NCBI GenBank assembly: GCA_020444475.1
Contig: JAHLKV010000004.1
Coordinates: 84,304-148,303 of the forward strand
Source of the DNA: a bacterium
GTDB lineage: Bacteria; Zixibacteria; MSB-5A5; GN15; FEB-12
Length of the DNA: 64,000 nucleotides
Direction of reading: 5' to 3'
The stretch's first letter is position 1, and each line of letters starts with the position of its first letter. Position numbers and translations under genes: made by a program. A model generated the notes under the pieces. It did no database searches. It was not told where the DNA came from and was given only the letters and a program-made list of their open reading frames with translations. Shown in pieces: positions 1-64,000 of the stretch.

Positions 1-137
1 CGGCCGCGCCGGAGGCCAAGCCGGCCGCGCCGGAGGCTAAACCGGCCGCGCCGACTGAGAAACCCGAAGAGACAAAAGACGAGGCGGCGCCGTCCAAAGC
101 GGAACCGTCGGATGATGATAAGAAAGGGGACGTCTGA
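1..137 (+). CDS. 3' end of an upstream gene (partial). Frame 3 reads AAPEAKPAAPEAKPAAPTEKPEETKDEAAPSKAEPSDDDKKGDV and stops at 135-137
   Basis: An open frame runs into the window and ends at TGA 135-137. It carries a low-complexity PAPEAK repeat tail. Its position directly upstream of nuoJ suggests the tail of nuoI or another nuo-associated gene. Confidence 0.4.
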   Translation, partial: AAPEAKPAAPEAKPAAPTEKPEETKDEAAPSKAEPSDDDKKGDV

Positions 138-139
138 GT

Positions 140-643
140 ATGGATGCCTCTGTCGGTCCGGTCTTCTGGATTCTGGCGGCCGTCACCATCCTGTCGGGTA
201 TTGCCGTCGTATCGCTCAAGAATATCTTCCACTGCGCCCTGTTTCTGATTCTCTGCCTGTTCTCGGTGGCGGGAATCTACATCCTGCTCCACGCCGAGTT
301 TCTGGCGGCCGCGCAGGTGCTGATATATGTCGGCGCCGTGGCAATCCTGATGATATTCGCAATCATGCTGACATCGGGACTGGCCTCCCGCACGATCAAA
401 CAGGTCAACAAACATGCCCTGACGGCGTTGTTCGCCTGCGTGCTGTTCGTGTTTGTGGTGATCGGTCTGATCTTCAAAAGCAATGTCTGGAACTGGGCCC
501 GGGTACCACTCCCCGAGGACAACGTCATGACCATCGGCAAGCTGCTCATGACCAAGTACATGCTGCCGTTTGAAGTGGTCTCGGTTCTGCTGCTGGCGGC
601 GCTGATCGGCGCCATCACGCTGGCGCGGGAGGAGGAAGCCTGA
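140..643 (+). CDS. nuoJ: NADH-quinone oxidoreductase subunit J
   Basis: 167 aa with multiple transmembrane segments and a typical NuoJ/ND6 hydrophobic profile. It is followed in order by nuoK, L, M and N. Its stop overlaps the nuoK start in the ATGA motif at 641-645. Confidence 0.88.
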   Translation: MDASVGPVFWILAAVTILSGIAVVSLKNIFHCALFLILCLFSVAGIYILLHAEFLAAAQVLIYVGAVAILMIFAIMLTSGLASRTIKQVNKHALTALFACVLFVFVVIGLIFKSNVWNWARVPLPEDNVMTIGKLLMTKYMLPFEVVSVLLLAALIGAITLAREEEA

Positions 644-942
644 TGCACCACTATCTGTATCTGGCGGCCATCCTGTTCGCCATCGGTACGTTCGGCGTGA
701 TTACCAGGCGCAATGTGATCGGCATTCTCATGTCGCTGGAGCTGATGTTCAACGCCGTCAATATCAATCTGGTCGCATTCAACAAGTTTGTCGCCACCGA
801 GCCGCTGGCCGGTCAGTTGTTCGCCATCTTTATCGTGGTGGTGGCGGCGGCCGAAGCGACGGTCGGGCTGGCGATCGTGCTGCTGGTCTATCGGAACTGG
901 CGCGGTATCGAAACCGAGAACTTCAGCGTGATGAAATGGTAG
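643..942 (+). CDS. nuoK: NADH-quinone oxidoreductase subunit K
   Basis: 99 aa with 3 transmembrane segments. The N-terminus MHHYLYLAAILFAIGTFGVITRRNVIGILMSLELMFNAVNINLVAF is the canonical NuoK/ND4L sequence. Confidence 0.92.
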   Translation: MHHYLYLAAILFAIGTFGVITRRNVIGILMSLELMFNAVNINLVAFNKFVATEPLAGQLFAIFIVVVAAAEATVGLAIVLLVYRNWRGIETENFSVMKW

Positions 943-952
943 GGGAACACTG

Positions 953-3037
953 ATGTCAAACTATGCATATCTGATCGCACTCGTTCCGCTGCTGTCGTTC
1001 GTCATGATCGTCTTCTTCCTTCGCTGGAAGGAGAAGCTGGCCGCCGGCTGGTCTATCGCGTCGATTCTCGCATCCTGGACCATGTCCCTGATCGTCCTGA
1101 TCGAAACCCTCGGCCGCCACGGCGAACCGCTGGAGTATTTCTTCTATCTCACCACCTTCAAGGGCATCAATTTCGAGATCGGCATCTTGATAGACGGCCT
1201 GACTGCCGTTATGCTGATGGTGGTGACGACAGTCGCTTCATGCGTGCATATCTACTCGCTCGGCTACATGAAAGACGACCCGCGCTTTAGTAGGTTCTTC
1301 AGTTATCTCTCGCTGTTCTGCTTCTCGATGCTGGGTCTGGTACTCGCCAACAACTTCTTCATGATCTTCATTTTCTGGGAACTGGTCGGTCTGACGAGTT
1401 ATCTGCTGATCGGGTTCTGGTTCGAGAAGAAGTCGGCGGCCGATGCGGGCAAAAAAGCATTTATCACCACCCGAATCGGCGATCTCGGATTCATCGTCGG
1501 CCTGATGATGGTCGGCGCCTACGCCGGGACGTTCAACTACGGCGGGGTGTTCGAGAAAGTCGCCTCGGGACAGATCCCGACCGCGGTGCTGACAGTCATG
1601 GCGGCGTTTATCTTTTGCGGCGCCATCGGTAAATCAGCGCAGTTCCCGCTGCATGTCTGGCTGCCGGACGCGATGGAAGGTCCGACCCCGGTGTCGGCGT
1701 TGATCCACGCGGCGACGATGGTCGCGGCGGGCGTGTATCTCGTGGCACGGTCGATGAACCTGTATGTCGGGGCGCCGGAGGCGGCAATGATTGTCGCGGT
1801 GATTGGTCTCGTTACATCGTTCATTGCGGCATCGATCGGACTTGTTCAAAACGACATCAAACGAATTCTCGCCTACTCGACCGTGTCCCAGCTCGGCTAC
1901 ATGATCATGGCGCTCGGTCTGTACGGCTACGATGTCGGCATGGACCCGCACGCCCACTCGGCCGGCTTCTACGCCGGGACGTTCCACCTGATGACCCACG
2001 CTTTCTTCAAAGGGCTGTTGTTCCTTGGCGCCGGCTCGGTCATCCATGCCGTCCACACCAACGACATCCAGGACATGGGCGGCCTGCTGGGGAAGATGAA
2101 GATTACCAGTGTGACGTTTATTCTGGCGTCGCTTTCCATCGCAGGCATTTTCCCGCTGGCTGGTTTCTGGTCCAAGGACGAGATTGTCGCGGCCACGCAC
2201 GGTCACCCGATATTCAATATTTTCACCCTGATTATCGCCTTCATGACGGCCTTCTATATGTTCCGTCTTTGCTTCCTGACGTTTTTCGGGAAGCCGCGTG
2301 ATCAGCATCGCTATGAGCACGCGCACGAGTCGCCGCGCTCCATGTCCTGGCCGCTGGCGTTTCTTGGTTTCCTCGCGGTCAGCGCCGGCTGGGTTGGCAT
2401 TCCCACGCTGCACGGATTCAGTTCGTTCGTCTTCTTCGGCGAACCGTATCACACCAGTTTCCACTGGGATGTGATGATCATCTCGACCATCGTGGCGGTT
2501 GCCGGTATCGTACTGGCCTACCTGATTTACTATAAGAAGAGCATCTCGGCCGACATGCTGGCCGAGAAATTCCGGCCGATCCACACCTTCCTGTACAACA
2601 AGTGGTATTTCGACGAGCTGTATTCGTTCGTCATCATCAATCCGATCCTCGCTCTGGGTCGCTTCCTGTGGACGTTCGATGCGCGCATTGTTGACGGCCT
2701 TGTCAACGGTGCGGCCTGGCTGACCATCGTGTGGGCGGATATCAAGTGGTGGTTCGACAAGTGGATTGTCGACGGGGCCGTCAACGGCGCCGGGTGGATC
2801 GTTAGCCAGGGATCCGGTTTGCTCAGGCTTATACAGAACGGCGCCGTGCAGTTCTATGCGCTGTTTGTGCTGGGCGGTCTGTTGGTTCTGATCGCGTTCA
2901 AGTACGAAGACGTGTATGTATCGCTTGAGTGGCCGTGGCTCTCCGCGATAATAATCGTCGCGCTCGGCCTCTTGTCTCTGGTGGCCAAACGGACGGCGAG
3001 TCGCGAGGCGGCCGCCGAAACAGAAACGGAAAAGTAG
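953..3037 (+). CDS. nuoL: NADH-quinone oxidoreductase subunit L (Mrp-type antiporter-like)
   Basis: 694 aa polytopic protein carrying the NuoL/ND5 motifs (WLPDAMEGPTPVSALIHAATMV). It has the long C-terminal horizontal-helix region. It sits between nuoK and nuoM. Confidence 0.92.
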   Translation: MSNYAYLIALVPLLSFVMIVFFLRWKEKLAAGWSIASILASWTMSLIVLIETLGRHGEPLEYFFYLTTFKGINFEIGILIDGLTAVMLMVVTTVASCVHIYSLGYMKDDPRFSRFFSYLSLFCFSMLGLVLANNFFMIFIFWELVGLTSYLLIGFWFEKKSAADAGKKAFITTRIGDLGFIVGLMMVGAYAGTFNYGGVFEKVASGQIPTAVLTVMAAFIFCGAIGKSAQFPLHVWLPDAMEGPTPVSALIHAATMVAAGVYLVARSMNLYVGAPEAAMIVAVIGLVTSFIAASIGLVQNDIKRILAYSTVSQLGYMIMALGLYGYDVGMDPHAHSAGFYAGTFHLMTHAFFKGLLFLGAGSVIHAVHTNDIQDMGGLLGKMKITSVTFILASLSIAGIFPLAGFWSKDEIVAATHGHPIFNIFTLIIAFMTAFYMFRLCFLTFFGKPRDQHRYEHAHESPRSMSWPLAFLGFLAVSAGWVGIPTLHGFSSFVFFGEPYHTSFHWDVMIISTIVAVAGIVLAYLIYYKKSISADMLAEKFRPIHTFLYNKWYFDELYSFVIINPILALGRFLWTFDARIVDGLVNGAAWLTIVWADIKWWFDKWIVDGAVNGAGWIVSQGSGLLRLIQNGAVQFYALFVLGGLLVLIAFKYEDVYVSLEWPWLSAIIIVALGLLSLVAKRTASREAAAETETEK

Positions 3038-3065
3038 TTACCCTTCTGGGAGGCTTGAACATACG

Positions 3066-4544
3066 ATGCTTAGTTCGCTGATATTCATCCCGCTGGCGGG
3101 AATGCTCCTCGTGATGATGTTGCCCAAAAACGCAAAATGGGCCATCCGCTGGACATCGGTCGCTGTCAGTATTCCTCCGCTGGTAATCTCATTCTGGTTG
3201 ACCTGGCAGTTCTTCGTCAACCATGCGTCGTCAGCGGCGATGGCGTTTGTGGAAGGCCCATACGACTGGATTCCGCTGCTGAATGTGCAGTACTATCTCG
3301 GCGCCGACGGTATCTCGATTCCCCTGCTGGCGCTGACCGGCCTGCTCAGCACGATCTCGCTGCTGGCATCGTTTGGTATCGACAAACGCGTCAAGGAGTA
3401 CTTCGCTTTCTTCCTGCTGCTCGAAGCCGGAATGATGGGGGTGTTTGTCGCGCTCGATTTCTTCCTGTTCTACATCTTCTGGGAAGTCATGCTGGTGCCG
3501 ATGTATTTCCTGATCGGCGTCTGGGGCGGTCCGCGCAAAGAGTACGCGGCCATCAAGTTCTTCCTCTATACGTTGTTCGGCTCGATCTTTATGCTGGTGT
3601 CGATCCTGATCCTTTATTTCACGGCCGAACCACACACCCTGAATATGATGGAGCTGATTCAGTCCGGTTCCACTCTGCCGCACACGCTGCAGCTGGTCTG
3701 TTTCGCCTTCTTTTTCATCGCTTTCGCAATCAAGGTTCCGGTCTGGCCGTTCCACACATGGTTGCCCGATGCCCACGTGGAGGCGCCGACTGCGGTCTCG
3801 GTCATCCTGGCCGGTGTTTTGCTGAAAATGGGTACGTACGGCATGCTTCGGATTAGCTGGCCGATGTTCCCCGAAGCGGTGCGCTACTTCTCGTTCTGGA
3901 TCGCCCTGCTGGGTGTGATCGCGATTATCTACGGCGCACTGGTCTCGATGGCGCAGAAAGACCTCAAGAAACTGGTGGCCTATTCCTCGGTGTCGCACAT
4001 GGGCTACTGCATGCTGGCGCTCGGCGCCGTGACATCGGTGCAGGCGATCACCGGCTGCATGTTCCAGATGATCTCCCACGGCCTGATCACGGGCGCGCTG
4101 TTCCTTTTGGTGGGTGTGCTCTATGATCGCGCCCACACCCGTGAGATCGCCGTGTTCGGCGGCCTGGGCTCCAAGCTGCCGGTCTACTCGGGCATCATGG
4201 TCTTCTTCTCGATGGCCTCGCTGGGACTGCCCGGCATGTCCGGATTCGTCTCCGAGTTCATGATCTTCGTCGGTTCGTTCGCAGCCCTTAACAAGGTCAT
4301 GGTCGGTATCGCGGTGCTCGGTGTCGTACTCGGTGCGGCCTATATGCTCCGCATGGTCCAGAATGTATTTCTCGGTGAATTCAACCTCTCAAAGTGGGGA
4401 GGGCTGACCGAGATCAACTTCCGGGAACTGGTGACGGTGGTGCCGTTGATGGTGTTCACCCTGTGGATCGGTCTGTATCCAAAGCCGCTGAATGAGCTGA
4501 TGCAGGCGACGCTCGAGCACCTCGTGACACTGATGGCACGGTAA
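3066..4544 (+). CDS. nuoM: NADH-quinone oxidoreductase subunit M
   Basis: 492 aa carrying the NuoM/ND4 motifs (WLPDAHVEAPTAVSVILAGVLLKMGTYG). It has a GGAAG-type ribosome-binding site upstream. Confidence 0.92.
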   Translation: MLSSLIFIPLAGMLLVMMLPKNAKWAIRWTSVAVSIPPLVISFWLTWQFFVNHASSAAMAFVEGPYDWIPLLNVQYYLGADGISIPLLALTGLLSTISLLASFGIDKRVKEYFAFFLLLEAGMMGVFVALDFFLFYIFWEVMLVPMYFLIGVWGGPRKEYAAIKFFLYTLFGSIFMLVSILILYFTAEPHTLNMMELIQSGSTLPHTLQLVCFAFFFIAFAIKVPVWPFHTWLPDAHVEAPTAVSVILAGVLLKMGTYGMLRISWPMFPEAVRYFSFWIALLGVIAIIYGALVSMAQKDLKKLVAYSSVSHMGYCMLALGAVTSVQAITGCMFQMISHGLITGALFLLVGVLYDRAHTREIAVFGGLGSKLPVYSGIMVFFSMASLGLPGMSGFVSEFMIFVGSFAALNKVMVGIAVLGVVLGAAYMLRMVQNVFLGEFNLSKWGGLTEINFRELVTVVPLMVFTLWIGLYPKPLNELMQATLEHLVTLMAR

Positions 4545-4550
4545 GGACGT

Positions 4551-6059
4551 ATGGACTTTCAGCTTCCTCATGTCGATTTCCGGGTGATGGCCCCCGAGCT
4601 GTTCCTGTTTGCCTGGGCGTTGGTCGTCATAACGTTCGACCTCGGCACGAAACGTCGCTCCGGATCGGCCACCGGGTATGTCGCCCTGCTCGGGCTGGTC
4701 ATCACCGGCGTTATTCTGTCGATCACTCCCGAAGGCGCGGGGTTCGGTGCGATGTTCTACAACGACGCCGGGTCGCTGTTCTTCAAGGTGATCTTTCTCG
4801 GTGCGGCCTTCATGGCTATCGGCTCGTCGTTTGGAATCATGGAGCGGAAGATTCAGCACCACCGCGGTGAGTTTCTCGGTCTGATTCTCCTGTCGACCGT
4901 CGGCATGATGTTCCTGGCGTCGTCCAACGAACTGCTGTCGCTGTACATCGGACTGGAGTTGACAACCATCCCGCTCTTCGTCTGCGCGGCCTTTTTCAAG
5001 GACAACCGCCTGTCGGTCGAAGCGGGTATCAAGTATCTGATTGTCGGCGCTATGTCCTCGGCGTTGTTGCTCTACGGTATCTCATTCCTGTACGGTTTGT
5101 CGGGCACCACCGACCTGCTTCAAATGCGGGTTAATATCGCCACCACCCATCTGACGTTCCGTGAGATCGGCCTGTTGCCGATGCTGTCGGTCGTGCTGCT
5201 CGTCGCCGGTCTCGGCTTCAAGCTGGCCCTGCCGCCGTTTCACCAGTGGGCGCCCGATGTCTATGAAGGCGCACCGACTCCGGTCGCGGCCTTCCTTTCG
5301 GTCGGCTCCAAAGCCGCCGGCCTGGTGGCGTTTGCCAAGATCATGATCAACGGGTTGCAGGTCTTCTACGAAGATATCATGGCCCCCAACGACTGGGGAC
5401 TGCTGGTCGGCATTCTTGCCGGCGCCGCCATGGTCTGGGGCAATGTCGCGGCGGTGCGGCAGACCAACATCAAGCGCATGCTGGCATTTTCTTCGATCGC
5501 GCAGGCCGGCTACATCATGATCGGTATGCTGGCGCTCAACGATATCGGGTTGTCCTCGGTCTCCTTCTACATGTTCACGTACTTGTTTGCAAACATGGGC
5601 GCCTTCGCGATCGTAGCGATTTTCGAAGACAAAACCGGCTCCACGCAGATCAAGAGCTACAGCGGTCTGGCGCGGACATCGCCGTTTTACGCCGCCAGCA
5701 TGTCGGTGTTTATGCTGTCGCTGGCCGGCATTCCGCCGCTGGCGGGATTCTTCGCGAAGTACTACGTCTTCGCGGCGGCTATCAAAATGGCCGGCTCGAA
5801 CGAGATTCACCAGTGGCTGTACTGGCTGGTCGGGGTTGGACTGATCACCTCGGTCTTCGCACTCTATTACTATGCAAACGTGATCAAGACGATGTATTTC
5901 ACGCCGGATGAATCACCGTACAAGCTGCCGCTGTCCCTGCCCGGTTCGGCGGTGGTCCTGATCGGGCTGGTGGGTGTGATTCTGTTCGGCCTGATGCCGG
6001 GCCCGGTAATGGATTTCGCCTCGGCTATTCCGGCGGCCTTCGGCCTGATCGCCCCCTGA
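4551..6059 (+). CDS. nuoN: NADH-quinone oxidoreductase subunit N
   Basis: 502 aa with an ND2/NuoN-like polytopic profile (FHQWAPDVYEGAPTPVAAFLSVGSKAAG). It is the last gene of the nuo run. Confidence 0.9.
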   Translation: MDFQLPHVDFRVMAPELFLFAWALVVITFDLGTKRRSGSATGYVALLGLVITGVILSITPEGAGFGAMFYNDAGSLFFKVIFLGAAFMAIGSSFGIMERKIQHHRGEFLGLILLSTVGMMFLASSNELLSLYIGLELTTIPLFVCAAFFKDNRLSVEAGIKYLIVGAMSSALLLYGISFLYGLSGTTDLLQMRVNIATTHLTFREIGLLPMLSVVLLVAGLGFKLALPPFHQWAPDVYEGAPTPVAAFLSVGSKAAGLVAFAKIMINGLQVFYEDIMAPNDWGLLVGILAGAAMVWGNVAAVRQTNIKRMLAFSSIAQAGYIMIGMLALNDIGLSSVSFYMFTYLFANMGAFAIVAIFEDKTGSTQIKSYSGLARTSPFYAASMSVFMLSLAGIPPLAGFFAKYYVFAAAIKMAGSNEIHQWLYWLVGVGLITSVFALYYYANVIKTMYFTPDESPYKLPLSLPGSAVVLIGLVGVILFGLMPGPVMDFASAIPAAFGLIAP

Positions 6060-6133
6060 GCGTCCGAAACTCGTTGACAGCACCCGTCGAGCCCGATATT
6101 TTCCGCTCGGATGCGGTATAAGCGGGCCTTCGG

Positions 6134-6787
6134 ATGAGCGTCACAAGCACACTACTTTCCATAATCAGGCGTTACTTCATCAGCGGAGTGCTGATCGTCG
6201 TACCGTTGATATTGACCTATCTCGTCCTGCGCCTGCTGTTCGAGGCGGTCGACGGCATCCTCGGTCCGATCATTCTCAAGCTATTCGGATACTATGTCCC
6301 CGGGCTCGGTGTGATCACCACGCTCCTGCTGATCATCCTGGCCGGAGTATTCACGAGGAATATCATCGGCGCCCGACTCTACCACTACGGGGAACGACTT
6401 CTGGTGCGCCTGCCGCTGGTCAGGCCGATCTACTCCTCGGCCAAGCAGCTCCTCCAGGCGATGACGGCGCATGAGGGAGCCAGTTTCAACGAGGTAGGTC
6501 TGGTGGTCTATCCTCGCGAAGGTTCCTACTCGCTGTGTTTCATTGCCAACCGGGTGACACTGGAGCACGATGGCAAGCAGGAGGAGTCAATCGTGGCCTT
6601 CATTCCGTCGACTCCCACACCTGTCTCCGGCATGGTGGTGGTGGTGCCGGAGAGGGACGTAATTTTGTTGGACATGTCAGTCGAAGATGGTATAAAGTTC
6701 TTAGTGTCGGGCGGTGTGGCGTCTCCGAAGCTGCTTCGGCCGCGCCCCGGGAGCGAGCAATCGGCAACGAGTGAGGTTGAGCGGTGA
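6134..6787 (+). CDS. DUF502 family membrane protein
   Basis: 217 aa with an N-terminal double transmembrane segment. The conserved DUF502 core (GVLIVVPLILTY...LGPII...PGLGVI) is present. Confidence 0.6.
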   Translation: MSVTSTLLSIIRRYFISGVLIVVPLILTYLVLRLLFEAVDGILGPIILKLFGYYVPGLGVITTLLLIILAGVFTRNIIGARLYHYGERLLVRLPLVRPIYSSAKQLLQAMTAHEGASFNEVGLVVYPREGSYSLCFIANRVTLEHDGKQEESIVAFIPSTPTPVSGMVVVVPERDVILLDMSVEDGIKFLVSGGVASPKLLRPRPGSEQSATSEVER

Positions 6788-7686
6788 AACTGGCCAATCT
6801 GTTAATGGAACGTCGCATAAAACTCGGACTTCGCGCCACTACCAAAGATGAAGCAGTGCGGGAACTGCTCGACCTGCTGAAAGCCGAAGGAGTCGATTTC
6901 CAATACGACGCCGTATTGACATCGGTCCGCGAGCGCGAGCAGATCGAAAATACGTCCTACGGCCATGGATTCGCCTTCCCACACGCTCGCACCGATGCCG
7001 TCGCGGAACTGTTCATCCTGGTCGGTATATCGCGCCATGGCATCAAGGAAACCGAAGACAGCGAGCCGGTCCATGTCGTGTGCCTGCTGCTGACCCCGTC
7101 GCATATCGCCAAGCTTTACCTTCAGACGTTGTCCGGGATGGCCCGTCTGGCCCGCACCGAGGGCATCCTGGATCGCATCAAAAAGATTCAACTGGCCTCC
7201 GACTTCATCAAGCTGGTCTCCGATGCCGGGGTGTCAATAGACAAGGAACTGACGGTCCGCGAAGTGATGCGCTATAAGGTCGCGACGGTGACGCCCGATG
7301 ACACCCTGAAGGATGTCGCCAATGCCATGTTCCGCTACCGGTTGTCTGCTCTGGCGGTGGTTGATCACAATAACAAACTGCTGGGGGTGATCAATGACCG
7401 GGATCTCATCAAGGCTGCGCTGCCGGATTACAAGTCGTTGATCTCAAATCTGAACTATTCGATCGATGTCGAGCCGTTCGAGGAGTTGCTGAAGCAGGAA
7501 GACAAGATCAAGGTATCGCAGCTCTATCGAGAAGATTTCGAGACGACGACCCCGGATACGCGGATTGTCGAGGTGGCCGCGATGATGATATTCAAGGACA
7601 CCAAGCGGGTGTTTGTGATCGAAGACGACAATCTGGTCGGGGTGCTGCTCCGCAAGGACATCGTCAATATGATTATCCGCGGCTGA
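6784..7686 (+). CDS. PTS EIIA type-2 (PtsN/EIIA-Ntr-like) domain fused to a CBS-domain pair
   Basis: The N-terminal ~150 aa carry the EIIA-2 phospho-histidine motif (GHGFAFPHARTD). The C-terminal ~140 aa form two CBS repeats (VREVMRYKVATVTPDDTLKDVANAMFRYRLSALAVVD...). The start overlaps the preceding stop by 4 nt. Confidence 0.6.
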   Translation: MKLANLLMERRIKLGLRATTKDEAVRELLDLLKAEGVDFQYDAVLTSVREREQIENTSYGHGFAFPHARTDAVAELFILVGISRHGIKETEDSEPVHVVCLLLTPSHIAKLYLQTLSGMARLARTEGILDRIKKIQLASDFIKLVSDAGVSIDKELTVREVMRYKVATVTPDDTLKDVANAMFRYRLSALAVVDHNNKLLGVINDRDLIKAALPDYKSLISNLNYSIDVEPFEELLKQEDKIKVSQLYREDFETTTPDTRIVEVAAMMIFKDTKRVFVIEDDNLVGVLLRKDIVNMIIRG

Positions 7687-7777
7687 ACCGGCCTTCGAAA
7701 GACGTCAGAAGAAACGGCGGGAGAGCAGTTGTGCCGACTGCTCTCCCGCTGTCTGTCTATCAGGTCGGCCGAAGCCG

Positions 7778-8458
7778 CTATTCCGTTTTGGGTATCTTCT
7801 CGCGGAAACTGATGCGGGGGAACGGATTCACGATCGCGCTCGCGATGTTCGTGATATGGGCGTTGATCCGCTTCAGATAGCGGGCATACAGAGCGATCGC
7901 GACGGCATCGCGGCTGCTTAGCTGCTTGCTGTCCCCCTGCAACAGCTGAGAGACGATCCCCTCGGATTCCTTCCCAAACGAGTTCTCGGCTCGCATGATC
8001 GCGCGTGCCGATTCTTTGTCCTGTTCCCTGAGCACCGGAATAATCATTTCGAACTGTTTGGTAATCTCGGTCTCGAGCTTGCGGAGGCCCTCCTCGAACG
8101 GCCCGCCGTGCAGCTTCTCTTTGTGGGTCGTCGCAAGGTCGACGATATTTTTCGTATAGTCACCAATCCGTTCAACATCGACCACCACCGACACCAGCAC
8201 GAGCCCCGGGACCAGGTTGGCCGTGCCGGCCACGGTCAGGTGCGTCAGCACGTTGCGTCGAACCTCGCGCTCGTACTTGTTGATCTTGCGGTCGGTTTTT
8301 TTGACGTCGAACGGAAGCTTGTTGGAGTTGGTATCGCGAAGGCAGTCGCGCGATGCTTCGTACATCTTCTGATCGAACTCAAGCATCTTGATGGTGGTAT
8401 CGAACGCCGAGTCGAGCAGATTCTCCGAACTGAAGAGCTCTTTGAATTTCCTAAACAT
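7778..8458 (-). CDS. PhoU-domain phosphate-uptake regulator
   Basis: 226 aa helical protein with two PhoU-like repeats carrying the (D)xERIGD motif (VVDVERIGDYTKNIVDLA). It is adjacent to a Na/Pi cotransporter gene on the same strand. Confidence 0.6.
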   Translation of the reverse strand: MFRKFKELFSSENLLDSAFDTTIKMLEFDQKMYEASRDCLRDTNSNKLPFDVKKTDRKINKYEREVRRNVLTHLTVAGTANLVPGLVLVSVVVDVERIGDYTKNIVDLATTHKEKLHGGPFEEGLRKLETEITKQFEMIIPVLREQDKESARAIMRAENSFGKESEGIVSQLLQGDSKQLSSRDAVAIALYARYLKRINAHITNIASAIVNPFPRISFREKIPKTE

Positions 8459-8464
8459 AGATAA

Positions 8465-9589
8465 TCACCCCAGGAAATAGATGATCCCCGCCGGTATGAT
8501 AAAAAACGCAATCAGGATATACAATACGGGAATGAGTTTGCTACGTTGGGTCCACTTCGCCATCGTCTCCGCAAGGAAGATAGGGATACGTTTCAACGGC
8601 CAGAAAATACATATCCCGTAGACATTGAACAGCAAATGGGCGAACGCGATACTCACCGCCTCGTGCGATCCGACCGCCAGCGACGCCAGGAAAGCCGTGA
8701 TGGTGGTACCGACATTGGCCCCTAAGACGTATGGGAAGATCTGCGTCATCGTGAGCACGCCTGCTCCGATCAATGGAACCACCAGCGAGGTGGTGATCGA
8801 TGACGACTGCACCAGGGTGGTGAGTGCGACGCCAAGCACAAAACCAAGCGCCGCGTTGCGGAAGATATAACGATGGAAGAAGCGCTCAACCTTGGAGAGC
8901 ACCATGGCTTTTAGTGTCACTACGATGTAGCGCAGGGCGAGAAAGAGGAGCAGAAGTGCAACGATAGCGACTATCCACCCGTTGCCTCCCAACAGATTCG
9001 CGAGATATGCCGACACCGGTTTGGTGACGGCGGACAACGGCGAAGTGAACTTCAACCCCCCGGTCCCCTGAAAAATGTGCTCCACGACGTGCGACGACCA
9101 GGAGATGATGCCGAACATCTCCTCCAGCGGCAGCAATATGATTACCGAACAGATATTGAAGAAGTCGTGCACGGTCGATCCGGCAAACGCCCGCTTGAAC
9201 TCCTCGCCGCGAGAGATATGGGCGAGGGAGACGATCGTGTTGGTGACCGTGGTGCCGATGTTGGCGCCCATGATGATCGGCACGGCGTTCTCGAACGACA
9301 GGGCTGCGGTGCCAACCAGGCCGACAACCAGCGAGGTCGTTGTCGAAGAAGACTGGATGACCGAAGTGGCCAGAATGCCGATCACCAGCCCCACGAGCGG
9401 ATTCGAAGTGGTCGTCAGGATAGATTCGGCGACGCCCTTGCCCATGAGCTTGAAAGCAGCTCCGAGCATCGTGATCGAGAGCATAAACAGATAGAGGAGG
9501 CCGATCAGAACGAGTATTCGAAGAACCAATCCAACTGGGCCGGCAATTCCGGTTGCCGTGTCGGGCGAGGATGCGGGATAGGCCGCCAT
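8465..9589 (-). CDS. Na+/phosphate cotransporter family protein (NptA/YjbB-like)
   Basis: 374 aa polytopic protein with the duplicated Na_Pi_cotrans signature (GANIGTTVT / GANVGTTITA). It lies directly upstream of the PhoU-domain gene, the usual YjbB-like arrangement. Confidence 0.75.
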   Translation of the reverse strand: MAAYPASSPDTATGIAGPVGLVLRILVLIGLLYLFMLSITMLGAAFKLMGKGVAESILTTTSNPLVGLVIGILATSVIQSSSTTTSLVVGLVGTAALSFENAVPIIMGANIGTTVTNTIVSLAHISRGEEFKRAFAGSTVHDFFNICSVIILLPLEEMFGIISWSSHVVEHIFQGTGGLKFTSPLSAVTKPVSAYLANLLGGNGWIVAIVALLLLFLALRYIVVTLKAMVLSKVERFFHRYIFRNAALGFVLGVALTTLVQSSSITTSLVVPLIGAGVLTMTQIFPYVLGANVGTTITAFLASLAVGSHEAVSIAFAHLLFNVYGICIFWPLKRIPIFLAETMAKWTQRSKLIPVLYILIAFFIIPAGIIYFLG

Positions 9590-10005
9590 TACACCACCAG
9601 CAAGTCTAACACAATCTTAACAATTCTCGCGGCAATATACCCGCGACCATCCCCAAGTCAAGCCCTATAACCGATTATTCGCGCCCCGTGCACGTCTCCA
9701 AAACCGTCCGTAATTCAATGTCAAATAGTCAGTTAGGAAAATGTCGACGAGACGGCGAGATCTCGGCGCGGGCTTTGCACTGGTGGGAACCCAAAGGCAT
9801 GGCTGCAGTGGTTCGAACGGGCCGAATACGCCTTCATCGAGCCACTTTTCCCGCCTGTCGCGAAGCCGGGTGAAGGAGTTGATTATGCACCCGGCGGTCT
9901 CTGTTGCGTGAACTTTGTGCATTTTGGAGGCGGGTCAAGGCCGCGAACAGAAAACTGAATTGACTTGAGATCGCTTAGCGCTATATTGCCGCAACGAGAA
10001 CTCGA

Positions 10006-10446
10006 ATGAAGATTCCATTTTACAAAATCCTGCGTGCCGCCCGGTTCATGGCGGTTCTGCTGACCATCTGCGCCCTGATAGCCTGTGGCGCAACGGCCGC
10101 CGAACGCCAGGCTTCCATGCTCGCCGCTAAACAGGAGGCCCAGCAGGCCAAAATCGACGCTGCAGATCTCCTCGAGCCGGGAGCGGACGAGGCTGGCCGC
10201 GGTGAGATGGAGCCCGGTGAGACGCCCAATATTGAACCGTCGGCCTGGCTGATCTCGGCAGTGATAACCAAGACCGGCAACGATGAACAGCGTCCCCGGC
10301 GTGACCTCGCTGCCGAAAGAACAACGGCCTACAGCGAATCTTCGACCACCCATATCCGTACTGCAACTCCGTCACCCACCCGGGTCAGCACGGATCTGGG
10401 CCGCCAGTTCACCCTGGTCGGCGCCAAGCCCTCCGGCACCAGCTAA
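10006..10446 (+). CDS. Hypothetical secreted or lipoprotein-like protein
   Basis: 146 aa. A signal-peptide-like N-terminus ending in LIAC suggests a possible lipobox. The rest is low-complexity. Intergenic location. Confidence 0.3.
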   Translation: MKIPFYKILRAARFMAVLLTICALIACGATAAERQASMLAAKQEAQQAKIDAADLLEPGADEAGRGEMEPGETPNIEPSAWLISAVITKTGNDEQRPRRDLAAERTTAYSESSTTHIRTATPSPTRVSTDLGRQFTLVGAKPSGTS

Positions 10447-10619
10447 CTTCCTCCCGTACTCCAATAGCTTCCGAATCGATGCGGGCGCCGATGCCACGAT
10501 GTGGGCAGGGGCTTCTGTCCGCGACCACAGCTCCCGAGAATAGGCCGACTGGCCGCTCAGAGCGAACATAGAATAGCAACAACTACTACATAGAACGAGA
10601 ACATACGAAAGGATCGTGT

Positions 10620-12356
10620 ATGTCTTCACAGAAATGGCGACTGGGACTCACAGTCATTCTCATCGTCCTGGCGTGCATCGCGTTCTGGGACACCTTCCGA
10701 CTGTGGACCATGTCCGGCGACGAAAAACAGCAGATGCAGGCGGAGCAGCCGGATGAACTGCTCGACCTGCAACAAAGCGCCATCCGCCTCGGACTTGACC
10801 TGCAGGGCGGTATCCATGTCGTCCTCAGGGTGAAAACCGAGGAGGTCGATGAGGCCGCGCGCGACGGTGCGGTCGACCGTGCCATTCAGGTTATCCGCAA
10901 CCGCGTTGACGGTCTGGGTGTTGCCGAGCCGGTGATCCAGAAGCAGGGGGACGATCGCGTTATCGTCGACCTTCCCGGCTACACCGATCCCGAGCGGGCG
11001 GTTGAGCTGATCGGTCAGACGGCCGTACTTGAGTTCAAGCTGCTCGAGACTATCGACAATGCCAACCTGATTCTTACCCGCATCGACTCCGTCGTAGCCG
11101 AATATGAGGCTCGCCAAAGAGGCGATGCTGCCGAGGCAGCGTCCGAAGCCCAGACCGAGTCGGTCGACAAAACCGCCGAGATGGCTGCGACCGACACCGA
11201 AACCGGCGGTGAAGACATCCTCGCCGAGTTAATGGGAGACTCGGCCGCCGATTCGATGGATTTCGGCTTCGACGAAGGCCTTGACGTTATCGATGATGAA
11301 CGCCCTTTTTCGTCGAAACTAGAGCTGTCGCTCTACAACAACAACACCGGCACCAACTGGCCGGGTTATACGGTCTCGAAAGACGACCGTCAGAGACTGG
11401 AACGCTGGCTGAGTCTTCCCGAAGTGCAGCGGGTCATTCCGATCGACGACCAGTTTGCGTTTTCGACGCGCTCCAGTATCAGGAATCAGCGGGAAGTCTA
11501 TGACCTGTATATCATAAAACGGAAAGTCCAGTTTGTCGGTCGCTATCTGGAGAACATCCGGATCGGCCGCAATGAGTACGGCAAGTCGCAGGTCGACTTC
11601 CAGCTTTCCGGCGACGGAGCTGCTCGGTTTGCGCAGTTGACCGGCGCCAATATCAACAAGCCGCTGGCGATCGTGCTCGACGACAAGGTCGAGTCGGCGC
11701 CGATGATTTCTTCGAAAATCCGGCGCAACGGGACCATCACCATGGGTTCATCGGCAACGATGGAAGACGCGATCAATCTTGAAATCGTGTTGAAAGCCGG
11801 TTCGCTGCCCGCTCCGGTGGAAATCATCGAGAAAAACGTCGTAGGCGCCACCCTGGGTGGTGACTCGATCCGGAAAGGATTCTACTCGTCGTTGATCGGT
11901 CTGCTGATCGTGCTGCTCTACATCGGTGTGTACTATCGACTCTCCGGGTTCATCGCCGATGTCGGCCTGATCTTCAACATCTTCTTCCTGCTGGCGGTTA
12001 TGGCCGGTCTGGGCGCGACCCTGACCATGCCGGGCATCGCCGGTATCATCCTCACCGTCGGTATCTCGGTAGACTCGAACATCCTCATTTTCGAGCGAAT
12101 ACGAGAGGAGCTCCGTACCGGCAAGACCGTGCGAGCGTCTATCGATGCCGGGTATGACCGGGCGTTTGTGGCGATTCTGGACTCCCACGTCACGACCCTG
12201 ATCACGGCCGGGGCGCTCTTCCTGTTCGGTTCCGGGCCGATCCGCGGGTTCGCCGTCACCCTCTTCTGGGGTGTGACCATCTCGCTGTACACGGCTTATG
12301 TCATTACCAAGGCGATCTTCGACATTCGCAAGGGCTACAAGTCCCTTTCGATCTAA
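10620..12356 (+). CDS. secD: Protein translocase subunit SecD
   Basis: 578 aa with an N-terminal transmembrane segment, a large periplasmic domain and a C-terminal 6-TM bundle (LDLQGGIHVVLRV...GPSLG). It is immediately followed by secF. Confidence 0.9.
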   Translation: MSSQKWRLGLTVILIVLACIAFWDTFRLWTMSGDEKQQMQAEQPDELLDLQQSAIRLGLDLQGGIHVVLRVKTEEVDEAARDGAVDRAIQVIRNRVDGLGVAEPVIQKQGDDRVIVDLPGYTDPERAVELIGQTAVLEFKLLETIDNANLILTRIDSVVAEYEARQRGDAAEAASEAQTESVDKTAEMAATDTETGGEDILAELMGDSAADSMDFGFDEGLDVIDDERPFSSKLELSLYNNNTGTNWPGYTVSKDDRQRLERWLSLPEVQRVIPIDDQFAFSTRSSIRNQREVYDLYIIKRKVQFVGRYLENIRIGRNEYGKSQVDFQLSGDGAARFAQLTGANINKPLAIVLDDKVESAPMISSKIRRNGTITMGSSATMEDAINLEIVLKAGSLPAPVEIIEKNVVGATLGGDSIRKGFYSSLIGLLIVLLYIGVYYRLSGFIADVGLIFNIFFLLAVMAGLGATLTMPGIAGIILTVGISVDSNILIFERIREELRTGKTVRASIDAGYDRAFVAILDSHVTTLITAGALFLFGSGPIRGFAVTLFWGVTISLYTAYVITKAIFDIRKGYKSLSI

Positions 12357-12370
12357 GGTGAGAGGAAACG

Positions 12371-13297
12371 ATGTTTAGACTAATACCCGAAACAAAGATA
12401 GACTTCATCGGAGGGCGCAAGATCGCGTTTGTGATCTCCGTCCTGCTCATCGCGGCCGGGATCGTCGCGGCCGTGATGGTCTACACCGAAAAAGCCAATT
12501 TGGGAATCGATTTCGCGGGCGGCGTCATGCTTCAGGGGCATTTCGATAGTCCTGTCGAGATCGAGACACTTCGCTCGGCGTTGTCGGCTGACTTTCCCGA
12601 CGTTCAGGTGACGAAAGTTGAGGACTTCGAACAGCCCAACGCCTTCATTATCAAGACCAAACGTCCGCAGGATGAGGCCGAAGGTGAAGCCCGCCTCAAT
12701 CGGATCACCGAAATCATGCAGGAGCAGTTTGCGGGCAACACGTTCACCCGTGACAGCGAGCACGTGATCGGCCCTGCGGTCGGACAGTCGCTCCGCCGCG
12801 ATGCTCAGTGGGCGGTATTGATCTCGCTGATCGGTATCCTCATTTACATCGCGATTCGCTTCGACTTCCGTTCCGGGGTCGCCGCGACGATCGCTACCTT
12901 CCACGATGTCCTGGCGGTGCTGGGAATTATGATCCTCATGGGCAAGGAGTTCGACCTCCTGCTGGTGGTGGCGCTTCTGACCCTGGCCGGTTATTCGCTG
13001 ACCGACACGGTGGTTGTGTTCGACCGCATTCGTGAGAATGTCAAGAAATTCCGCGGTAAATCGCAGTTCGTGAGTGCGGTCAACCTGTCGATCAACGACG
13101 TGCTCGCGCGGACGTTCAACACGTCGATCACCGTTCTTTTCGTGGTCGGCATCCTGTTTTTCTTCGGTGGCGAAGTGCTTCGTAATTTCTCGCTGGCCCT
13201 GATTCTCGGTGTTATTGTCGGGACCTACAGTTCCATCTTTGTCGCCAGCCCGATCGTGGTCGAATGGGAATCGCGCAGGCCGAAACGGTTCAAGTAG
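12371..13297 (+). CDS. secF: Protein translocase subunit SecF
   Basis: 308 aa with the SecF fold (GIDFAGG...). An intrinsic terminator follows it. Confidence 0.9.
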   Translation: MFRLIPETKIDFIGGRKIAFVISVLLIAAGIVAAVMVYTEKANLGIDFAGGVMLQGHFDSPVEIETLRSALSADFPDVQVTKVEDFEQPNAFIIKTKRPQDEAEGEARLNRITEIMQEQFAGNTFTRDSEHVIGPAVGQSLRRDAQWAVLISLIGILIYIAIRFDFRSGVAATIATFHDVLAVLGIMILMGKEFDLLLVVALLTLAGYSLTDTVVVFDRIRENVKKFRGKSQFVSAVNLSINDVLARTFNTSITVLFVVGILFFFGGEVLRNFSLALILGVIVGTYSSIFVASPIVVEWESRRPKRFK

Positions 13298-13334
13298 CGC
13301 TCGATTTGCCGAACGTTTGACCCAGAAACAACAT

Positions 13335-13367
13335 GCGGCTGTCCTGTTCGGACAGCCGCTTTTTTTG
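13335..13367 (+). terminator. Rho-independent terminator after secF
   Basis: The hairpin gcggctgtcctgttcggacagccgc is followed by TTTTTTT. Confidence 0.7.
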
Positions 13368-13381
13368 AGTCCGAAAGTGGA

Positions 13382-14140
13382 GTGCAGACGTATATTATGT
13401 GTATGCGGACAGGACCACTCTTAGCTATAACCACGATGCTCTGGGTCGTGCTGGCGACAGCACCGATCTCGGTTGCGCAGGTGTCCCGGATCGTGCCCGG
13501 GACGGTCGAGGAAGACTATCTCTCCCAGCGATATAACCCTGACCCCTCGGCTCTCAAGGTGGCCCGGCTTCACTACAGTGGGGGCGGGGACTGGTATTGG
13601 GGCGCCTCGGCGATCCCAAACTTCCTCGAGTTCGTCCGTGACAACTCCCCCTTTCCGGTAGACACCCTCGAGCGTCAGGTGAAGATCACCGACCCGGACC
13701 TGTTCCAATACCCGTTCATGTTTGCAACCGGCCATGGGACGGTTGAGTTTTCTCCGGAAGAAAAGGAACGGCTTCGCACCTACCTGCTCGCGGGCGGATT
13801 TTTGTTCGTTAACGACTCCTACGGGATGAAGGCGAAGTTCCTGGAGGTTATGGGCGGTCTTTTCCCGGAGCGGGAGGTTGTCGAGCTGCCGTTCGACCAT
13901 CCGATTTATCACAGTTTCTACGACTTTCCGAACGGTCCGCCGAAAATCCACGAGCACGACAACGAAGCGCCCCGCGGATATGCCCTGATCATCAACGGCC
14001 GGGTGGTCGTCTATTTCCTGGTCGAGTCTGATATCGGCGACGGCTGGGAAGATCCGCAGGTGCATAACGACCCGCCGGAGAAGCGCGACGAGGCTCTCCG
14101 GATGGGGCTGAACATCCTGAGCTACGCTCTGTTGTACTAG
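13382..14140 (+). CDS. DUF4159 domain protein (secreted)
   Basis: 252 aa with a signal peptide. The conserved DUF4159 core is present (YSGGGDWYWGASAIPNFLEFV...PFMFATGHG...LLAGGFLFVNDSYG). Confidence 0.6.
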   Translation: MQTYIMCMRTGPLLAITTMLWVVLATAPISVAQVSRIVPGTVEEDYLSQRYNPDPSALKVARLHYSGGGDWYWGASAIPNFLEFVRDNSPFPVDTLERQVKITDPDLFQYPFMFATGHGTVEFSPEEKERLRTYLLAGGFLFVNDSYGMKAKFLEVMGGLFPEREVVELPFDHPIYHSFYDFPNGPPKIHEHDNEAPRGYALIINGRVVVYFLVESDIGDGWEDPQVHNDPPEKRDEALRMGLNILSYALLY

Positions 14141-14213
14141 ACACCGATACTCACGATAAGGCGCCGGACCGACACCGGCTTGCACATACAACACCAACAC
14201 CGAGGTTGCCGAC

Positions 14214-17200
14214 ATGAAACAACTTGCATCGAGCTCCGACCTGATCAGGCGGCTGCACGCCGTCCTGACCAAGCAACGACTGGTCCTGTTTGCGGCCGGA
14301 TTGGTGCTGACTGTCGCAGCGGTGACCGGATCGGCGGTGGTGTTGTCTCTTCTGGCTAACGTCCTAATACTGCCTGTCTGGCTCAAGATCACACTCATGG
14401 CAGGCACCGGACTGACGGCGCTGTTGCTGTTTGGGCGCTATGCGTTGGTGCGTCTGTTCGAGGGCGATGTAGACCGGGTCGCGGCCGGACTGGAAAAGAA
14501 GTACCCCGACCTGAAGGGTCGCCTTGTGGCGGCGGTGCAGTTTTCACGCTCGGCGGTCAACCAGGGTTTTTCGGCCGATCTGATCCGCGCTAACGAGCAG
14601 CAGGCGCTTGAGAAAGCCGGCCTGATCAACTTCAATGCGGTGCTGTCATTCCACCCGGTCCTACGCGCCTCGCGCCTGCTGGCGGTCTGTGCATCACTGG
14701 CGCTGGCGCTGCTGGTTTTCTTCCCGGGGTTGTTCAGTTATTCCTATGAAGTCTACTCCAACCCTACCGAAGTCGTCGCTCCGCCGCTGGCGTACGAGCT
14801 GACGGCGTTCCCGGGAACGACCGAGTGGGTCAAGTATCGTGACATTGAGATCGGCGGCGTGGTTGTGGGGCAGAGAATACCCAGGGACGCTGTTATTCAC
14901 TATCGTCTGGCCGGTGGGCACTGGCAGAGCGAGAATATCAGCCTGGTCGGACACGATCGCACTCCAACCGCACTCGGGGATTCGCTCTCGTTCGGCCTGA
15001 CTCTTCGCCAGATCAAGAAGTCGTTCGATTATTACGTCGAAGCGGGAAGACTGAAGACCGACGTGCAGAAGATCGACGTGGTCGATCGGCCGCGCGTAAA
15101 CGACATCCATCTCTCGGTATTCTACCCGGCGTACACGGAACTCCCCCCGAGCACAATCGAAGAAAACAACGGCTCGTTTTCGGCAGTGGTCGGAAGCCGC
15201 GTGGCGATCAAGATCGAGACAAATCTCCCGGTAGCAACCGCCGGCATGGTGTTCGATGACTCCAGCCGGGTCGACTTTGAGCTGCAGGGCAAGACCGGGG
15301 AGGCGTCGCTCGTCGTCAGAGAATCCGGATCATACCACATCCTCCTGAAAGACAATCTCGGCGAGGTTAACCCGGACCCGATCGAATATTACATCACGGC
15401 CATACCCGACGAGTACCCGTCGGTCGATGTCATCCGCCCCGGATTCAACGCCAACCTGTCCGAAGAGATGATCCTTCCGTTGATGGTTCGTATCTTCGAC
15501 GATTTCGGGTTCTCATCGCTCGTTCTCAAGTATCAGGTCGTTTCCAGCGGGCGAACCTCGGATGAAAACGTCGCGGTCCTCCATTTCTCGGACAAGATCA
15601 AGACCGAAGGCGAAGTCTCATTCAACTGGGATATGGACCGACTCAATCTCTTCCCGGGTGACTATGTCAGCTACTATTTCGAGGTCGCCGACAACGACCA
15701 GATCTCCGGACCGAAAGTAGGCCGCAGCCGGACCTATATCGCACGGCTGCCTTCGCTCGACGAAATCGTCGCCCAGACCGAGCAGGAGACCACCGAGCGA
15801 ATTACCGATACGGAAAGCCTGCTTCGCACCGGCAAAGAGTTGACCAAGCGGCTGCGCGATGCCTCCCGCAAGCTGCGGGCGCAGAATCGTAACGAAGAAG
15901 GCGCCGACTGGCAGCAGAAAAAAGAGTTGGAGTCGATCGCTCAGAAGAACGAAGAAATGGTCTCGCAGATCGAGAAGATGGCTGAGAAGATGGACAAATC
16001 GCTCGAGCAGCTTCGCGAAAACGCCCTCATGAGCCGCGAGATCATGGAGAAACTCGCCGAGCTGCAGAAGCTGTTCGAAGAGGTCGCCACACCGGAAATG
16101 CGCGAAGCGCAGAAGAAGCTCATGGAAGCGCTCCAGAATATGGACCGCGACCAGCTCCAGCAGGCCATGAAGGACTTCGAGATGAGCCAGGAGGAGATGC
16201 TCCAGCGGCTCGAACGCCAGCTTGCTCTGCTCAAGAAGATGCAGATCGAACAGAAGATGGAGGCGATGCTTCGCAAGGCCGAAGATCTCCTCAAGCGCCA
16301 GGACAAGATGAATGCCGACACCGACAGTGCTTCGGCCGACCAGCTCCCGCAGATGAGCGACACCGAGCAGGAAATCAAAAAGGGGCTCGAAGACCTCAAG
16401 AAGGAAGCCGGTGACCTGACGGAGATGCTTAACGACGAGAAGGTAGAGGACCTGCAGGAACCCCGACAGTTTGCAGAGGCGCTGCAGGGGACCGACGCCG
16501 ATCAGAATATGCAGCACATGTCGGAGTCACTGCAGCAGCAGGATAAGCCGCAGTCGAAAAAGGAAGGCGAGCAGGCGTCGTCAAAACTCGCCCAGATGAT
16601 ATCGCGGATGCAGCAGCAGCTTGCCCAGATGCAAGGCAACGACAATCAGGCGATCCAGCAGGCCATGCGGCGGGCACTCGAAGACGCCAATTATCTCTCC
16701 GAGAAGCAGGAAGATCTGCTGGAACGGGTCAACGAGCTCGCGCCGCGTTCCGCGATGATGCGTGAGATGGCGGCCTCGCAGCAGGATCTCATGTCCGCCT
16801 GCAACGGCCTCAAGAGCAGTATTGCGGAACTCGGTCAGAAATCACCGTTTGTGGCGGCCGAGCTGCAGTCGCTGGTCGATCAAGCGGTCTCCTCGATGGA
16901 TCAATCAATCTCGAACCTCGACGGTTTGCGCAGCGCTCAGGCCATACAGCAGCAGCGCGACGCGATGGTGCAGTTGAACAGAGCATCGATCAGGCTCATG
17001 GAGTCGATGGATTCACAACAGCAGTGCAACAAGGGTGGTCAGTGCGATAAAAACATGGCCCAGCTCGAGAATCTGAGCAAGAAACAGCAGCAGTTGAACC
17101 AGCAGACGCAGAACCAGTGCAACAGCAACCCCCAGCAGGGCCAGAGTGGCAAGATGTCGGAGGCCGAGGCCGAGAGAATGAAGCAGGGACTTCAGCGTCT

Positions 17201-17636
17201 GGCCGGTGAACAGGGTTCAATCCGCAAGTCACTGCAGCAGCTGGCTGATGAGTTCGCCGGCTCGCGGCAGGTCCTTGGTCGACTCGATGATATCGCGAAG
17301 GAAATGAAGGAAGTCGAAGAGGACCTGGCCGACGGCGAGGCGGGTCCGGAGACAACCGAGCGTCAGCTTCGCATCTTCTCCCGCATGCTCGAAGCCAGCC
17401 GCTCCCTGCAGCGTCGCGATTTCAACGACCAGCGCAAAGCGACCACCGCCGAGTCGAGCCCGGTCTATGTTCCGGCCGCTCTCCCGGCGGAACTGCTGAA
17501 CGATCGGGCGCAATTCGAGGACCGGCTGAAGCGCTACCTGGGCGATGACTACCCGCCGCAGTACGAAGAGCAGATCAAGGCGTACTTCCGTGCGCTCATG
17601 CAGGCCGGCGGTGACGAGACCGGGAGCACCAGATAA
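14214..17636 (+). CDS. Large membrane-anchored coiled-coil / Gln-rich protein (hypothetical)
   Basis: 1140 aa. Two N-terminal transmembrane helices are followed by a ~450-aa beta-rich periplasmic region. After that comes ~600 aa of heptad-like E/K/Q/L-rich sequence with Gln-rich tracts and two Cys-pair motifs (QQCNKGGQCDKN, QNQCNSNPQQ). The gene starts 74 nt after the DUF4159 gene. Confidence 0.55.
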   Translation: MKQLASSSDLIRRLHAVLTKQRLVLFAAGLVLTVAAVTGSAVVLSLLANVLILPVWLKITLMAGTGLTALLLFGRYALVRLFEGDVDRVAAGLEKKYPDLKGRLVAAVQFSRSAVNQGFSADLIRANEQQALEKAGLINFNAVLSFHPVLRASRLLAVCASLALALLVFFPGLFSYSYEVYSNPTEVVAPPLAYELTAFPGTTEWVKYRDIEIGGVVVGQRIPRDAVIHYRLAGGHWQSENISLVGHDRTPTALGDSLSFGLTLRQIKKSFDYYVEAGRLKTDVQKIDVVDRPRVNDIHLSVFYPAYTELPPSTIEENNGSFSAVVGSRVAIKIETNLPVATAGMVFDDSSRVDFELQGKTGEASLVVRESGSYHILLKDNLGEVNPDPIEYYITAIPDEYPSVDVIRPGFNANLSEEMILPLMVRIFDDFGFSSLVLKYQVVSSGRTSDENVAVLHFSDKIKTEGEVSFNWDMDRLNLFPGDYVSYYFEVADNDQISGPKVGRSRTYIARLPSLDEIVAQTEQETTERITDTESLLRTGKELTKRLRDASRKLRAQNRNEEGADWQQKKELESIAQKNEEMVSQIEKMAEKMDKSLEQLRENALMSREIMEKLAELQKLFEEVATPEMREAQKKLMEALQNMDRDQLQQAMKDFEMSQEEMLQRLERQLALLKKMQIEQKMEAMLRKAEDLLKRQDKMNADTDSASADQLPQMSDTEQEIKKGLEDLKKEAGDLTEMLNDEKVEDLQEPRQFAEALQGTDADQNMQHMSESLQQQDKPQSKKEGEQASSKLAQMISRMQQQLAQMQGNDNQAIQQAMRRALEDANYLSEKQEDLLERVNELAPRSAMMREMAASQQDLMSACNGLKSSIAELGQKSPFVAAELQSLVDQAVSSMDQSISNLDGLRSAQAIQQQRDAMVQLNRASIRLMESMDSQQQCNKGGQCDKNMAQLENLSKKQQQLNQQTQNQCNSNPQQGQSGKMSEAEAERMKQGLQRLAGEQGSIRKSLQQLADEFAGSRQVLGRLDDIAKEMKEVEEDLADGEAGPETTERQLRIFSRMLEASRSLQRRDFNDQRKATTAESSPVYVPAALPAELLNDRAQFEDRLKRYLGDDYPPQYEEQIKAYFRALMQAGGDETGSTR

Positions 17637-17647
17637 GTGCGGGCAAT

Positions 17648-19534
17648 ATGAAGTTCTCATTCGCAGTCGTTGCATTTTCGCTTTGTCTGGTTGCGTCCGG
17701 TGTGGAGGCTCAGGATAATCGCGCAGCGGATACGCTTAAGCTCCGTCCCGCCGTCGACCCCTCAGACCGACGCGATTTTCGGGTGATCGGTCCGGCTCAG
17801 TCACAGGAAGGACTATCGGAGACCGATCGAAAGATCGGCATCGCACGCTCACTGATGCGCCAGCGCAACTTCGAGGGCGCTGCGAGTTTGCTCGAGGTTA
17901 TCCTCGAATCGGAGCCTCAAAACGGCATCGCCCAGAACCTCCTGCTCCAATGCTATCAAGAGTTGAACCGGACCCTTCAGGCGGAGGCGTTGGTGCGGCA
18001 ACTGCTGCAGGCTCAACCGGACAATTTCCAGTTCCGAATAACATTGGCTGAGCTGCTGGCGGCGCAGGACAGAATGCCCGAAGCGATCGAAGCCTACGAC
18101 CGGGCGGCCGGTTTGATCCCGCAGTGGAATGACCTTCGCGTGGCGGTACTGGTTCGCAGTGAACTGAAGAGTGGGGCAGTCGATCATGCGCTGGCCTATA
18201 TCAACCGCGCCCGACAGGAGACCGGCGACTCGACCATGCTCGCTTTGGAGACCGGGCAACTGCTCGAACGTCAGGGCCGCTACGCGGCGGCAGTGAAGGA
18301 ATACTTCCCCGTACTTGCCCAGGACACTACACGCGACGCATCCGATGCCGAGAAGCGATTGTTTGAGATGCTATCGTTTGTCGGTTCGGCCGCGGAGACC
18401 GAGGACGCGCTGTTGCACGTTTCTTCCGGCGAGGTCAGCCCGCGAGCTCTGCGTCTTCTCTCGACACACTTCATTCGCACCGGGCAGTTCGATAAAGCGT
18501 TTCAGTTCACGCTCCAACAGGACTCGGTGGAACAAGGGCAGGGACAGTCACTGCTGTTTTACATGCGTCAATGTGCCGAGCGCAAGCAATACGCACAGGT
18601 CTGTCGCATGGCCGACCGTGTTCGCGCCCGCTATGATGCATCAAGCCCGATCCTGGTCGACGCCCTGTTCCACTACGGTGATGCCCTGGTGCAACTCGGT
18701 CAGCTCGACTCCGCCATCGCCATGTTCAGTCTCGCAGGTCAGTCTTCGCCGGCCGACAACGATAAAAGCGAGGCGCTGTTCCGAATCGGCATGATCTATG
18801 TCGATCAGCTCGATGAATGCAATCAGGCAATGGTCTATTTCGACTCGATAACAACCCACTACCGACGGGGGAGAGGGTACCTTGATGCTCAGCTGCAGAT
18901 CCCTCGCTGTCAGATCAGGATGGGCGAATTGGATAGGGCGGCCGAGGCCTATGGACGTCTGCAGGACAGCCGACTGAATCCGGACATGCTCGAAGAAGTC
19001 GCTTACCAGAGCGCAATGATCCGCTTCTACGAGAAACAGTTCGACACCGCGCAGGTGATGCTCCGAAAGCTCATGGTAGACCATCCCCGAGGGTACTACG
19101 TCAATGACGCGCTCAGGCTCGTCATGACGCTCAAGGAGGTTGAGGGGAACGATACAGCCAGATACGACTTCTCCGATGCTCTGTATTTCTCGGCCCGGCG
19201 AATGCCCGATTCGGCGCGGGAGCGATACAGCCGTCTGGCCCGGGGAGAGGCGCTGGCGGATGTGTCCTTGTTGAAGCTGGCGGAGCTTGATCTCGCGGAG
19301 GCTGATTCTTCGGCTGCACTGCAGTCTCTGGAGAGTTTGATCGAGCGATTTCCCGAGTCGTACTATCTGCCGTTCGGGTTGAAAGCAAAGGCTGATGTGA
19401 TGATGGCTGATGAGGATTCTGTTGAGGCTGCGATGGCGATCTATCGACGGCTCCTGGCGGAATTCGGGAACTATCCATTCATCACCGAAGTCCGCGAGAG
19501 ACTTCGGATGTACGAACAGCAGCGAGTCGGCTGA
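17648..19534 (+). CDS. TPR-repeat protein (secreted)
   Basis: 628 aa with a signal peptide (MKFSFAVVAFSLCLVASGVEA). TPR-like helical repeats run throughout. The gene starts 12 nt after the previous gene. Confidence 0.7.
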   Translation: MKFSFAVVAFSLCLVASGVEAQDNRAADTLKLRPAVDPSDRRDFRVIGPAQSQEGLSETDRKIGIARSLMRQRNFEGAASLLEVILESEPQNGIAQNLLLQCYQELNRTLQAEALVRQLLQAQPDNFQFRITLAELLAAQDRMPEAIEAYDRAAGLIPQWNDLRVAVLVRSELKSGAVDHALAYINRARQETGDSTMLALETGQLLERQGRYAAAVKEYFPVLAQDTTRDASDAEKRLFEMLSFVGSAAETEDALLHVSSGEVSPRALRLLSTHFIRTGQFDKAFQFTLQQDSVEQGQGQSLLFYMRQCAERKQYAQVCRMADRVRARYDASSPILVDALFHYGDALVQLGQLDSAIAMFSLAGQSSPADNDKSEALFRIGMIYVDQLDECNQAMVYFDSITTHYRRGRGYLDAQLQIPRCQIRMGELDRAAEAYGRLQDSRLNPDMLEEVAYQSAMIRFYEKQFDTAQVMLRKLMVDHPRGYYVNDALRLVMTLKEVEGNDTARYDFSDALYFSARRMPDSARERYSRLARGEALADVSLLKLAELDLAEADSSAALQSLESLIERFPESYYLPFGLKAKADVMMADEDSVEAAMAIYRRLLAEFGNYPFITEVRERLRMYEQQRVG

Positions 19535-19549
19535 GCGGACTCGCCCGGA

Positions 19550-19798
19550 CTAGAACTTACCGAGTTTCTCCCGGCCCTGTTCCAGGGTCCTGATCTTCTG
19601 CTCAAGCACGAAAATGTCCCGTTTCAAACGTTCCTTGTCACCGTCTTTTTTCTTGGTGGTCGTACGGACCAGCAGGCCCAGCGACAGGAGCATGAAGAGC
19701 ACGGAGTTGATGCGGCGGAAAATCTCGCCCATATTCAGCAGGGAATCAGCGAAAGCCATGATTCCCAGAACAAACAGCACGGCACACCAAATTAGCAT
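19550..19798 (-). CDS. Small membrane protein (DUF2304-like?)
   Basis: 82 aa with two transmembrane helices followed by a basic, charged coiled tail. Confidence 0.35.
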   Translation of the reverse strand: MLIWCAVLFVLGIMAFADSLLNMGEIFRRINSVLFMLLSLGLLVRTTTKKKDGDKERLKRDIFVLEQKIRTLEQGREKLGKF

Positions 19799-19954
19799 AG
19801 TATCCCTAACCTTGTATTAATCCGCAGGCGAACTGGGCGGTAAAATAACTGTTGAGATTTGAGGCCCCGTTGTTATATTTGGCGCAATTGCCTGTCATTT
19901 TACCTAGTTATAAGTAAGATCGGCTGCCTGCAAAGGTGGCTTTAGGAGGAGATT

Positions 19955-22723
19955 TTGTCCGACCTGACAGCCCCGCCGCGCAATGCGTTTGACCGGACCA
20001 ATGCGATTTTTGCCGGCCTCGTCTTTTTCACCGCTTTTATCGTCTATGCTCTGACGGTACAGCGGTCGTTTTCGTTTTGGGACTGCGGCGAATTCATTGC
20101 CTGTGCCCATATTCTCGGCATTCCGCACCCGCCGGGCACACCGCTGTTTGTCCTGATCGGACGGTTTATGTCCCTGATCCCGTTCGTGGAAGATATCTCC
20201 TACCGGATCAACTACCTCTCGGTCATCTCCTCCAGTTTTACGGCCTTGTTCAGCTATCTGGTGGTTGTCCGTATGGTCGGGTTTTTCTTCACGGACCAGC
20301 ACAACTCCGCCGTGAATCGCTGGATCGCCTATGTTGGCGGCGCCGCCGGAGCGCTGTTTGTAGCCTTTTCGACCACCAACTGGGCAAACTCGGTTGAGTC
20401 CGAAGTCTACGGTCCGTCGCTCGCTCTCATGACGCTCATGCTGTGGCTGACCCTCCGGTATTTCGAAGAACGCTGTACGGCGAAAAAGCTCAGGACCATG
20501 GTATTGGTCTACTTCATCGCGCTGGCCGGTGTCGGCATCCACATGACGCCGTTCCTGATTGTGCCCGTCCTGTCGATTTTCTACATGCTCAACGAACAGG
20601 CCACTCGCCGGGACTGGATTATGGTCAGCGGCTTCATACTGGCTGAGTTGCTGCTTATCATGGCCTTCGCCGATGGGCGGGGAGGGGCGCCGATGTTTTA
20701 TGTCGTCACGCTGGCTCTGGGTGCGCTCCTGCTCGCTTTCCTCTACAAAAAGATCAACTGGGCCATCACTATTGCCATCGTGTCGCTGTCGTCGCTGATG
20801 CTTGAGTTCTCCACCTTCCTGTATATCGCTCCGGCCGGATTGGTCCTGCTGGCCCTGCTGGGCGTCGCAGCCAAGCGTTTCGGCTGGAATTTCGAATGGA
20901 AAGTCGCCATGGCGATCGTGGTCGTGGGAATAATCGGTTTCAGCGTCCACATGTATATCCCCATCCGCTCTGCGCATAGCCCCCGAATCGACCAGAACAA
21001 TCCCAGCCGGGATCTGGAGACCTTCAAGAACTATCTTGATCGCAAACAGTACGGTCAGGAGTCGATGGTGAACCGGATGTTCGAGCGCCGAGGCACGTGG
21101 GAAAACCAGCTCGGGCGGCACCCCAACATGGGCTACTGGTCGTACTTCGAAGAGCAGTATTCCGACGCCGGATGGAATTTCGTGCCCTTCCTGCTGCTCG
21201 GGCTCTATGGCATGTATGTCGCTATTCGTAAGCGGGCGGAGATCGGCATGACCTTCTTCACGCTTTTCATAGTCTGCTCTCTCGGTCTGGTCTTGTATAT
21301 GAATTTCGCCGATGGCACCCAATACGACGGGGCCGATGCGTATCTCGAAGTCCGCAACCGTGACTACTTCTTCACGCCGGCATTCGTCTTTTTCGGAATC
21401 GCCATGGGGCTCGGCGTCAGCGGCCTGATCCAGCTGGTGAAGGAGAAACTGGCGGCGAACAACGAAGGCATGCAGAAGACGCTGGTGTATGCGTCGACCA
21501 TCCTGATTCTCCTGCCCGGTATATCGCTGGCCGACAACTATCACGAAAACGATCGGTCGAACAATTACCTGCCGTACAACTACGCGGCCAACATACTCGA
21601 TTCGTGCGGTGAGAACGCCATCCTGTTTACCTCCGGAGACAACGACACCTTCCCGGTCTGGTGCCTGCAGGAGGTCTATAACTATCGCAAAGATGTACGG
21701 GTGGTGAACCTCTCGCTGCTGAACACCGACTGGTACACCTGGCAGATGAAGGAGCAGTACGACGTTCCCATCTCGCTGACCCAGGATCAGATCTGGTGGT
21801 ATGCGTATGAGACCCCCATGGGAGAGACTCGTCAGCCAAGAGAACGATTCCGCGACCGACCGCGCGGGCGACTGGCCTATCTCCAGGCGACACCGTATCA
21901 GGGCCGGGTACTCCGGGTTGCGGATATGATGGTCGATGAGATCGTACTTGAGAACCGCTGGGAGAACCCGATCTATTTTACGTCGCAGCCGTACGACGCC
22001 TCCCCGCTGAACCTGCGCGATCGGGCCACCGCGGTCGGTATTCTCTACCGGCTCGACCGTGAACCACCGGACAACAAGATCGATATCGAGAAGGGCCTCG
22101 ACCTGTTCCAGAACACCTATCGGTTTGGCGGCCTTGAGAACTCCGAGGTTTTCCGCGATGAAAACGCGACCGGCATCTTCCTTGGGGTCGGCATGAATGC
22201 CGTACGTTTGTTCGACGCCATGGAGCGGAGCGGACGGGTCGACGAAGCCCGGTCGTTTATCCGCTCGATGATCGAGCGATATCCCGAGTACTGGCAGGCG
22301 AGCTACGTCCTGGCCGAAGATCTGGAACGGGATGGAGACTCAGCGCAGGCGATTGAGATCTATCGTACGCTCGAAGACACGCTGACTGCCTTCCTGGCCA
22401 CCAATCCGCAGAACCTGTTCTATATGCAGGATCTGGGGATGACGAAAGTCGAGATCGGTCAGCGCATACAGGATCAGCAGCTGGTAGACGACGGCATGCA
22501 GTTGATGTGGCAGGCGTTTGAGCTGAACCCCAACAGCAGCTATGCGTTCCGCAAGCTGATCACGATTCTCGCCCGACAGAACCGTGTCGCCGAGATGCGT
22601 AAGGCGGCCGAGATGATCGCCGAGTACAAAATCAATCTCTCCGATCCCTACGTCCAGCAGATACTCAGGGCGACCGGCGGGAGTATCCCCGGCAACGTGC
22701 CGCCATCGCCCTTCGACGAGTGA
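19955..22723 (+). CDS. DUF2723 domain protein (O-mannosyltransferase/GT39-like membrane protein) with C-terminal TPR region
   Basis: 922 aa. The N-terminus carries the hallmark DUF2723 motif (YALTVQRSFSFWDCGEFIACAHILGIPHPPGTPLF). A polytopic region follows. The C-terminal ~250 aa are TPR-like. The start codon is TTG, preceded by an AGGAGGAG ribosome-binding site. Confidence 0.75.
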   Translation: MSDLTAPPRNAFDRTNAIFAGLVFFTAFIVYALTVQRSFSFWDCGEFIACAHILGIPHPPGTPLFVLIGRFMSLIPFVEDISYRINYLSVISSSFTALFSYLVVVRMVGFFFTDQHNSAVNRWIAYVGGAAGALFVAFSTTNWANSVESEVYGPSLALMTLMLWLTLRYFEERCTAKKLRTMVLVYFIALAGVGIHMTPFLIVPVLSIFYMLNEQATRRDWIMVSGFILAELLLIMAFADGRGGAPMFYVVTLALGALLLAFLYKKINWAITIAIVSLSSLMLEFSTFLYIAPAGLVLLALLGVAAKRFGWNFEWKVAMAIVVVGIIGFSVHMYIPIRSAHSPRIDQNNPSRDLETFKNYLDRKQYGQESMVNRMFERRGTWENQLGRHPNMGYWSYFEEQYSDAGWNFVPFLLLGLYGMYVAIRKRAEIGMTFFTLFIVCSLGLVLYMNFADGTQYDGADAYLEVRNRDYFFTPAFVFFGIAMGLGVSGLIQLVKEKLAANNEGMQKTLVYASTILILLPGISLADNYHENDRSNNYLPYNYAANILDSCGENAILFTSGDNDTFPVWCLQEVYNYRKDVRVVNLSLLNTDWYTWQMKEQYDVPISLTQDQIWWYAYETPMGETRQPRERFRDRPRGRLAYLQATPYQGRVLRVADMMVDEIVLENRWENPIYFTSQPYDASPLNLRDRATAVGILYRLDREPPDNKIDIEKGLDLFQNTYRFGGLENSEVFRDENATGIFLGVGMNAVRLFDAMERSGRVDEARSFIRSMIERYPEYWQASYVLAEDLERDGDSAQAIEIYRTLEDTLTAFLATNPQNLFYMQDLGMTKVEIGQRIQDQQLVDDGMQLMWQAFELNPNSSYAFRKLITILARQNRVAEMRKAAEMIAEYKINLSDPYVQQILRATGGSIPGNVPPSPFDE

Positions 22724-22746
22724 GGATTATCCGACTGGAGATACAG

Positions 22747-22781
22747 AAAACCCCGGCCTTGAGGCCGGGGTTTTTTATTTC
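22747..22781 (+). terminator. Rho-independent terminator after the DUF2723 gene
   Basis: The hairpin ccccggccttgaggccgggg is followed by TTTTTTATTT. Confidence 0.8.
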
Positions 22782-22804
22782 TGCCCGAACTCCAGTGATC
22801 TTAA

Positions 22805-23347
22805 TCATGGTCTTGGAACGGGCTCGCTTGCGCTACTGAGCTGCGACTCCCATGATGCGCGAAGCTTCTGCACGAACGTCTCATAGTCCCCAGAGTTGAG
22901 TCGGCGCGGAATGACGTGCGCAGTCGCCGACCCGACTACAACGAACGTGTGCTCGTCGGTAGTGGCGATATCTTCAATGCCTCTCCAGCCGATCGTCAAC
23001 GCATCGACTTCGGACGTAATGGTCAGACCCGCCTCGACTAGTTCTGCGCGGTGCCAGCCGAGAGCCCCCCTGTTCTCGGACTCACCGTAGATCTTCGCGA
23101 GTCGTCTCTTCACCCGCCTGGGATAGTCGAACCAAGCGAAGGCCGATGCGCCGATTCCCCCAAGCGCCAAATATAGAATCACGTTTGATTTCTCGAGGGC
23201 GGCGATGCCGATGAGGAGGCAGACGATGCAGACAGCTCCCGTTAAGAGTGGAAAAAGGCGATAGCGACGAGCAGTCTTTGAGGTTCGAAGCCAGTAGTCA
23301 CCGAATTGAAGCAGATCGTCGAGCGTTATATCATACTCGATTTTCAC
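22805..23347 (-). CDS. YcxB-like membrane protein (hypothetical)
   Basis: 180 aa with two transmembrane helices in the middle. The N-terminal and C-terminal regions have a bPH/YcxB-like character. Confidence 0.35.
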   Translation of the reverse strand: MKIEYDITLDDLLQFGDYWLRTSKTARRYRLFPLLTGAVCIVCLLIGIAALEKSNVILYLALGGIGASAFAWFDYPRRVKRRLAKIYGESENRGALGWHRAELVEAGLTITSEVDALTIGWRGIEDIATTDEHTFVVVGSATAHVIPRRLNSGDYETFVQKLRASWESQLSSASEPVPRP

Positions 23348-23417
23348 GACATCCCTCCCGGTACCGATGCGAAGATGAAGAAACCGGGCCCCTCAAATGA
23401 GCGACCCGGTGAGATGA

Positions 23418-23933
23418 TCAGTCGGAGAACTTGTAGCCGGAGCGGCGACGATAGCCGCCCCCGGCCTTCTCGAGCATCTTCTCCGCGACGAATTCATGGC
23501 GGACCGTCGCGAAGTCGTCGTAATAGCGGCTAATGACGTTGTTCACGTCCTCTTCGCTGTAAGTTTTGCTCGGCTCGAACTGGGCGAGGATGAACTCCAG
23601 CAGGTACTTGCGCTCAAACGGCTTCGACGGCAGCTCCTCGATATGATCGTCTTTGACGTAGTCCTTGACGATTTTGGCCTTGTGCGGCTTGCCGTTGCCA
23701 TTACCATTACCGTTTGTTCCATCGTTGGCGTGGCGTTCGAGCCATTCGTGCACCGCTGACTCCGGGATGCGCCAGTCCTTGCCGATCTTAAACGCCCGGA
23801 TCTCACCCGCCTGTACCTTACGGGTGATGACCTGGACGTTCATTTTCAGCTTCTTGGCCAGCTCCGCGGTAGTAAAGAATTCCGTGTTTTTGATGATTCC
23901 TTCGACATATTCCATTGAAAATCTCCATTGCAC
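23418..23933 (-). CDS. Helix-turn-helix (excisionase/MerR-type) plus DUF2087 domain transcriptional regulator
   Basis: The N-terminal HTH (TTAELAKKLKMNVQVITRKVQAGEIRAFKIGKDWRIPESAVHEWL) is followed by a GNGNGNG linker. The C-terminal domain (FERKYLLEFILAQFEPSKTYSEEDVNNVISRYYDDFATVRHEFV) is DUF2087-like. The true start may be the internal Met at 23915. Confidence 0.5.
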   Translation of the reverse strand: MQWRFSMEYVEGIIKNTEFFTTAELAKKLKMNVQVITRKVQAGEIRAFKIGKDWRIPESAVHEWLERHANDGTNGNGNGNGKPHKAKIVKDYVKDDHIEELPSKPFERKYLLEFILAQFEPSKTYSEEDVNNVISRYYDDFATVRHEFVAEKMLEKAGGGYRRRSGYKFSD

Positions 23934-24099
23934 TCACTGGGGTAGGATGAGCAAACGAACACTGTTTTTGGATTATTGTCAAACCCTTTTTGGGAGTATG
24001 ATGTATTTCACCATCACGTTGCGTGCGAGTACAGCGCGACTTCTGCGTTCTATCTTCACCGGTTGACTTTCTCCGTGCAAAAAACGTAATTCAACCTAC

Positions 24100-24999
24100 A
24101 TGACAGCATTCGTATACGTTCTCCTTTGTTTGATCTGGGGCTCGACCTGGATCGCCATCAAGATCGGTCTGTCCGCCGCCCCACCGCTGCAGACTGCGTC
24201 GCTTCGTTTCATGCTCGCCGTGTCGATCCTCACCGCCATCGTCATCCTGAGGAAGTACCCGTATCCAGACGGGTGGCGAACCTGGGTGAAGGTCGGGTAT
24301 CCGGGGGTGTGGATGTACGGGATACATTACGCACTGATCTACTTCGCTCAGCTGCATATCAGCTCCTCGCTCACCGCGGTGCTGTTTGCGTCGTTTCCGT
24401 TTTTCGTCGCCATCCTCTCCACGCTGCGGTTGCACGAGACGCCGGTTACGAGGCTCGGCTGGTGCGGGATCGCGGTCGGCTTCGGCGGCGTGGTGCTGAT
24501 CTCGTACGAGCAGCTGGCGACCTCCGGTGATCTCTTCCTCGGGACGGTGCTGGCGCTGGCGGCGACTTATGCTGCGGCGCACGGGCTGGTGCTGCACAAG
24601 AAGTACCACGCCCGGGAGAACATCGTGGTGACCTCAAGCATCCAGATGTTGTTTGGCGGCGTACCGGTGCTGATCGCGGCGCTGCTGTTCGAGAGCTGGT
24701 CCGACTTCCACGTCTCGGCGGAGTCGGTGGGGTCGATTGTTTACCTGGCGGTCATGGGCACGGTGGTCGCTTTCCTGTCCTACTACTGGCTCCTGGCCCG
24801 CATGACCGCCGTATCCGCATCGCTCACCGCGTTTATCACGCCGTTGGTGGCGATCTTCATCGGCGTGTTGTTTTTTGCCGAGTCCCTCTCAATCCCCATC
24901 ATCGCCGGGGCCACCCTCATCCTCTCCGGGGTGGCGCTCTCTATTGAGCGACCGAACGGCCAGACTAAATCGCCCGTCTCTCCCATGCCGCCGACGTAG
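24100..24999 (+). CDS. EamA/DMT family transporter
   Basis: 299 aa with ~10 transmembrane helices and two EamA-like halves. Confidence 0.7.
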   Translation: MTAFVYVLLCLIWGSTWIAIKIGLSAAPPLQTASLRFMLAVSILTAIVILRKYPYPDGWRTWVKVGYPGVWMYGIHYALIYFAQLHISSSLTAVLFASFPFFVAILSTLRLHETPVTRLGWCGIAVGFGGVVLISYEQLATSGDLFLGTVLALAATYAAAHGLVLHKKYHARENIVVTSSIQMLFGGVPVLIAALLFESWSDFHVSAESVGSIVYLAVMGTVVAFLSYYWLLARMTAVSASLTAFITPLVAIFIGVLFFAESLSIPIIAGATLILSGVALSIERPNGQTKSPVSPMPPT

Positions 25000-25006
25000 A
25001 CAAGGT

Positions 25007-26902
25007 TTAGAAGTCTATCCCGACACCAATCGCTGTCGGGTTCGGATGCTCGCTGTCCGAGACCGGACCGAGCCATCGGGCGCCGTTGGCCGCCCAGTCT
25101 TCGGAGTAGCTGTCGTTCCCGCCACCATCGACGAATACTCCAAAACAGGCCAGGACCGAACGGATACCGGTCGCAATTGAGTTAGCGCGGCCGAGCGTCG
25201 TGGTGCCGGTCTTCGTGGTGTAGACATCATCGCCGGCATGGTCGTGAAATATCCCGATACCGTTGGCGTTGCCTCCCCCTAGCGAGAGATTGGGGACCGT
25301 GTACTTGTCGTTGCCGGAGCGCTCATTGAAGTAGCCGATCGTGAAATCATGGCCGGCCCCGACCGCCATGTTATGGCTGGCCGCATAGATGTCGTCGCCT
25401 GCAAAATCATCGAGATAGCCAACCGCAAAATGCGCCCCGCTGCCCATGACATACCAGACACCCTCGTGGGTGTCATCGCCGGCGGCATCAATCAGCATCC
25501 CGACCGAAAACCAGTAGGCGCAGCCCTGGGCGAACAAACCCGACGAGTACCTGTCGTTGCCCGAGAGATCGCAGAGAATACCGACCCCGCCGGCCCAGCT
25601 GTGGCCGTCGATAAAATCCGCCCGCCGACCAAATCCGACTCCCTGCGCGAGGGAGTTGTTGTGTTCGTTGTTTTGCGAAGCGGCCGAGAAGATCGTGTCG
25701 TCTTCGGCGATGTACACGTCATCACCGGCGCCGTCGAGCAACAGCCCGCAGCCGCGCGAGTAGCCAAACCCCTGCGACATCGACCAGCAGTACAGACTGT
25801 CATCCCCCTCCTGATCCGAAAGCACACCCAGTCCGAACGCGCCCGCTCCCTGTGTGAGATAGCGACCGCTGTAGGTGTCATTCCCCGCCTTATCGATCAC
25901 GGCGCCGACTCCAAACACGCCTGCTCCCTGACACACGTTCTGTCCCCTGTAGCTGTCATCACCGGCGAGATCAAGCACGTACGACAGCGAGATAAGCCCG
26001 CCGCCGATGCCCGGCTTGGTGGAGTCTTCGGAGATATACCGGTCGTTGCCGGCCAGATCGACTATGGCCGCGATCGGGCGTTCTTCGTTTTGTCCCGGAA
26101 ACGAATAAACGTCGTTGCCGCCGCCGTCGACTATCAGCAGCGGCGCCTGAATGTACTCGAACCGGTCATCACCGGCGGTGCCGACAATGATATCACCGTG
26201 CGAGGTCCCGATCTTCACGACGTAGTCAGGGAACGCGCAGTCCGGGAGTTTCTCGGCGAGGCGTTTTAGCGCCTCGGCGATATCTTCAGCCCCGGCCACC
26301 ATCCGGCCCATATCCACTTTGGCGTACAGCTCTTCGATCTCATCCCCGCGTGAACTGGAGTCCTCAATGAGGTACTGCCAGAGGGCGTCGCGATACTTGT
26401 TCTTGTCGATTTCTTCGATCCCGACCCGGAAGTAGTTGTCCTCGTCGTCGACCACGCGATAGAAGAGATCGATGGCATCGCGAAGGGTCTTGTTTTCGTT
26501 GCCGGTCAGGACATTCCGTTTGTAGCAGATCGAGAATTTCGACAGCGAGTCATCGGCATCGATATACGGTTCCAGCTGATCGCCTATCAAACCACGCCGG
26601 ATCGGCTGGTCGGCACGCTGCCCGGCGAAAGCGAGCAGGCCGACGAGGTCAGCGGTCTTTCCCGACAGCTCCTCGACGATCAGGTCGGCATGCTTCGGCA
26701 GCGAGAAGGGGTTCCGGTGGTAGAGGGTGAAGTAAGACAGGCGCCATAGGTCCCCCTGCCAGGTAGCCATTTCATCCTGATCGAACCGGACGTCGGCGGA
26801 GTTCAGACCGACCTGGGCGAGCGCCGAGTCGAACGGGGCGAGCTCTTGCGCCGCGGCAGCCTGAGAGATACACAAGAGAGCGATAGCCAGTAGGTATTTC
26901 AT
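25007..26902 (-). CDS. Secreted repeat protein with ~17 tandem ~22-aa GNDxY/GDDxY repeats (beta-helix-like), unknown family
   Basis: The signal peptide MKYLLAIALLCISQAAAAQ begins at the ATG at 26902, with a GGAG 8 nt upstream. The N-terminal ~230 aa are non-repetitive. They are followed by repeats of the form L-x-D-x-A/G-G-N/D-D-x-Y...QG-x-G-x-x-G-x-G. The periodicity is also visible at the nucleotide level. Confidence 0.6.
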   Translation of the reverse strand: MKYLLAIALLCISQAAAAQELAPFDSALAQVGLNSADVRFDQDEMATWQGDLWRLSYFTLYHRNPFSLPKHADLIVEELSGKTADLVGLLAFAGQRADQPIRRGLIGDQLEPYIDADDSLSKFSICYKRNVLTGNENKTLRDAIDLFYRVVDDEDNYFRVGIEEIDKNKYRDALWQYLIEDSSSRGDEIEELYAKVDMGRMVAGAEDIAEALKRLAEKLPDCAFPDYVVKIGTSHGDIIVGTAGDDRFEYIQAPLLIVDGGGNDVYSFPGQNEERPIAAIVDLAGNDRYISEDSTKPGIGGGLISLSYVLDLAGDDSYRGQNVCQGAGVFGVGAVIDKAGNDTYSGRYLTQGAGAFGLGVLSDQEGDDSLYCWSMSQGFGYSRGCGLLLDGAGDDVYIAEDDTIFSAASQNNEHNNSLAQGVGFGRRADFIDGHSWAGGVGILCDLSGNDRYSSGLFAQGCAYWFSVGMLIDAAGDDTHEGVWYVMGSGAHFAVGYLDDFAGDDIYAASHNMAVGAGHDFTIGYFNERSGNDKYTVPNLSLGGGNANGIGIFHDHAGDDVYTTKTGTTTLGRANSIATGIRSVLACFGVFVDGGGNDSYSEDWAANGARWLGPVSDSEHPNPTAIGVGIDF

Positions 26903-27078
26903 CGATTCAACTCCATCGAAGCGATATTTCTTTTTCCCCAAGCTATCCGCCTGCCGCCCCGGAACAACCTTTTTCTAGCACAATCCGGGTGCTCCCCGCC
27001 CCGTATCCGCTTGTCTCGCGGGCGGCATTTGGTTATGTTCGCAGTCAGTCTGAAATGCCTTTCGGCAGGGAGGTTTGC

Positions 27079-28491
27079 ATGAGTCTTGACAAGCTCAAGA
27101 AGATGGTTAAAGACCATGGGGTGGAGTATCTCGACCTGAAGTTCGGCGATCTGCTGGGCTTCTGGCATCATATCACACTTCCGGTCAGCGAACTTGGCAC
27201 CGGGTTGTTCACCAACGGGGTCGGGGTCGACGGATCTTCGCTGCCCGGCTTCTCGCGAATCGAAAACGGAGACATGATTCTCCTGCCGGTCGCGGACACG
27301 GCGTTTATCGATCCCTTCTTTGATCGTCCGACCCTCTCGATGTTGGGCGACATCATGGAAGTCGGCGACAAAGTGCTGCCGTACTCGCGCAATCCCCGCC
27401 GGGTGGCGAGTCACGCCGAAGCGTACCTTGCGAAAACGATCAAGGGCGCCAAGATCATTCTCGGTCCCGAGTTCGAGTTCTACGTCTTTGACCGGGTGAA
27501 CTTCTTCCAGGGACCGGACAGCGCTTTCTACGATCTCGACTCGACCGAGGCGATGTGGCAGGCGCCGGATGACGATGAAAACCTCGGCTATAAGATCCCT
27601 TCGAAAAAGGGTTATCATATCGCGCCGCCGATGGATCGTATCTACAATCTTCGTTCGGAGATTTGTTCGATGCTGGCCAAGGTTGGGGTCGGGTTGAAAT
27701 ACCATCATCACGAAGTCGGTGGCGGCGGGCAGCATGAGATCGAAGTTCAGTTTGCGCCGTTGCTGGCGATGGGGGACCAGTCGATGCTGGTCAAGTACTT
27801 CGTCAAAAACCAGGCGTTTCGTTCGGGCAAGTCGGCGACCTTTATGCCCAAGCCGCTGTTCAACGAGCCGGGTTCGGGCCTGCACGTTCACCAGTATATC
27901 GCCGACTCCAAAGGCTCGATCTTCTTCGACAAAAACGGCCGGGCGCGGTTTTCGGATATCGGCCTGTGGTATATCGGCGGGATGCTGAAGCACGTCGATT
28001 CGATCCTCGCGTTCACGAATCCCTCGACCAATTCCTTCAAGCGGCTCGTGCCGGGGTTCGAAGCGCCGGTGGCAGGGACGTATTCGGTGGGCAACCGGAC
28101 CGCCTGTATTCGTATTCCCGGCTATCAGCGCGATCCGAAAAAGATGCGCTTCGAGTTCCGTCCCCCCGACGGTACGATGAATCCGTATCTGGCGTTTGCG
28201 GCGATGTTGATGGCGGGTATCGATGGTATCAAAAACAAGATCGATCCGGGTCTGCCGCTCGATCAAAACCTCGATGAGATGAAACCTGAAGATCTGGTGC
28301 ATATGCACATGCTGCCGACGTCGCTCAACAAGGCGATGAACGCCCTCGAAGAAGACAACAGCTATTTGCTCGAAGGTGGCGTGTTCACCGAAGATCTGCT
28401 GGAGAACTGGATTAAGCTCAAACGGAAAGAAGTGACGGAGATTCGTATCCGTCCGACACCGTACGAGTTTGAGATGTATTACGATTTGTAA
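27079..28491 (+). CDS. glnA: Glutamine synthetase, type I
   Basis: 470 aa starting at MSLDKLKKMVKDHGVEYLDLKFGDLLGFWHH (GS beta-grasp). The catalytic domain carries HHHEVGGGGQHEIEVQF and the C-terminal NSFKRLVPGFEAP and MRFEFRPPD motifs. The tracked ORF starts 90 nt earlier, at 26989, with no homology support. Confidence 0.85.
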   Translation: MSLDKLKKMVKDHGVEYLDLKFGDLLGFWHHITLPVSELGTGLFTNGVGVDGSSLPGFSRIENGDMILLPVADTAFIDPFFDRPTLSMLGDIMEVGDKVLPYSRNPRRVASHAEAYLAKTIKGAKIILGPEFEFYVFDRVNFFQGPDSAFYDLDSTEAMWQAPDDDENLGYKIPSKKGYHIAPPMDRIYNLRSEICSMLAKVGVGLKYHHHEVGGGGQHEIEVQFAPLLAMGDQSMLVKYFVKNQAFRSGKSATFMPKPLFNEPGSGLHVHQYIADSKGSIFFDKNGRARFSDIGLWYIGGMLKHVDSILAFTNPSTNSFKRLVPGFEAPVAGTYSVGNRTACIRIPGYQRDPKKMRFEFRPPDGTMNPYLAFAAMLMAGIDGIKNKIDPGLPLDQNLDEMKPEDLVHMHMLPTSLNKAMNALEEDNSYLLEGGVFTEDLLENWIKLKRKEVTEIRIRPTPYEFEMYYDL

Positions 28492-28605
28492 ATCTTGCAA
28501 ATGGTGTTGAGACGCGTGGTGCACGGGGACGTACACCGCGCACGAAGACACTACGCACGAAATGAGAGCGGGCGCAGCCGAGTTGGTTGCGCCCGTTTTG
28601 CTTTG

Positions 28606-28672
28606 GATCGGACCCACCCGGGACGGGTGGGGTACAGCTCCATGCAAAGCCACCCGGGACGGGTGGGGTACT
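28606..28672 (+). repeat. Duplicated 21-nt hairpin motif (cccacccgggacgggtgggg-tac), two copies 37 nt apart
   Basis: Direct reading shows cacccgggacgggtggggtac at both ~28613 and ~28650. Each copy is an 8-bp-stem hairpin. Confidence 0.6.
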
Positions 28673-28975
28673 CGCTTCTTGTGCGGGGTCTTCCTGCGGA
28701 ACGCCCGGAAACGACTTTTTCGCTGTACAAGTGTGAATGCGTGCGGGTTACGGCGAAATGGGTTTGTTTTGTCATTTTTTAAGTTCTTTTTTTTGATTCG
28801 GTGCATGTGCGGACGGAGTTTCGGCGTGCGGCGGATCATTGAGATAAGTGCTGTCGACGAGCCCGTGCGCATTCTACGCCCTTTCCTTTACAAAAGGGGG
28901 CAGATGTATGATCACCATCGAAGTTGTAGGGAAATCGTGGGATCCGTGGTGCACGGGGACGTTCACCACGCACGG

Positions 28976-29470
28976 TGTCTTCGAGCGTCACGTGTCGTTC
29001 GGCTCCGGCGTGCTAGCACGTGACGCAACGGGGGTGTCGGGCTGCAAGCAGCCTCGACCTACTTCCAAGATAGATACCTGTTTTCACGGGTATGACAGAA
29101 CTTTGTTCTGTCTTGATTGAAGATGGGTACCTGCCTCCGCAGGAATGACACATCTTCGATGTGTCTACGGGCGTCACGTGTCGTTCGCCTCCGGCGTGCT
29201 AGCACGTGACGCAACAGGGGTGTCGGGCTGCAAGCAGCCTCGACCTACTTCCAAGATAGATACCTGTTTTCACGGGTATGACAGAACTTTGTTCTGTCTT
29301 GATTGAAGATGGGTACCTGCCTCCGCAGGTATGACACATCTTCGATGTGTCTTCGGGCGTCACGTGTCGTTCGCCTCCGGCGTGCTAGCACGTGACGCAA
29401 CAGCGATGTCGGGCTGCAAGCAGCCTCGACCTACTCCTGAGATAGATACCCGTTTTCACGGGTATGACAC
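28976..29470 (+). repeat. Tandem repeat array, 186-bp unit x ~2.65 copies, hairpin-dense (candidate structured RNA)
   Basis: Unit starts are at 28976, 29162 and 29348; the third copy is truncated near 29470. Each unit holds at least 6 perfect hairpins, for example gacacatc-ttc-gatgtgtc, acagaac-ttt-gttctgt, tacctgc-ctcc-gcaggta, atacc(t/c)gt-tttc-acgggtat and gcgtcacgtg...cacgtgacgc. Copy-to-copy identity is ~95%. Confidence 0.85.
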
Positions 29471-29475
29471 GTTTC

Positions 29476-30243
29476 CTACTTCTCCACCCGCTTGTCCAAC
29501 ACCATCGAATGGGCCTGCGCGGTGGGCATGATAACCACTTCCTGCACCTGCACGTGCGGCGGGCGCGAAGCGACCCAGAAGATGGCATCGGCGATATCAT
29601 CGCCCGTCAGCGGCTGGTAGCCTATGTAGGTTTGGCTGGCCCGCTCGGCCTGACCGTGGAAGCGGACCAGTGAAAACTCGGTCTCAACCAGACCGGGGTC
29701 GACAGTCGACACGCGCACCGGGGTATCGACCAGGTCGATAGACATACCCTGGGTCAGGGCATTGACGGCGAATTTGGTCGCGCAGTAGACGTTGCCGTTG
29801 GGGTAGACCCAGTGCCCGGCGATCGAGCCGATATTGATTACGTGGCCGCGTCCGCGCTTGACCATCCCCGGGATGACCGCCCGGCTGACATGGAGCAGCC
29901 CCTTGATGTTGGTGTCGATCATCTCGTTCCAGTCGGCCAGGTCGCCTTCGTGGACTTTCGACAGTCCCCGAGCCAGCCCGGCGTTGTTGACGAGCACATC
30001 AATCTCCTGCCATTCGGCGGGGAGTGAGTCGACAGCGGTCTTGACGGCGTCGAAGTCGCGGACATCGAGCTCGATAGCATGCGAGTCGGACTTGAGTTCG
30101 GTAGTTAGTTTCTTAAGTCGCTCGGCGCGTCGGGCGGCGACAATCACGCGGGCGCCTTCAGCGGCAAATCGTCGGGCGGCAGCCTCGCCGATACCGGACG
30201 AAGCGCCGGTGACGAGGACGATTTTGTTATGCAGGTGTTCCAT
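29476..30243 (-). CDS. SDR family NAD(P)-dependent oxidoreductase (YdfG-like 3-hydroxy acid dehydrogenase)
   Basis: 255 aa with the TGASSGIG Rossmann motif, an NNAG motif and the YCATKFAV catalytic Y-x-x-x-K. Overall similarity is to YdfG-type SDRs. Confidence 0.85.
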   Translation of the reverse strand: MEHLHNKIVLVTGASSGIGEAAARRFAAEGARVIVAARRAERLKKLTTELKSDSHAIELDVRDFDAVKTAVDSLPAEWQEIDVLVNNAGLARGLSKVHEGDLADWNEMIDTNIKGLLHVSRAVIPGMVKRGRGHVINIGSIAGHWVYPNGNVYCATKFAVNALTQGMSIDLVDTPVRVSTVDPGLVETEFSLVRFHGQAERASQTYIGYQPLTGDDIADAIFWVASRPPHVQVQEVVIMPTAQAHSMVLDKRVEK

Positions 30244-30250
30244 GTTGGTC

Positions 30251-30565
30251 CTTCTATTGGCGGTTTCGAAGACGGAACCGCCCTACAGGTCTTGTTCGTA
30301 TAGTCTTGCAACCGTGACTGAAGTCACGGCCACATCGATTGAAGTCACGGCCACATCGTCCGTGTCGTCTCGTGCACGGCTCAAATTCGCGCGATGGCGG
30401 TTTCGAAGACGGAACCGCCCTACAGGTCTTGTTCGTATAGTCTTGCAACCGTGACTGAAGTCACGGCCACATCGATTGAAGTCACGGCCACATCGTCAGT
30501 GTCGTCTCGTGCACGGCTCAAACTCGCGCGATGGCGATTTCGAAGACGGAACCGCCCTACGAGTG
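30251..30565 (+). repeat. Tandem repeat array, 142-bp unit x ~2.2 copies, with an internal 18-bp direct subrepeat (gaagtcacggccacatcg x2)
   Basis: Unit starts are at 30251, 30393 and 30535 (partial). The first two copies are ~98% identical. Each unit contains the hairpin ggcggtt-tcgaagacgg-aaccgcc and the palindrome gtgactgaagtcac. The array lies in the 5' region of the minus-strand SDR gene. Confidence 0.85.
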
Positions 30566-30623
30566 CCGTTCAAAGTACGCCAACGGGTGCGATCTGTCAA
30601 ACGGTCGCACCGTCCTGTGAGCA

Positions 30624-30655
30624 AACAAAAAAATCCCGGCCGGAGGGCCGGGATT
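30624..30655 (-). terminator. Rho-independent terminator for the NfeD-flotillin-ORF operon
   Basis: On the minus strand the hairpin atcccggccctccggccgggat is followed by TTTTTTTGTTT. It lies 30 nt downstream of the stop of the 30686..31255 gene. Confidence 0.75.
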
Positions 30656-30685
30656 CCAATATCAACAGCGATTCATTGGCACGAC

Positions 30686-31255
30686 TTACGTTGTCTCTTC
30701 GAACCGCACTTTGGCGCCGTCAAGCTCGGCCCAGAAGGTTCGCACGCGGATGCCGGCGAAATCTGAGAGGAGCAGGCGAGCGGCGTGGCCGAGATCTTCG
30801 CGACCTTTGGTGACGGCGTCGATGCGAGTGTGGTAGCCCTGCAGTTTCTGGTACCACTGGCAATCTTCGTGGTTGATGATGATCACTTCGGAGAGCTGTT
30901 GTTCCTTGACGGCAAACTTCACCTGCTGCCAGAGCACTTTGAAGTTTTTCGGCAGCAGAGTCTGGGCGCCGAAGGCGTGGATACCGCCACCGAGGACTAT
31001 GGGCATGTAGGGACGGATACCGAGCTCTTCGGTGACGAACCGTCGAAAGGCGGTCTGGAAGCGCGGGTCACCGCAATGGATGACCAGCGCCTGTGGTCGC
31101 TGCGTATCGAGCTGATAGACGGGGCGACCGTCGATCGCTCGCACGTCGGCGGGAACCTGACGGCTGCGGTCCGGGGCGTTGTCGCCCCGGACTGCCTGCC
31201 TGCTATCGGTTTTTGGTGCGCGTGCCATCGGAGGTTTCTCCCGCGTCGGGTTCAC
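30686..31255 (-). CDS. Hypothetical protein co-transcribed with flotillin
   Basis: 189 aa with no recognised motif beyond the HCGDPRF and GGGIH segments. It overlaps the flotillin 3' end by 53 nt (25 nt if the internal Met at 31228 is used). A terminator follows it. Confidence 0.45.
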   Translation of the reverse strand: MNPTREKPPMARAPKTDSRQAVRGDNAPDRSRQVPADVRAIDGRPVYQLDTQRPQALVIHCGDPRFQTAFRRFVTEELGIRPYMPIVLGGGIHAFGAQTLLPKNFKVLWQQVKFAVKEQQLSEVIIINHEDCQWYQKLQGYHTRIDAVTKGREDLGHAARLLLSDFAGIRVRTFWAELDGAKVRFEETT

Positions 31256-32813
31256 CGGTAGACTCCGCCTTGATGCCCAGCTTGTTGATCAGTTCGGAGA
31301 CGTCGATACCGACTGCTTTGGCCTGCTCGACCATCTGGAGGAGCATCAGCGGGCCGGTTTTGGCGAAGCGGTTCAGCGCTCCCTGATTGTCACCGGAGCC
31401 GCCCGAATCGACCACCACCAGCTTGTCGATATTACCCATCGGGGCCGCGATCGCACCAAAGACTGCGCCGAGTGACTCAACCGTCTGCGGCAGTACTTTG
31501 AGCACTTCGAGGGTGATAGCGGCCTGGTTGAACTGCTGGTAGGCTTTGGCGAGCTCGGAGACGGAGACGGCTTTGGCGAGACCCTGGCGCTCGATGACGT
31601 CGGCTTCGGCGAGACCGGTGGCGCGGAGCGCCTCGGCCTGACCGGAGCCTTCGGCTGAGCGCTTATGCTGTTCGGCGTCGGCGCGAGCGATCGTGGCGTA
31701 CTTGTCACCGTCGGCGCGCGAAGTCTGTGACACCTTGTAGCCTTCGGCCTCTCTCACCTGAGCATCGGCCTTGGCTTTGGCCGGTACGACGATCATGGCT
31801 TCCTGCGACTTCTGTTCGCGCAGGATGTTCTGCTGTTCGACGTTGATCTGGGCGCGCGAGCGTTCTTCCTCGATTTTGACCTCGGCAACCACGACCTTCT
31901 GCATCTCGGTGGCGGTGGTCAGGGGTCCGACCTGGGCGGTCACCGCGCTTTCTTTGGCGATTTCCGCCTGGTAGATCTGTTTGGCGACCTCGGTGTTTTT
32001 CTGCGCTTCGGCTTTCAGCCGCTCGTTTTCCATAGCGACCACTTCGGCGGCGCGGTCGGCATCGGTGGAGCGCTTCTTAGCCTCGGCCAGCGCTTCGGCT
32101 TCGCCGATCGTAGCATCGCGTTTCACCTCGGCGGTGCGCTTCTTGCCGAGGGCTTCGATATAGCCCTGTTTGTCGGTGATCGACTGGGGGTTGAAGACGT
32201 CAATCTGCATGCCGAGTCGGGCGAGGTCTTCGCCGGCTTCGCGGAGGACCTGCTGGCGGAAGGCTTCGCGGTCGCGGATGAGCTGGTCGACCGAGAGGGT
32301 ACCAACCACGCCTCGGAGGTTAGCCTCGAGTGTTTCGCGCGCGACTCCCTGGACGTGTTCGTTGGCCATGCCGAGGAAGCGCGAGCCGGCCGCAAGCAGT
32401 GACTGGGCGTCGTCTTTGAAGCGGATATTGGCGACGGCTTCGACAGTGACGAGGACACCGTCGGTGTTGGGCATGTTCTCGACCCGGATTTGCGGCAGCG
32501 AGATTTCAGTCAGGTCAAGAAACTGAACGTCTTCGATGATCGGTTTGCGGATCCGCCCGCCGCCGGTGACGACAACGGTACCGGGCGGGAGGACCGTGAC
32601 CGAGGCCACCCCGGGCTGTATCTCGGTCTGAACCCGTTGGGCCTGTCGGCGGCCGCTGCGGGCGCCGTAGAAGAAGGCTGCTTTGTTGGGGGGGACGCGG
32701 ACATAAAACACGGACAGCGCTCGTATCAATACGAACAGCGCAATGACCGCTGCCAGCCCGATCACCGGCCAGGTCAGGTACTCGACGAAGTTCTCCATTA
32801 CTACTCCCTCCAC
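31203..32813 (-). CDS. Flotillin / SPFH (band 7) domain protein (YqiK-like)
   Basis: 536 aa with an N-terminal transmembrane helix and an SPFH domain. A long E/A/K-rich coiled-coil 'flotillin' region follows (AEAKKRSTDADRAAEVVAMENERLKAEAQK...). Confidence 0.85.
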   Translation of the reverse strand: MEGVVMENFVEYLTWPVIGLAAVIALFVLIRALSVFYVRVPPNKAAFFYGARSGRRQAQRVQTEIQPGVASVTVLPPGTVVVTGGGRIRKPIIEDVQFLDLTEISLPQIRVENMPNTDGVLVTVEAVANIRFKDDAQSLLAAGSRFLGMANEHVQGVARETLEANLRGVVGTLSVDQLIRDREAFRQQVLREAGEDLARLGMQIDVFNPQSITDKQGYIEALGKKRTAEVKRDATIGEAEALAEAKKRSTDADRAAEVVAMENERLKAEAQKNTEVAKQIYQAEIAKESAVTAQVGPLTTATEMQKVVVAEVKIEEERSRAQINVEQQNILREQKSQEAMIVVPAKAKADAQVREAEGYKVSQTSRADGDKYATIARADAEQHKRSAEGSGQAEALRATGLAEADVIERQGLAKAVSVSELAKAYQQFNQAAITLEVLKVLPQTVESLGAVFGAIAAPMGNIDKLVVVDSGGSGDNQGALNRFAKTGPLMLLQMVEQAKAVGIDVSELINKLGIKAESTGEPDAGETSDGTRTKNR

Positions 32814-32837
32814 GATACGGAGCTGTTTATAAGCGTG

Positions 32838-33352
32838 TTAGTCTATTGGCGTCACAGTCACGACAGAGCCCGACTTGGCCGTAATTCTGACCGGCGCGTT
32901 GCGTGGAATCGGCTGACCGTCGGCGGACCGGGCGAGGAAGGTGAACTCGCGGCCGCCGATAATGCAGGCGATCTGGCCGTAGTCGGTGGCGGAGACGGCG
33001 TCGATAACGTTGGCCTGCTGGCCGACTATATCCTCGTCGTCGACGGTGGAGCTGGCCTGACTGGCGTAGAAGGCGCGCAGGATGAAGTAACCGATGGCGC
33101 CCATGACAAAGGCGCCGCCGATGCCGGCCATTGAGCACTCGAACATCGACCATTCCGTTGTGGCCCGGCAGCCGAATCCGACGGCGCCAAATCCGATCGC
33201 CAGCAGCGCGAGGATGCGGAAACTGAAGATCGAAGGGCCGTGGCCAACTTCGCCGTGGTCGAAATCGACCTGAGCGTCGGCATCATGACCGAAAATCAGG
33301 CTTATGAGCAGGACGGCGAAGCCTGCTCCGAAGATGGTCGCGAATATTACCA
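32838..33352 (-). CDS. NfeD-like membrane protein (short form; OB-fold C-terminus)
   Basis: A GTG start at 33352 has an AAGGGAAGGAG ribosome-binding site 7 nt upstream. Two transmembrane helices are followed by a C-terminal beta-rich NfeD OB domain (GREFTFLARSADGQPIPRNAPVRITAKSGSVVTVTPID). It lies directly upstream of the flotillin gene. The tracked ORF start at 33542 is probably too long. Confidence 0.7.
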
Positions 33353-33782
33353 CGACTTTTGGCTCCTTCCCTTTTTCGATATCAGAGGTGTTACTGTCGA
33401 AACGTACGGAAATTCGCGATTTGGTGTCGAATAGTTTTATTGCTGATTTCACGGCAGGGCATGTTCGTGGTTGCTGTTCCTTTCCTGAACAGGACCCCGC
33501 ATCGCTGCACAGTGCGGCGCCGACAGTTATGGGGAATAGCACATAACCTGCGCAGTTGGGTGTTCAGGGGGCCTCTCGGCACTCTTTCCGACCCTCTTGT
33601 AACCTGTTGTCAAGCAATATAGTACAGTCAGTCCCGGAGCTGACGTCGGGTGCCAAATGGTGGCATGTTTTTCGCAGGGAGTGATTTGGGTCAGTAAACA
33701 ATTCCACTGTTTCACCCGATAAGAAAAAGAGTGGCCCGTCCGCTCCTTCGGGTGGCAGCAGAAAGCCCTGGAGGAACAGGAC

Positions 33783-33926
33783 ATGGCGAAGAAGAAAGAA
33801 AAGAAGACCGTCACGATGCCAAAAAAGACGTACTGGCATCTGTACAGTCTCCAGAATTTGCAGTCCGAGAAGCTGGTAGTCATTATTAACAAGATTCTGA
33901 GCAGCGAGTACCAGGTGATCAAGTAG
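33783..33926 (+). CDS. Small Lys-rich hypothetical protein (47 aa): MAKKKEKKTVTMPKKTYWHLYSLQNLQSEKLVVIINKILSSEYQVIK
   Basis: An ATG with a GGAGGA ribosome-binding site 7 nt upstream. It is not in the supplied ORF track because it falls below the 60-aa cutoff. It lies in the intergenic region between the divergent NfeD gene and the M23 gene. Confidence 0.3.
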   Translation: MAKKKEKKTVTMPKKTYWHLYSLQNLQSEKLVVIINKILSSEYQVIK

Positions 33927-34035
33927 GCACTTTATCCTTGACTCGCGCGCCAGAGGGACATAGCTTCGTTGAAATTCATCGGGAGGGGCGGTCTGGACGG
34001 AACCGGTACCGCGTGATAGCGTTCACTACGGAATT

Positions 34036-34938
34036 ATGTTAAAGAATCGACTTACATTTCTGGTTATCCCTGACACGCACGGCGAGTCGAAACAGGTTTC
34101 GATCCGCTGGTGGGTTGTCTATGCGGCTGCGGCGACGCTGGCGCTGGTCGTTGTGGCTAGCTTTTTCTTTGCCGGCCAGTATGTTACCGGGCAGGTGGAC
34201 CAATCAGAACTGGACCGTCTTCGCGCCGAAAACCAGCAGCTAGCCCAGAAATACGAGAAAATTCGCTGGGATCTGGCCGAAACGAATTCCCGATATCACG
34301 ACCTCGTCCAAAAAGAAATAGCTATCCGAACGATGTTTGATCTGCCGGAGATCAACACCGAAGAGCGTCAGCTCGGTATCGGTGGACCCGGATCGCCAGG
34401 TCTTAATAGAATGTCGGAAAGTGAGAAACTGGCGTACCGGACCGAGGTTGAAGTGGATAGGCTGCTTCGACTTTCCGAGTTCGAGATCGAAAAATACAAC
34501 GAAGTCGAAGATGAGTTGACGTCGTTGCAGGACCGCCTGGCACATACCCCATCGATCTGGCCGACCAAGGGCTGGCTCTCCCGCGGGTATGGTATGAAGT
34601 TTGATCCGTTTACCGGTTATAAGCAGATGCACCGGGGTATAGATGTTGCCAACCGCACGGGCACGGTGATTATCGCGCCGGCCAACGGAGTGGTGAAGTC
34701 GGTCGGGAAGGCGGGCGGTCTCGGCAAGATGATCGTCATCGATCACGGCTATGGTTTTGTTACCCGCTATGGGCATCTTTCGCAGATCATGGTGCAGCGG
34801 GGGGATCGGGTGAAGCGGGGTGATGAGATAGCCCTGATGGGGAACTCCGGCTATTCGACCGGTCCGCACCTCCACTACGAGGTCTGGCGCAACGGCAAAA
34901 CGCTTGACCCGCGCGAATATATTCTGAACGACATGTAG
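34036..34938 (+). CDS. M23 family metallopeptidase (peptidoglycan DD-endopeptidase) with N-terminal TM and coiled-coil
   Basis: The C-terminal LytM domain carries the motifs HRGIDVA...GNSGYSTGPHLHYEV. Confidence 0.85.
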   Translation: MLKNRLTFLVIPDTHGESKQVSIRWWVVYAAAATLALVVVASFFFAGQYVTGQVDQSELDRLRAENQQLAQKYEKIRWDLAETNSRYHDLVQKEIAIRTMFDLPEINTEERQLGIGGPGSPGLNRMSESEKLAYRTEVEVDRLLRLSEFEIEKYNEVEDELTSLQDRLAHTPSIWPTKGWLSRGYGMKFDPFTGYKQMHRGIDVANRTGTVIIAPANGVVKSVGKAGGLGKMIVIDHGYGFVTRYGHLSQIMVQRGDRVKRGDEIALMGNSGYSTGPHLHYEVWRNGKTLDPREYILNDM

Positions 34939-35119
34939 TCCTGCCTCCACTTTAGGTTGTACCAGCCTCCTTCGGAGGCTTTTTTTGTGTCAACTTCGAC
35001 CGCCGACCGGCTTGCGCCCGATGGGCGAATCTTACCCTCATTTGCCTCCCTCCATGTGCCGACAGGAACTAATACTGATTTGGTATTGTTTGCGACGTAC
35101 AGGGAAGGGGGTAAAGACT

Positions 35120-35755
35120 ATGCAGGTATTGAATGACGACAGGCTGAACATCAGGTCCGAGCGTGAGGAGGCCGACGAGGAGCGGGTCCGGGAGCTGGTG
35201 GACCGGTTTTGCGATGGGGACCAGGAGGCGTTTTCGGAACTGGTCGGGCGGTATCGCAATCAGGTGGCGGCGCTGGCGTATCGGATGGTAAACGACTACG
35301 ACGAGGCTGCTGATATCGCGCAGATCGTTTTCGTCAAGATGTCCCGGAATATGTGGCGGTATGACAGGCGCAAGAGGTTCTATACCTGGCTTTACCGCAT
35401 CACGGTAAACGCGTCGATCGATTATATGCGCAAGCACAGCCGGCATCGGCATGAGCCGCTGGAGAACTTCCATGAGACGCTGGAGAGTCTTCACTCGACC
35501 AACCCGGACCAGACCTATCGACGTCGGCAAGTCACTCGATTCATCAACGAAATTGCATATACCCTGAATGACAAGCAACGTTCGGCGTTTATGCTCCGCG
35601 ATGTGCAGGGTTGTCGGGTGGATGATGTCGCGACGATCATGAACATGCCGGAGGCGACGGTCCGCTGGTACCTGCATCGGGCGCGGTCCCGAATCCGCAA
35701 GGAGCTTCGTCGCCGATGCCCGCACCTTCTGACGTCAATGGGGATAGCCGGGTGA
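35120..35755 (+). CDS. ECF (sigma-70 family, group IV) RNA polymerase sigma factor
   Basis: The sigma-2 region (YRMVNDYDEAADIAQIVFVKM...YTWLYRITVNASIDYMRK) and sigma-4 region (LNDKQRSAFMLRDVQGCRVDDVATIMNMPEATVRWYLHRARSRIR) are both present. The ATG at 35120 has a GGGAAGGGGG ribosome-binding site. Confidence 0.85.
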   Translation: MQVLNDDRLNIRSEREEADEERVRELVDRFCDGDQEAFSELVGRYRNQVAALAYRMVNDYDEAADIAQIVFVKMSRNMWRYDRRKRFYTWLYRITVNASIDYMRKHSRHRHEPLENFHETLESLHSTNPDQTYRRRQVTRFINEIAYTLNDKQRSAFMLRDVQGCRVDDVATIMNMPEATVRWYLHRARSRIRKELRRRCPHLLTSMGIAG

Positions 35756-35808
35756 GCGAACCGAAATCTGTTTTTGACACGCCATCGCGGCGCCATATAT
35801 TGCCCCGT

Positions 35809-38013
35809 ATGTCAAAGGCTGTTGATGTGAATCTGAAGATAGAGGGTATGCACTGCGCGAGCTGTGTTGCCTCGATCGAAAAGGGCTTGAAGGGGCTCGA
35901 TGGGGTGAAGGCTTGCCGCGTGAATCTGGCGACCAACTCGGCGGTGGTGCAGCTCGATGAGGAGAAGCTCAAGCAGGAGCAGATTTTCAGCAAGATCGAA
36001 GAGCTTGGATTCAAGGCCAGCGAAGGCCGTCCCGACATTCTCACTGCCAACCTGGAAGAGACCCGCCATGCCGGGCAGCGTTTCTGGATTTCGCTGTTGG
36101 CGACGATTCCACTGATGCTGGTCGCCATGCTGCCGATGGCTTTGGGCTCAGCGATAACCACCAAGTTCGGCGATGGGTTGATCGAGGCGGTGATGGCCGC
36201 GTTTGTCGTGTTCTATTGCGGACGTTCGATTTTGCAGGACGCTTTGGTGCAGACCAGGCATTTCCGCGCCAACATGAATTCGCTCATTGCGCTGGGTACG
36301 TTGACGGCGTTCGGGTGGAGTGTCTATGCCCTGGTAAAGATCGCCGAGGGTGTGCCCGAGGCGTTGTATTTCGAGTCGGCCGGGATGATCATCACGCTGA
36401 TTTTGCTGGGGCGTTTTCTGGAGGCTCGTGCCCGGGGGAAAGCCGGGGAGGCGATTCGCGCCCTCTGGGAGCTTCGCCCCGCCAGGACAACGGCGGTTAT
36501 CAACGGTGTTGAGGTCGAGATCGCAGTCGATTCGGTCCAGCCGGGGATGATCGTGCTGATTCGCCCCGGAGAGCGGCTGCCCGCCGACGGTACTGTTCTG
36601 GAGGGTCGGCCGGTGCTGGATGAGTCGATGGTTACCGGAGAATCGACGCCGGTCGAACGGCTGCCGGGTGATGCCGTGATCGGTGGCTCCTTGAATGGCA
36701 ACCATCCCTTTCGCATGACGGTCACGGCCGCCGGTGAAAAGAGCTATCTGGCGACGATTGTTCGGCTGGTGGCCGAGGCTCAGTCGGCGAAAGCACCGGT
36801 GCAGCGGCTGGCGGATACGGTTGCCGGTATTTTCGTGCCGGTAGTGCTGGGGCTGGCGGCGCTCACCCTGCTGGGCTGGTGGATATTCGCCCCTGACAGT
36901 CCGCTGTTGATCCGTTCGACTATTGCCGTTCTCATCATAGCTTGTCCCTGCGCGCTCGGATTGGCCACGCCAACAGCGGTTCTGGCCGGGACGGGTCGCG
37001 CCGCGCGCGCCGGTGTGGTGGTTCGTGGTGGTGACGTTCTCGAGAAGGTCGGCAAGGTCGACACGGTGGTTTTCGACAAGACGGGTACGCTGACCCAGGG
37101 TGAACTGGAGGTGGTCTCGGTCAAGTCGTTTGGACAGATCGCCGAGCAGAGCCTGACGCGAATTGTCGGTGCGCTGGAGGGACAGTCTGAGCATCCGGTG
37201 GCGCGGGCCATCGCGCGTTATCTCAAACTGCAGCAGATAGACCCGGCGGTGGTGAAAAATGTCGAAGCGAAACCGGGGTTTGGATTGACCGGTGAATGTG
37301 ACGGCCGTCGACTGCTGGTCGGCAGTCGGTTTCTCATGGAGTCGGAAGACGTCAGTTTCGGCCAGTCTCTGATGCAGGGGGAGCGGGAAATGGATCAGGG
37401 GCGGACGGTGGTCTATGCCGCCATGGACGGGCAGGTGGTGGGTTTCTTTGCCCTGACCGATCGCGTTCGTCCCGATGCCCGTGATATCGTAGCCTACCTG
37501 AAAAAGCACGGCAAGCGGGTGACCATGCTGTCCGGTGACAACCGTCGCACGGCCGAAGGGATCGCCAAGTCGCTTGGCCTCGACCACTATGAGGCTGAGA
37601 TTCGTCCGGAACAGAAGAAGATGATGGTAGAGTCGTATCGCAAGGTCGGCTTCACGGTGGCGATGGTTGGTGACGGTATTAACGATGCCCCGGCGCTGGC
37701 GGCGGCCGATGTCGGTATTGCGCTGGGAGCGGGAACGGATATCGCAGCGGAAGCATCGGATGTTGTCCTGGTGCGTACCCGCCTGATGGACATCAAGAAG
37801 CTCTTCGATGTGTCCTCGGCCAGCATGCGGGTCATTCGGCAGAATCTCTTCTGGGCCTTTTTTTACAACGTTATCGCTATCCCGCTGGCGGCCGGCGCCC
37901 TTTATCCGTTGACCGGTCTGACGCTTTCGCCGATGATTGCGGCGGCGGCGATGAGTCTCTCGTCGGTCTTTGTAGTCACCAATTCTCTTCGTCTGGCGCG
38001 CCTCGAGCTCTAA
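35809..38013 (+). CDS. copA: Copper-translocating P1B-type ATPase
   Basis: The N-terminal heavy-metal-associated domain carries GMHCASC. The CPC motif (ACPCALGLATP) is present. The phosphorylation site is DKTGTLT and the hinge is GDGINDAP. The tracked ORF begins at 35716 and overlaps the sigma factor gene; the Met at 35809 (MSKAVDVNLKIEGMHCASC) is the more likely start. Confidence 0.85.
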   Translation: MSKAVDVNLKIEGMHCASCVASIEKGLKGLDGVKACRVNLATNSAVVQLDEEKLKQEQIFSKIEELGFKASEGRPDILTANLEETRHAGQRFWISLLATIPLMLVAMLPMALGSAITTKFGDGLIEAVMAAFVVFYCGRSILQDALVQTRHFRANMNSLIALGTLTAFGWSVYALVKIAEGVPEALYFESAGMIITLILLGRFLEARARGKAGEAIRALWELRPARTTAVINGVEVEIAVDSVQPGMIVLIRPGERLPADGTVLEGRPVLDESMVTGESTPVERLPGDAVIGGSLNGNHPFRMTVTAAGEKSYLATIVRLVAEAQSAKAPVQRLADTVAGIFVPVVLGLAALTLLGWWIFAPDSPLLIRSTIAVLIIACPCALGLATPTAVLAGTGRAARAGVVVRGGDVLEKVGKVDTVVFDKTGTLTQGELEVVSVKSFGQIAEQSLTRIVGALEGQSEHPVARAIARYLKLQQIDPAVVKNVEAKPGFGLTGECDGRRLLVGSRFLMESEDVSFGQSLMQGEREMDQGRTVVYAAMDGQVVGFFALTDRVRPDARDIVAYLKKHGKRVTMLSGDNRRTAEGIAKSLGLDHYEAEIRPEQKKMMVESYRKVGFTVAMVGDGINDAPALAAADVGIALGAGTDIAAEASDVVLVRTRLMDIKKLFDVSSASMRVIRQNLFWAFFYNVIAIPLAAGALYPLTGLTLSPMIAAAAMSLSSVFVVTNSLRLARLEL

Positions 38014-38106
38014 CCCCTCTTTCCTTATTTCGTTTTCCCTTAATCGGTTGAGGAATCCACGATGCCCGCCGATACACTTCTATAACCAGAAGAGGGAGCT
38101 ATACGC

Positions 38107-38868
38107 GTGGCAACAGTGACAGAAGAGCGCCTGATTGAGACATTGCCCGACGAGGCGGCCGTCAACGAAGAGGCCGATCGCTGGCTGGAGATGTTCTCGA
38201 TATTCATCCATGACATCGAATCTCCATTGGCCTCGGTGAAATATCTTCTGAAGATGCTCGAAGAGGGCAAGTATGACGTTTCGAACGATCGCCACCAGCA
38301 GATCGTCAAATCGAGCCGTATCGCGGTGGAGCGCGCCGAGTCGATCCTGTACGATATCATGGCAGTCGCGAAATCGGGCAAGGCGGGCATTCCGCTGGAC
38401 ATGACAATCATAGCGCCCGACAGCCTCATCCGCGAGTCGATCGATCTGGCCCGGGGTTCGGCCGAGGAACATCGTATCAATCTCACCTATACGAATAATG
38501 CGGAGAATATCACGGTCTGGGCGGATCCCAAACTCTTGAAGCGGGCTATCGACAACCTGATTTACAACGGTATTCGTCATACCCCCGCGGGTGGCACGGT
38601 GGCTGTGTATACGGAGCCGGCTGAGTCGAGTGTATTTATCCATGTGAAAGACACCGGACAGGGATTGGGCGATATTGAACCGGCCCAGCTGTTCGAGAAA
38701 TACGGTCAGTTGCATGCCCGGGCGCAGGGAAAGCATCGCGGTGTGGGACTGGGGCTTTATTTCTGCAAGTTGGCAGCGACCGGTATGGGCGGAACGGTTT
38801 TTGCGGATGACCATCCCAAGGGTGGCGCCGTCTTTTCGATCAAATTGCCGAAAGCCGAGGGAGTGTAG
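38107..38868 (+). CDS. Cytoplasmic sensor histidine kinase (HisKA + HATPase_c, no TM)
   Basis: The H-box is FIHDIESPLASVKY. The N box, G1 box (VKDTGQGL) and G2 box (GVGLGLYFCK) are all present. Confidence 0.75.
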   Translation: MATVTEERLIETLPDEAAVNEEADRWLEMFSIFIHDIESPLASVKYLLKMLEEGKYDVSNDRHQQIVKSSRIAVERAESILYDIMAVAKSGKAGIPLDMTIIAPDSLIRESIDLARGSAEEHRINLTYTNNAENITVWADPKLLKRAIDNLIYNGIRHTPAGGTVAVYTEPAESSVFIHVKDTGQGLGDIEPAQLFEKYGQLHARAQGKHRGVGLGLYFCKLAATGMGGTVFADDHPKGGAVFSIKLPKAEGV

Positions 38869-39816
38869 ATGAAACTGGATGCCGAGTCATATCTGAAGAC
38901 CGGGTCAAACGAGCTTCGCGTTCTGGAGTATCGGACCGCCGGGCAGTCGTTTGGGGTCAATATTCTCAAGGTCAGCAAGATCGTCAATGATCTCACCCAT
39001 TTGATCCAGGTCCCCGAGGCGCACAGCGCCGTCTGCGGTGTGTTTCGGGACATGAACCGGCTGGTACCGGTGATTGATCTGGCCCGTTATCTGGGACTGG
39101 AGAAGGATCCGAACGAGCGACAGAAGGTGATCGTAACGGAGTTTTTCGGTCTGCTGACCGGGTTTCTGATCGATCGGGTCGACTGGATCCATCACTTTCA
39201 GTGGCAGGATGTTATCGACGCCGAGAAAGTCTTTTCGAATATCGATCATCGCAATGTGATAGGAATCGTCAAGCCGACCGAAGATCGGATGGTTCTTCTG
39301 CTGGACTACGAGACGATTCTGCTTGATCTCTGTCCGCATCTGCGTTCCGGTCAGGAGCGCACCTACCTCCAGACCTCGGACTTCACCAACAAGCGGGTGT
39401 TGATCGCCGAAGATTCTCCGGCGGTGCGCGCCATGCTGGTCAATGAGATGAGCGAGCTGGGATTTGAGGTGGTGGACTGCGCCGACGGCACCGAAGCGTG
39501 GCAGGCGTTTGAGAAGAAGCCGTTTGATCTGGTGATTTCCGATGTCGAGATGCCTCAGATGGACGGTCTGGCGCTGACGCTCAAGATCCGTCAGTCACAG
39601 CGTTCTTCGACCCCGGTTATCGTGTACTCATCGATCGGCGATGTCGGGATGAAAGCACGGGCCAAGTTCCTCAAGGCGGACGCGCACATTACGAAGCTGA
39701 ATCTGGACAAGCTGATCGAGACGGCCGACAAGCTGATTCGCGGCGAGAAGGTCGCGCAGTCGGAGCTCGACGGTTCAGAGACTGATGCGGTGGTCGAGTC
39801 GATACCGATGGAATAA
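38869..39816 (+). CDS. CheW-like domain fused to response-regulator receiver (CheV-like)
   Basis: The N-terminal CheW fold is LRVLEYRTAGQSFGVNILKVSKIV. The C-terminal REC domain is KRVLIAEDSPAVRAML...DLVISDVEMPQMDGLALTLKIR. The start codon is adjacent to the stop of the upstream histidine kinase. Confidence 0.75.
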   Translation: MKLDAESYLKTGSNELRVLEYRTAGQSFGVNILKVSKIVNDLTHLIQVPEAHSAVCGVFRDMNRLVPVIDLARYLGLEKDPNERQKVIVTEFFGLLTGFLIDRVDWIHHFQWQDVIDAEKVFSNIDHRNVIGIVKPTEDRMVLLLDYETILLDLCPHLRSGQERTYLQTSDFTNKRVLIAEDSPAVRAMLVNEMSELGFEVVDCADGTEAWQAFEKKPFDLVISDVEMPQMDGLALTLKIRQSQRSSTPVIVYSSIGDVGMKARAKFLKADAHITKLNLDKLIETADKLIRGEKVAQSELDGSETDAVVESIPME

Positions 39817-39982
39817 CCCACAATCCTATATACGCATCCTCGGGTTGATCGCCCCCTGTCCGCTGACTTCCACGGTCGGTGCAGGGGGCATCTTTTTTGG
39901 ACCCGTCAAGGCGATGATTGCGCCGGTGGGTGCAATGTATTAATCTTCGTACGGAAAGCTTGAAAGAGGAAGTCCCGGTCGT

Positions 39983-40957
39983 ATGCCACGATTGTCCACA
40001 CGCGCGGCGTTTGTGCTGTTCATCATACTGGTCGTTGTAGCGGTCGCCCAGGCGGTCTGGTGGATCGTGTTTATGGCGATGCTGGTCGACGAGAAGGTCG
40101 ATATCGCGCGCGATCTGGGCGCGCCGGCCGATGTGGTCGAGGCCATCCACCGGCAGGAGGTTCAGCGACAGATAATGGTTGGTCTGGAAGGCTGTTTCTT
40201 CCTGGTGCTCTTGCTGGTGGGCGCCTGGCTGATCTACCGGGCGCTGGTGAAGGCCGAGCAGTTGAAGTTCCACCAGGAGAACTTCATCATGGCGGTCACG
40301 CATGAGTTGAAAACGCCGCTGGCTTCGATGCTGGTGTCGCTGGACTCCATTGCGTCGCCGCGAATTCCCGACGAGAAGAAGCAGGCGCTCGTTCCGCGCA
40401 TGAAGGACGATGTGCGCCGGCTGGAGCGGATAGTCAACAACGTGCTGGAGGCGGGGAGAATCGGCCGGGAACGAGCCGCGGCCGAGATGCAGCCGGTTGA
40501 TCTCAGCGCGCTGGTCGAGAAGGTGGTGGCGAGAATGGAGTCGTTTTCCACCCGGCTTCCGCTGACGGTTGACAAGAAGATTACCCCGGGCGTTCAGGTG
40601 ATGGCCAATCCGCAGTCGTTGTCACAGGCGCTCGAGGCGGTGTTGGAGAATTCTCTGAAATATCATGACGGGAGTTCGATTCACATCTCGGTAGGGTTGC
40701 GCACGGACTCCGACCGGGCGGTGATAGAAGTCTCCGATCGCGGAATCGGGCTGAACCGGGAGGACTGTGAGGCGGTATTTGATCGCTTCTACCGGGTCGG
40801 CAACGAACTGACCCGTCGCACCGAGGGGACCGGGCTCGGGTTGTACCTGGCGCGGGAGATAGTTCGGGGGCACCGAGGGTCGATTACGGCGCACTCCGAC
40901 GGGATCGGCAAGGGGACGACGTTTGTGATTTCGCTCAAGGCGGGAGCATCCATATGA
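39983..40957 (+). CDS. Membrane sensor histidine kinase
   Basis: Two transmembrane helices are followed by the H-box MAVTHELKTPLASM and a HATPase_c domain (DRGIGL...GTGLGLYLAREIV). Confidence 0.8.
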   Translation: MPRLSTRAAFVLFIILVVVAVAQAVWWIVFMAMLVDEKVDIARDLGAPADVVEAIHRQEVQRQIMVGLEGCFFLVLLLVGAWLIYRALVKAEQLKFHQENFIMAVTHELKTPLASMLVSLDSIASPRIPDEKKQALVPRMKDDVRRLERIVNNVLEAGRIGRERAAAEMQPVDLSALVEKVVARMESFSTRLPLTVDKKITPGVQVMANPQSLSQALEAVLENSLKYHDGSSIHISVGLRTDSDRAVIEVSDRGIGLNREDCEAVFDRFYRVGNELTRRTEGTGLGLYLAREIVRGHRGSITAHSDGIGKGTTFVISLKAGASI

Positions 40958-41646
40958 AGACCATTCTGCTGGTCGAAGATGATTCGAATCTGTCACAGGG
41001 CCTGATACTCAATCTCGAGGCCGAGGGATATCAGGTTGTTCATGTCGACAACGGCAATGAAGTGATGAGCGTCTTCCGTGACGGCATGTTCGATCTGGTG
41101 CTGCTCGATATCATGTTGCCGGGAGTCGACGGCCTGACGATTTGCCGCCAGATTCGTGCCGACGGGTCGACGGTGCCGGTGTTGTTTCTGACGGCCCGTG
41201 ATCAGAGCGACCAGAAGGTGGAAGGGCTGATCGCCGGCGGTGACGACTATATCACCAAGCCGTTTGATATGGCCGAGCTGCTGGCCCGGCTGCAGGGGAT
41301 ATTCCGGCGCCAGGCCTGGTTGATGGCGGGGGAGTCATCGGGCGAGGTGTTCGAGTTTGACGGTCGCTCACTCAACTACAAGACGTTTGAGGCACGCGGG
41401 CCGGGCGGGACGGTACGGCTGACGCACAAGGAGTGTATGGTTGCGAAATATCTCGTCGAGCGCGAAGGGGAGGTGGTCAGCCGCGATCAATTGCTCGATG
41501 CGGTCTGGGGCTATCATGCATATCCCACGAACCGCACGGTCGACAATTTCATCCTGAAGCTCCGCAAGATATTCGAAGAGGACCCTGCCAGCCCGAGTTA
41601 TTTCGAGACGATTCGCGGGGTTGGGTACCGATTCAAGCGGGTTTAG
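40954..41646 (+). CDS. OmpR-family response regulator (REC + winged-helix)
   Basis: The REC domain is KTILLVEDD...DLVLLDIMLPGVDG. The C-terminal trans_reg_C domain is LTHKECMVAKYLVEREGEVVSRDQLLDAVWG...RTVDNFILKLRKI. A 4-nt overlap with the upstream kinase gene marks a cognate pair. Confidence 0.88.
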   Translation: MKTILLVEDDSNLSQGLILNLEAEGYQVVHVDNGNEVMSVFRDGMFDLVLLDIMLPGVDGLTICRQIRADGSTVPVLFLTARDQSDQKVEGLIAGGDDYITKPFDMAELLARLQGIFRRQAWLMAGESSGEVFEFDGRSLNYKTFEARGPGGTVRLTHKECMVAKYLVEREGEVVSRDQLLDAVWGYHAYPTNRTVDNFILKLRKIFEEDPASPSYFETIRGVGYRFKRV

Positions 41647-41906
41647 ATCGCCGTACACGCAACATCGGCGGTCGTTCGTTCGTACGATTCTTACCGAAAA
41701 GTCCTGACAAAAACGATCGTCAGGGCTATCTTATTAGTGTGTGACCGTTCGATGTCACACAGAATGAGATGATTCCCGGCGGCAGCAGGGATGGTCTGCC
41801 GCCCTTAGTCGATAGACCATAATCATCTAGTTCGACCCCAGCCTCACCGCCGCCGGACAGCCGTACGCCTGCATCATCGATCACACATCCGAGGGTCGGG
41901 AGGAGT

Positions 41907-42266
41907 GTGATGAAGACTTTCATTCTCATGTCGAGTGTCAATCCCCACACCCCATCGCCGGTTGGTGTGGTGACGGCAATGCGCGACTGCGCGACAACTT
42001 CTCGCGGCTGGGTCGACCGTGCCCGGCAGCTGGTTCCCGAGGCCGAGTTCGTGGCTCACTTTGCCCTTCTCGGCAGCTATGATTTTATGGATATTTACCA
42101 TGCGCCGGACGAGGAAACGGCGGCCAAGGTGGCCTGGATCTGTTGCGCCGACGGAACGTTCAAAGTGGAGAGCTGGACGGCGATTCCCGAGGATCGCATG
42201 AAGGAGCTGGCGTCGCAGTTGGCGGACTCGATCGAACGGCAGGCTGGAGAGAAAGCAGCACCGTAG
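41907..42266 (+). CDS. GYD domain protein
   Basis: 119 aa with a GYD family profile (ALLGSYDFMDIY...AAKVAWICCADGTFKVESW). Confidence 0.55.
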   Translation: MMKTFILMSSVNPHTPSPVGVVTAMRDCATTSRGWVDRARQLVPEAEFVAHFALLGSYDFMDIYHAPDEETAAKVAWICCADGTFKVESWTAIPEDRMKELASQLADSIERQAGEKAAP

Positions 42267-42309
42267 AAGATGTACGTTTGCAGCCGGAGAGGACAGCGGA
42301 TAGACAACT

Positions 42310-42894
42310 ATGACGAGAATCATCGTGGGTCTGGGAAATGTCGGAGAGGAATATGAGGGTACCCGGCATAATGTCGGGTTCGAGGTGGTTAGCCGCGTCG
42401 CTGACGAGTTAAACGCAGGGAGGGTGAGGAATGAGTGGCTCTATCGGCTGGCGCAGGCCCGGAGCGGGTCGAACGAGGTAATCCTCGCCTGGCCGACGAC
42501 CTACATGAATCGCTCAGGAACAGCGGTGAAGGGGCTTCTGGAGCGGTTTGAGGCTTCACCGAAACAGCTTCTGGTGGTAACCGATGATTTCAATTTGCCG
42601 CTGGGGAAGATTCGGGTCCGGCCGGGGGGTTCCGACGGCGGCCAGAAGGGGCTTCGATCGATAGCGGAACTTCTTGGGACAGAGGCGTTTCCGAGGATTC
42701 GGGTGGGGATTGGGCCGCTTGGGGACGGGGATAATCCGGTTGATTTCGTGCTGGGGCGCTTTTCGGGGGTCGAATCGGAAACGATCGAGAAAACTATTGC
42801 CGTTGCGGCAAAAGCCGTTATATTTGCCGTTCATCACCCGATTGACGAGGTGATGTCACAATTTAATAACACAAACCCTGCTCTGCCGGAATGA
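42310..42894 (+). CDS. pth: Peptidyl-tRNA hydrolase
   Basis: The N-terminus is MTRIIVGLGNVGEEYEGTRHNVGFEV. The conserved D and H residues are present. Confidence 0.9.
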   Translation: MTRIIVGLGNVGEEYEGTRHNVGFEVVSRVADELNAGRVRNEWLYRLAQARSGSNEVILAWPTTYMNRSGTAVKGLLERFEASPKQLLVVTDDFNLPLGKIRVRPGGSDGGQKGLRSIAELLGTEAFPRIRVGIGPLGDGDNPVDFVLGRFSGVESETIEKTIAVAAKAVIFAVHHPIDEVMSQFNNTNPALPE

Positions 42895-42946
42895 TTCGCG
42901 GCAGGGCCGTTTGATTACGATCAACGACCGAAGGGAGGCCTTAGTG

Positions 42947-43516
42947 CACCGTATCTACGAGACGACGTTTATCGTCAACCCCCAGACAGACAATGCTTCT
43001 ATCGAGCAGAGCGTTCGCGCTGTTGGTGATTTGATCACCGGCAACGGCGGTAAGATCATCAAGCAGGACCACATGGGAACCCGCCGCCTGGCCTATGAGA
43101 TCGAAGGTCTCACGCAGGGCTACTATGCGACGTTCATTTTCGAGTCCGAGCCGAAGGTACTGCCGATCCTGGAGCGTCATTTCAAGCTCGAAGATCCGTA
43201 CATTCGCCATTTGCTGATCAAGTTCGACGGCGATCCGAGATGGCTCGAGGACGAGCCGCAGGAGGTCATCGAGAAGCCGGAGCCGGCGCCGATGCAGTCG
43301 ACGAGCGGCAGTGGCCGCCGTCCGGAAGGCAACGAGGCGCGGGAGAGCAAAGTCGAGACGGCGCGTCGGGAAACCCGCCCCGTGGCCGAGCAGGTAGAGA
43401 AGGACACCGCCGGCGATGCGGAAGTGGCGCCGAAGGTGACCAGCGAAGCCGCTCCGGAGAAGGCGGAAGTGGCGGACGAGAAGAAAGAGAAGCTGACCGA
43501 CGGCGACGAGCTGTAG
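42947..43516 (+). CDS. rpsF: 30S ribosomal protein S6 with long charged C-terminal extension
   Basis: The S6 core is VHRIYETTFIVNPQ...GTRRLAYEIEG, with a GTG start at 42947. A ~90-aa E/K/A-rich tail follows. The tracked ORF starts at 42911. Confidence 0.8.
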   Translation, partial: HRIYETTFIVNPQTDNASIEQSVRAVGDLITGNGGKIIKQDHMGTRRLAYEIEGLTQGYYATFIFESEPKVLPILERHFKLEDPYIRHLLIKFDGDPRWLEDEPQEVIEKPEPAPMQSTSGSGRRPEGNEARESKVETARRETRPVAEQVEKDTAGDAEVAPKVTSEAAPEKAEVADEKKEKLTDGDEL

Positions 43517-43569
43517 GTCGGGTCGGAATCATCCACCGAATAATCTGTAATTTTCGATAGGGTATTGAT

Positions 43570-43806
43570 ATGGCATTTTTTGGCGGCAAGAAGCGCAAGA
43601 AAGTATGCCGGTTCAAAGAGAACGGCATCAAGTTCATCGACTATAAAGACGAGCGTTTGCTTCGCCGGTTTATCACCGAGCGGGGCAAAATCGTCCCGCG
43701 CCGCATAACCGGGACCTGTGCCCCGATGCAGCGTAAGCTGACCACGGCCATCAAACGCGCCCGCCACCTGGCGATACTGCCGTTTGTGAGTGAGTCGTAC
43801 CGGTAA
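43570..43806 (+). CDS. rpsR: 30S ribosomal protein S18
   Basis: 78 aa with the canonical S18 sequence [63 protein letters not shown]. Confidence 0.92.
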
Positions 43807-44809
43807 AGAGCCCCGGGCGACTGCCGATCGAACCGCTCTGCCGCTCGGTCTGGCGCTGCTGACAGCCGGTCTGCTGCCGTTCTGGACACTGGTCCGATTC
43901 GGCGGTGAAATTCTCGGCAACGGCGCGCCGATAGTAGTGAGTGCGGCGCTCGGTTACCTGATCGCCATGGTCGTGTATCGGTTCCAGGCCCGGCTGACCT
44001 ACGACGGTTGGTTCTGGCTGGTTCTGATCGGTGCGGTTGTCTCCGCGGCGCTTGGTCTGTTGCTCGCGCGCCACACCCGCACGTGGATTGTCCTCGTCGA
44101 GGTGGCAACGCTGACGCTGGCGCCGGTGACGGTCGGCTGGACGGTGCGCCGGGTGAACCGCTTTCGCAGTGCCTACGTTCTGGGGCTGCTGGTTTTGCTC
44201 GGTTGTGTGCTCGCCCGGTATTGGACGGAGTGGCCTGCGATGATTCGGGACTTGCGATATCTCACCGGGAACGCGATGGCGAACGGTGACGGCAGCGTGT
44301 TCGAGACGGCGGGTTTGCCGGCGCTTCCGCTCGGTCGCGCGTATGCGAACATGATGCATGAGATGGTGCTGTACCTGCCGGGTTTGCTGACGATGAGTGC
44401 CGTGGTACAGTTTTCTGTCGGGACGCTGTGGTTTTTCCACAGTACGGCGCGGCGGTCGGTGTCGACAGCCGTGACGTTGACGTTCACGAGATGGAAAATG
44501 CCGCGCCCGGTGGTGCTGGTGTTGCTCGCGGCGGTGTTCGTGCACCTGAGCAACGATACCGGAGCGAGGGTGGCGGCGGACAATGTCCTTTTTGGACTGG
44601 GAATATTTTATTCGGTGACCGGTCTTTCGGCGCTGGAGTATCTGTTTCAGGCGCGGCGGATACCGGTTTGGATTCGAATAGTTGTGTATATAGTCGTAGC
44701 GGTCACGCACTTATACGGACTGGCGGCGATGGCGCTGGTGGGCGTTGTCGATTCCCTGTTCGGGTGGCGTGTGAGCGCGCCGGCGAAAAGCAAAGAATCG
44801 GTTTCGTAA
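43790..44809 (+). CDS. Polytopic membrane protein between rpsR and rplI (DUF2232/YybS-like position)
   Basis: 339 aa with ~9 transmembrane helices. In Firmicutes a YybS-type membrane protein occupies this position upstream of rplI. The family assignment is by context only. Confidence 0.5.
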
Positions 44810-44839
44810 CAGAGTACGCTTACATATATTGAGGTCGTT

Positions 44840-45292
44840 ATGAAGGTCATACTTCGCGAAGACATTCCCCGCCTCGGCAAGGTTGGACAGACGGTCGAGG
44901 TGAAGAACGGCTACGGGAGAAATTTCCTGCTGCCGCGCAACCTGGCGGTTCCGGCCACCAAGGCGAACCTGCAGGCCATCTCCGAGATCGAGAAGCAGCA
45001 CGAGATCCGCGAGAAGAAGCGTCGCCGCGGCGCCGAGAAGGTCAAGGATCATATCGAGAAGCTGTCGGTATCGGTCGAGGTGCTGGTTGGCGAGGAAGAC
45101 AAACTGTTTGGCTCCGTCACCAACGCCGACATCACGAAACTGCTTGAAGAGCAGGGTGTATCGATCGACAAGCGCATGATTCAGCTTGAAGATCCGATCA
45201 AGGCGCTGGGCGTCTACACGGTCCCGATCAAGGTCGAGAAGGACGTGGTGGCGAATTTGAAGCTGTGGGTCGTCAAGAAGCAGCAGGCATAA
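44840..45292 (+). CDS. rplI: 50S ribosomal protein L9
   Basis: The sequence MKVILREDIPRLGKVGQTVEVKNGYGRNFLLPRNLAVPATKANL is canonical L9. Confidence 0.92.
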   Translation: MKVILREDIPRLGKVGQTVEVKNGYGRNFLLPRNLAVPATKANLQAISEIEKQHEIREKKRRRGAEKVKDHIEKLSVSVEVLVGEEDKLFGSVTNADITKLLEEQGVSIDKRMIQLEDPIKALGVYTVPIKVEKDVVANLKLWVVKKQQA

Positions 45293-45323
45293 GTGTAGTC
45301 GAATCTCAACCGCAAGGGCCCGT

Positions 45324-45824
45324 ATGAATATGCTGGAAGCGAAAATCGAGGGCCTGGCGCTTGATATGACCACCAACACACCGGTGGTCGTGCTCGCGCC
45401 GCTGAACATCGACAAGGTTCTTCCGATCTGGATCGGCCATGCCGAGGCGTGGGCGATTGCGATGGAGTTGTCGAATGTCGGGTCAAACCGTCCGATGACG
45501 CATGACCTGCTCAAGCGGGTTATCGACTCGCTCGGTGCGAAAGTCGACAAGGTGGAGATCACCGAGTTGAAGGAGCAGACGTTCTACGCGCTGATCCATA
45601 TCGACTCCGGCAACGGGGGGGAACAGGTGATCGACGCTCGTCCGTCGGACTCGCTGGCTCTGGCTCTCAAGACACAGGCCCGCATCTACGTCAACGAAGA
45701 GCTGTTTAATCAGCGTCCCGACGACCAGTCCGGTGAGACTCCGGAGATGCCGACCGACCCCGAGTCGCTCCGCGAGCGGCTGCGCAAGATCAACCCCGAA
45801 GATTTCGGCAAGTACTCTCTGTAG
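45324..45824 (+). CDS. Bifunctional nuclease family protein (DUF151/BFN domain)
   Basis: The BFN signature is VVLAPLNIDKVLPIWIGHAEAWAIAMEL...THDLL...QVIDARPSDSLALALK. Confidence 0.7.
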   Translation: MNMLEAKIEGLALDMTTNTPVVVLAPLNIDKVLPIWIGHAEAWAIAMELSNVGSNRPMTHDLLKRVIDSLGAKVDKVEITELKEQTFYALIHIDSGNGGEQVIDARPSDSLALALKTQARIYVNEELFNQRPDDQSGETPEMPTDPESLRERLRKINPEDFGKYSL

Positions 45825-45829
45825 GCGCG

Positions 45830-47623
45830 GTGAAACGACTTACGGAATTTCTTCTCGTCGCGGTTCTCACGTTAGCCGCTGTACCGGTCGCCGACACGAT
45901 CGACGATACCCCCGAGGCCGTCAGCGCGTACGCTCGCGGCAAGCGGCTGATGCGGGAAGGTGACTTCCTGCAGGCGTCGCGCGAATTCGAACGGTTGGCC
46001 GGGCTGTATCCGCAATCTCCGAATCTCGATCTCTTTCTTTTTCATCGTTCCAAAGCCGACTATCATTTTGGTGATCTCGCCAAGGCGCAGGCCGGTTTTT
46101 CGAATTTCACGGCTCGCTTTCCGAGCTCGCCGCTGGTCCCGTACGCGTTGTTTTTCCTGGCCAATGTCGACTACATGCGCGGGCAGGTCGATCGTGCGGT
46201 AGACGGCTACATAGACACGTACGCGGCGAGCGCCGACTCGCGGCTGGACGACCTGGTCACATCGTCGCTCTCGGCGGCTATTCTCAATGCCCGCAGCGTC
46301 ACGCTTTCACCGGGTGATTTCAGATCGGTGTCGGTCAACCGGCGGTGTGCGCTGATGCTGACGGTGGCGGACGCGCTCGCGTCGCGCGAAGACTTCACGT
46401 CGGCGCAACGTTTCCGTGCCGAATGCGGCGCCGGGACTCCCGGTATCGAGTCGGTCGCCGGTTCGTTCAATGAGACGTTTGATATCGCCATGGTGCTGCC
46501 GCTGTCGGGTGAGTTGGAGTCGTTCGGTGAAGATTTGTACAATGGTGCGGTGATTGCGGCCGATCAGTACAGGCAGGATACGGGCGGTAAGCTCACTCTC
46601 TCGCTGTATGACACGCAGGGTGATCCGATAACGGCGGCGCGCATCGTGCGCGAGCTGGCCGGCGGCAACACCGACCTGATTGTCGGGCCGCTTACCAGCG
46701 ATGAAGCCGCGGTGGCGTCGGCCTCACTCGCCTGCGACTACCTGCCGTTGATCGCCCCGGCCGCGACCGAGGCCGGTCTGACTCGGCTCTCCGAGACGGC
46801 TTTTCAGCTCTCTCCGAATGTCGAGTTGCAGGGCGTCAAGATGGCCGAGTATGCCGTCTATAACCAGGGCGCCGACTCGGCGGCCATCATCACCTCGACC
46901 AATCCGGATCAGCTCCGCATGGCCCGGGCCTTCTCCGATCGGTTCACGGAACTTGGGGGGACGCTGGTCGCGATCGAGTATTATCGTGCCCGCGAGAAAG
47001 ATTTCGGACCGTACGTCCGCGATATCAAGGGGATGCTGGTGGGTGTGCCGCCGGACTCAACGTATTACATCGATCCCTCGTCCGGGGACACGCTCGATCT
47101 CGACGTTATCCCGGCGCATATAGACTGTCTCTTCCTGCCCGGATCACCGAGCCAGCTTCGTCTGCTGTTGCCGCAGATCCTCTTCTACAACCTGAACGGG
47201 TCATTGCTCGGTTCCGACGGTTGGGGGGATGAGAGCGTGTACAAGCTCGATGAGCGGATCACCCGACGCGCCGTGTTTCCGTCGCCGTTTCTCGAAGGTG
47301 ATCGTGCCGAAGCGTTCGTGCGATTTGCGGCGGCGTATGACAGCCGCTACGGTGGCCGTCCGGGGCGTCTTTCGCGCCTGGGATTCGACGCCGTTACGCT
47401 GGCGACAAGGGCCCTTCGGGAGGGCGGTCGAACCCGCGAGCGGCTGGTGGAGACGCTGAGCGCGATCGGCGAGTTCCAGGGTGCGGCGGGGCCGGTGACC
47501 TTCGGCTCGTCGCGCGAGAACGTCGCTCTGCCGCTTTATCGCATTGCCAACGGGACGGCCGAGTATATCGGTCTGGCCGGTGAAGTCATTAACGCACAGC
47601 CCACCGAGCCCGTCAAGCCGTAG
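45830..47623 (+). CDS. TPR-like N-terminal domain plus type-I periplasmic binding domain (LivK/Peripla_BP_6; LpoA-like architecture), secreted
   Basis: A signal peptide is present. The N-terminal ~200 aa form helical TPR-like repeats. The C-terminal region matches an ABC-type branched-chain amino-acid-binding fold (FDIAMVLPLSGELESFGEDLYNGAVIAADQY...GGKLTLSLYDTQGDP). Confidence 0.6.
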   Translation: MKRLTEFLLVAVLTLAAVPVADTIDDTPEAVSAYARGKRLMREGDFLQASREFERLAGLYPQSPNLDLFLFHRSKADYHFGDLAKAQAGFSNFTARFPSSPLVPYALFFLANVDYMRGQVDRAVDGYIDTYAASADSRLDDLVTSSLSAAILNARSVTLSPGDFRSVSVNRRCALMLTVADALASREDFTSAQRFRAECGAGTPGIESVAGSFNETFDIAMVLPLSGELESFGEDLYNGAVIAADQYRQDTGGKLTLSLYDTQGDPITAARIVRELAGGNTDLIVGPLTSDEAAVASASLACDYLPLIAPAATEAGLTRLSETAFQLSPNVELQGVKMAEYAVYNQGADSAAIITSTNPDQLRMARAFSDRFTELGGTLVAIEYYRAREKDFGPYVRDIKGMLVGVPPDSTYYIDPSSGDTLDLDVIPAHIDCLFLPGSPSQLRLLLPQILFYNLNGSLLGSDGWGDESVYKLDERITRRAVFPSPFLEGDRAEAFVRFAAAYDSRYGGRPGRLSRLGFDAVTLATRALREGGRTRERLVETLSAIGEFQGAAGPVTFGSSRENVALPLYRIANGTAEYIGLAGEVINAQPTEPVKP

Positions 47624-47709
47624 CGCCGCGAGTGCGCCGTCCCGAGGTTTGCATGTCAGGCGTCCCATCCAGAGTATTTACAGTGCAGAGATAGAGAGGA
47701 AGACCGGTC

Positions 47710-47928
47710 ATGGAAAAAGGCAAAGTGGCGATCAAGATGGTGATCGACGGCCAGGAGCGCGATATCAGCTACGAGGAGCTGGCGCTGTCCAACAATCTCG
47801 CCCAGGAGGCGCTGGTTCGACTGCTGATCGAAAAGAAGCTGTTCGAGCCGAAAGAGCTGATAGACATGATGGAGCGCGTGAAGAAAGAGCGCTACCGTCA
47901 GCTCGATTCCGACTCGGCCGAAGGATAG
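47710..47928 (+). CDS. Small hypothetical protein (72 aa), first gene of a three-gene cassette
   Basis: The ATG has an AGAGGAAGA ribosome-binding site. The next ORF starts 4 nt after this stop. Confidence 0.4.
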   Translation: MEKGKVAIKMVIDGQERDISYEELALSNNLAQEALVRLLIEKKLFEPKELIDMMERVKKERYRQLDSDSAEG

Positions 47929-47931
47929 CCG

Positions 47932-48447
47932 GTGAGCGAACGCGAGCGACAGGACAATTCCCAGACCGAACTTCCGCTGGCCGCTTCGGCCGACACCACA
48001 CCGACCGACGGAGAGGACACCGGAGAAGTGCTGGAGTGGGTTTCCCACCCGGTGAAGCGGCGGCCGTGGGTTTCGGCCGGGGTCACGGTGTTTATTGTCG
48101 CTTGCTGTGCGATTACGTACGCTTCCACCAACTCGACGTGGTTTGCCGGGCTGGCGCTGGCCATTCTGATCGGATCGCTGGCCAAGTTCTACTTTCCCAC
48201 TCGGTATCGACTGAGCTCCAGGGGCGTGACGATCAAGACTACCACGCAGACTCTGACGAAGGAATGGAAGGTGTATCGGAGCTGTTATCCCGACCGTAAC
48301 GGTATACTGCTTTCGCCGTTTGAGGAGCCGTCGCGACTGGAGAACTTCCGCGGGCTTTATCTGATTTTCAACAACAACGCCGACGACGTGACTTCGTTCG
48401 TGCGACGTCATATAGCCTCCGATGACGCAAGTGGAGCCGGAACATGA
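47932..48447 (+). CDS. Membrane protein with acidic N-terminus, 2 TM helices and a C-terminal bPH-like domain (hypothetical)
   Basis: 171 aa. The stop overlaps the start of the next ORF in an ATGA motif. Confidence 0.45.
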   Translation: MSERERQDNSQTELPLAASADTTPTDGEDTGEVLEWVSHPVKRRPWVSAGVTVFIVACCAITYASTNSTWFAGLALAILIGSLAKFYFPTRYRLSSRGVTIKTTTQTLTKEWKVYRSCYPDRNGILLSPFEEPSRLENFRGLYLIFNNNADDVTSFVRRHIASDDASGAGT

Positions 48448-48947
48448 ATCTGTTCGGCCGTTCCATGCAGCTGCCCGATCCCGAGGAGAACCCGCTACCC
48501 GAGGAACAGGAGGCAGTCCTCGAGAAGCTCGCCCACCAGGTCGTCAAGCGCGGCATGACCGTGCCGGCGATTGTCTTTCTCGAATCGATCAAACCGCTCA
48601 ACTACATCGGCTCGCAGGCGATGGTGTTTTTCGAACCGATCATTCAGACGGTCTTCAATTGGAAAGACTACGACGCCCTTCGGCTGGTTCTCGAGCGGCG
48701 GGAGTCGATTGAGATTCTGATTCAGAAAGTCGAAGCCGAGGATGCGGTGCGGCTGAAGAAGGAACGCGCCGTCAAGAAGTTCTACAAGGAACAGAAAAAA
48801 ACCTGGAAGTGGTATCAGCGCTGGCTTGGTATCGCACGGCCGCGCGTGGAGCTTCCCGACGAGATCAGGAACATGCCGGATCGCCCGGTCCCGGCCGCCG
48901 AGTTGCGCAAAAAGAAAGAGGACGACTCGGCCGAGTCGCCCTCGTAA
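48444..48947 (+). CDS. Hypothetical protein with charged K/E-rich C-terminus
   Basis: 167 aa, translationally coupled to the preceding gene. Confidence 0.45.
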   Translation: MNLFGRSMQLPDPEENPLPEEQEAVLEKLAHQVVKRGMTVPAIVFLESIKPLNYIGSQAMVFFEPIIQTVFNWKDYDALRLVLERRESIEILIQKVEAEDAVRLKKERAVKKFYKEQKKTWKWYQRWLGIARPRVELPDEIRNMPDRPVPAAELRKKKEDDSAESPS

Positions 48948-48974
48948 TCCCATTCAATCTCACTGCCATACGCG

Positions 48975-51261
<2,287 letters not shown>

Positions 51262-51462
51262 TACAGATGCTCCACTTAGAGCAATAAGATAGCATTTCGA
51301 CCCGCCAATTGCAAGCAAAAAACTCTATATAATCTATTGAAATACAGTAAGTTAGAGGCGATTTTCGGGGGTTGTTTTTCAACACGGTGGGGGTGCTGTT
51401 TGGCGTGTCAAACAGCACCCGATTTTTGCCGGTGGGGCGGCCTCAGCCGGTCCGGGAGATAA

Positions 51463-51494
51463 TGAAAAAGCCGGCAGTGCGTGCACTGCCGGCT
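51463..51494 (-). terminator. Rho-independent terminator after the DUF2807 gene
   Basis: On the minus strand the hairpin gccggcagtgcacgcactgccggc is followed by TTTTTCATT. Confidence 0.65.
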
Positions 51495-51556
51495 CCTGGC
51501 GGAAGGCCACCTGCTATCGGCTCGTTGCGGCCCTCGTGTCTCAATTCATTACATGA

Positions 51557-52249
51557 TCAGCGAGCTTTGATTCTACCGGAGCCGGACACATTGAAGCTGG
51601 TGCGCGCCGGGTTGCCGTAGTAGAAGATGTCGCCGCTGCCGCTGACGGAACCGTCGAAGTCCTCCGATGCAAACACGGCGATTTCGCCGGAGCCGGAGAT
51701 GCGGCAATAGGCCGACCTGGCTTTCAAGTCGCGCGCGTCGACATCACCCGATCCGGAGATCGACGCTTCCATCTCGTTGACTTCACCGTCGATCGTGATA
51801 CTTCCCGAACCGGAGAGCTTGCACTCGAAATAGTCACTCTTCAGTCGCTGTACCACGATATCACCCGAGCCGCTGGCAGTTACCCGTTCGAGCGTCGGTA
51901 CGGTGATGGTGATCCTGCAGTCGTGGTCGGAGCTGAAGGACTTGCGGGATTCGATACGAAGAGTCCCGCCGCGCACCTCGGTTTCGATCAGGTCTATCAG
52001 GTTGTCGTCGAACTCGATCTCCAGCGACGGTTCGGTTCCAACGGTGACATAGATATCCATCGATCCGGAGGAGCGGATACGGTCGAAGTCTTTGACTTCG
52101 CGGGTTTCGGTGGTAAGATCGCCGGAGCCACGGACGCCGCTGCCCCATTTGAACCAGTCACCGGCCTGGACGGCGCTCAGCGGTATAAGCAGTGCCACCG
52201 TCATCAAAAGCACATTGCGAGCTACACGGAGCATGATTCTCTCCCTCAC
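51557..52249 (-). CDS. DUF2807/DUF4097-type putative adhesin (beta-helical SGSG-repeat protein), secreted
   Basis: A signal peptide is present. Repeated SGSGDI/SGSGSI motifs match the GIN/head-domain family. Confidence 0.6.
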   Translation of the reverse strand: MRERIMLRVARNVLLMTVALLIPLSAVQAGDWFKWGSGVRGSGDLTTETREVKDFDRIRSSGSMDIYVTVGTEPSLEIEFDDNLIDLIETEVRGGTLRIESRKSFSSDHDCRITITVPTLERVTASGSGDIVVQRLKSDYFECKLSGSGSITIDGEVNEMEASISGSGDVDARDLKARSAYCRISGSGEIAVFASEDFDGSVSGSGDIFYYGNPARTSFNVSGSGRIKAR

Positions 52250-52316
52250 ATGTTGATAGTCGTTGGTAGTACTATTTCGCTAGTACGAGAGAATCGGCGG
52301 CGAGGTTGCACTTCGA

Positions 52317-52772
52317 TCAGGTGGAGCGTCGGGTCACATAGTCCACCGTTTTGAGTTTCTTGCGATTGGGATGTTTGGAAGAGGGGATGAAGAAGTCCGG
52401 ACCTTCGCGTCGACGCATGCGTATCGTATAATCCTGACAGCCCTGACAGCGGCGGATATTGCCGAGGGCGTCTTTTTTGATTCGCCGGAAGCGGCGATGG
52501 GTCGGGGCATAGATTTGCTGGTCGACAATATCGTATCCCTGCGAAGGATCGTCATCGTTGTGCCAGTGGACGCCTTTGGAGACGGTGATGCCGTCCTCGT
52601 CGTAGAGCGTCGCGCCGGGGCATTCTATGACGACATACTCGTTGTTGTCATCGCCTCCGAGGAAGACCTGAAGTTCCGAGATATCCGATGAGTTGCAATG
52701 GGGGCAGAGGCTGACGGTTCCGACCGTAACGAGCTCGGCCTGGCAGTTGGTGCAGTGTTTCGTGTCCGGCAT
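52317..52772 (-). CDS. Double zinc-ribbon hypothetical protein
   Basis: 151 aa from the Met at 52772. An N-terminal CTNCQ...CPHC motif and a C-terminal CQGCQD motif are present. Confidence 0.4.
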   Translation of the reverse strand: MPDTKHCTNCQAELVTVGTVSLCPHCNSSDISELQVFLGGDDNNEYVVIECPGATLYDEDGITVSKGVHWHNDDDPSQGYDIVDQQIYAPTHRRFRRIKKDALGNIRRCQGCQDYTIRMRRREGPDFFIPSSKHPNRKKLKTVDYVTRRST

Positions 52773-53004
52773 CGGCGCCTCCTTCGACTTCGCAGTCAAG
52801 GCGTGTTTAACGAAGGATTTTTCCCGCGGCAGTCCGTGGGTGTTTCTGTCTGATGCTGCGCAACAGTGCAAGTCGATTGCCGATCGTCGCGAGGGAGGGG
52901 CAATTGGCTGTGCCGTAACGGTTTGAATGGTTGCCAGTGGTGCCTTGCATCTTGAGATTTGGCCCTGAAACTAGTGACCGGAGTCTATAGTGGGGGGGAT
53001 GTCC

Positions 53005-53340
53005 CTATCCCTTGAAGAGCAGTATGAGCGAGCAGATGGTGACCGTTACCGGCAACGTCACGGCGAAGTTGAGGCCCATGAAATACGAAGCCAGTCCAGC
53101 CAGAACGACCGACGGTACCACGAGGTACTTCAGGGCGTTAAAACTGACCCTGGCCAGTCGAGAAAGGAGAACCAGGAGAAGGACTCCGCCGGCGATGTAG
53201 GCCGCCAGAAGACCGTTCTCGCCGAAGTGCTGGACGATCCAGTGCCTGGCCTCGCCGAGGATGCCGTTGTATTCCCCGGCCTTGACAGCGGCCTTGTCGG
53301 CGAACTCCTTCGCCTGGGCTATCAACTCCGGGTTAAACAT
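53005..53340 (-). CDS. Small membrane protein (hypothetical, 2 TM)
   Basis: 111 aa. The start overlaps the stop of the upstream ORF. Confidence 0.35.
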   Translation of the reverse strand: MFNPELIAQAKEFADKAAVKAGEYNGILGEARHWIVQHFGENGLLAAYIAGGVLLLVLLSRLARVSFNALKYLVVPSVVLAGLASYFMGLNFAVTLPVTVTICSLILLFKG

Positions 53341-53623
53341 AGTCGCCCTCTTCCAGCGGCTCGATAGTCAGGGAGGATTCACCTACCCGCATCAAACCTT
53401 CCATCCGAGTGGTCAGGAAGTTCTGGGTGGTTATCCAGCGGTGCGATATCTCGAGGATTTCGTCCTGAGCGAGATCATCGATCCAGTCGAGTACCAACTG
53501 GTCGATCTGTTGATCGTCGACTACGACGTCATCCATGGTGAGGACAAACTTAACCTTCATAGTCACCCGTCCTGTAAGCAGTTTCGTCTTCGCTGCCAGG
53601 ATGATTTGCAAGGGGAGTGCCAT
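53333..53623 (-). CDS. Small acidic hypothetical protein (possibly starting at the internal Met MKVKFVL at 53560)
   Basis: 96 aa and overlapping. The coding call is weak. Confidence 0.25.
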   Translation of the reverse strand: MALPLQIILAAKTKLLTGRVTMKVKFVLTMDDVVVDDQQIDQLVLDWIDDLAQDEILEISHRWITTQNFLTTRMEGLMRVGESSLTIEPLEEGDYV

Positions 53624-54319
53624 GCCGTGGGCAGGGGTGGAGCTATTCCGGTAAGTTGTTGTACAACAATGAATCAGGGTGAAGTTTGTAGTGCTAGTGA
53701 GCAGTCCGGAAAAGATTTCCCGGGGGTGGTGGAAGGCGGGAGTATAGGGAATTTCCCCCAGTGTATTGGCGACAAAAACACCCGACAGCGGCGATCCGCT
53801 GTCGGGCTATCGTTTTGCGCAATACCGGATCCGCTCTCGGTGAGTCTCGGAACGGATCTCTCCATCGGCTACCTCCCGTCATCCCTGAGAACGTTCGGCC
53901 ATGCCAGGAGCCACCATGGTCATTGCCACCACCCAAGCGCGCGTTGATCGGGTGGATTGTTCGGTCCCTGAAACCGCGGGCGTACCGATGTACGGCTGCC
54001 GACACTCCTGTCGGCTCGCCGCTACTGTTTGGTCTGTCTCTCTTCTTTTGGTCTTCCCGGACTCGACGGCCTTTATCCCTGTGGCCTGACGACCGGGAAC
54101 GTTTCACTCCATAGGCATTCCTCCAACCGTTGAACGTTGACGTACCACGCTCACGGCGAGGGAGGGTTGAGAGGTTTCAGGATGGGGAGTTACCCTGGGT
54201 CGGGTATCAATGCTACAGTCACTATCAGTATACTTCGACCGTGAATTCTGTCAAGGGAAAGTCAACGCAAACGCGTGGTCGTCACACAGTCGGCGCAGAT
54301 GTTGCGTGTGACGGCGTTC

Positions 54320-56959
54320 TCAGAAATCGAAACCGGCGTTGAAATAGAACTGATCGTTGTCATCTTCTGACCGACCATAGCCGAACTCTATGGGTCCCAG
54401 CGGGGAATTGTAGGCGGCGAACAAGCCGTAGCCATGTCGCAGGTTCTCGAGCTTGATTTGATCGACCGATGAGTAGACATCGCCAAAATCATAGCGGCCG
54501 GAGAGGTAGAGCTCCAGCGGCAGATTGACGCGCACCTCGCCGTTGAACAGAAACACCTTATCGCCCGACAGCTCATCGGTGTGATAGCCGGCGAACGAGC
54601 GAGCCCCCCCGATGTAGAATTTCTCCGGCGGCGGCATGCCGGTGCGCGAGAGTCCGATCGCGATTCGCGGGTGAATCGTGAAGGCCGTGCCCAACGTCCA
54701 GTAGCTTTCCAGCGACGAGTAGTACTTGGTGAACTCAACATCGCCGCCGAACACTCTACCGGTCAGCTGCAGGCGGAAGTGGTGTTGATTGCCCGATGTC
54801 GGGTAGGGGACGTGATCGAGATTCTCGACCCGTGATTCCAGCGTGATCGACCGGAGGCCCTGCCGGGCGCTGGTCCGGTCGACTTTGTCCCGCCACTCGA
54901 TTTCTTCGGTCGTCAGACCGGCAGTGACTGTTCCCAGACGCGCAATCTGCTGGCCGATCGAAAACTCCGCCCCCCAGCGTTCTTCTTCGCGTTCTCCCAA
55001 CTCCTTGCCTTCGGGCGAATAGCGCGAGCGATCGACTCGCTCATAGAAGAGACGGGTCTGGGCCGTCATGTAAGTGAAAAAGATCCGATCGAGTTTCCCT
55101 TTGATGTAGTACTGCCACCGGTCCTTGCCGATTCGGGCGTGCGCCAGGGCTTCCAGTCCGATCCCCGCGAGGTTGTCATCGCGCAATTCGAAGAACTCTT
55201 CGGATTGATATTCATCGACCCAGTGCCAGCCCAGTCGCAGCTGGGTATACTTTTTTTCCACGACCTGAATCTTGACGATTGCCCCCCCTCGGTAGGGAAC
55301 CAGGTCGATACCGACGCGATCGAACAAATCGGTACCGTAGAGGTTGGCGATTCCTTCGGCGGCTCCGGCCGTTGAGAACGGCTCTCCGGCTTTGAGCGGG
55401 AAGTACGATCGGATCAGCCAGTCGCGGCTCCGCGAGTTGTTCTCAATATCGATGCGCCGAATGATCGCTTCGTCGATCGACACCGTGACCGTCGCGGTGC
55501 GCATATCCACTTCGACGTTGCGGATATCCGCGAAGTCGTAACCGTCACGGCGGTAGAAGGCGAGGATGCTGTCCAGACCGGCGCGAATATCCAGTGCATT
55601 GATGGTCCGATCGGGGAGATGCATGGCTGCCGCCAGCACGGAGTCGTCATAGATGACGTTGTCCTGAAACACCAGGGTGAGGCTGTCGCGGGTTGGAGCC
55701 GGCTCGATATCGACATCGAGTGAGACCGCACTGACTGCGGTCGAGCTGTCGGTGAGGGGAGCATCGACAAGCTGCAGGTCGACCGCGTAGGCATCTGTTC
55801 GAGCATACAGATCGCGCGCGTAATCGATCAGCTCGCGGCGCCGCAGCCGATGTCGCGACAGCTCGGCGTGGATTTCGTCGGCGATACTGCGGTCGACCCC
55901 GCGGACTCGTACGTCGGTGATGTAGTACGTCACGGCGTTGTAGGCCCGCTCCCGTTCGGCGATGATGCTGTCGGCGGCTTCCAGTCCCTTCTTGTAGCCA
56001 AGGGCGATCAGGCTGTCCTTGTCCTTGAAGTCCGAGGCGCCGAAATCTTCGATGTCCGGCGTGACGACGTAGGAGGCGCGTGAGAGCTGCTCGCGAAGCT
56101 GATCCGCGGTCATGATCGTGGTCACCTGCCCGGCGATATCAACCGGGGTGTTCAGTTTGTCGCGTCCGGAGAGCGGGCTGGTGGTGTTGACGGCCACCAC
56201 GTACGAGACCGAATCGACCAGGGTCCGAGCCAGATCGACCGGGACCGGCGCCAGCATGCCGCCGTCCATCAGCAGGCGGCCATCGGTCTCGACACCGGTA
56301 AAGGCCAGCGGGAAGGCCATGGTAGCGCGAAGAGCGTCGGAGAGGGAGCCGTGGTCGAGCGGTACCAGTTCGCCGGAGATTACATCGGTGCCGACCGTTA
56401 TAAACGGGATGCGAAAGCGGCGGAAGTCGCGTTCGGCGAGGTAGTTCGCCTTGGTGGTCAGGCGGGTGAACAGCGAAGTGAGCTTCTGTCCGGCAGTGAG
56501 TCCCTGCGGAATGTACGGCTGGATGCCGTCGAATCGAATGGTGAGCAGGTGTCGGTCGCGGTCGGCGCGCCGTGTCTGGAACATGGTGGAGCGGGCCGGC
56601 TGATTGGAGAAGAGGCTGGAGAAGTCGATTTCGCCGACCAGCTCGGCCAGTTCATCGGGTGCGTAGCCGCACGCGTAGAGGCCGCCAACGATACCGCCCA
56701 TCGATGTTCCGGAGATTCCCCGTATCCTGAGATGCTTTTCTTCGAAGGCTTTCAGGATGCCGATCGCCGAGAGCCCGCGCGCGCCTCCTCCGGACAACGC
56801 CAGCAGGACGGGGTAGCCCGTGGAATCGTGATGGGGGTCAATTCCGTCGAGCCCGCCGATTCGGATGGTGTCGTCTGCGAAGGCCAGTGAGTGCAGCACC
56901 ACACAGCCCGCGAGAGCGACCAGAAGAGTTTTCGCTTGCAAAAGCAACCGATGCGTCAA
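54320..56959 (-). CDS. Patatin-like phospholipase fused to POTRA + Omp85/BamA-type beta-barrel (type Vd-secretion-like, PlpD-like)
   Basis: A signal peptide is present. The N-terminal patatin domain has G-x-S-x-G (GTSMGG) and an oxyanion GGGxRG (LSGGGARG). The C-terminal ~450 aa alternate in beta-barrel fashion and end in the YFNAGFDF terminal-Phe motif. Confidence 0.75.
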   Translation of the reverse strand: MTHRLLLQAKTLLVALAGCVVLHSLAFADDTIRIGGLDGIDPHHDSTGYPVLLALSGGGARGLSAIGILKAFEEKHLRIRGISGTSMGGIVGGLYACGYAPDELAELVGEIDFSSLFSNQPARSTMFQTRRADRDRHLLTIRFDGIQPYIPQGLTAGQKLTSLFTRLTTKANYLAERDFRRFRIPFITVGTDVISGELVPLDHGSLSDALRATMAFPLAFTGVETDGRLLMDGGMLAPVPVDLARTLVDSVSYVVAVNTTSPLSGRDKLNTPVDIAGQVTTIMTADQLREQLSRASYVVTPDIEDFGASDFKDKDSLIALGYKKGLEAADSIIAERERAYNAVTYYITDVRVRGVDRSIADEIHAELSRHRLRRRELIDYARDLYARTDAYAVDLQLVDAPLTDSSTAVSAVSLDVDIEPAPTRDSLTLVFQDNVIYDDSVLAAAMHLPDRTINALDIRAGLDSILAFYRRDGYDFADIRNVEVDMRTATVTVSIDEAIIRRIDIENNSRSRDWLIRSYFPLKAGEPFSTAGAAEGIANLYGTDLFDRVGIDLVPYRGGAIVKIQVVEKKYTQLRLGWHWVDEYQSEEFFELRDDNLAGIGLEALAHARIGKDRWQYYIKGKLDRIFFTYMTAQTRLFYERVDRSRYSPEGKELGEREEERWGAEFSIGQQIARLGTVTAGLTTEEIEWRDKVDRTSARQGLRSITLESRVENLDHVPYPTSGNQHHFRLQLTGRVFGGDVEFTKYYSSLESYWTLGTAFTIHPRIAIGLSRTGMPPPEKFYIGGARSFAGYHTDELSGDKVFLFNGEVRVNLPLELYLSGRYDFGDVYSSVDQIKLENLRHGYGLFAAYNSPLGPIEFGYGRSEDDNDQFYFNAGFDF

Positions 56960-56995
56960 AACATTACCACCATTACACGTGTGAAAGGCCCGCTA

Positions 56996-57798
56996 TGGCG
57001 ACCGTGGTCGGCAACGAACTCAAACATATCAAAACTCTTCTTACGAAAAAAGGACGAAAAGCGCACCGACAATTTGTCGCCGAGGGCGTTCGGGTCCTCG
57101 AGGAGGCGATTCGTCACGGCGCCCGGCCCGAGGTGGTGTACTGCGCGGATTCGATGTTGTCCGAGCGGGGAGGGGAAGTGGCCCAGTCGTTTGCGCTGGC
57201 CGGCGTTCCGGTCAAACGTTTGTCGGCCCGGCAGGAGAAGGGGATTGCCGATGCAGCCACCTCGCAGGGAATTCTGGCAGTCTTTGCCTCACCGGAGGGC
57301 ACGCCGGCCGAACTTTGCCGCCCGTCGATACGTAAGATCCTACTGTGCGAGAACATCGCCGATCCCGGCAATCTGGGTACGCTGATCCGTTCGGCGGCGG
57401 CGTTTGATTTTCCGCTGGTATGCCTGAGCGGCGCCTGCGCCGAGCCATACTCGCCGAAAGTGGTGCGGTCAACCGCCGGAGCGATTTTTGCGGTGAAGGT
57501 GGCGGTTGCAGACACCGACGAGATACACGCGTTGATACGGGGACGCTCGATGACGTTGATTGCGGCGGACGGCACGGGAGAGTCCGATCCGCCGGAACTG
57601 GCCGATATGGTGAATACCGGTACGAGCGTGCTGGCGATCGGTTCCGAAGCCGAGGGGCTTTCCGGGGACTGGCTGCACGCGGCGGACCTGGTGGTCCGAC
57701 TGGAGCACGAGCCGGCGGTGGAGTCGCTGAACGCCGCCATTGCCGGATCGATACTGATGAAACGGATATATGACCTGACACACGAAGGGACGTCATGA
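56996..57798 (+). CDS. TrmH/SpoU family RNA 2'-O-methyltransferase (RlmB-like)
   Basis: The SpoU methylase motifs are ILLCENIADPGNLGTLIRSAAAFDF...NAAIAGSILM. The start is chosen at the Met at 56996. The tracked ORF begins at 56887. Confidence 0.75.
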
Positions 57799-58862
57799 CA
57801 CGAATTCGTCTCCATCTCTCGCTGGTCCTTGTCGCCCTGCTCGTGAGCGGCGCGGCGGTTGAGGCGCAGGACATTTTCGAGATCGAGCGCGGTTCGTTCG
57901 CTACTCCGGAGCTTCGGATTTCCAAAGCGATGGGTCAGCGGCGGCGGGTGCAGGTCCGCTCCACGGACAATCTCACCGGTCGCTTGCGGATCGAGACCGG
58001 GGCCGCGGCCAATGTTATCGCCACCTACACCAAGCAGGCGCGGACCGAAAGTCGGTCGCGAGCGTTTGATTACATCGACGTCATCTCGGTGACGATTGAC
58101 GTGCTGCCGGACTACGTCCGGGTCGATCTTCGGGCGCCCAATCCGGCGCCGTGGACGGACAATGTCGAGTCCGGGCAGGTTGATATTCGACTGACCCTGC
58201 CGGTGGACTGCGAAGTGCGAGTCGAAGCGGCCTACTTCGATATCGAGGCGGTCGGTCCATTCGCCGAGCTGCTGGTACCGTCGTCTTACGGACGTCTGGA
58301 TGTCAGCGGTGTGAACCGGAAGCTCGAGCTGGGAACGAAAAACCAGCGTGTGACGGTGAGCGACGTAGCTGGTGACATCGCCGTGTCGACGACCAATGCC
58401 CTGCTAAGTGCGACCGGTGTGAAGTCCGGTGATATGACCGCCCGCTTCAACAACGATGGGGGGGAGATCCGCATCGACGACGTTCAGGGGCAGATCAACG
58501 TCAGGAACAACTTCGGCCGCATCGACATCGCGGGATTCACCGCCTCCGGCGAGAGTAGTTTCATCAGAGGAAGTTCGGAGCCGATCACGATTCAGGTTCT
58601 GGCGATGCCGGTCGGGCAGCTGGTGGTGAGCAATCGGTATGATGATATCGAGCTTCTGCTGCCGGCCGATATTTCGGCGTATTTCTCACTCTCCGTGGAA
58701 GACAACAGCATAATCGAAGCGGTGGGCATTCCGTTCTGGCCGGATCTGGTTAAGCCGAACCGACTGGCGTTTCGCTCCGGGAATGCCGATGTCAGTATCA
58801 GTGGCTCGGTACGCGGCAAGGGAAATATCTATGTGCGGGGGACAGGAAAGGACGATCAATGA
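57795..58862 (+). CDS. DUF4097-like beta-repeat protein (putative adhesin), secreted
   Basis: A signal peptide is present. Repeated beta-strand modules of ~20 aa end in D-I/V residues. The start has a 4-nt overlap with the upstream gene. Confidence 0.5.
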   Translation: MTRIRLHLSLVLVALLVSGAAVEAQDIFEIERGSFATPELRISKAMGQRRRVQVRSTDNLTGRLRIETGAAANVIATYTKQARTESRSRAFDYIDVISVTIDVLPDYVRVDLRAPNPAPWTDNVESGQVDIRLTLPVDCEVRVEAAYFDIEAVGPFAELLVPSSYGRLDVSGVNRKLELGTKNQRVTVSDVAGDIAVSTTNALLSATGVKSGDMTARFNNDGGEIRIDDVQGQINVRNNFGRIDIAGFTASGESSFIRGSSEPITIQVLAMPVGQLVVSNRYDDIELLLPADISAYFSLSVEDNSIIEAVGIPFWPDLVKPNRLAFRSGNADVSISGSVRGKGNIYVRGTGKDDQ

Positions 58863-61279
58863 CTTCATTCAGACGCATTGCTGTGGCATGCGCCTTCATC
58901 GCACTGCTCCTGCCTTCCGGTTCACCCCGCGCACAAACCATTAAGCGTATTCCGATTCCCGACGGTGTGTTTTTCAATGAGCCGGCGGCCGATGCGTTCG
59001 GACTCGAAGCGGCCTGGATCAATCCCGCCGAACTGGGTCGCTACCGGGCGGGAGCGTTTATGGTGATGGCGGATTACTTCGATGGTTCCTTCGCCAAGAG
59101 CTGGGGATGGGCGGCGACCAAGAACCACTTCGTCTCCGCGTATCGCAAGCTCGATCGTCCCGAAGGTGAGTACAAGGAGTGGATCTGGGCCGGTGGCTTC
59201 GAGCTCACCAGCGGTGTACAGCTGGGAGTGGCGTATCGCTATTTCAGCGACGGCCCCGACTTCTACAATAATCGGCACTTCTGGAATCTCGGTATCGCCG
59301 GCGGCTATGGACCGAAATGGCGGTACGGTGTTGTCTTCTCGAATCTAAATCAGGGTCGCGTCAACGGTGAACGTACGGAAACGGAGATGCGGTATTCACT
59401 GGCATTCAAGCCGTACGGTCCGAATTTCACGATCGCCGCTGATATGGCGCTTTCGACAGGGATGAGTGTCTCCGACGCCGACTTCAACTATCATGCCGCC
59501 TACACCCCTCTCCCCGGGTTGTATCTCTACGGCGGTCTCGATTCCGACCAGAATTTCATGCTTGGCTTTCGTACCAACTTGATCGAGTACTTCGTCGGTG
59601 CGCGGAGTCGTTTCAGTGAAGGAGGCGACGGTCGCGGTACGACCGCCTACGCGGGGATAACCGACCATCGGCAGCCTTCGATCCTTCGTCAGCCGCAGCG
59701 TCGTCTGTCACTGGCGCTGTCGGGTCGTCCGTCGGAAAATCCGGTGCGGCCGGTGTTTGGTCGGCAACCTGAAGCGTATGCCACCGTGCTCACGACGATC
59801 TATCGTGCCGCAAAAGACCCGTCGATCTCATCGATGGTGCTTGATCTCAAGCGACTCCGACTGGGGCTGGCGCAGGCCCAGGAGCTTCGTTCGGCGATCG
59901 GGTTTTTCCGCGAGCACGGCAAGCGCGTCACCTGTTATATGGATGGGGCAAACAATATCTCGTACTTCATAGCGGCGGGCTGCGATGAAGTTCTGATTCC
60001 CCCGGTCAGCCGTGTCAATCTGGTCGGCCTGCGAGCCGAGTTATCGTTTTACGCCGGGACGCTGGACAAAATCGGTGTGGAGATGGAGTTGCTGCGGATC
60101 GGAAAGTACAAGTCGGCGACCGAAGCCTATACGCGAGAGTCATCATCCGAAGAATACCGGGTGGAGATCAATCATCTGCTCGATGAGACGTACGACCAGT
60201 TTGTGGGCGCCATTGCCGCGGGCCGGGGAATCTCATCGGATTCGGTGATGGCGCTGATCGACCAGGGACCGTATACATCGGAGGCGGCCCTGGCGGCGGG
60301 GCTGGTCGACGGGTTGGTTTATCGTGACCGCCTGGTTGGAGACTACCTGAAGGGGCTGCCGCAGATTTCGTTCAAGCGCTATCTGTCGGATACGTTGATG
60401 AACGACTCGTGGCAGAAGCGTCCGAAGATTGCGGTGGTTGTCGCGGAGGGGGACGTGGTCGATCAGCTTTCCGGTGTGCCGTTCGGTTCGGACGACAAGG
60501 TCACGCCGGGCGCCATGAGCCGGGCTTTCGCCGCCGCGGTATCAGACCCCGAGGTGAAGGGAATAGTTCTTCGGGTGAACTCACCGGGTGGCGAAGCGCT
60601 CGCCGGTGAGGCGATCCATCGAGCCGCCGAGCGGGCCGCCGAGAAAAAGCCGCTGGTAGTCTCAATGGGAAATGTCTCGGCCTCGGCCGCGTTTTACTTC
60701 AGCACGCCCGCCGAGCGGCTGTTCGCCAGTCCGGGGACGGTGACCGGATCGATCGGCATTTTCGGCGGCAAGGCAGACTTGAGTGGTCTGTACGAGAAGA
60801 TAGCGCTGCACAAGGAGCTGTACACGCGGGGGCGCTATGCAGGGATGATGACCTTCTCGCGGGCTTTCACCGAGGAGGAGCGGGCGAAGTACTTCGGTCA
60901 GCTCAAGGCGATGTACGACCATTTCGTCGACCTCGTCGCAGACAACCGCAACCTGCCGGTCGATTCGATTGATGCGCTTTCGCAGGGGAGGGTATGGAGT
61001 GGTCGTGATGCCCGGCGGGTCGGCCTTATCGACGAGCTGGGTGGCTTGAAAGAAGCGCTCGACTACGCCGCCTCGGAACTCGGTCTCGACGACTACGAGA
61101 TCGTCATTCACCCGGAGCGACGGCCGTTGTTCTTGTTTCCCGGAGGTTCGTTGTTCCGCAGTGTCGCGTCGCTCTTCGTGGGACACGATGGCGGACCCGA
61201 CATGTTGTTGAGTCCGTTGGCGGACGGCGAGGGACCGATCATGATGGCGCGTTTGCCGTTTGACGTGACGATCGAATAG
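58859..61279 (+). CDS. sppA: Signal peptide peptidase SppA (S49, 67K-type, two S49 domains) with N-terminal ~280-aa predicted beta-barrel extension
   Basis: The C-terminal 520 aa hold tandem S49 domains (KIAVVVAEGDV...GIVLRVNSPGG...MGNVSASAAFYFS...GSIGIFGG). The N-terminal region after the signal peptide has amphipathic beta-strand periodicity typical of outer-membrane barrels (YRYFSDG, YGVVFSNL, YSLAFKPYG). Confidence 0.75.
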   Translation: MTSFRRIAVACAFIALLLPSGSPRAQTIKRIPIPDGVFFNEPAADAFGLEAAWINPAELGRYRAGAFMVMADYFDGSFAKSWGWAATKNHFVSAYRKLDRPEGEYKEWIWAGGFELTSGVQLGVAYRYFSDGPDFYNNRHFWNLGIAGGYGPKWRYGVVFSNLNQGRVNGERTETEMRYSLAFKPYGPNFTIAADMALSTGMSVSDADFNYHAAYTPLPGLYLYGGLDSDQNFMLGFRTNLIEYFVGARSRFSEGGDGRGTTAYAGITDHRQPSILRQPQRRLSLALSGRPSENPVRPVFGRQPEAYATVLTTIYRAAKDPSISSMVLDLKRLRLGLAQAQELRSAIGFFREHGKRVTCYMDGANNISYFIAAGCDEVLIPPVSRVNLVGLRAELSFYAGTLDKIGVEMELLRIGKYKSATEAYTRESSSEEYRVEINHLLDETYDQFVGAIAAGRGISSDSVMALIDQGPYTSEAALAAGLVDGLVYRDRLVGDYLKGLPQISFKRYLSDTLMNDSWQKRPKIAVVVAEGDVVDQLSGVPFGSDDKVTPGAMSRAFAAAVSDPEVKGIVLRVNSPGGEALAGEAIHRAAERAAEKKPLVVSMGNVSASAAFYFSTPAERLFASPGTVTGSIGIFGGKADLSGLYEKIALHKELYTRGRYAGMMTFSRAFTEEERAKYFGQLKAMYDHFVDLVADNRNLPVDSIDALSQGRVWSGRDARRVGLIDELGGLKEALDYAASELGLDDYEIVIHPERRPLFLFPGGSLFRSVASLFVGHDGGPDMLLSPLADGEGPIMMARLPFDVTIE

Positions 61280-61380
61280 CGGCCCGGCCCTATATTTATG
61301 GCATACAAAAAGCCCGCCTGAATCGGCGGGCTTTCTGCGTAAGGGCGTCGAGGTGTCGTTCTCAGATGTGATCTTTCAAA

Positions 61381-63087
61381 TCAATATCCGTCCATGGCGA
61401 CCAGGCTTTCCCAGTCGAAGTCGTCGGCGCCATCGGCGTACCCGACGTTGACCTGGCGCCAGCCGGTGCGCTGGAAGACGCGCACGACAGGTGTCTCCGG
61501 CGGCAGCTTGTTGGGGTCATCGAGATCCGTATCGTATCTCCAGTTACGAATCGGCGGATCGTAGTACGTGCCGTTCCAGTTGCCGTTGGCCTGCAGCGAG
61601 TACCAGAGGTTTACCGCCGAACCGCTCCAGTTGAAAGCGCGACCCGACCACGATTCAAGGAAGCGGGGGAGGTTCTCGAAACCGCCGTTGTAGTTCCAAT
61701 CGGTGGTCTCCGTGTTACCCGTAAGGTAGGAAGCATTCACGGTCGTTTCGGTCGCCACCCGTGAGCTCTTGCTCCAGGTGCTCTTGGAGTCATCGAAATT
61801 CTCCGACAGGAAGGTGATCGCGTCGCCCATAAGGGCGGCCGGCTTCTTGTCGACCGAGTTGAAGTCGCCCTTGGTGTAGAGCGGATTCTCACTGCAGATC
61901 GTCAGGGCATCGCCAAGCTCGTCACCGTTGTTGATGCGGATGGCCGGGTACTCGGCCGAGCTGGCGGCTTCGTCCGAGAAGTACACCACGCCGTTGTCGG
62001 GTTCGTACCCGTGGCTGTACATGGCATCCACGTCCAATTCCATCACGTCGACCCACTCGCCTTCGCGCTGGTCATAGAACTGGTCGTTATTGAAGGCGAT
62101 GACGCCGTCGGCGATCATGCTGGCGGTGACATCATTCCACACGCCGCCGACCTTCTGGTAGGCGCGACCATCGATGAACTTCAGGGTCGCTTTATGCTCG
62201 TACGAGTCCGCATTACCGCCGTCAGCGCGCTCGATGATCTTGTGCGGATCATCGACGTTGGTCAGCGGCAGGTTCAACTCGCCCTGCCCGTGAGCGCCGT
62301 CCTGTACGCGACCGTCCCAGCGGTTGACCGAGGCATTGTACCAGCTGGTGTCGGCATGGGTGAGCCAGCCGTCGCCGTTGACGTCGGTCGGCGCCGAAGC
62401 CTGTACGGACTGGTAGTTGCCGGCAGCGTCCTTAATCAGGACGTCACCGCCGGAGACACCACCGGGTCCCTTGCGGCCATGTAGGAACTCACCGCTGCAC
62501 GTCACGTAGGAGTCCATCCGCAAGGTCGCGTTGGCCTGCACCCAGAGGTTCCCGTTGGAATGCACGCGACCGATCAGGGTCATCTCAGGCCCCGGGGCGA
62601 TTTCCAGATCGTTGCCGTAAAACACGGCGAACTGGAAGATCGGCACCAGTGCCGTTTCGAATGACTGCTGGAGGGCCACACGCGAGTTGTCGGCCACTCT
62701 GTAGCCGGCCGCGGAAATCGTAAACGACTTCACCAGCGCGTGCAGGCCGGCCAGGGTGCCGGTCGTCAGCGTTCGCTGTGTCGCCGGACCATCGTCGGCC
62801 GTCAGATAGCGCACCCGGCAGCCGTTGATCGAATCACTGCCGGAGGGCATGGTCGTAGGCGGCACGCCGGTGGTTTCATATTCAAACTGCAGGGCGGCAG
62901 CGGCGGCTTCGAGTCCCGCCTCCGCGGCATAGAAGGATCGCATCTCCTGCAGTTCGTTGCCGGCGATGCTGACCTCGTCATCGGATGTCGACAGGGCCGC
63001 CAGTCCGATCAGTGTCAACATGCCAACCATGATCAGGGCAATCACCGTGACGATGCCCTGTTCGGATTTCAGTTTCGTACGTATCAT
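61381..63087 (-). CDS. Large PilX-N-like pseudopilin (type IV pilus/T2SS minor pilin-like)
   Basis: The N-terminus EQGIVTVIALIMVGMLTLIGLAALSTSDDEVSIAGNELQEMRSFYAAEAGLE matches the PilX_N pattern. It has the class-III signal-like features: a positively charged leader, G, then a hydrophobic helix. The ~500-aa beta-rich body ends ...PPETPVVRVFQRTGWRQVNVGYA.... Confidence 0.6.
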   Translation of the reverse strand: MIRTKLKSEQGIVTVIALIMVGMLTLIGLAALSTSDDEVSIAGNELQEMRSFYAAEAGLEAAAAALQFEYETTGVPPTTMPSGSDSINGCRVRYLTADDGPATQRTLTTGTLAGLHALVKSFTISAAGYRVADNSRVALQQSFETALVPIFQFAVFYGNDLEIAPGPEMTLIGRVHSNGNLWVQANATLRMDSYVTCSGEFLHGRKGPGGVSGGDVLIKDAAGNYQSVQASAPTDVNGDGWLTHADTSWYNASVNRWDGRVQDGAHGQGELNLPLTNVDDPHKIIERADGGNADSYEHKATLKFIDGRAYQKVGGVWNDVTASMIADGVIAFNNDQFYDQREGEWVDVMELDVDAMYSHGYEPDNGVVYFSDEAASSAEYPAIRINNGDELGDALTICSENPLYTKGDFNSVDKKPAALMGDAITFLSENFDDSKSTWSKSSRVATETTVNASYLTGNTETTDWNYNGGFENLPRFLESWSGRAFNWSGSAVNLWYSLQANGNWNGTYYDPPIRNWRYDTDLDDPNKLPPETPVVRVFQRTGWRQVNVGYADGADDFDWESLVAMDGY

Positions 63088-63242
63088 AAGTCTACACCTG
63101 CCTTCTGATGAGCCTTGGTCTCAGTCCGTCACCAGTGTGTCTCCTCGGTTTTCAGTGGCTGGCTGAGATCGAGTCACCGACCGCGGCTTCAGCTGCGGTC
63201 GGATATGCCGGACTTTCTTACCTTCTGTTGCCACTCGTATCG

Positions 63243-64000
63243 TCAGTTGCCTGTTCCTTCGGCCAGATCCCAATCGAAGTCGTTCGCACTCTGGGCGTAG
63301 CCGACGTTGACCTGTCGCCAGCCGGTTCGCTGGAACACTCGCACCACCGGCGTTTCCGGCGGGAGCTTGTTGGGATCGTCAAGATCAGTGTCATATGCCC
63401 ACACGCGGGTTGGCGCCCGATAGTAGCCTCCGGATTCGGGACGCCAGGTGGCGGTGGCCTGCTGTGAATACCAGAGATGAATCGCCGAGCCGGTCCACCG
63501 GAAGTCTCGCCCGCCCCAATACTCAAGAAAACGCGGCAGGTTGTGGAATCCACCGGACTCGACTCCCGGTCCCGTTTCCACACCGCCGGTAACATATGAA
63601 GCGTTGATTGTGGTCGACTGAGCCACCCGATTCGTGTAGTACAGGGTGCTCTTGGAGTCGTCGAACGACGCCGAGAGCACTGTCAGGGCGTCCGATATGA
63701 AGGACGCCGGCTTTTTGTCCACGGAATTGAAGTTGCCGACCGTGTAAATCGGATTCTCGCAGGCAATAGTCAGGCCGTCGCCCAGTTCCTCCGCATTGTG
63801 CAGCCGGAGGGCCGGCCAATCGCTGGAGCTGGATACTTCGTCCGAGAAATATATGACGCCGTTGCTGGGGGCATAGCCGTGGTCGTACATCGCCTGGACG
63901 TCGAGTTCGAAGGCATCCACCCATTCGTACTCTCGCTGATCATAAAACTCGTCACTGGTCTGCGTAATGACACCGTCGGCGATCATGTTCGCCGTGACGT
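63243..64000 (-). CDS. Second PilX-like paralog (partial; N-terminus beyond window edge)
   Basis: The C-terminal 250 aa are strongly similar to the 61381..63087 protein, and the ...NKLPPETPVVRVFQRTGWRQVNVGYA segment is identical. The ORF is open to the window edge. Confidence 0.55.
   Translation of the reverse strand, partial: VTANMIADGVITQTSDEFYDQREYEWVDAFELDVQAMYDHGYAPSNGVIYFSDEVSSSSDWPALRLHNAEELGDGLTIACENPIYTVGNFNSVDKKPASFISDALTVLSASFDDSKSTLYYTNRVAQSTTINASYVTGGVETGPGVESGGFHNLPRFLEYWGGRDFRWTGSAIHLWYSQQATATWRPESGGYYRAPTRVWAYDTDLDDPNKLPPETPVVRVFQRTGWRQVNVGYAQSANDFDWDLAEGTGN

Follow-up and report, generated by a model that had tools for sequence, protein, structure and literature searches.

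The array and its flanking genes

The window, by which we mean the whole 64-kb stretch of DNA that was analysed, carries a tandem array of hairpin-forming repeats between glnA and an SDR gene. Pfam domains bore out both gene assignments made in a preliminary description of this DNA: glnA (Gln-synt_C, 4.6e-111) and a 255-aa SDR gene on the minus strand at 29476–30243 (adh_short, 6.7e-58). The array starts 6 nt past the stop codon of the SDR gene, which lies on the opposite strand and abuts the array with its 3′ end, and the first hairpin stands ~10 nt beyond that stop with no intervening terminator. On the other side, a strong terminator-like hairpin with a T-run (CGGGCGCA...TGCGCCCGTTTTGCTTT; 28569–28605, plus strand) lies ~80 nt past the glnA stop and is followed by ~370 nt of other sequence before the array begins. 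The earlier idea that the array belongs to a 3′UTR of glnA does not fit this arrangement: the hairpin and the 370 nt stand between glnA and the array, which itself abuts the SDR stop codon.

Tandem Repeats Finder reported a 186-bp period at 28975–29469 with 2.7 copies, 96% matches, no indels and a score of 913. A second repeat search located the copies, confirming that the array described from the sequence is real, and together with an alignment of the copies gave 2.65 copies at 28975–29160, 29161–29346 and 29347–29469. Copies 1 and 2 have mismatches at 5 of 186 positions and copies 2 and 3 at 7 of 123; identity among the copies is 94–97%. We found no further copy of the 186-bp unit within the 64-kb window, and a promoter and terminator scan detected neither element in the units.

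Several known kinds of repeat were set aside by sequence inspection. CRISPR arrays would show short repeats (~24–48 nt) with unique spacers; the 186-bp units are contiguous and have no unique spacers, in agreement with the earlier rejection of CRISPR. The GTTRRRY core of integron attC sites is absent, and the array has no hydrophobic small ORF of the kind expected of type I toxin–antitoxin repeats. The array ORFs of 53–90 aa had no Pfam matches and are the usual junk translations of such hairpins.

A second tandem array lies in the SDR 5′UTR (30258–30560, minus strand; 137 bp, 2.2 copies), bounded by GTAG hairpins GTAGGGCGGTTCCGTCTTCGAAACCGCC on the minus strand at 30259–30286, 30396–30423 and 30533–30560. 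Upstream of it, alignment points to a putative SDR promoter, TTGACA-17 nt-TACTTT (30572–30600, minus strand), which a strict promoter scan did not list. In the raw sequences both hexamers are kept in the window and in two relatives of the locus (L123 and L126), and two others (L124 and L125) read TACCTT. On the glnA side, a 37-nt hairpin-forming direct repeat occurs at 28508–28544 and again at 28938–28974, where it abuts the start of the 186-bp array, and two copies of the hairpin CCACCCGGGACGGGTGGGGTAC lie 36 nt apart at 28613–28671. The remaining intergenic hairpins of the window look like ordinary terminators.

Hairpin modules of the repeat unit

The 186-bp unit is a mosaic of separable hairpin modules, H1 to H6, laid out over the array as A-B-A-B-A, with A comprising H1, H2 and H3 (123 nt) and B comprising H4, H5 and H6 (63 nt). 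H1 is a 42-nt nested palindrome, GCGTCACGTG ... GTGCTAGCAC ... CACGTGACGC, at 29357–29398, 28985–29026 and 29171–29212. H2 is a GTAG-headed REP-type hairpin on the minus strand, GTAG-GTCGAGGCTGC-TTGC-AGCCCGAC (29408–29434, 29036–29062 and 29222–29248). H3 is an NTS/SRM-type hairpin (SRM, Ssn-related motif), also on the minus strand; copy 3 (29442–29469) reads TGTC-ATACCCGT-GAAA-ACGGGTAT-C-TAT, and copies 1 and 2 (29070–29097 and 29256–29283) carry one stem change (ACAGG). H4 (GACAGAAC-ttt-GTTCTGTC; 29280–29298, copy 1 at 29094–29112) has its GTC in common with the GTCAT flank of H3. H5 is a GTCAT-type hairpin on the minus strand, GTGTC-ATACCTGC-GGAG-GCAGGTAc-CC (29311–29337), and its copy 1 (29125–29151, minus strand) has the left arm ATTCCTGC and one extra mismatch. 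H6 (GACACATC-ttc-GATGTGTC; 29333–29351, copy 1 at 29147–29165) contains the junction between units and has its GTC in common with the flank of H5.

Read on the minus strand, which is the SDR sense, the unit thus runs through a dRS3/NTS-type hairpin, a GTAG REP-type hairpin, the 42-nt nested palindrome and two 8-bp hairpins, each of the latter fused to a GTCAT-type hairpin through a common GTC. The loops on this strand are GAAA, a GNRA tetraloop, and CUUG. All the stems named beforehand were present: gacacatc/gatgtgtc, gacagaac/gttctgtc, gcgtcacgtg/cacgtgacgc around GTGCTAGCAC, tacctgc/gcaggta (perfect in copy 2, with one mismatch in copy 1) and atacc(t/c)gt/acgggtat (T in copies 1 and 2, C in copy 3). 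The accompanying statement that the array does not look like a simple REP element found no support, as the unit contains a GTAG-headed REP-type hairpin and two hairpins of the dRS3/NTS type.

Folding, stem constraint and strand polarity

The density of hairpins is far above chance. The RNA minimum free energy was −86.9 kcal/mol for the plus strand (z = −6.45) and −75.4 kcal/mol for the minus strand (z = −6.10), and the minus strand folded as single-stranded DNA gave z = −6.59; none of 200 shuffles folded as well in any of the three tests. Folding energy was rejected as a means of assigning the strand, the z-scores being equal for both strands (−6.45 and −6.10).

Constraint on the stems seems likely, since strict stems make up 66% of the unit and yet just 3 of the 11 variable positions fall in them (binomial p = 0.011). 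This depletion fits selection on RNA structure as well as selection on DNA structure. Two of the three stem substitutions disrupt pairing on both strands. The third is the C>T change in H3, which in copies 1 and 2 gives a G-U pair on the plus strand only and an A-C mismatch on the minus strand.

The preliminary description had taken this change as a sign of a selected plus-strand RNA. The structural part of that claim held, in that the stems look constrained and related modules with compensatory variants occur elsewhere, but selection on a plus-strand RNA found no support. The polarity was based on a single C>T; the family consensus at this position is C, the minus strand carries the orientation-defining motif (GTC, stem, GAAA loop, stem, C), and the z-scores do not separate the strands. 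Nor did the suggestion of a new structured RNA family survive, as Rfam matched none of the array and the modules fall within DNA hairpin-repeat families that are already known. Rfam 15 covariance models at gathering thresholds gave zero matches over the whole window, and a permissive scan of 28400–30750 at E values up to 10 returned only chance-level matches. Among these was a match to the NsiR1 model outside the array (30625–30667; 16.9 bits against a threshold of 39, E = 4.1).

Tandem sRNA gene arrays are known, for example NsiR1 in Nostoc, and GlnZ is an sRNA derived from the 3′UTR of glnA. The array resembles these in its tandem units of 100–200 nt, its strong secondary structure and its position near a nitrogen-metabolism gene. 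In contrast to them, its units have no promoter or terminator of their own and are cut off from glnA by a terminator-like hairpin, and the unit is not conserved in relatives.

H3 is a widespread dRS3/NTS-type hairpin

At least 120 unrelated metagenome contigs contained the H3 module ATACCCGTTTTCACGGGTATGA as an exact 22-mer, and among the metagenome matches listed it was the only module in common with the window's unit. In most of these contigs H3 lies ~35 nt from an inverted GTCATTCCCGCGAAAGCGGGAATCCAG hairpin, within several different MITE-like elements. The hairpin with which it pairs there, GTCATTCCCGCGAAAGCGGGAATCC, is that of the Neisseria dRS3/NTS repeat. The NTS-type module is thus a hairpin found across many metagenomes. 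Viral contigs gave just 2 matches to the H3 22-mer, and we therefore see no sign of a phage origin.

The Neisseria dRS3/NTS repeat CGTCATTCCCGCGMAVGCGGGAATCYRG is cut, as single-stranded DNA only, by the GIY-YIG nuclease SsnA (PMC11893778), and the same sequence has been treated as a RAYT-linked REPIN (bioRxiv 10.1101/2021.07.10.451892). The critical NTS positions are the three nucleotides (GTC) 5′ of the stem for cleavage and the C directly 3′ of it for binding (PMC11893778). Both H3 (TGTC-ATACCCGT-GAAA-ACGGGTAT-C) and H5 (TGTC-ATACCTGC-GGAG-GCAGGTAc-C) keep the 5′ GTC and the 3′ C. Copy 3 of H3 (29442–29469, minus strand) matches the published SRM regular expression HGTCWYN(0-2)YYVSBRHN(0-5)WNVSBRGN(0-2)RNCYNB (PMC11893778), the C>T change alone keeps copies 1 and 2 from matching, and H5 departs from it at the equivalent stem position. 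With 2 matches observed in the window against 0.5 expected, the expression is weak evidence when taken alone.

Compensatory stem variants occur across the family (ATTCCCGC/GCGGGAAT, ATACCCGT/ACGGGTAT, ATTCCTGC/GCAGGAAT and ATTTCCGA/TCGGAAAT), and we took these from the unselected flanks of metagenome H3 matches. A formal covariation count on the collected hairpins was left unused because that set had been selected for pairing. Hairpins of this kind, the exact H3 type included, flank a GIY-YIG gene (Pfam 3.7e-16) on one metagenome contig (L068); on another, unrelated contig (L100) a Y1_Tnp+DnaA_C ORF lies 1.5 kb from an H3 hairpin; and on a third unrelated contig (L007) hairpins of this type form tandem arrays, with at least 11 repeats of ~90 nt. 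A genome with SRM repeats would be expected to encode a cd10448 GIY-YIG (ssn) nuclease, its gene often flanked by the motif, and one with REP-type repeats a cognate RAYT flanked by them. In the 64-kb window we found neither a GIY-YIG (ssn) gene nor a Y1-transposase (Y1_Tnp/RAYT) gene.

Modules and arrays in related genomes

Among the genome contigs searched, the sole match was on WJMS01000016.1, from a GN15 metagenome-assembled genome, at a locus (L002) with zero flanking genes in common with the window. There a 77-nt stretch with H2, H3 and H4 is 96% identical, a second H3 is fused directly to H6, and H1 (91% identical; 4081–4125 of that locus) lies ~1 kb away in the opposite orientation relative to H2–H4. 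Two further hairpins have different stems with the same ...GAC-CTAC ending. The modules are therefore independent dispersed elements that recur in another GN15 genome in another order and orientation. The expectation that homologous units would exist elsewhere held for the separate modules but not for the whole unit, which was conserved nowhere and whose modules were shuffled and inverted.

This locus bears on whether the array is merely a recent slipped-strand duplication of neutral intergenic DNA, belonging to no family and having no function. The 94–97% identity of the copies would suit such an origin, as would the variation in copy number of the 137-bp array between close relatives and the lack of another unit copy in the window. 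However, duplication accounts for the copy number and not for the content of the unit: modules with 91–96% identity stand at a non-syntenic locus of another genome, H3 recurs unchanged on at least 120 metagenome contigs, and shuffled sequence falls 6 standard deviations short of the hairpin density. As an account of what the unit contains, neutral duplication is contradicted, and as a full explanation it is highly improbable; as the mechanism of amplification it is part of the best explanation.

Relatives of the SDR locus have either other tandem hairpin arrays at this position or no array, which reveals fast turnover. In all close relatives (SDR 84–95% identical) the contig ends 24–520 nt past the SDR stop. 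In L123 (SDR 95%), which lacks the 45-nt H3 segment, the stop codon TAG lies inside the GTAG of H2. L124 (SDR 85%) has a different array of 103 bp and 2.2 copies with a ...GCTGAC-CTAC hairpin, L126–L131 (SDR 84%) have a 22-nt tandem hairpin array, and L134 (SDR 69%) has a plain terminator only. The GTAG hairpins of the SDR 5′UTR vary as well, numbering three in the window, two in L123 and none in L124 and L126. In a second lineage, that of L124, a 60-nt non-coding segment (28720–28779) is conserved before the array, as is 28915–28935, with their relative orientation unchanged. The 60-nt segment might serve a plus-strand transcript as its leader or promoter.

This conservation is one of three observations in favour of a structured non-coding RNA on the plus strand, whether a repeated sRNA or a new family, and possibly transcribed from an upstream leader or as part of a glnA 3′UTR; the others are the slightly better plus-strand fold (−86.9 against −75.4 kcal/mol) and the H3 C>T that pairs as G-U on the plus strand only. 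Such an RNA is nevertheless very unlikely. As described above, the z-scores are equal on both strands, the minus strand bears the orienting motif shared with DNA-repeat families, two of the three stem substitutions unpair both strands, Rfam has no match, the units have no promoter or terminator of their own and a terminator-like glnA hairpin stands 370 nt ahead of the array. Relatives, moreover, have unrelated arrays at the site, and the whole unit, its modules shuffled and inverted, is conserved nowhere.

Selection on RNA could instead act on the minus strand, where hairpins of the SDR 3′UTR would stabilise or terminate the transcript or insulate it from glnA, with the repeats serving as raw material. 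The L123 stop codon lies within the GTAG of a REP hairpin, and that hairpin must therefore be transcribed; in the window, too, the first hairpin follows the SDR stop by ~10 nt with no prior terminator. The GNRA-type GAAA loop and the CUUG loop on this strand, the smaller number of substitutions in stems and the additional REP array in the SDR 5′UTR point the same way. E. coli REPs are known to stabilise upstream mRNA and to modulate translation when close to a stop codon. Against this account, a U-run is absent after every one of the hairpins and H3 copies 1 and 2 have an A-C mismatch on this strand. Distant relatives have a plain terminator or unrelated arrays, and thus no particular structure is required at the site. 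We regard RNA-level selection on the minus strand as unlikely.

Discussion

We consider it probable, at roughly 70%, that the array represents a mosaic of short DNA hairpin repeats resembling BIME and NIME, and not a dedicated RNA gene. Its kind is already known from REP/BIME in E. coli and dRS3/NTS/NIME in Neisseria, and here it is amplified beside a dehydrogenase gene. To our knowledge, dRS3/NTS and REP hairpin repeats have not been described in a GN15/Zixibacteria-like lineage.

The likeness to the Neisseria repeats lies in the hairpin layout GTC-AT-N6-tetraloop-N6′-AT-C, from which H3 departs by compensatory stem changes, and in the intergenic arrays, the bracketing of repeat units by hairpins and the clustering around one gene that characterize NIME. 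The exact H3 also pairs with canonical NTS and flanks a GIY-YIG gene in metagenome contigs. In contrast to Neisseria NTS, the host here is GN15/Zixibacteria-like and the stem is ATACCCGT, or ATACCTGC in H5, rather than ATTCCCGC; and unlike in NIME, the hairpins within the window's unit form direct repeats rather than inverted pairs, with a GTAG-type REP and the 42-nt palindrome interspersed among them.

REP, BIME and REPIN elements are matched in other respects. Like the hairpins of the 137-bp array, H2 is an imperfect palindrome of 20–30 nt headed by GTAG, both kinds lie outside genes, stem variants occur under one GTAG flank (L002 and L124), and the array sits at the 3′ end of a gene between convergent genes. 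As in BIME-2, tandem mosaics are formed with other motifs and the copy number varies between strains. By contrast, the hairpin sequence is unrelated to E. coli and Pseudomonas REPs, and whereas REPs are defined by high copy number, ~100 kb of this clade hold just a handful of GTAG hairpins, with too few cases in a perfect-stem hairpin scan of that ~100 kb for statistics on GTAG enrichment. These REP-type hairpins are dispersed over two genomes and several loci, and within the 64-kb window they occur only around the SDR gene.

REPINs are mobilized by RAYT (IS200-like HUH) transposases. The modules of the array are probably kept or spread as single-stranded DNA hairpins recognized by a trans-acting enzyme. 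This enzyme would be encoded at another place in the genome and could be a small Ssn-type nuclease of the GIY-YIG family or a RAYT/IS200-like HUH transposase. Against the repeat-family reading stand the lack of a GIY-YIG or Y1-transposase gene in the window and the low local abundance of the modules. The A-B-A-B-A array probably arose by unequal recombination or replication slippage between two 123-nt A blocks. It is probably transcribed as part of the SDR 3′UTR, because its first hairpin comes ~10 nt past the stop with no terminator between. As a by-product, the transcribed hairpins might then act as a barrier to 3′ exonucleases or as insulation between the convergent glnA and SDR transcripts, as E. 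coli REPs do, and the terminator or insulator role raised in the preliminary description could be such a side-effect.

A more speculative pair of readings, which we think has only a slim chance of being correct, gives the locus a role of its own. Modelled on the NTS-gene-NTS configuration of Neisseria, the SDR gene between its GTAG and GTCAT arrays (5′UTR and 3′UTR) would form a functional repeat-gene-repeat cassette in which an Ssn-type single-stranded DNA nuclease or a RAYT controls recombination, exchange or expression of this one gene in an uncultured phylum; alternatively, the leader-like segment at 28720–28935 would drive a plus-strand RNA of many hairpins.

Under the preferred reading, a mosaic of hairpin DNA repeats, the array is struck from the candidates for new RNA families. 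Such hairpins yield spurious ORFs and spurious structured-RNA candidates, and such repeats break short-read assemblies, with the contigs of all close relatives (SDR 84–95% identical) stopping at this locus. The two UTR arrays of one gene, variable in copy number, would offer a convenient natural system for the effects of repeats on mRNA. In GN15/Zixibacteria-like genomes, dRS3/NTS-type and GTAG REP-type hairpins co-occur in BIME/NIME-like tandem mosaics, and the exact H3 22-mer, common to very different elements from many habitats, is a reminder that such hairpins are a cross-phylum phenomenon.

Anatomy of the array

Tandem Repeats Finder reported one array (28975–29469; period 186, 2.7 copies, 96% matches, 0 indels) between the convergent genes glnA (27079–28491, plus strand) and SDR, a dehydrogenase gene (adh_short; 29476–30243, minus strand). 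A repeat search of the window placed the copy starts at 28975, 29161 and 29347; copies 1 and 2 differ at 5 of 186 positions, and copies 3 and 2 at 7 of 123. These searches bear out the 186-bp tandem array of the preliminary description, and all of the stems that it listed are found in the array sequence. Searched against the whole window with BLAST, the unit matched nothing outside the array. No sigma-70-like promoter or intrinsic terminator was found within the units, and ORFs inside the array had no Pfam match. The array starts about 370 nt past a terminator-like hairpin with a T-run (28569–28605) that closely follows glnA, and at its other end 6 nt separate it from the stop codon of SDR.

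Read from that stop codon on the minus strand, which is the SDR sense strand, the unit is a series of hairpin modules. H3 (TGTC-ATACCCGT-GAAA-ACGGGTAT-C) comes first, followed by H2 (GTAG-GTCGAGGCTGC-TTGC-AGCCCGAC) and H1, a 42-nt nested palindrome; fourth is H6 (GACACATC-gaa-GATGTGTC) fused with H5 (GTC-ATACCTGC-GGAG-GCAGGTAC-C), and fifth is H4 (GACAGAAC-aaa-GTTCTGTC) fused with the next H3. From this order the array takes the form A-B-A-B-A, where A is H1+H2+H3 (123 nt) and B is H4+H5+H6 (63 nt). Such a form would be expected if two copies of a dispersed element, with a spacer between them, had undergone unequal exchange, and Neisseria NIMEs and E. coli BIME-2 have the same layout. Amplification may have proceeded by unequal recombination or slippage.

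The window has other repeats. A 37-nt hairpin-forming direct repeat (28508–28544 and 28938–28974; copies 86% identical) brackets 430 bp from the end of glnA to the start of the array, which its second copy abuts. Two identical 22-nt hairpins (CCACCCGGGACGGGTGGGGTAC), 36 nt apart at 28613–28671, just past the glnA terminator, are another small repeat of the same intergenic region. At the extreme edge of the window (1–64) is a 21-bp tandem repeat (CGGCCGCGCCGGAGGCCAAAC) of about three copies. On the other side of glnA, 25007–26941 (minus strand) encodes a secreted-looking 644-amino-acid protein with many GxDxY/GNDxY-type repeats and no Pfam match.

Modules dispersed in a second GN15 genome

Among 185,579 species-representative genomes scanned, the H2 23-mer had a single match, WJMS01000016.1 (L002), from a MAG of 'candidate division GN15'; this locus has no flanking gene in common with the window. 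Its intergenic regions contain the window's hairpins in different combinations: a 77-nt H2+H3+H4 block with 96% identity to the window; another H3 joined directly to H6, where the window has the successions H3–H4 and H5–H6; and, about 1 kb away, an inverted H1 with 91% identity. Besides H2, which here reads GTCGGGCTGC-aagc-AGCCTCGAC-CTAC, there are two extra hairpins with differing stems and a common ending (GTCCGAACC-acag-AGGTTCGGAC-CTAC and GTTGGAACC-gcag-GGGTTCCGAC-CTAC). On the opposite strand each of these CTAC-ending hairpins, H2 included, is a palindrome headed by GTAG, the defining feature of REP elements. The array is a composite of hairpin modules that also occur apart from one another and are scattered in GN15-type genomes; one of these modules is of the GTAG-REP type.

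H3 belongs to the dRS3/NTS hairpin family

At least 120 metagenome contigs, drawn from many habitats, contain the H3 22-mer (ATACCYGTTTTCACGGGTATGA), as do just two viral contigs; among the matches listed, H3 was the only module in common with the array. Most of the contigs listed carry an inverted hairpin, GTCATTCCCGCGAAAGCGGGAATCCAG, about 35 nt from H3, and these pairs sit in several unrelated MITE-like elements, each with its own terminal inverted repeats. H3 is the GTCATTCCCGCGAAAGCGGGAATCCAG hairpin with compensatory stem changes, and many further compensatory variants were present in unselected flanks of the metagenome contigs. The partner sequence is the Neisseria dRS3/NTS repeat CGTCATTCCCGCGMAVGCGGGAATCYRG, which SsnA, a small GIY-YIG nuclease, binds and cleaves only as single-stranded DNA; a degenerate Ssn-related motif (SRM) accompanies ssn genes across phyla (PMC11893778). 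The same Neisseria repeat has been handled as a REPIN linked to group-2 RAYT (bioRxiv 10.1101/2021.07.10.451892).

H3 copy 3 (29442–29469, minus strand) fits the published SRM regex, although two matches in the window against 0.5 expected are weak evidence when taken alone. Both H3 and H5 keep the GTC 5′ and the C 3′ of the stem, which are critical for cleavage and binding (PMC11893778). In one metagenome contig (L068, 570–1010), a 102-amino-acid GIY-YIG gene (Pfam 3.7e-16) has NTS/SRM-type hairpins on either side, including the exact H3 type (GTCATACCCGTGAAAACGGGTATCCAG), the same arrangement as the Neisseria 'NTS-ssn-NTS' architecture. Another contig (L100) has a Y1_Tnp ORF 1.5 kb from an H3 hairpin. 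In an unrelated metagenome contig (L007, 150–1250), a tandem array has at least 11 units, each about 90 nt long and made up of a GTCTTTCCCGCGAAAGCGGGAAACC and a GGATACCCGCTTRCGCGGGTATGAC hairpin in inverted orientation to each other, and one unit bears the exact H3 variant; tandem arrays of the H3-type module are therefore not unique to the window. One module of the array is thus a member of the dRS3/NTS/SRM hairpin family, which is present across many metagenomes.

RNA or single-stranded DNA

Folding of the unit was far above the shuffled level on both strands (plus-strand RNA, −86.9 kcal/mol, z = −6.45; minus-strand RNA, −75.4 kcal/mol, z = −6.10; minus-strand single-stranded DNA, z = −6.59). 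Strict stems make up 66% of the unit, yet only 3 of 11 positions that vary between copies fall within them (p = 0.011), which suggests constraint on the hairpins and does not tell RNA from single-stranded DNA. One of these three substitutions is compatible with wobble pairing, and only on the plus strand; the other two disrupt pairing whichever strand is read.

Among other possibilities, the array had been suggested to be a new family of structured RNA, with selection on a plus-strand structure. Rfam 15 gave no match in the whole window at gathering thresholds and chance-level matches only around the locus at E up to 10, and with modules that are separable and dispersed, this proposal was not sustained. 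The plus-strand polarity rested on a single C>T in H3 copies 1 and 2, where the family consensus is C; the motif that orients the family is a minus-strand one. Any transcription of the array would most simply come by read-through from SDR, because in a relative, L123, the SDR stop codon lies inside a REP hairpin, and because the first hairpin has no terminator before it.

Repeat turnover on both sides of SDR

We located the locus in relatives by tracing SDR protein homologues to their contigs. All contigs of close relatives (SDR 84–95% identical) end 24–520 nt past the SDR stop, as expected with repeats there. In L123 (SDR 95%), the stop TAG is part of H2's GTAG, and a 45-nt H3-bearing segment, which has AGTAG at either side in the window, is missing. 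L124 (85%) has another tandem array instead (103 bp, 2.2 copies), the long hairpin of its unit ending in GCTGAC-CTAC; L125 (85%) stops short of the array position; L126–L131 (84%) have a 22-nt tandem hairpin array after the stop; and L134, another GN15 MAG (69%), lacks all of the modules and has a plain terminator there. What is conserved after the SDR stop is no particular sequence or structure, only a tendency to gather hairpin repeats; the site is a turnover hot spot for repeats. Hairpin repeats at this locus break short-read assemblies.

Two further observations concern this region. Non-coding segments ahead of the array (28720–28779 and 28915–28935) are 83–90% conserved in L124 (10811–10870 and 11032–11052), where they follow the stop codon of SDR on its sense strand; relative to SDR, the block of segment plus tandem array thus has opposite orientations in the two lineages. 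The segments could serve as a promoter or leader, or be just one more repeat. A short-read contig (L001, Logan SRR14069905) that is 100% identical to 17079–28771 stops at 28771, at a T-run before the array.

A second tandem array (137 bp, 2.2 copies; 30258–30560, minus strand) occupies the SDR 5′UTR, between the start codon and a putative promoter (TTGACA-17-TACTTT; 30572–30600, minus strand) that the window shares with L123 and L126. Read in the sense direction of SDR, the array has GTAG-headed GTAGGGCGGTTCCGTCTTCGAAACCGCC hairpins at its boundaries, of which there are three in the window, two in L123 and none in L124 and L126 (SDR 84–85%), and it holds an internal 21-bp duplication (TGAAGTCACGGCCACATCGAT). 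This array is the same in nature as the 186-bp array, and both are on the SDR gene. Further upstream, a weak match to the rnk_pseudo leader (Rfam; 30623–30719, minus strand; 29.3 bits, below the gathering score of 55; E = 0.024) overlaps the upstream gene's terminator hairpin and is probably due to chance.

Interpretation

We consider it likely, at roughly 70%, that the array is not a new structured RNA but a BIME/NIME-like mosaic of repeats, of a kind already known, here in an uncultured lineage. The modules would be kept or spread as single-stranded DNA hairpins, perhaps through a GIY-YIG nuclease of Ssn type or through a RAYT (an IS200-like HUH transposase) encoded elsewhere. The array would be carried in the SDR 3′UTR, where REP-like effects on the mRNA are possible.
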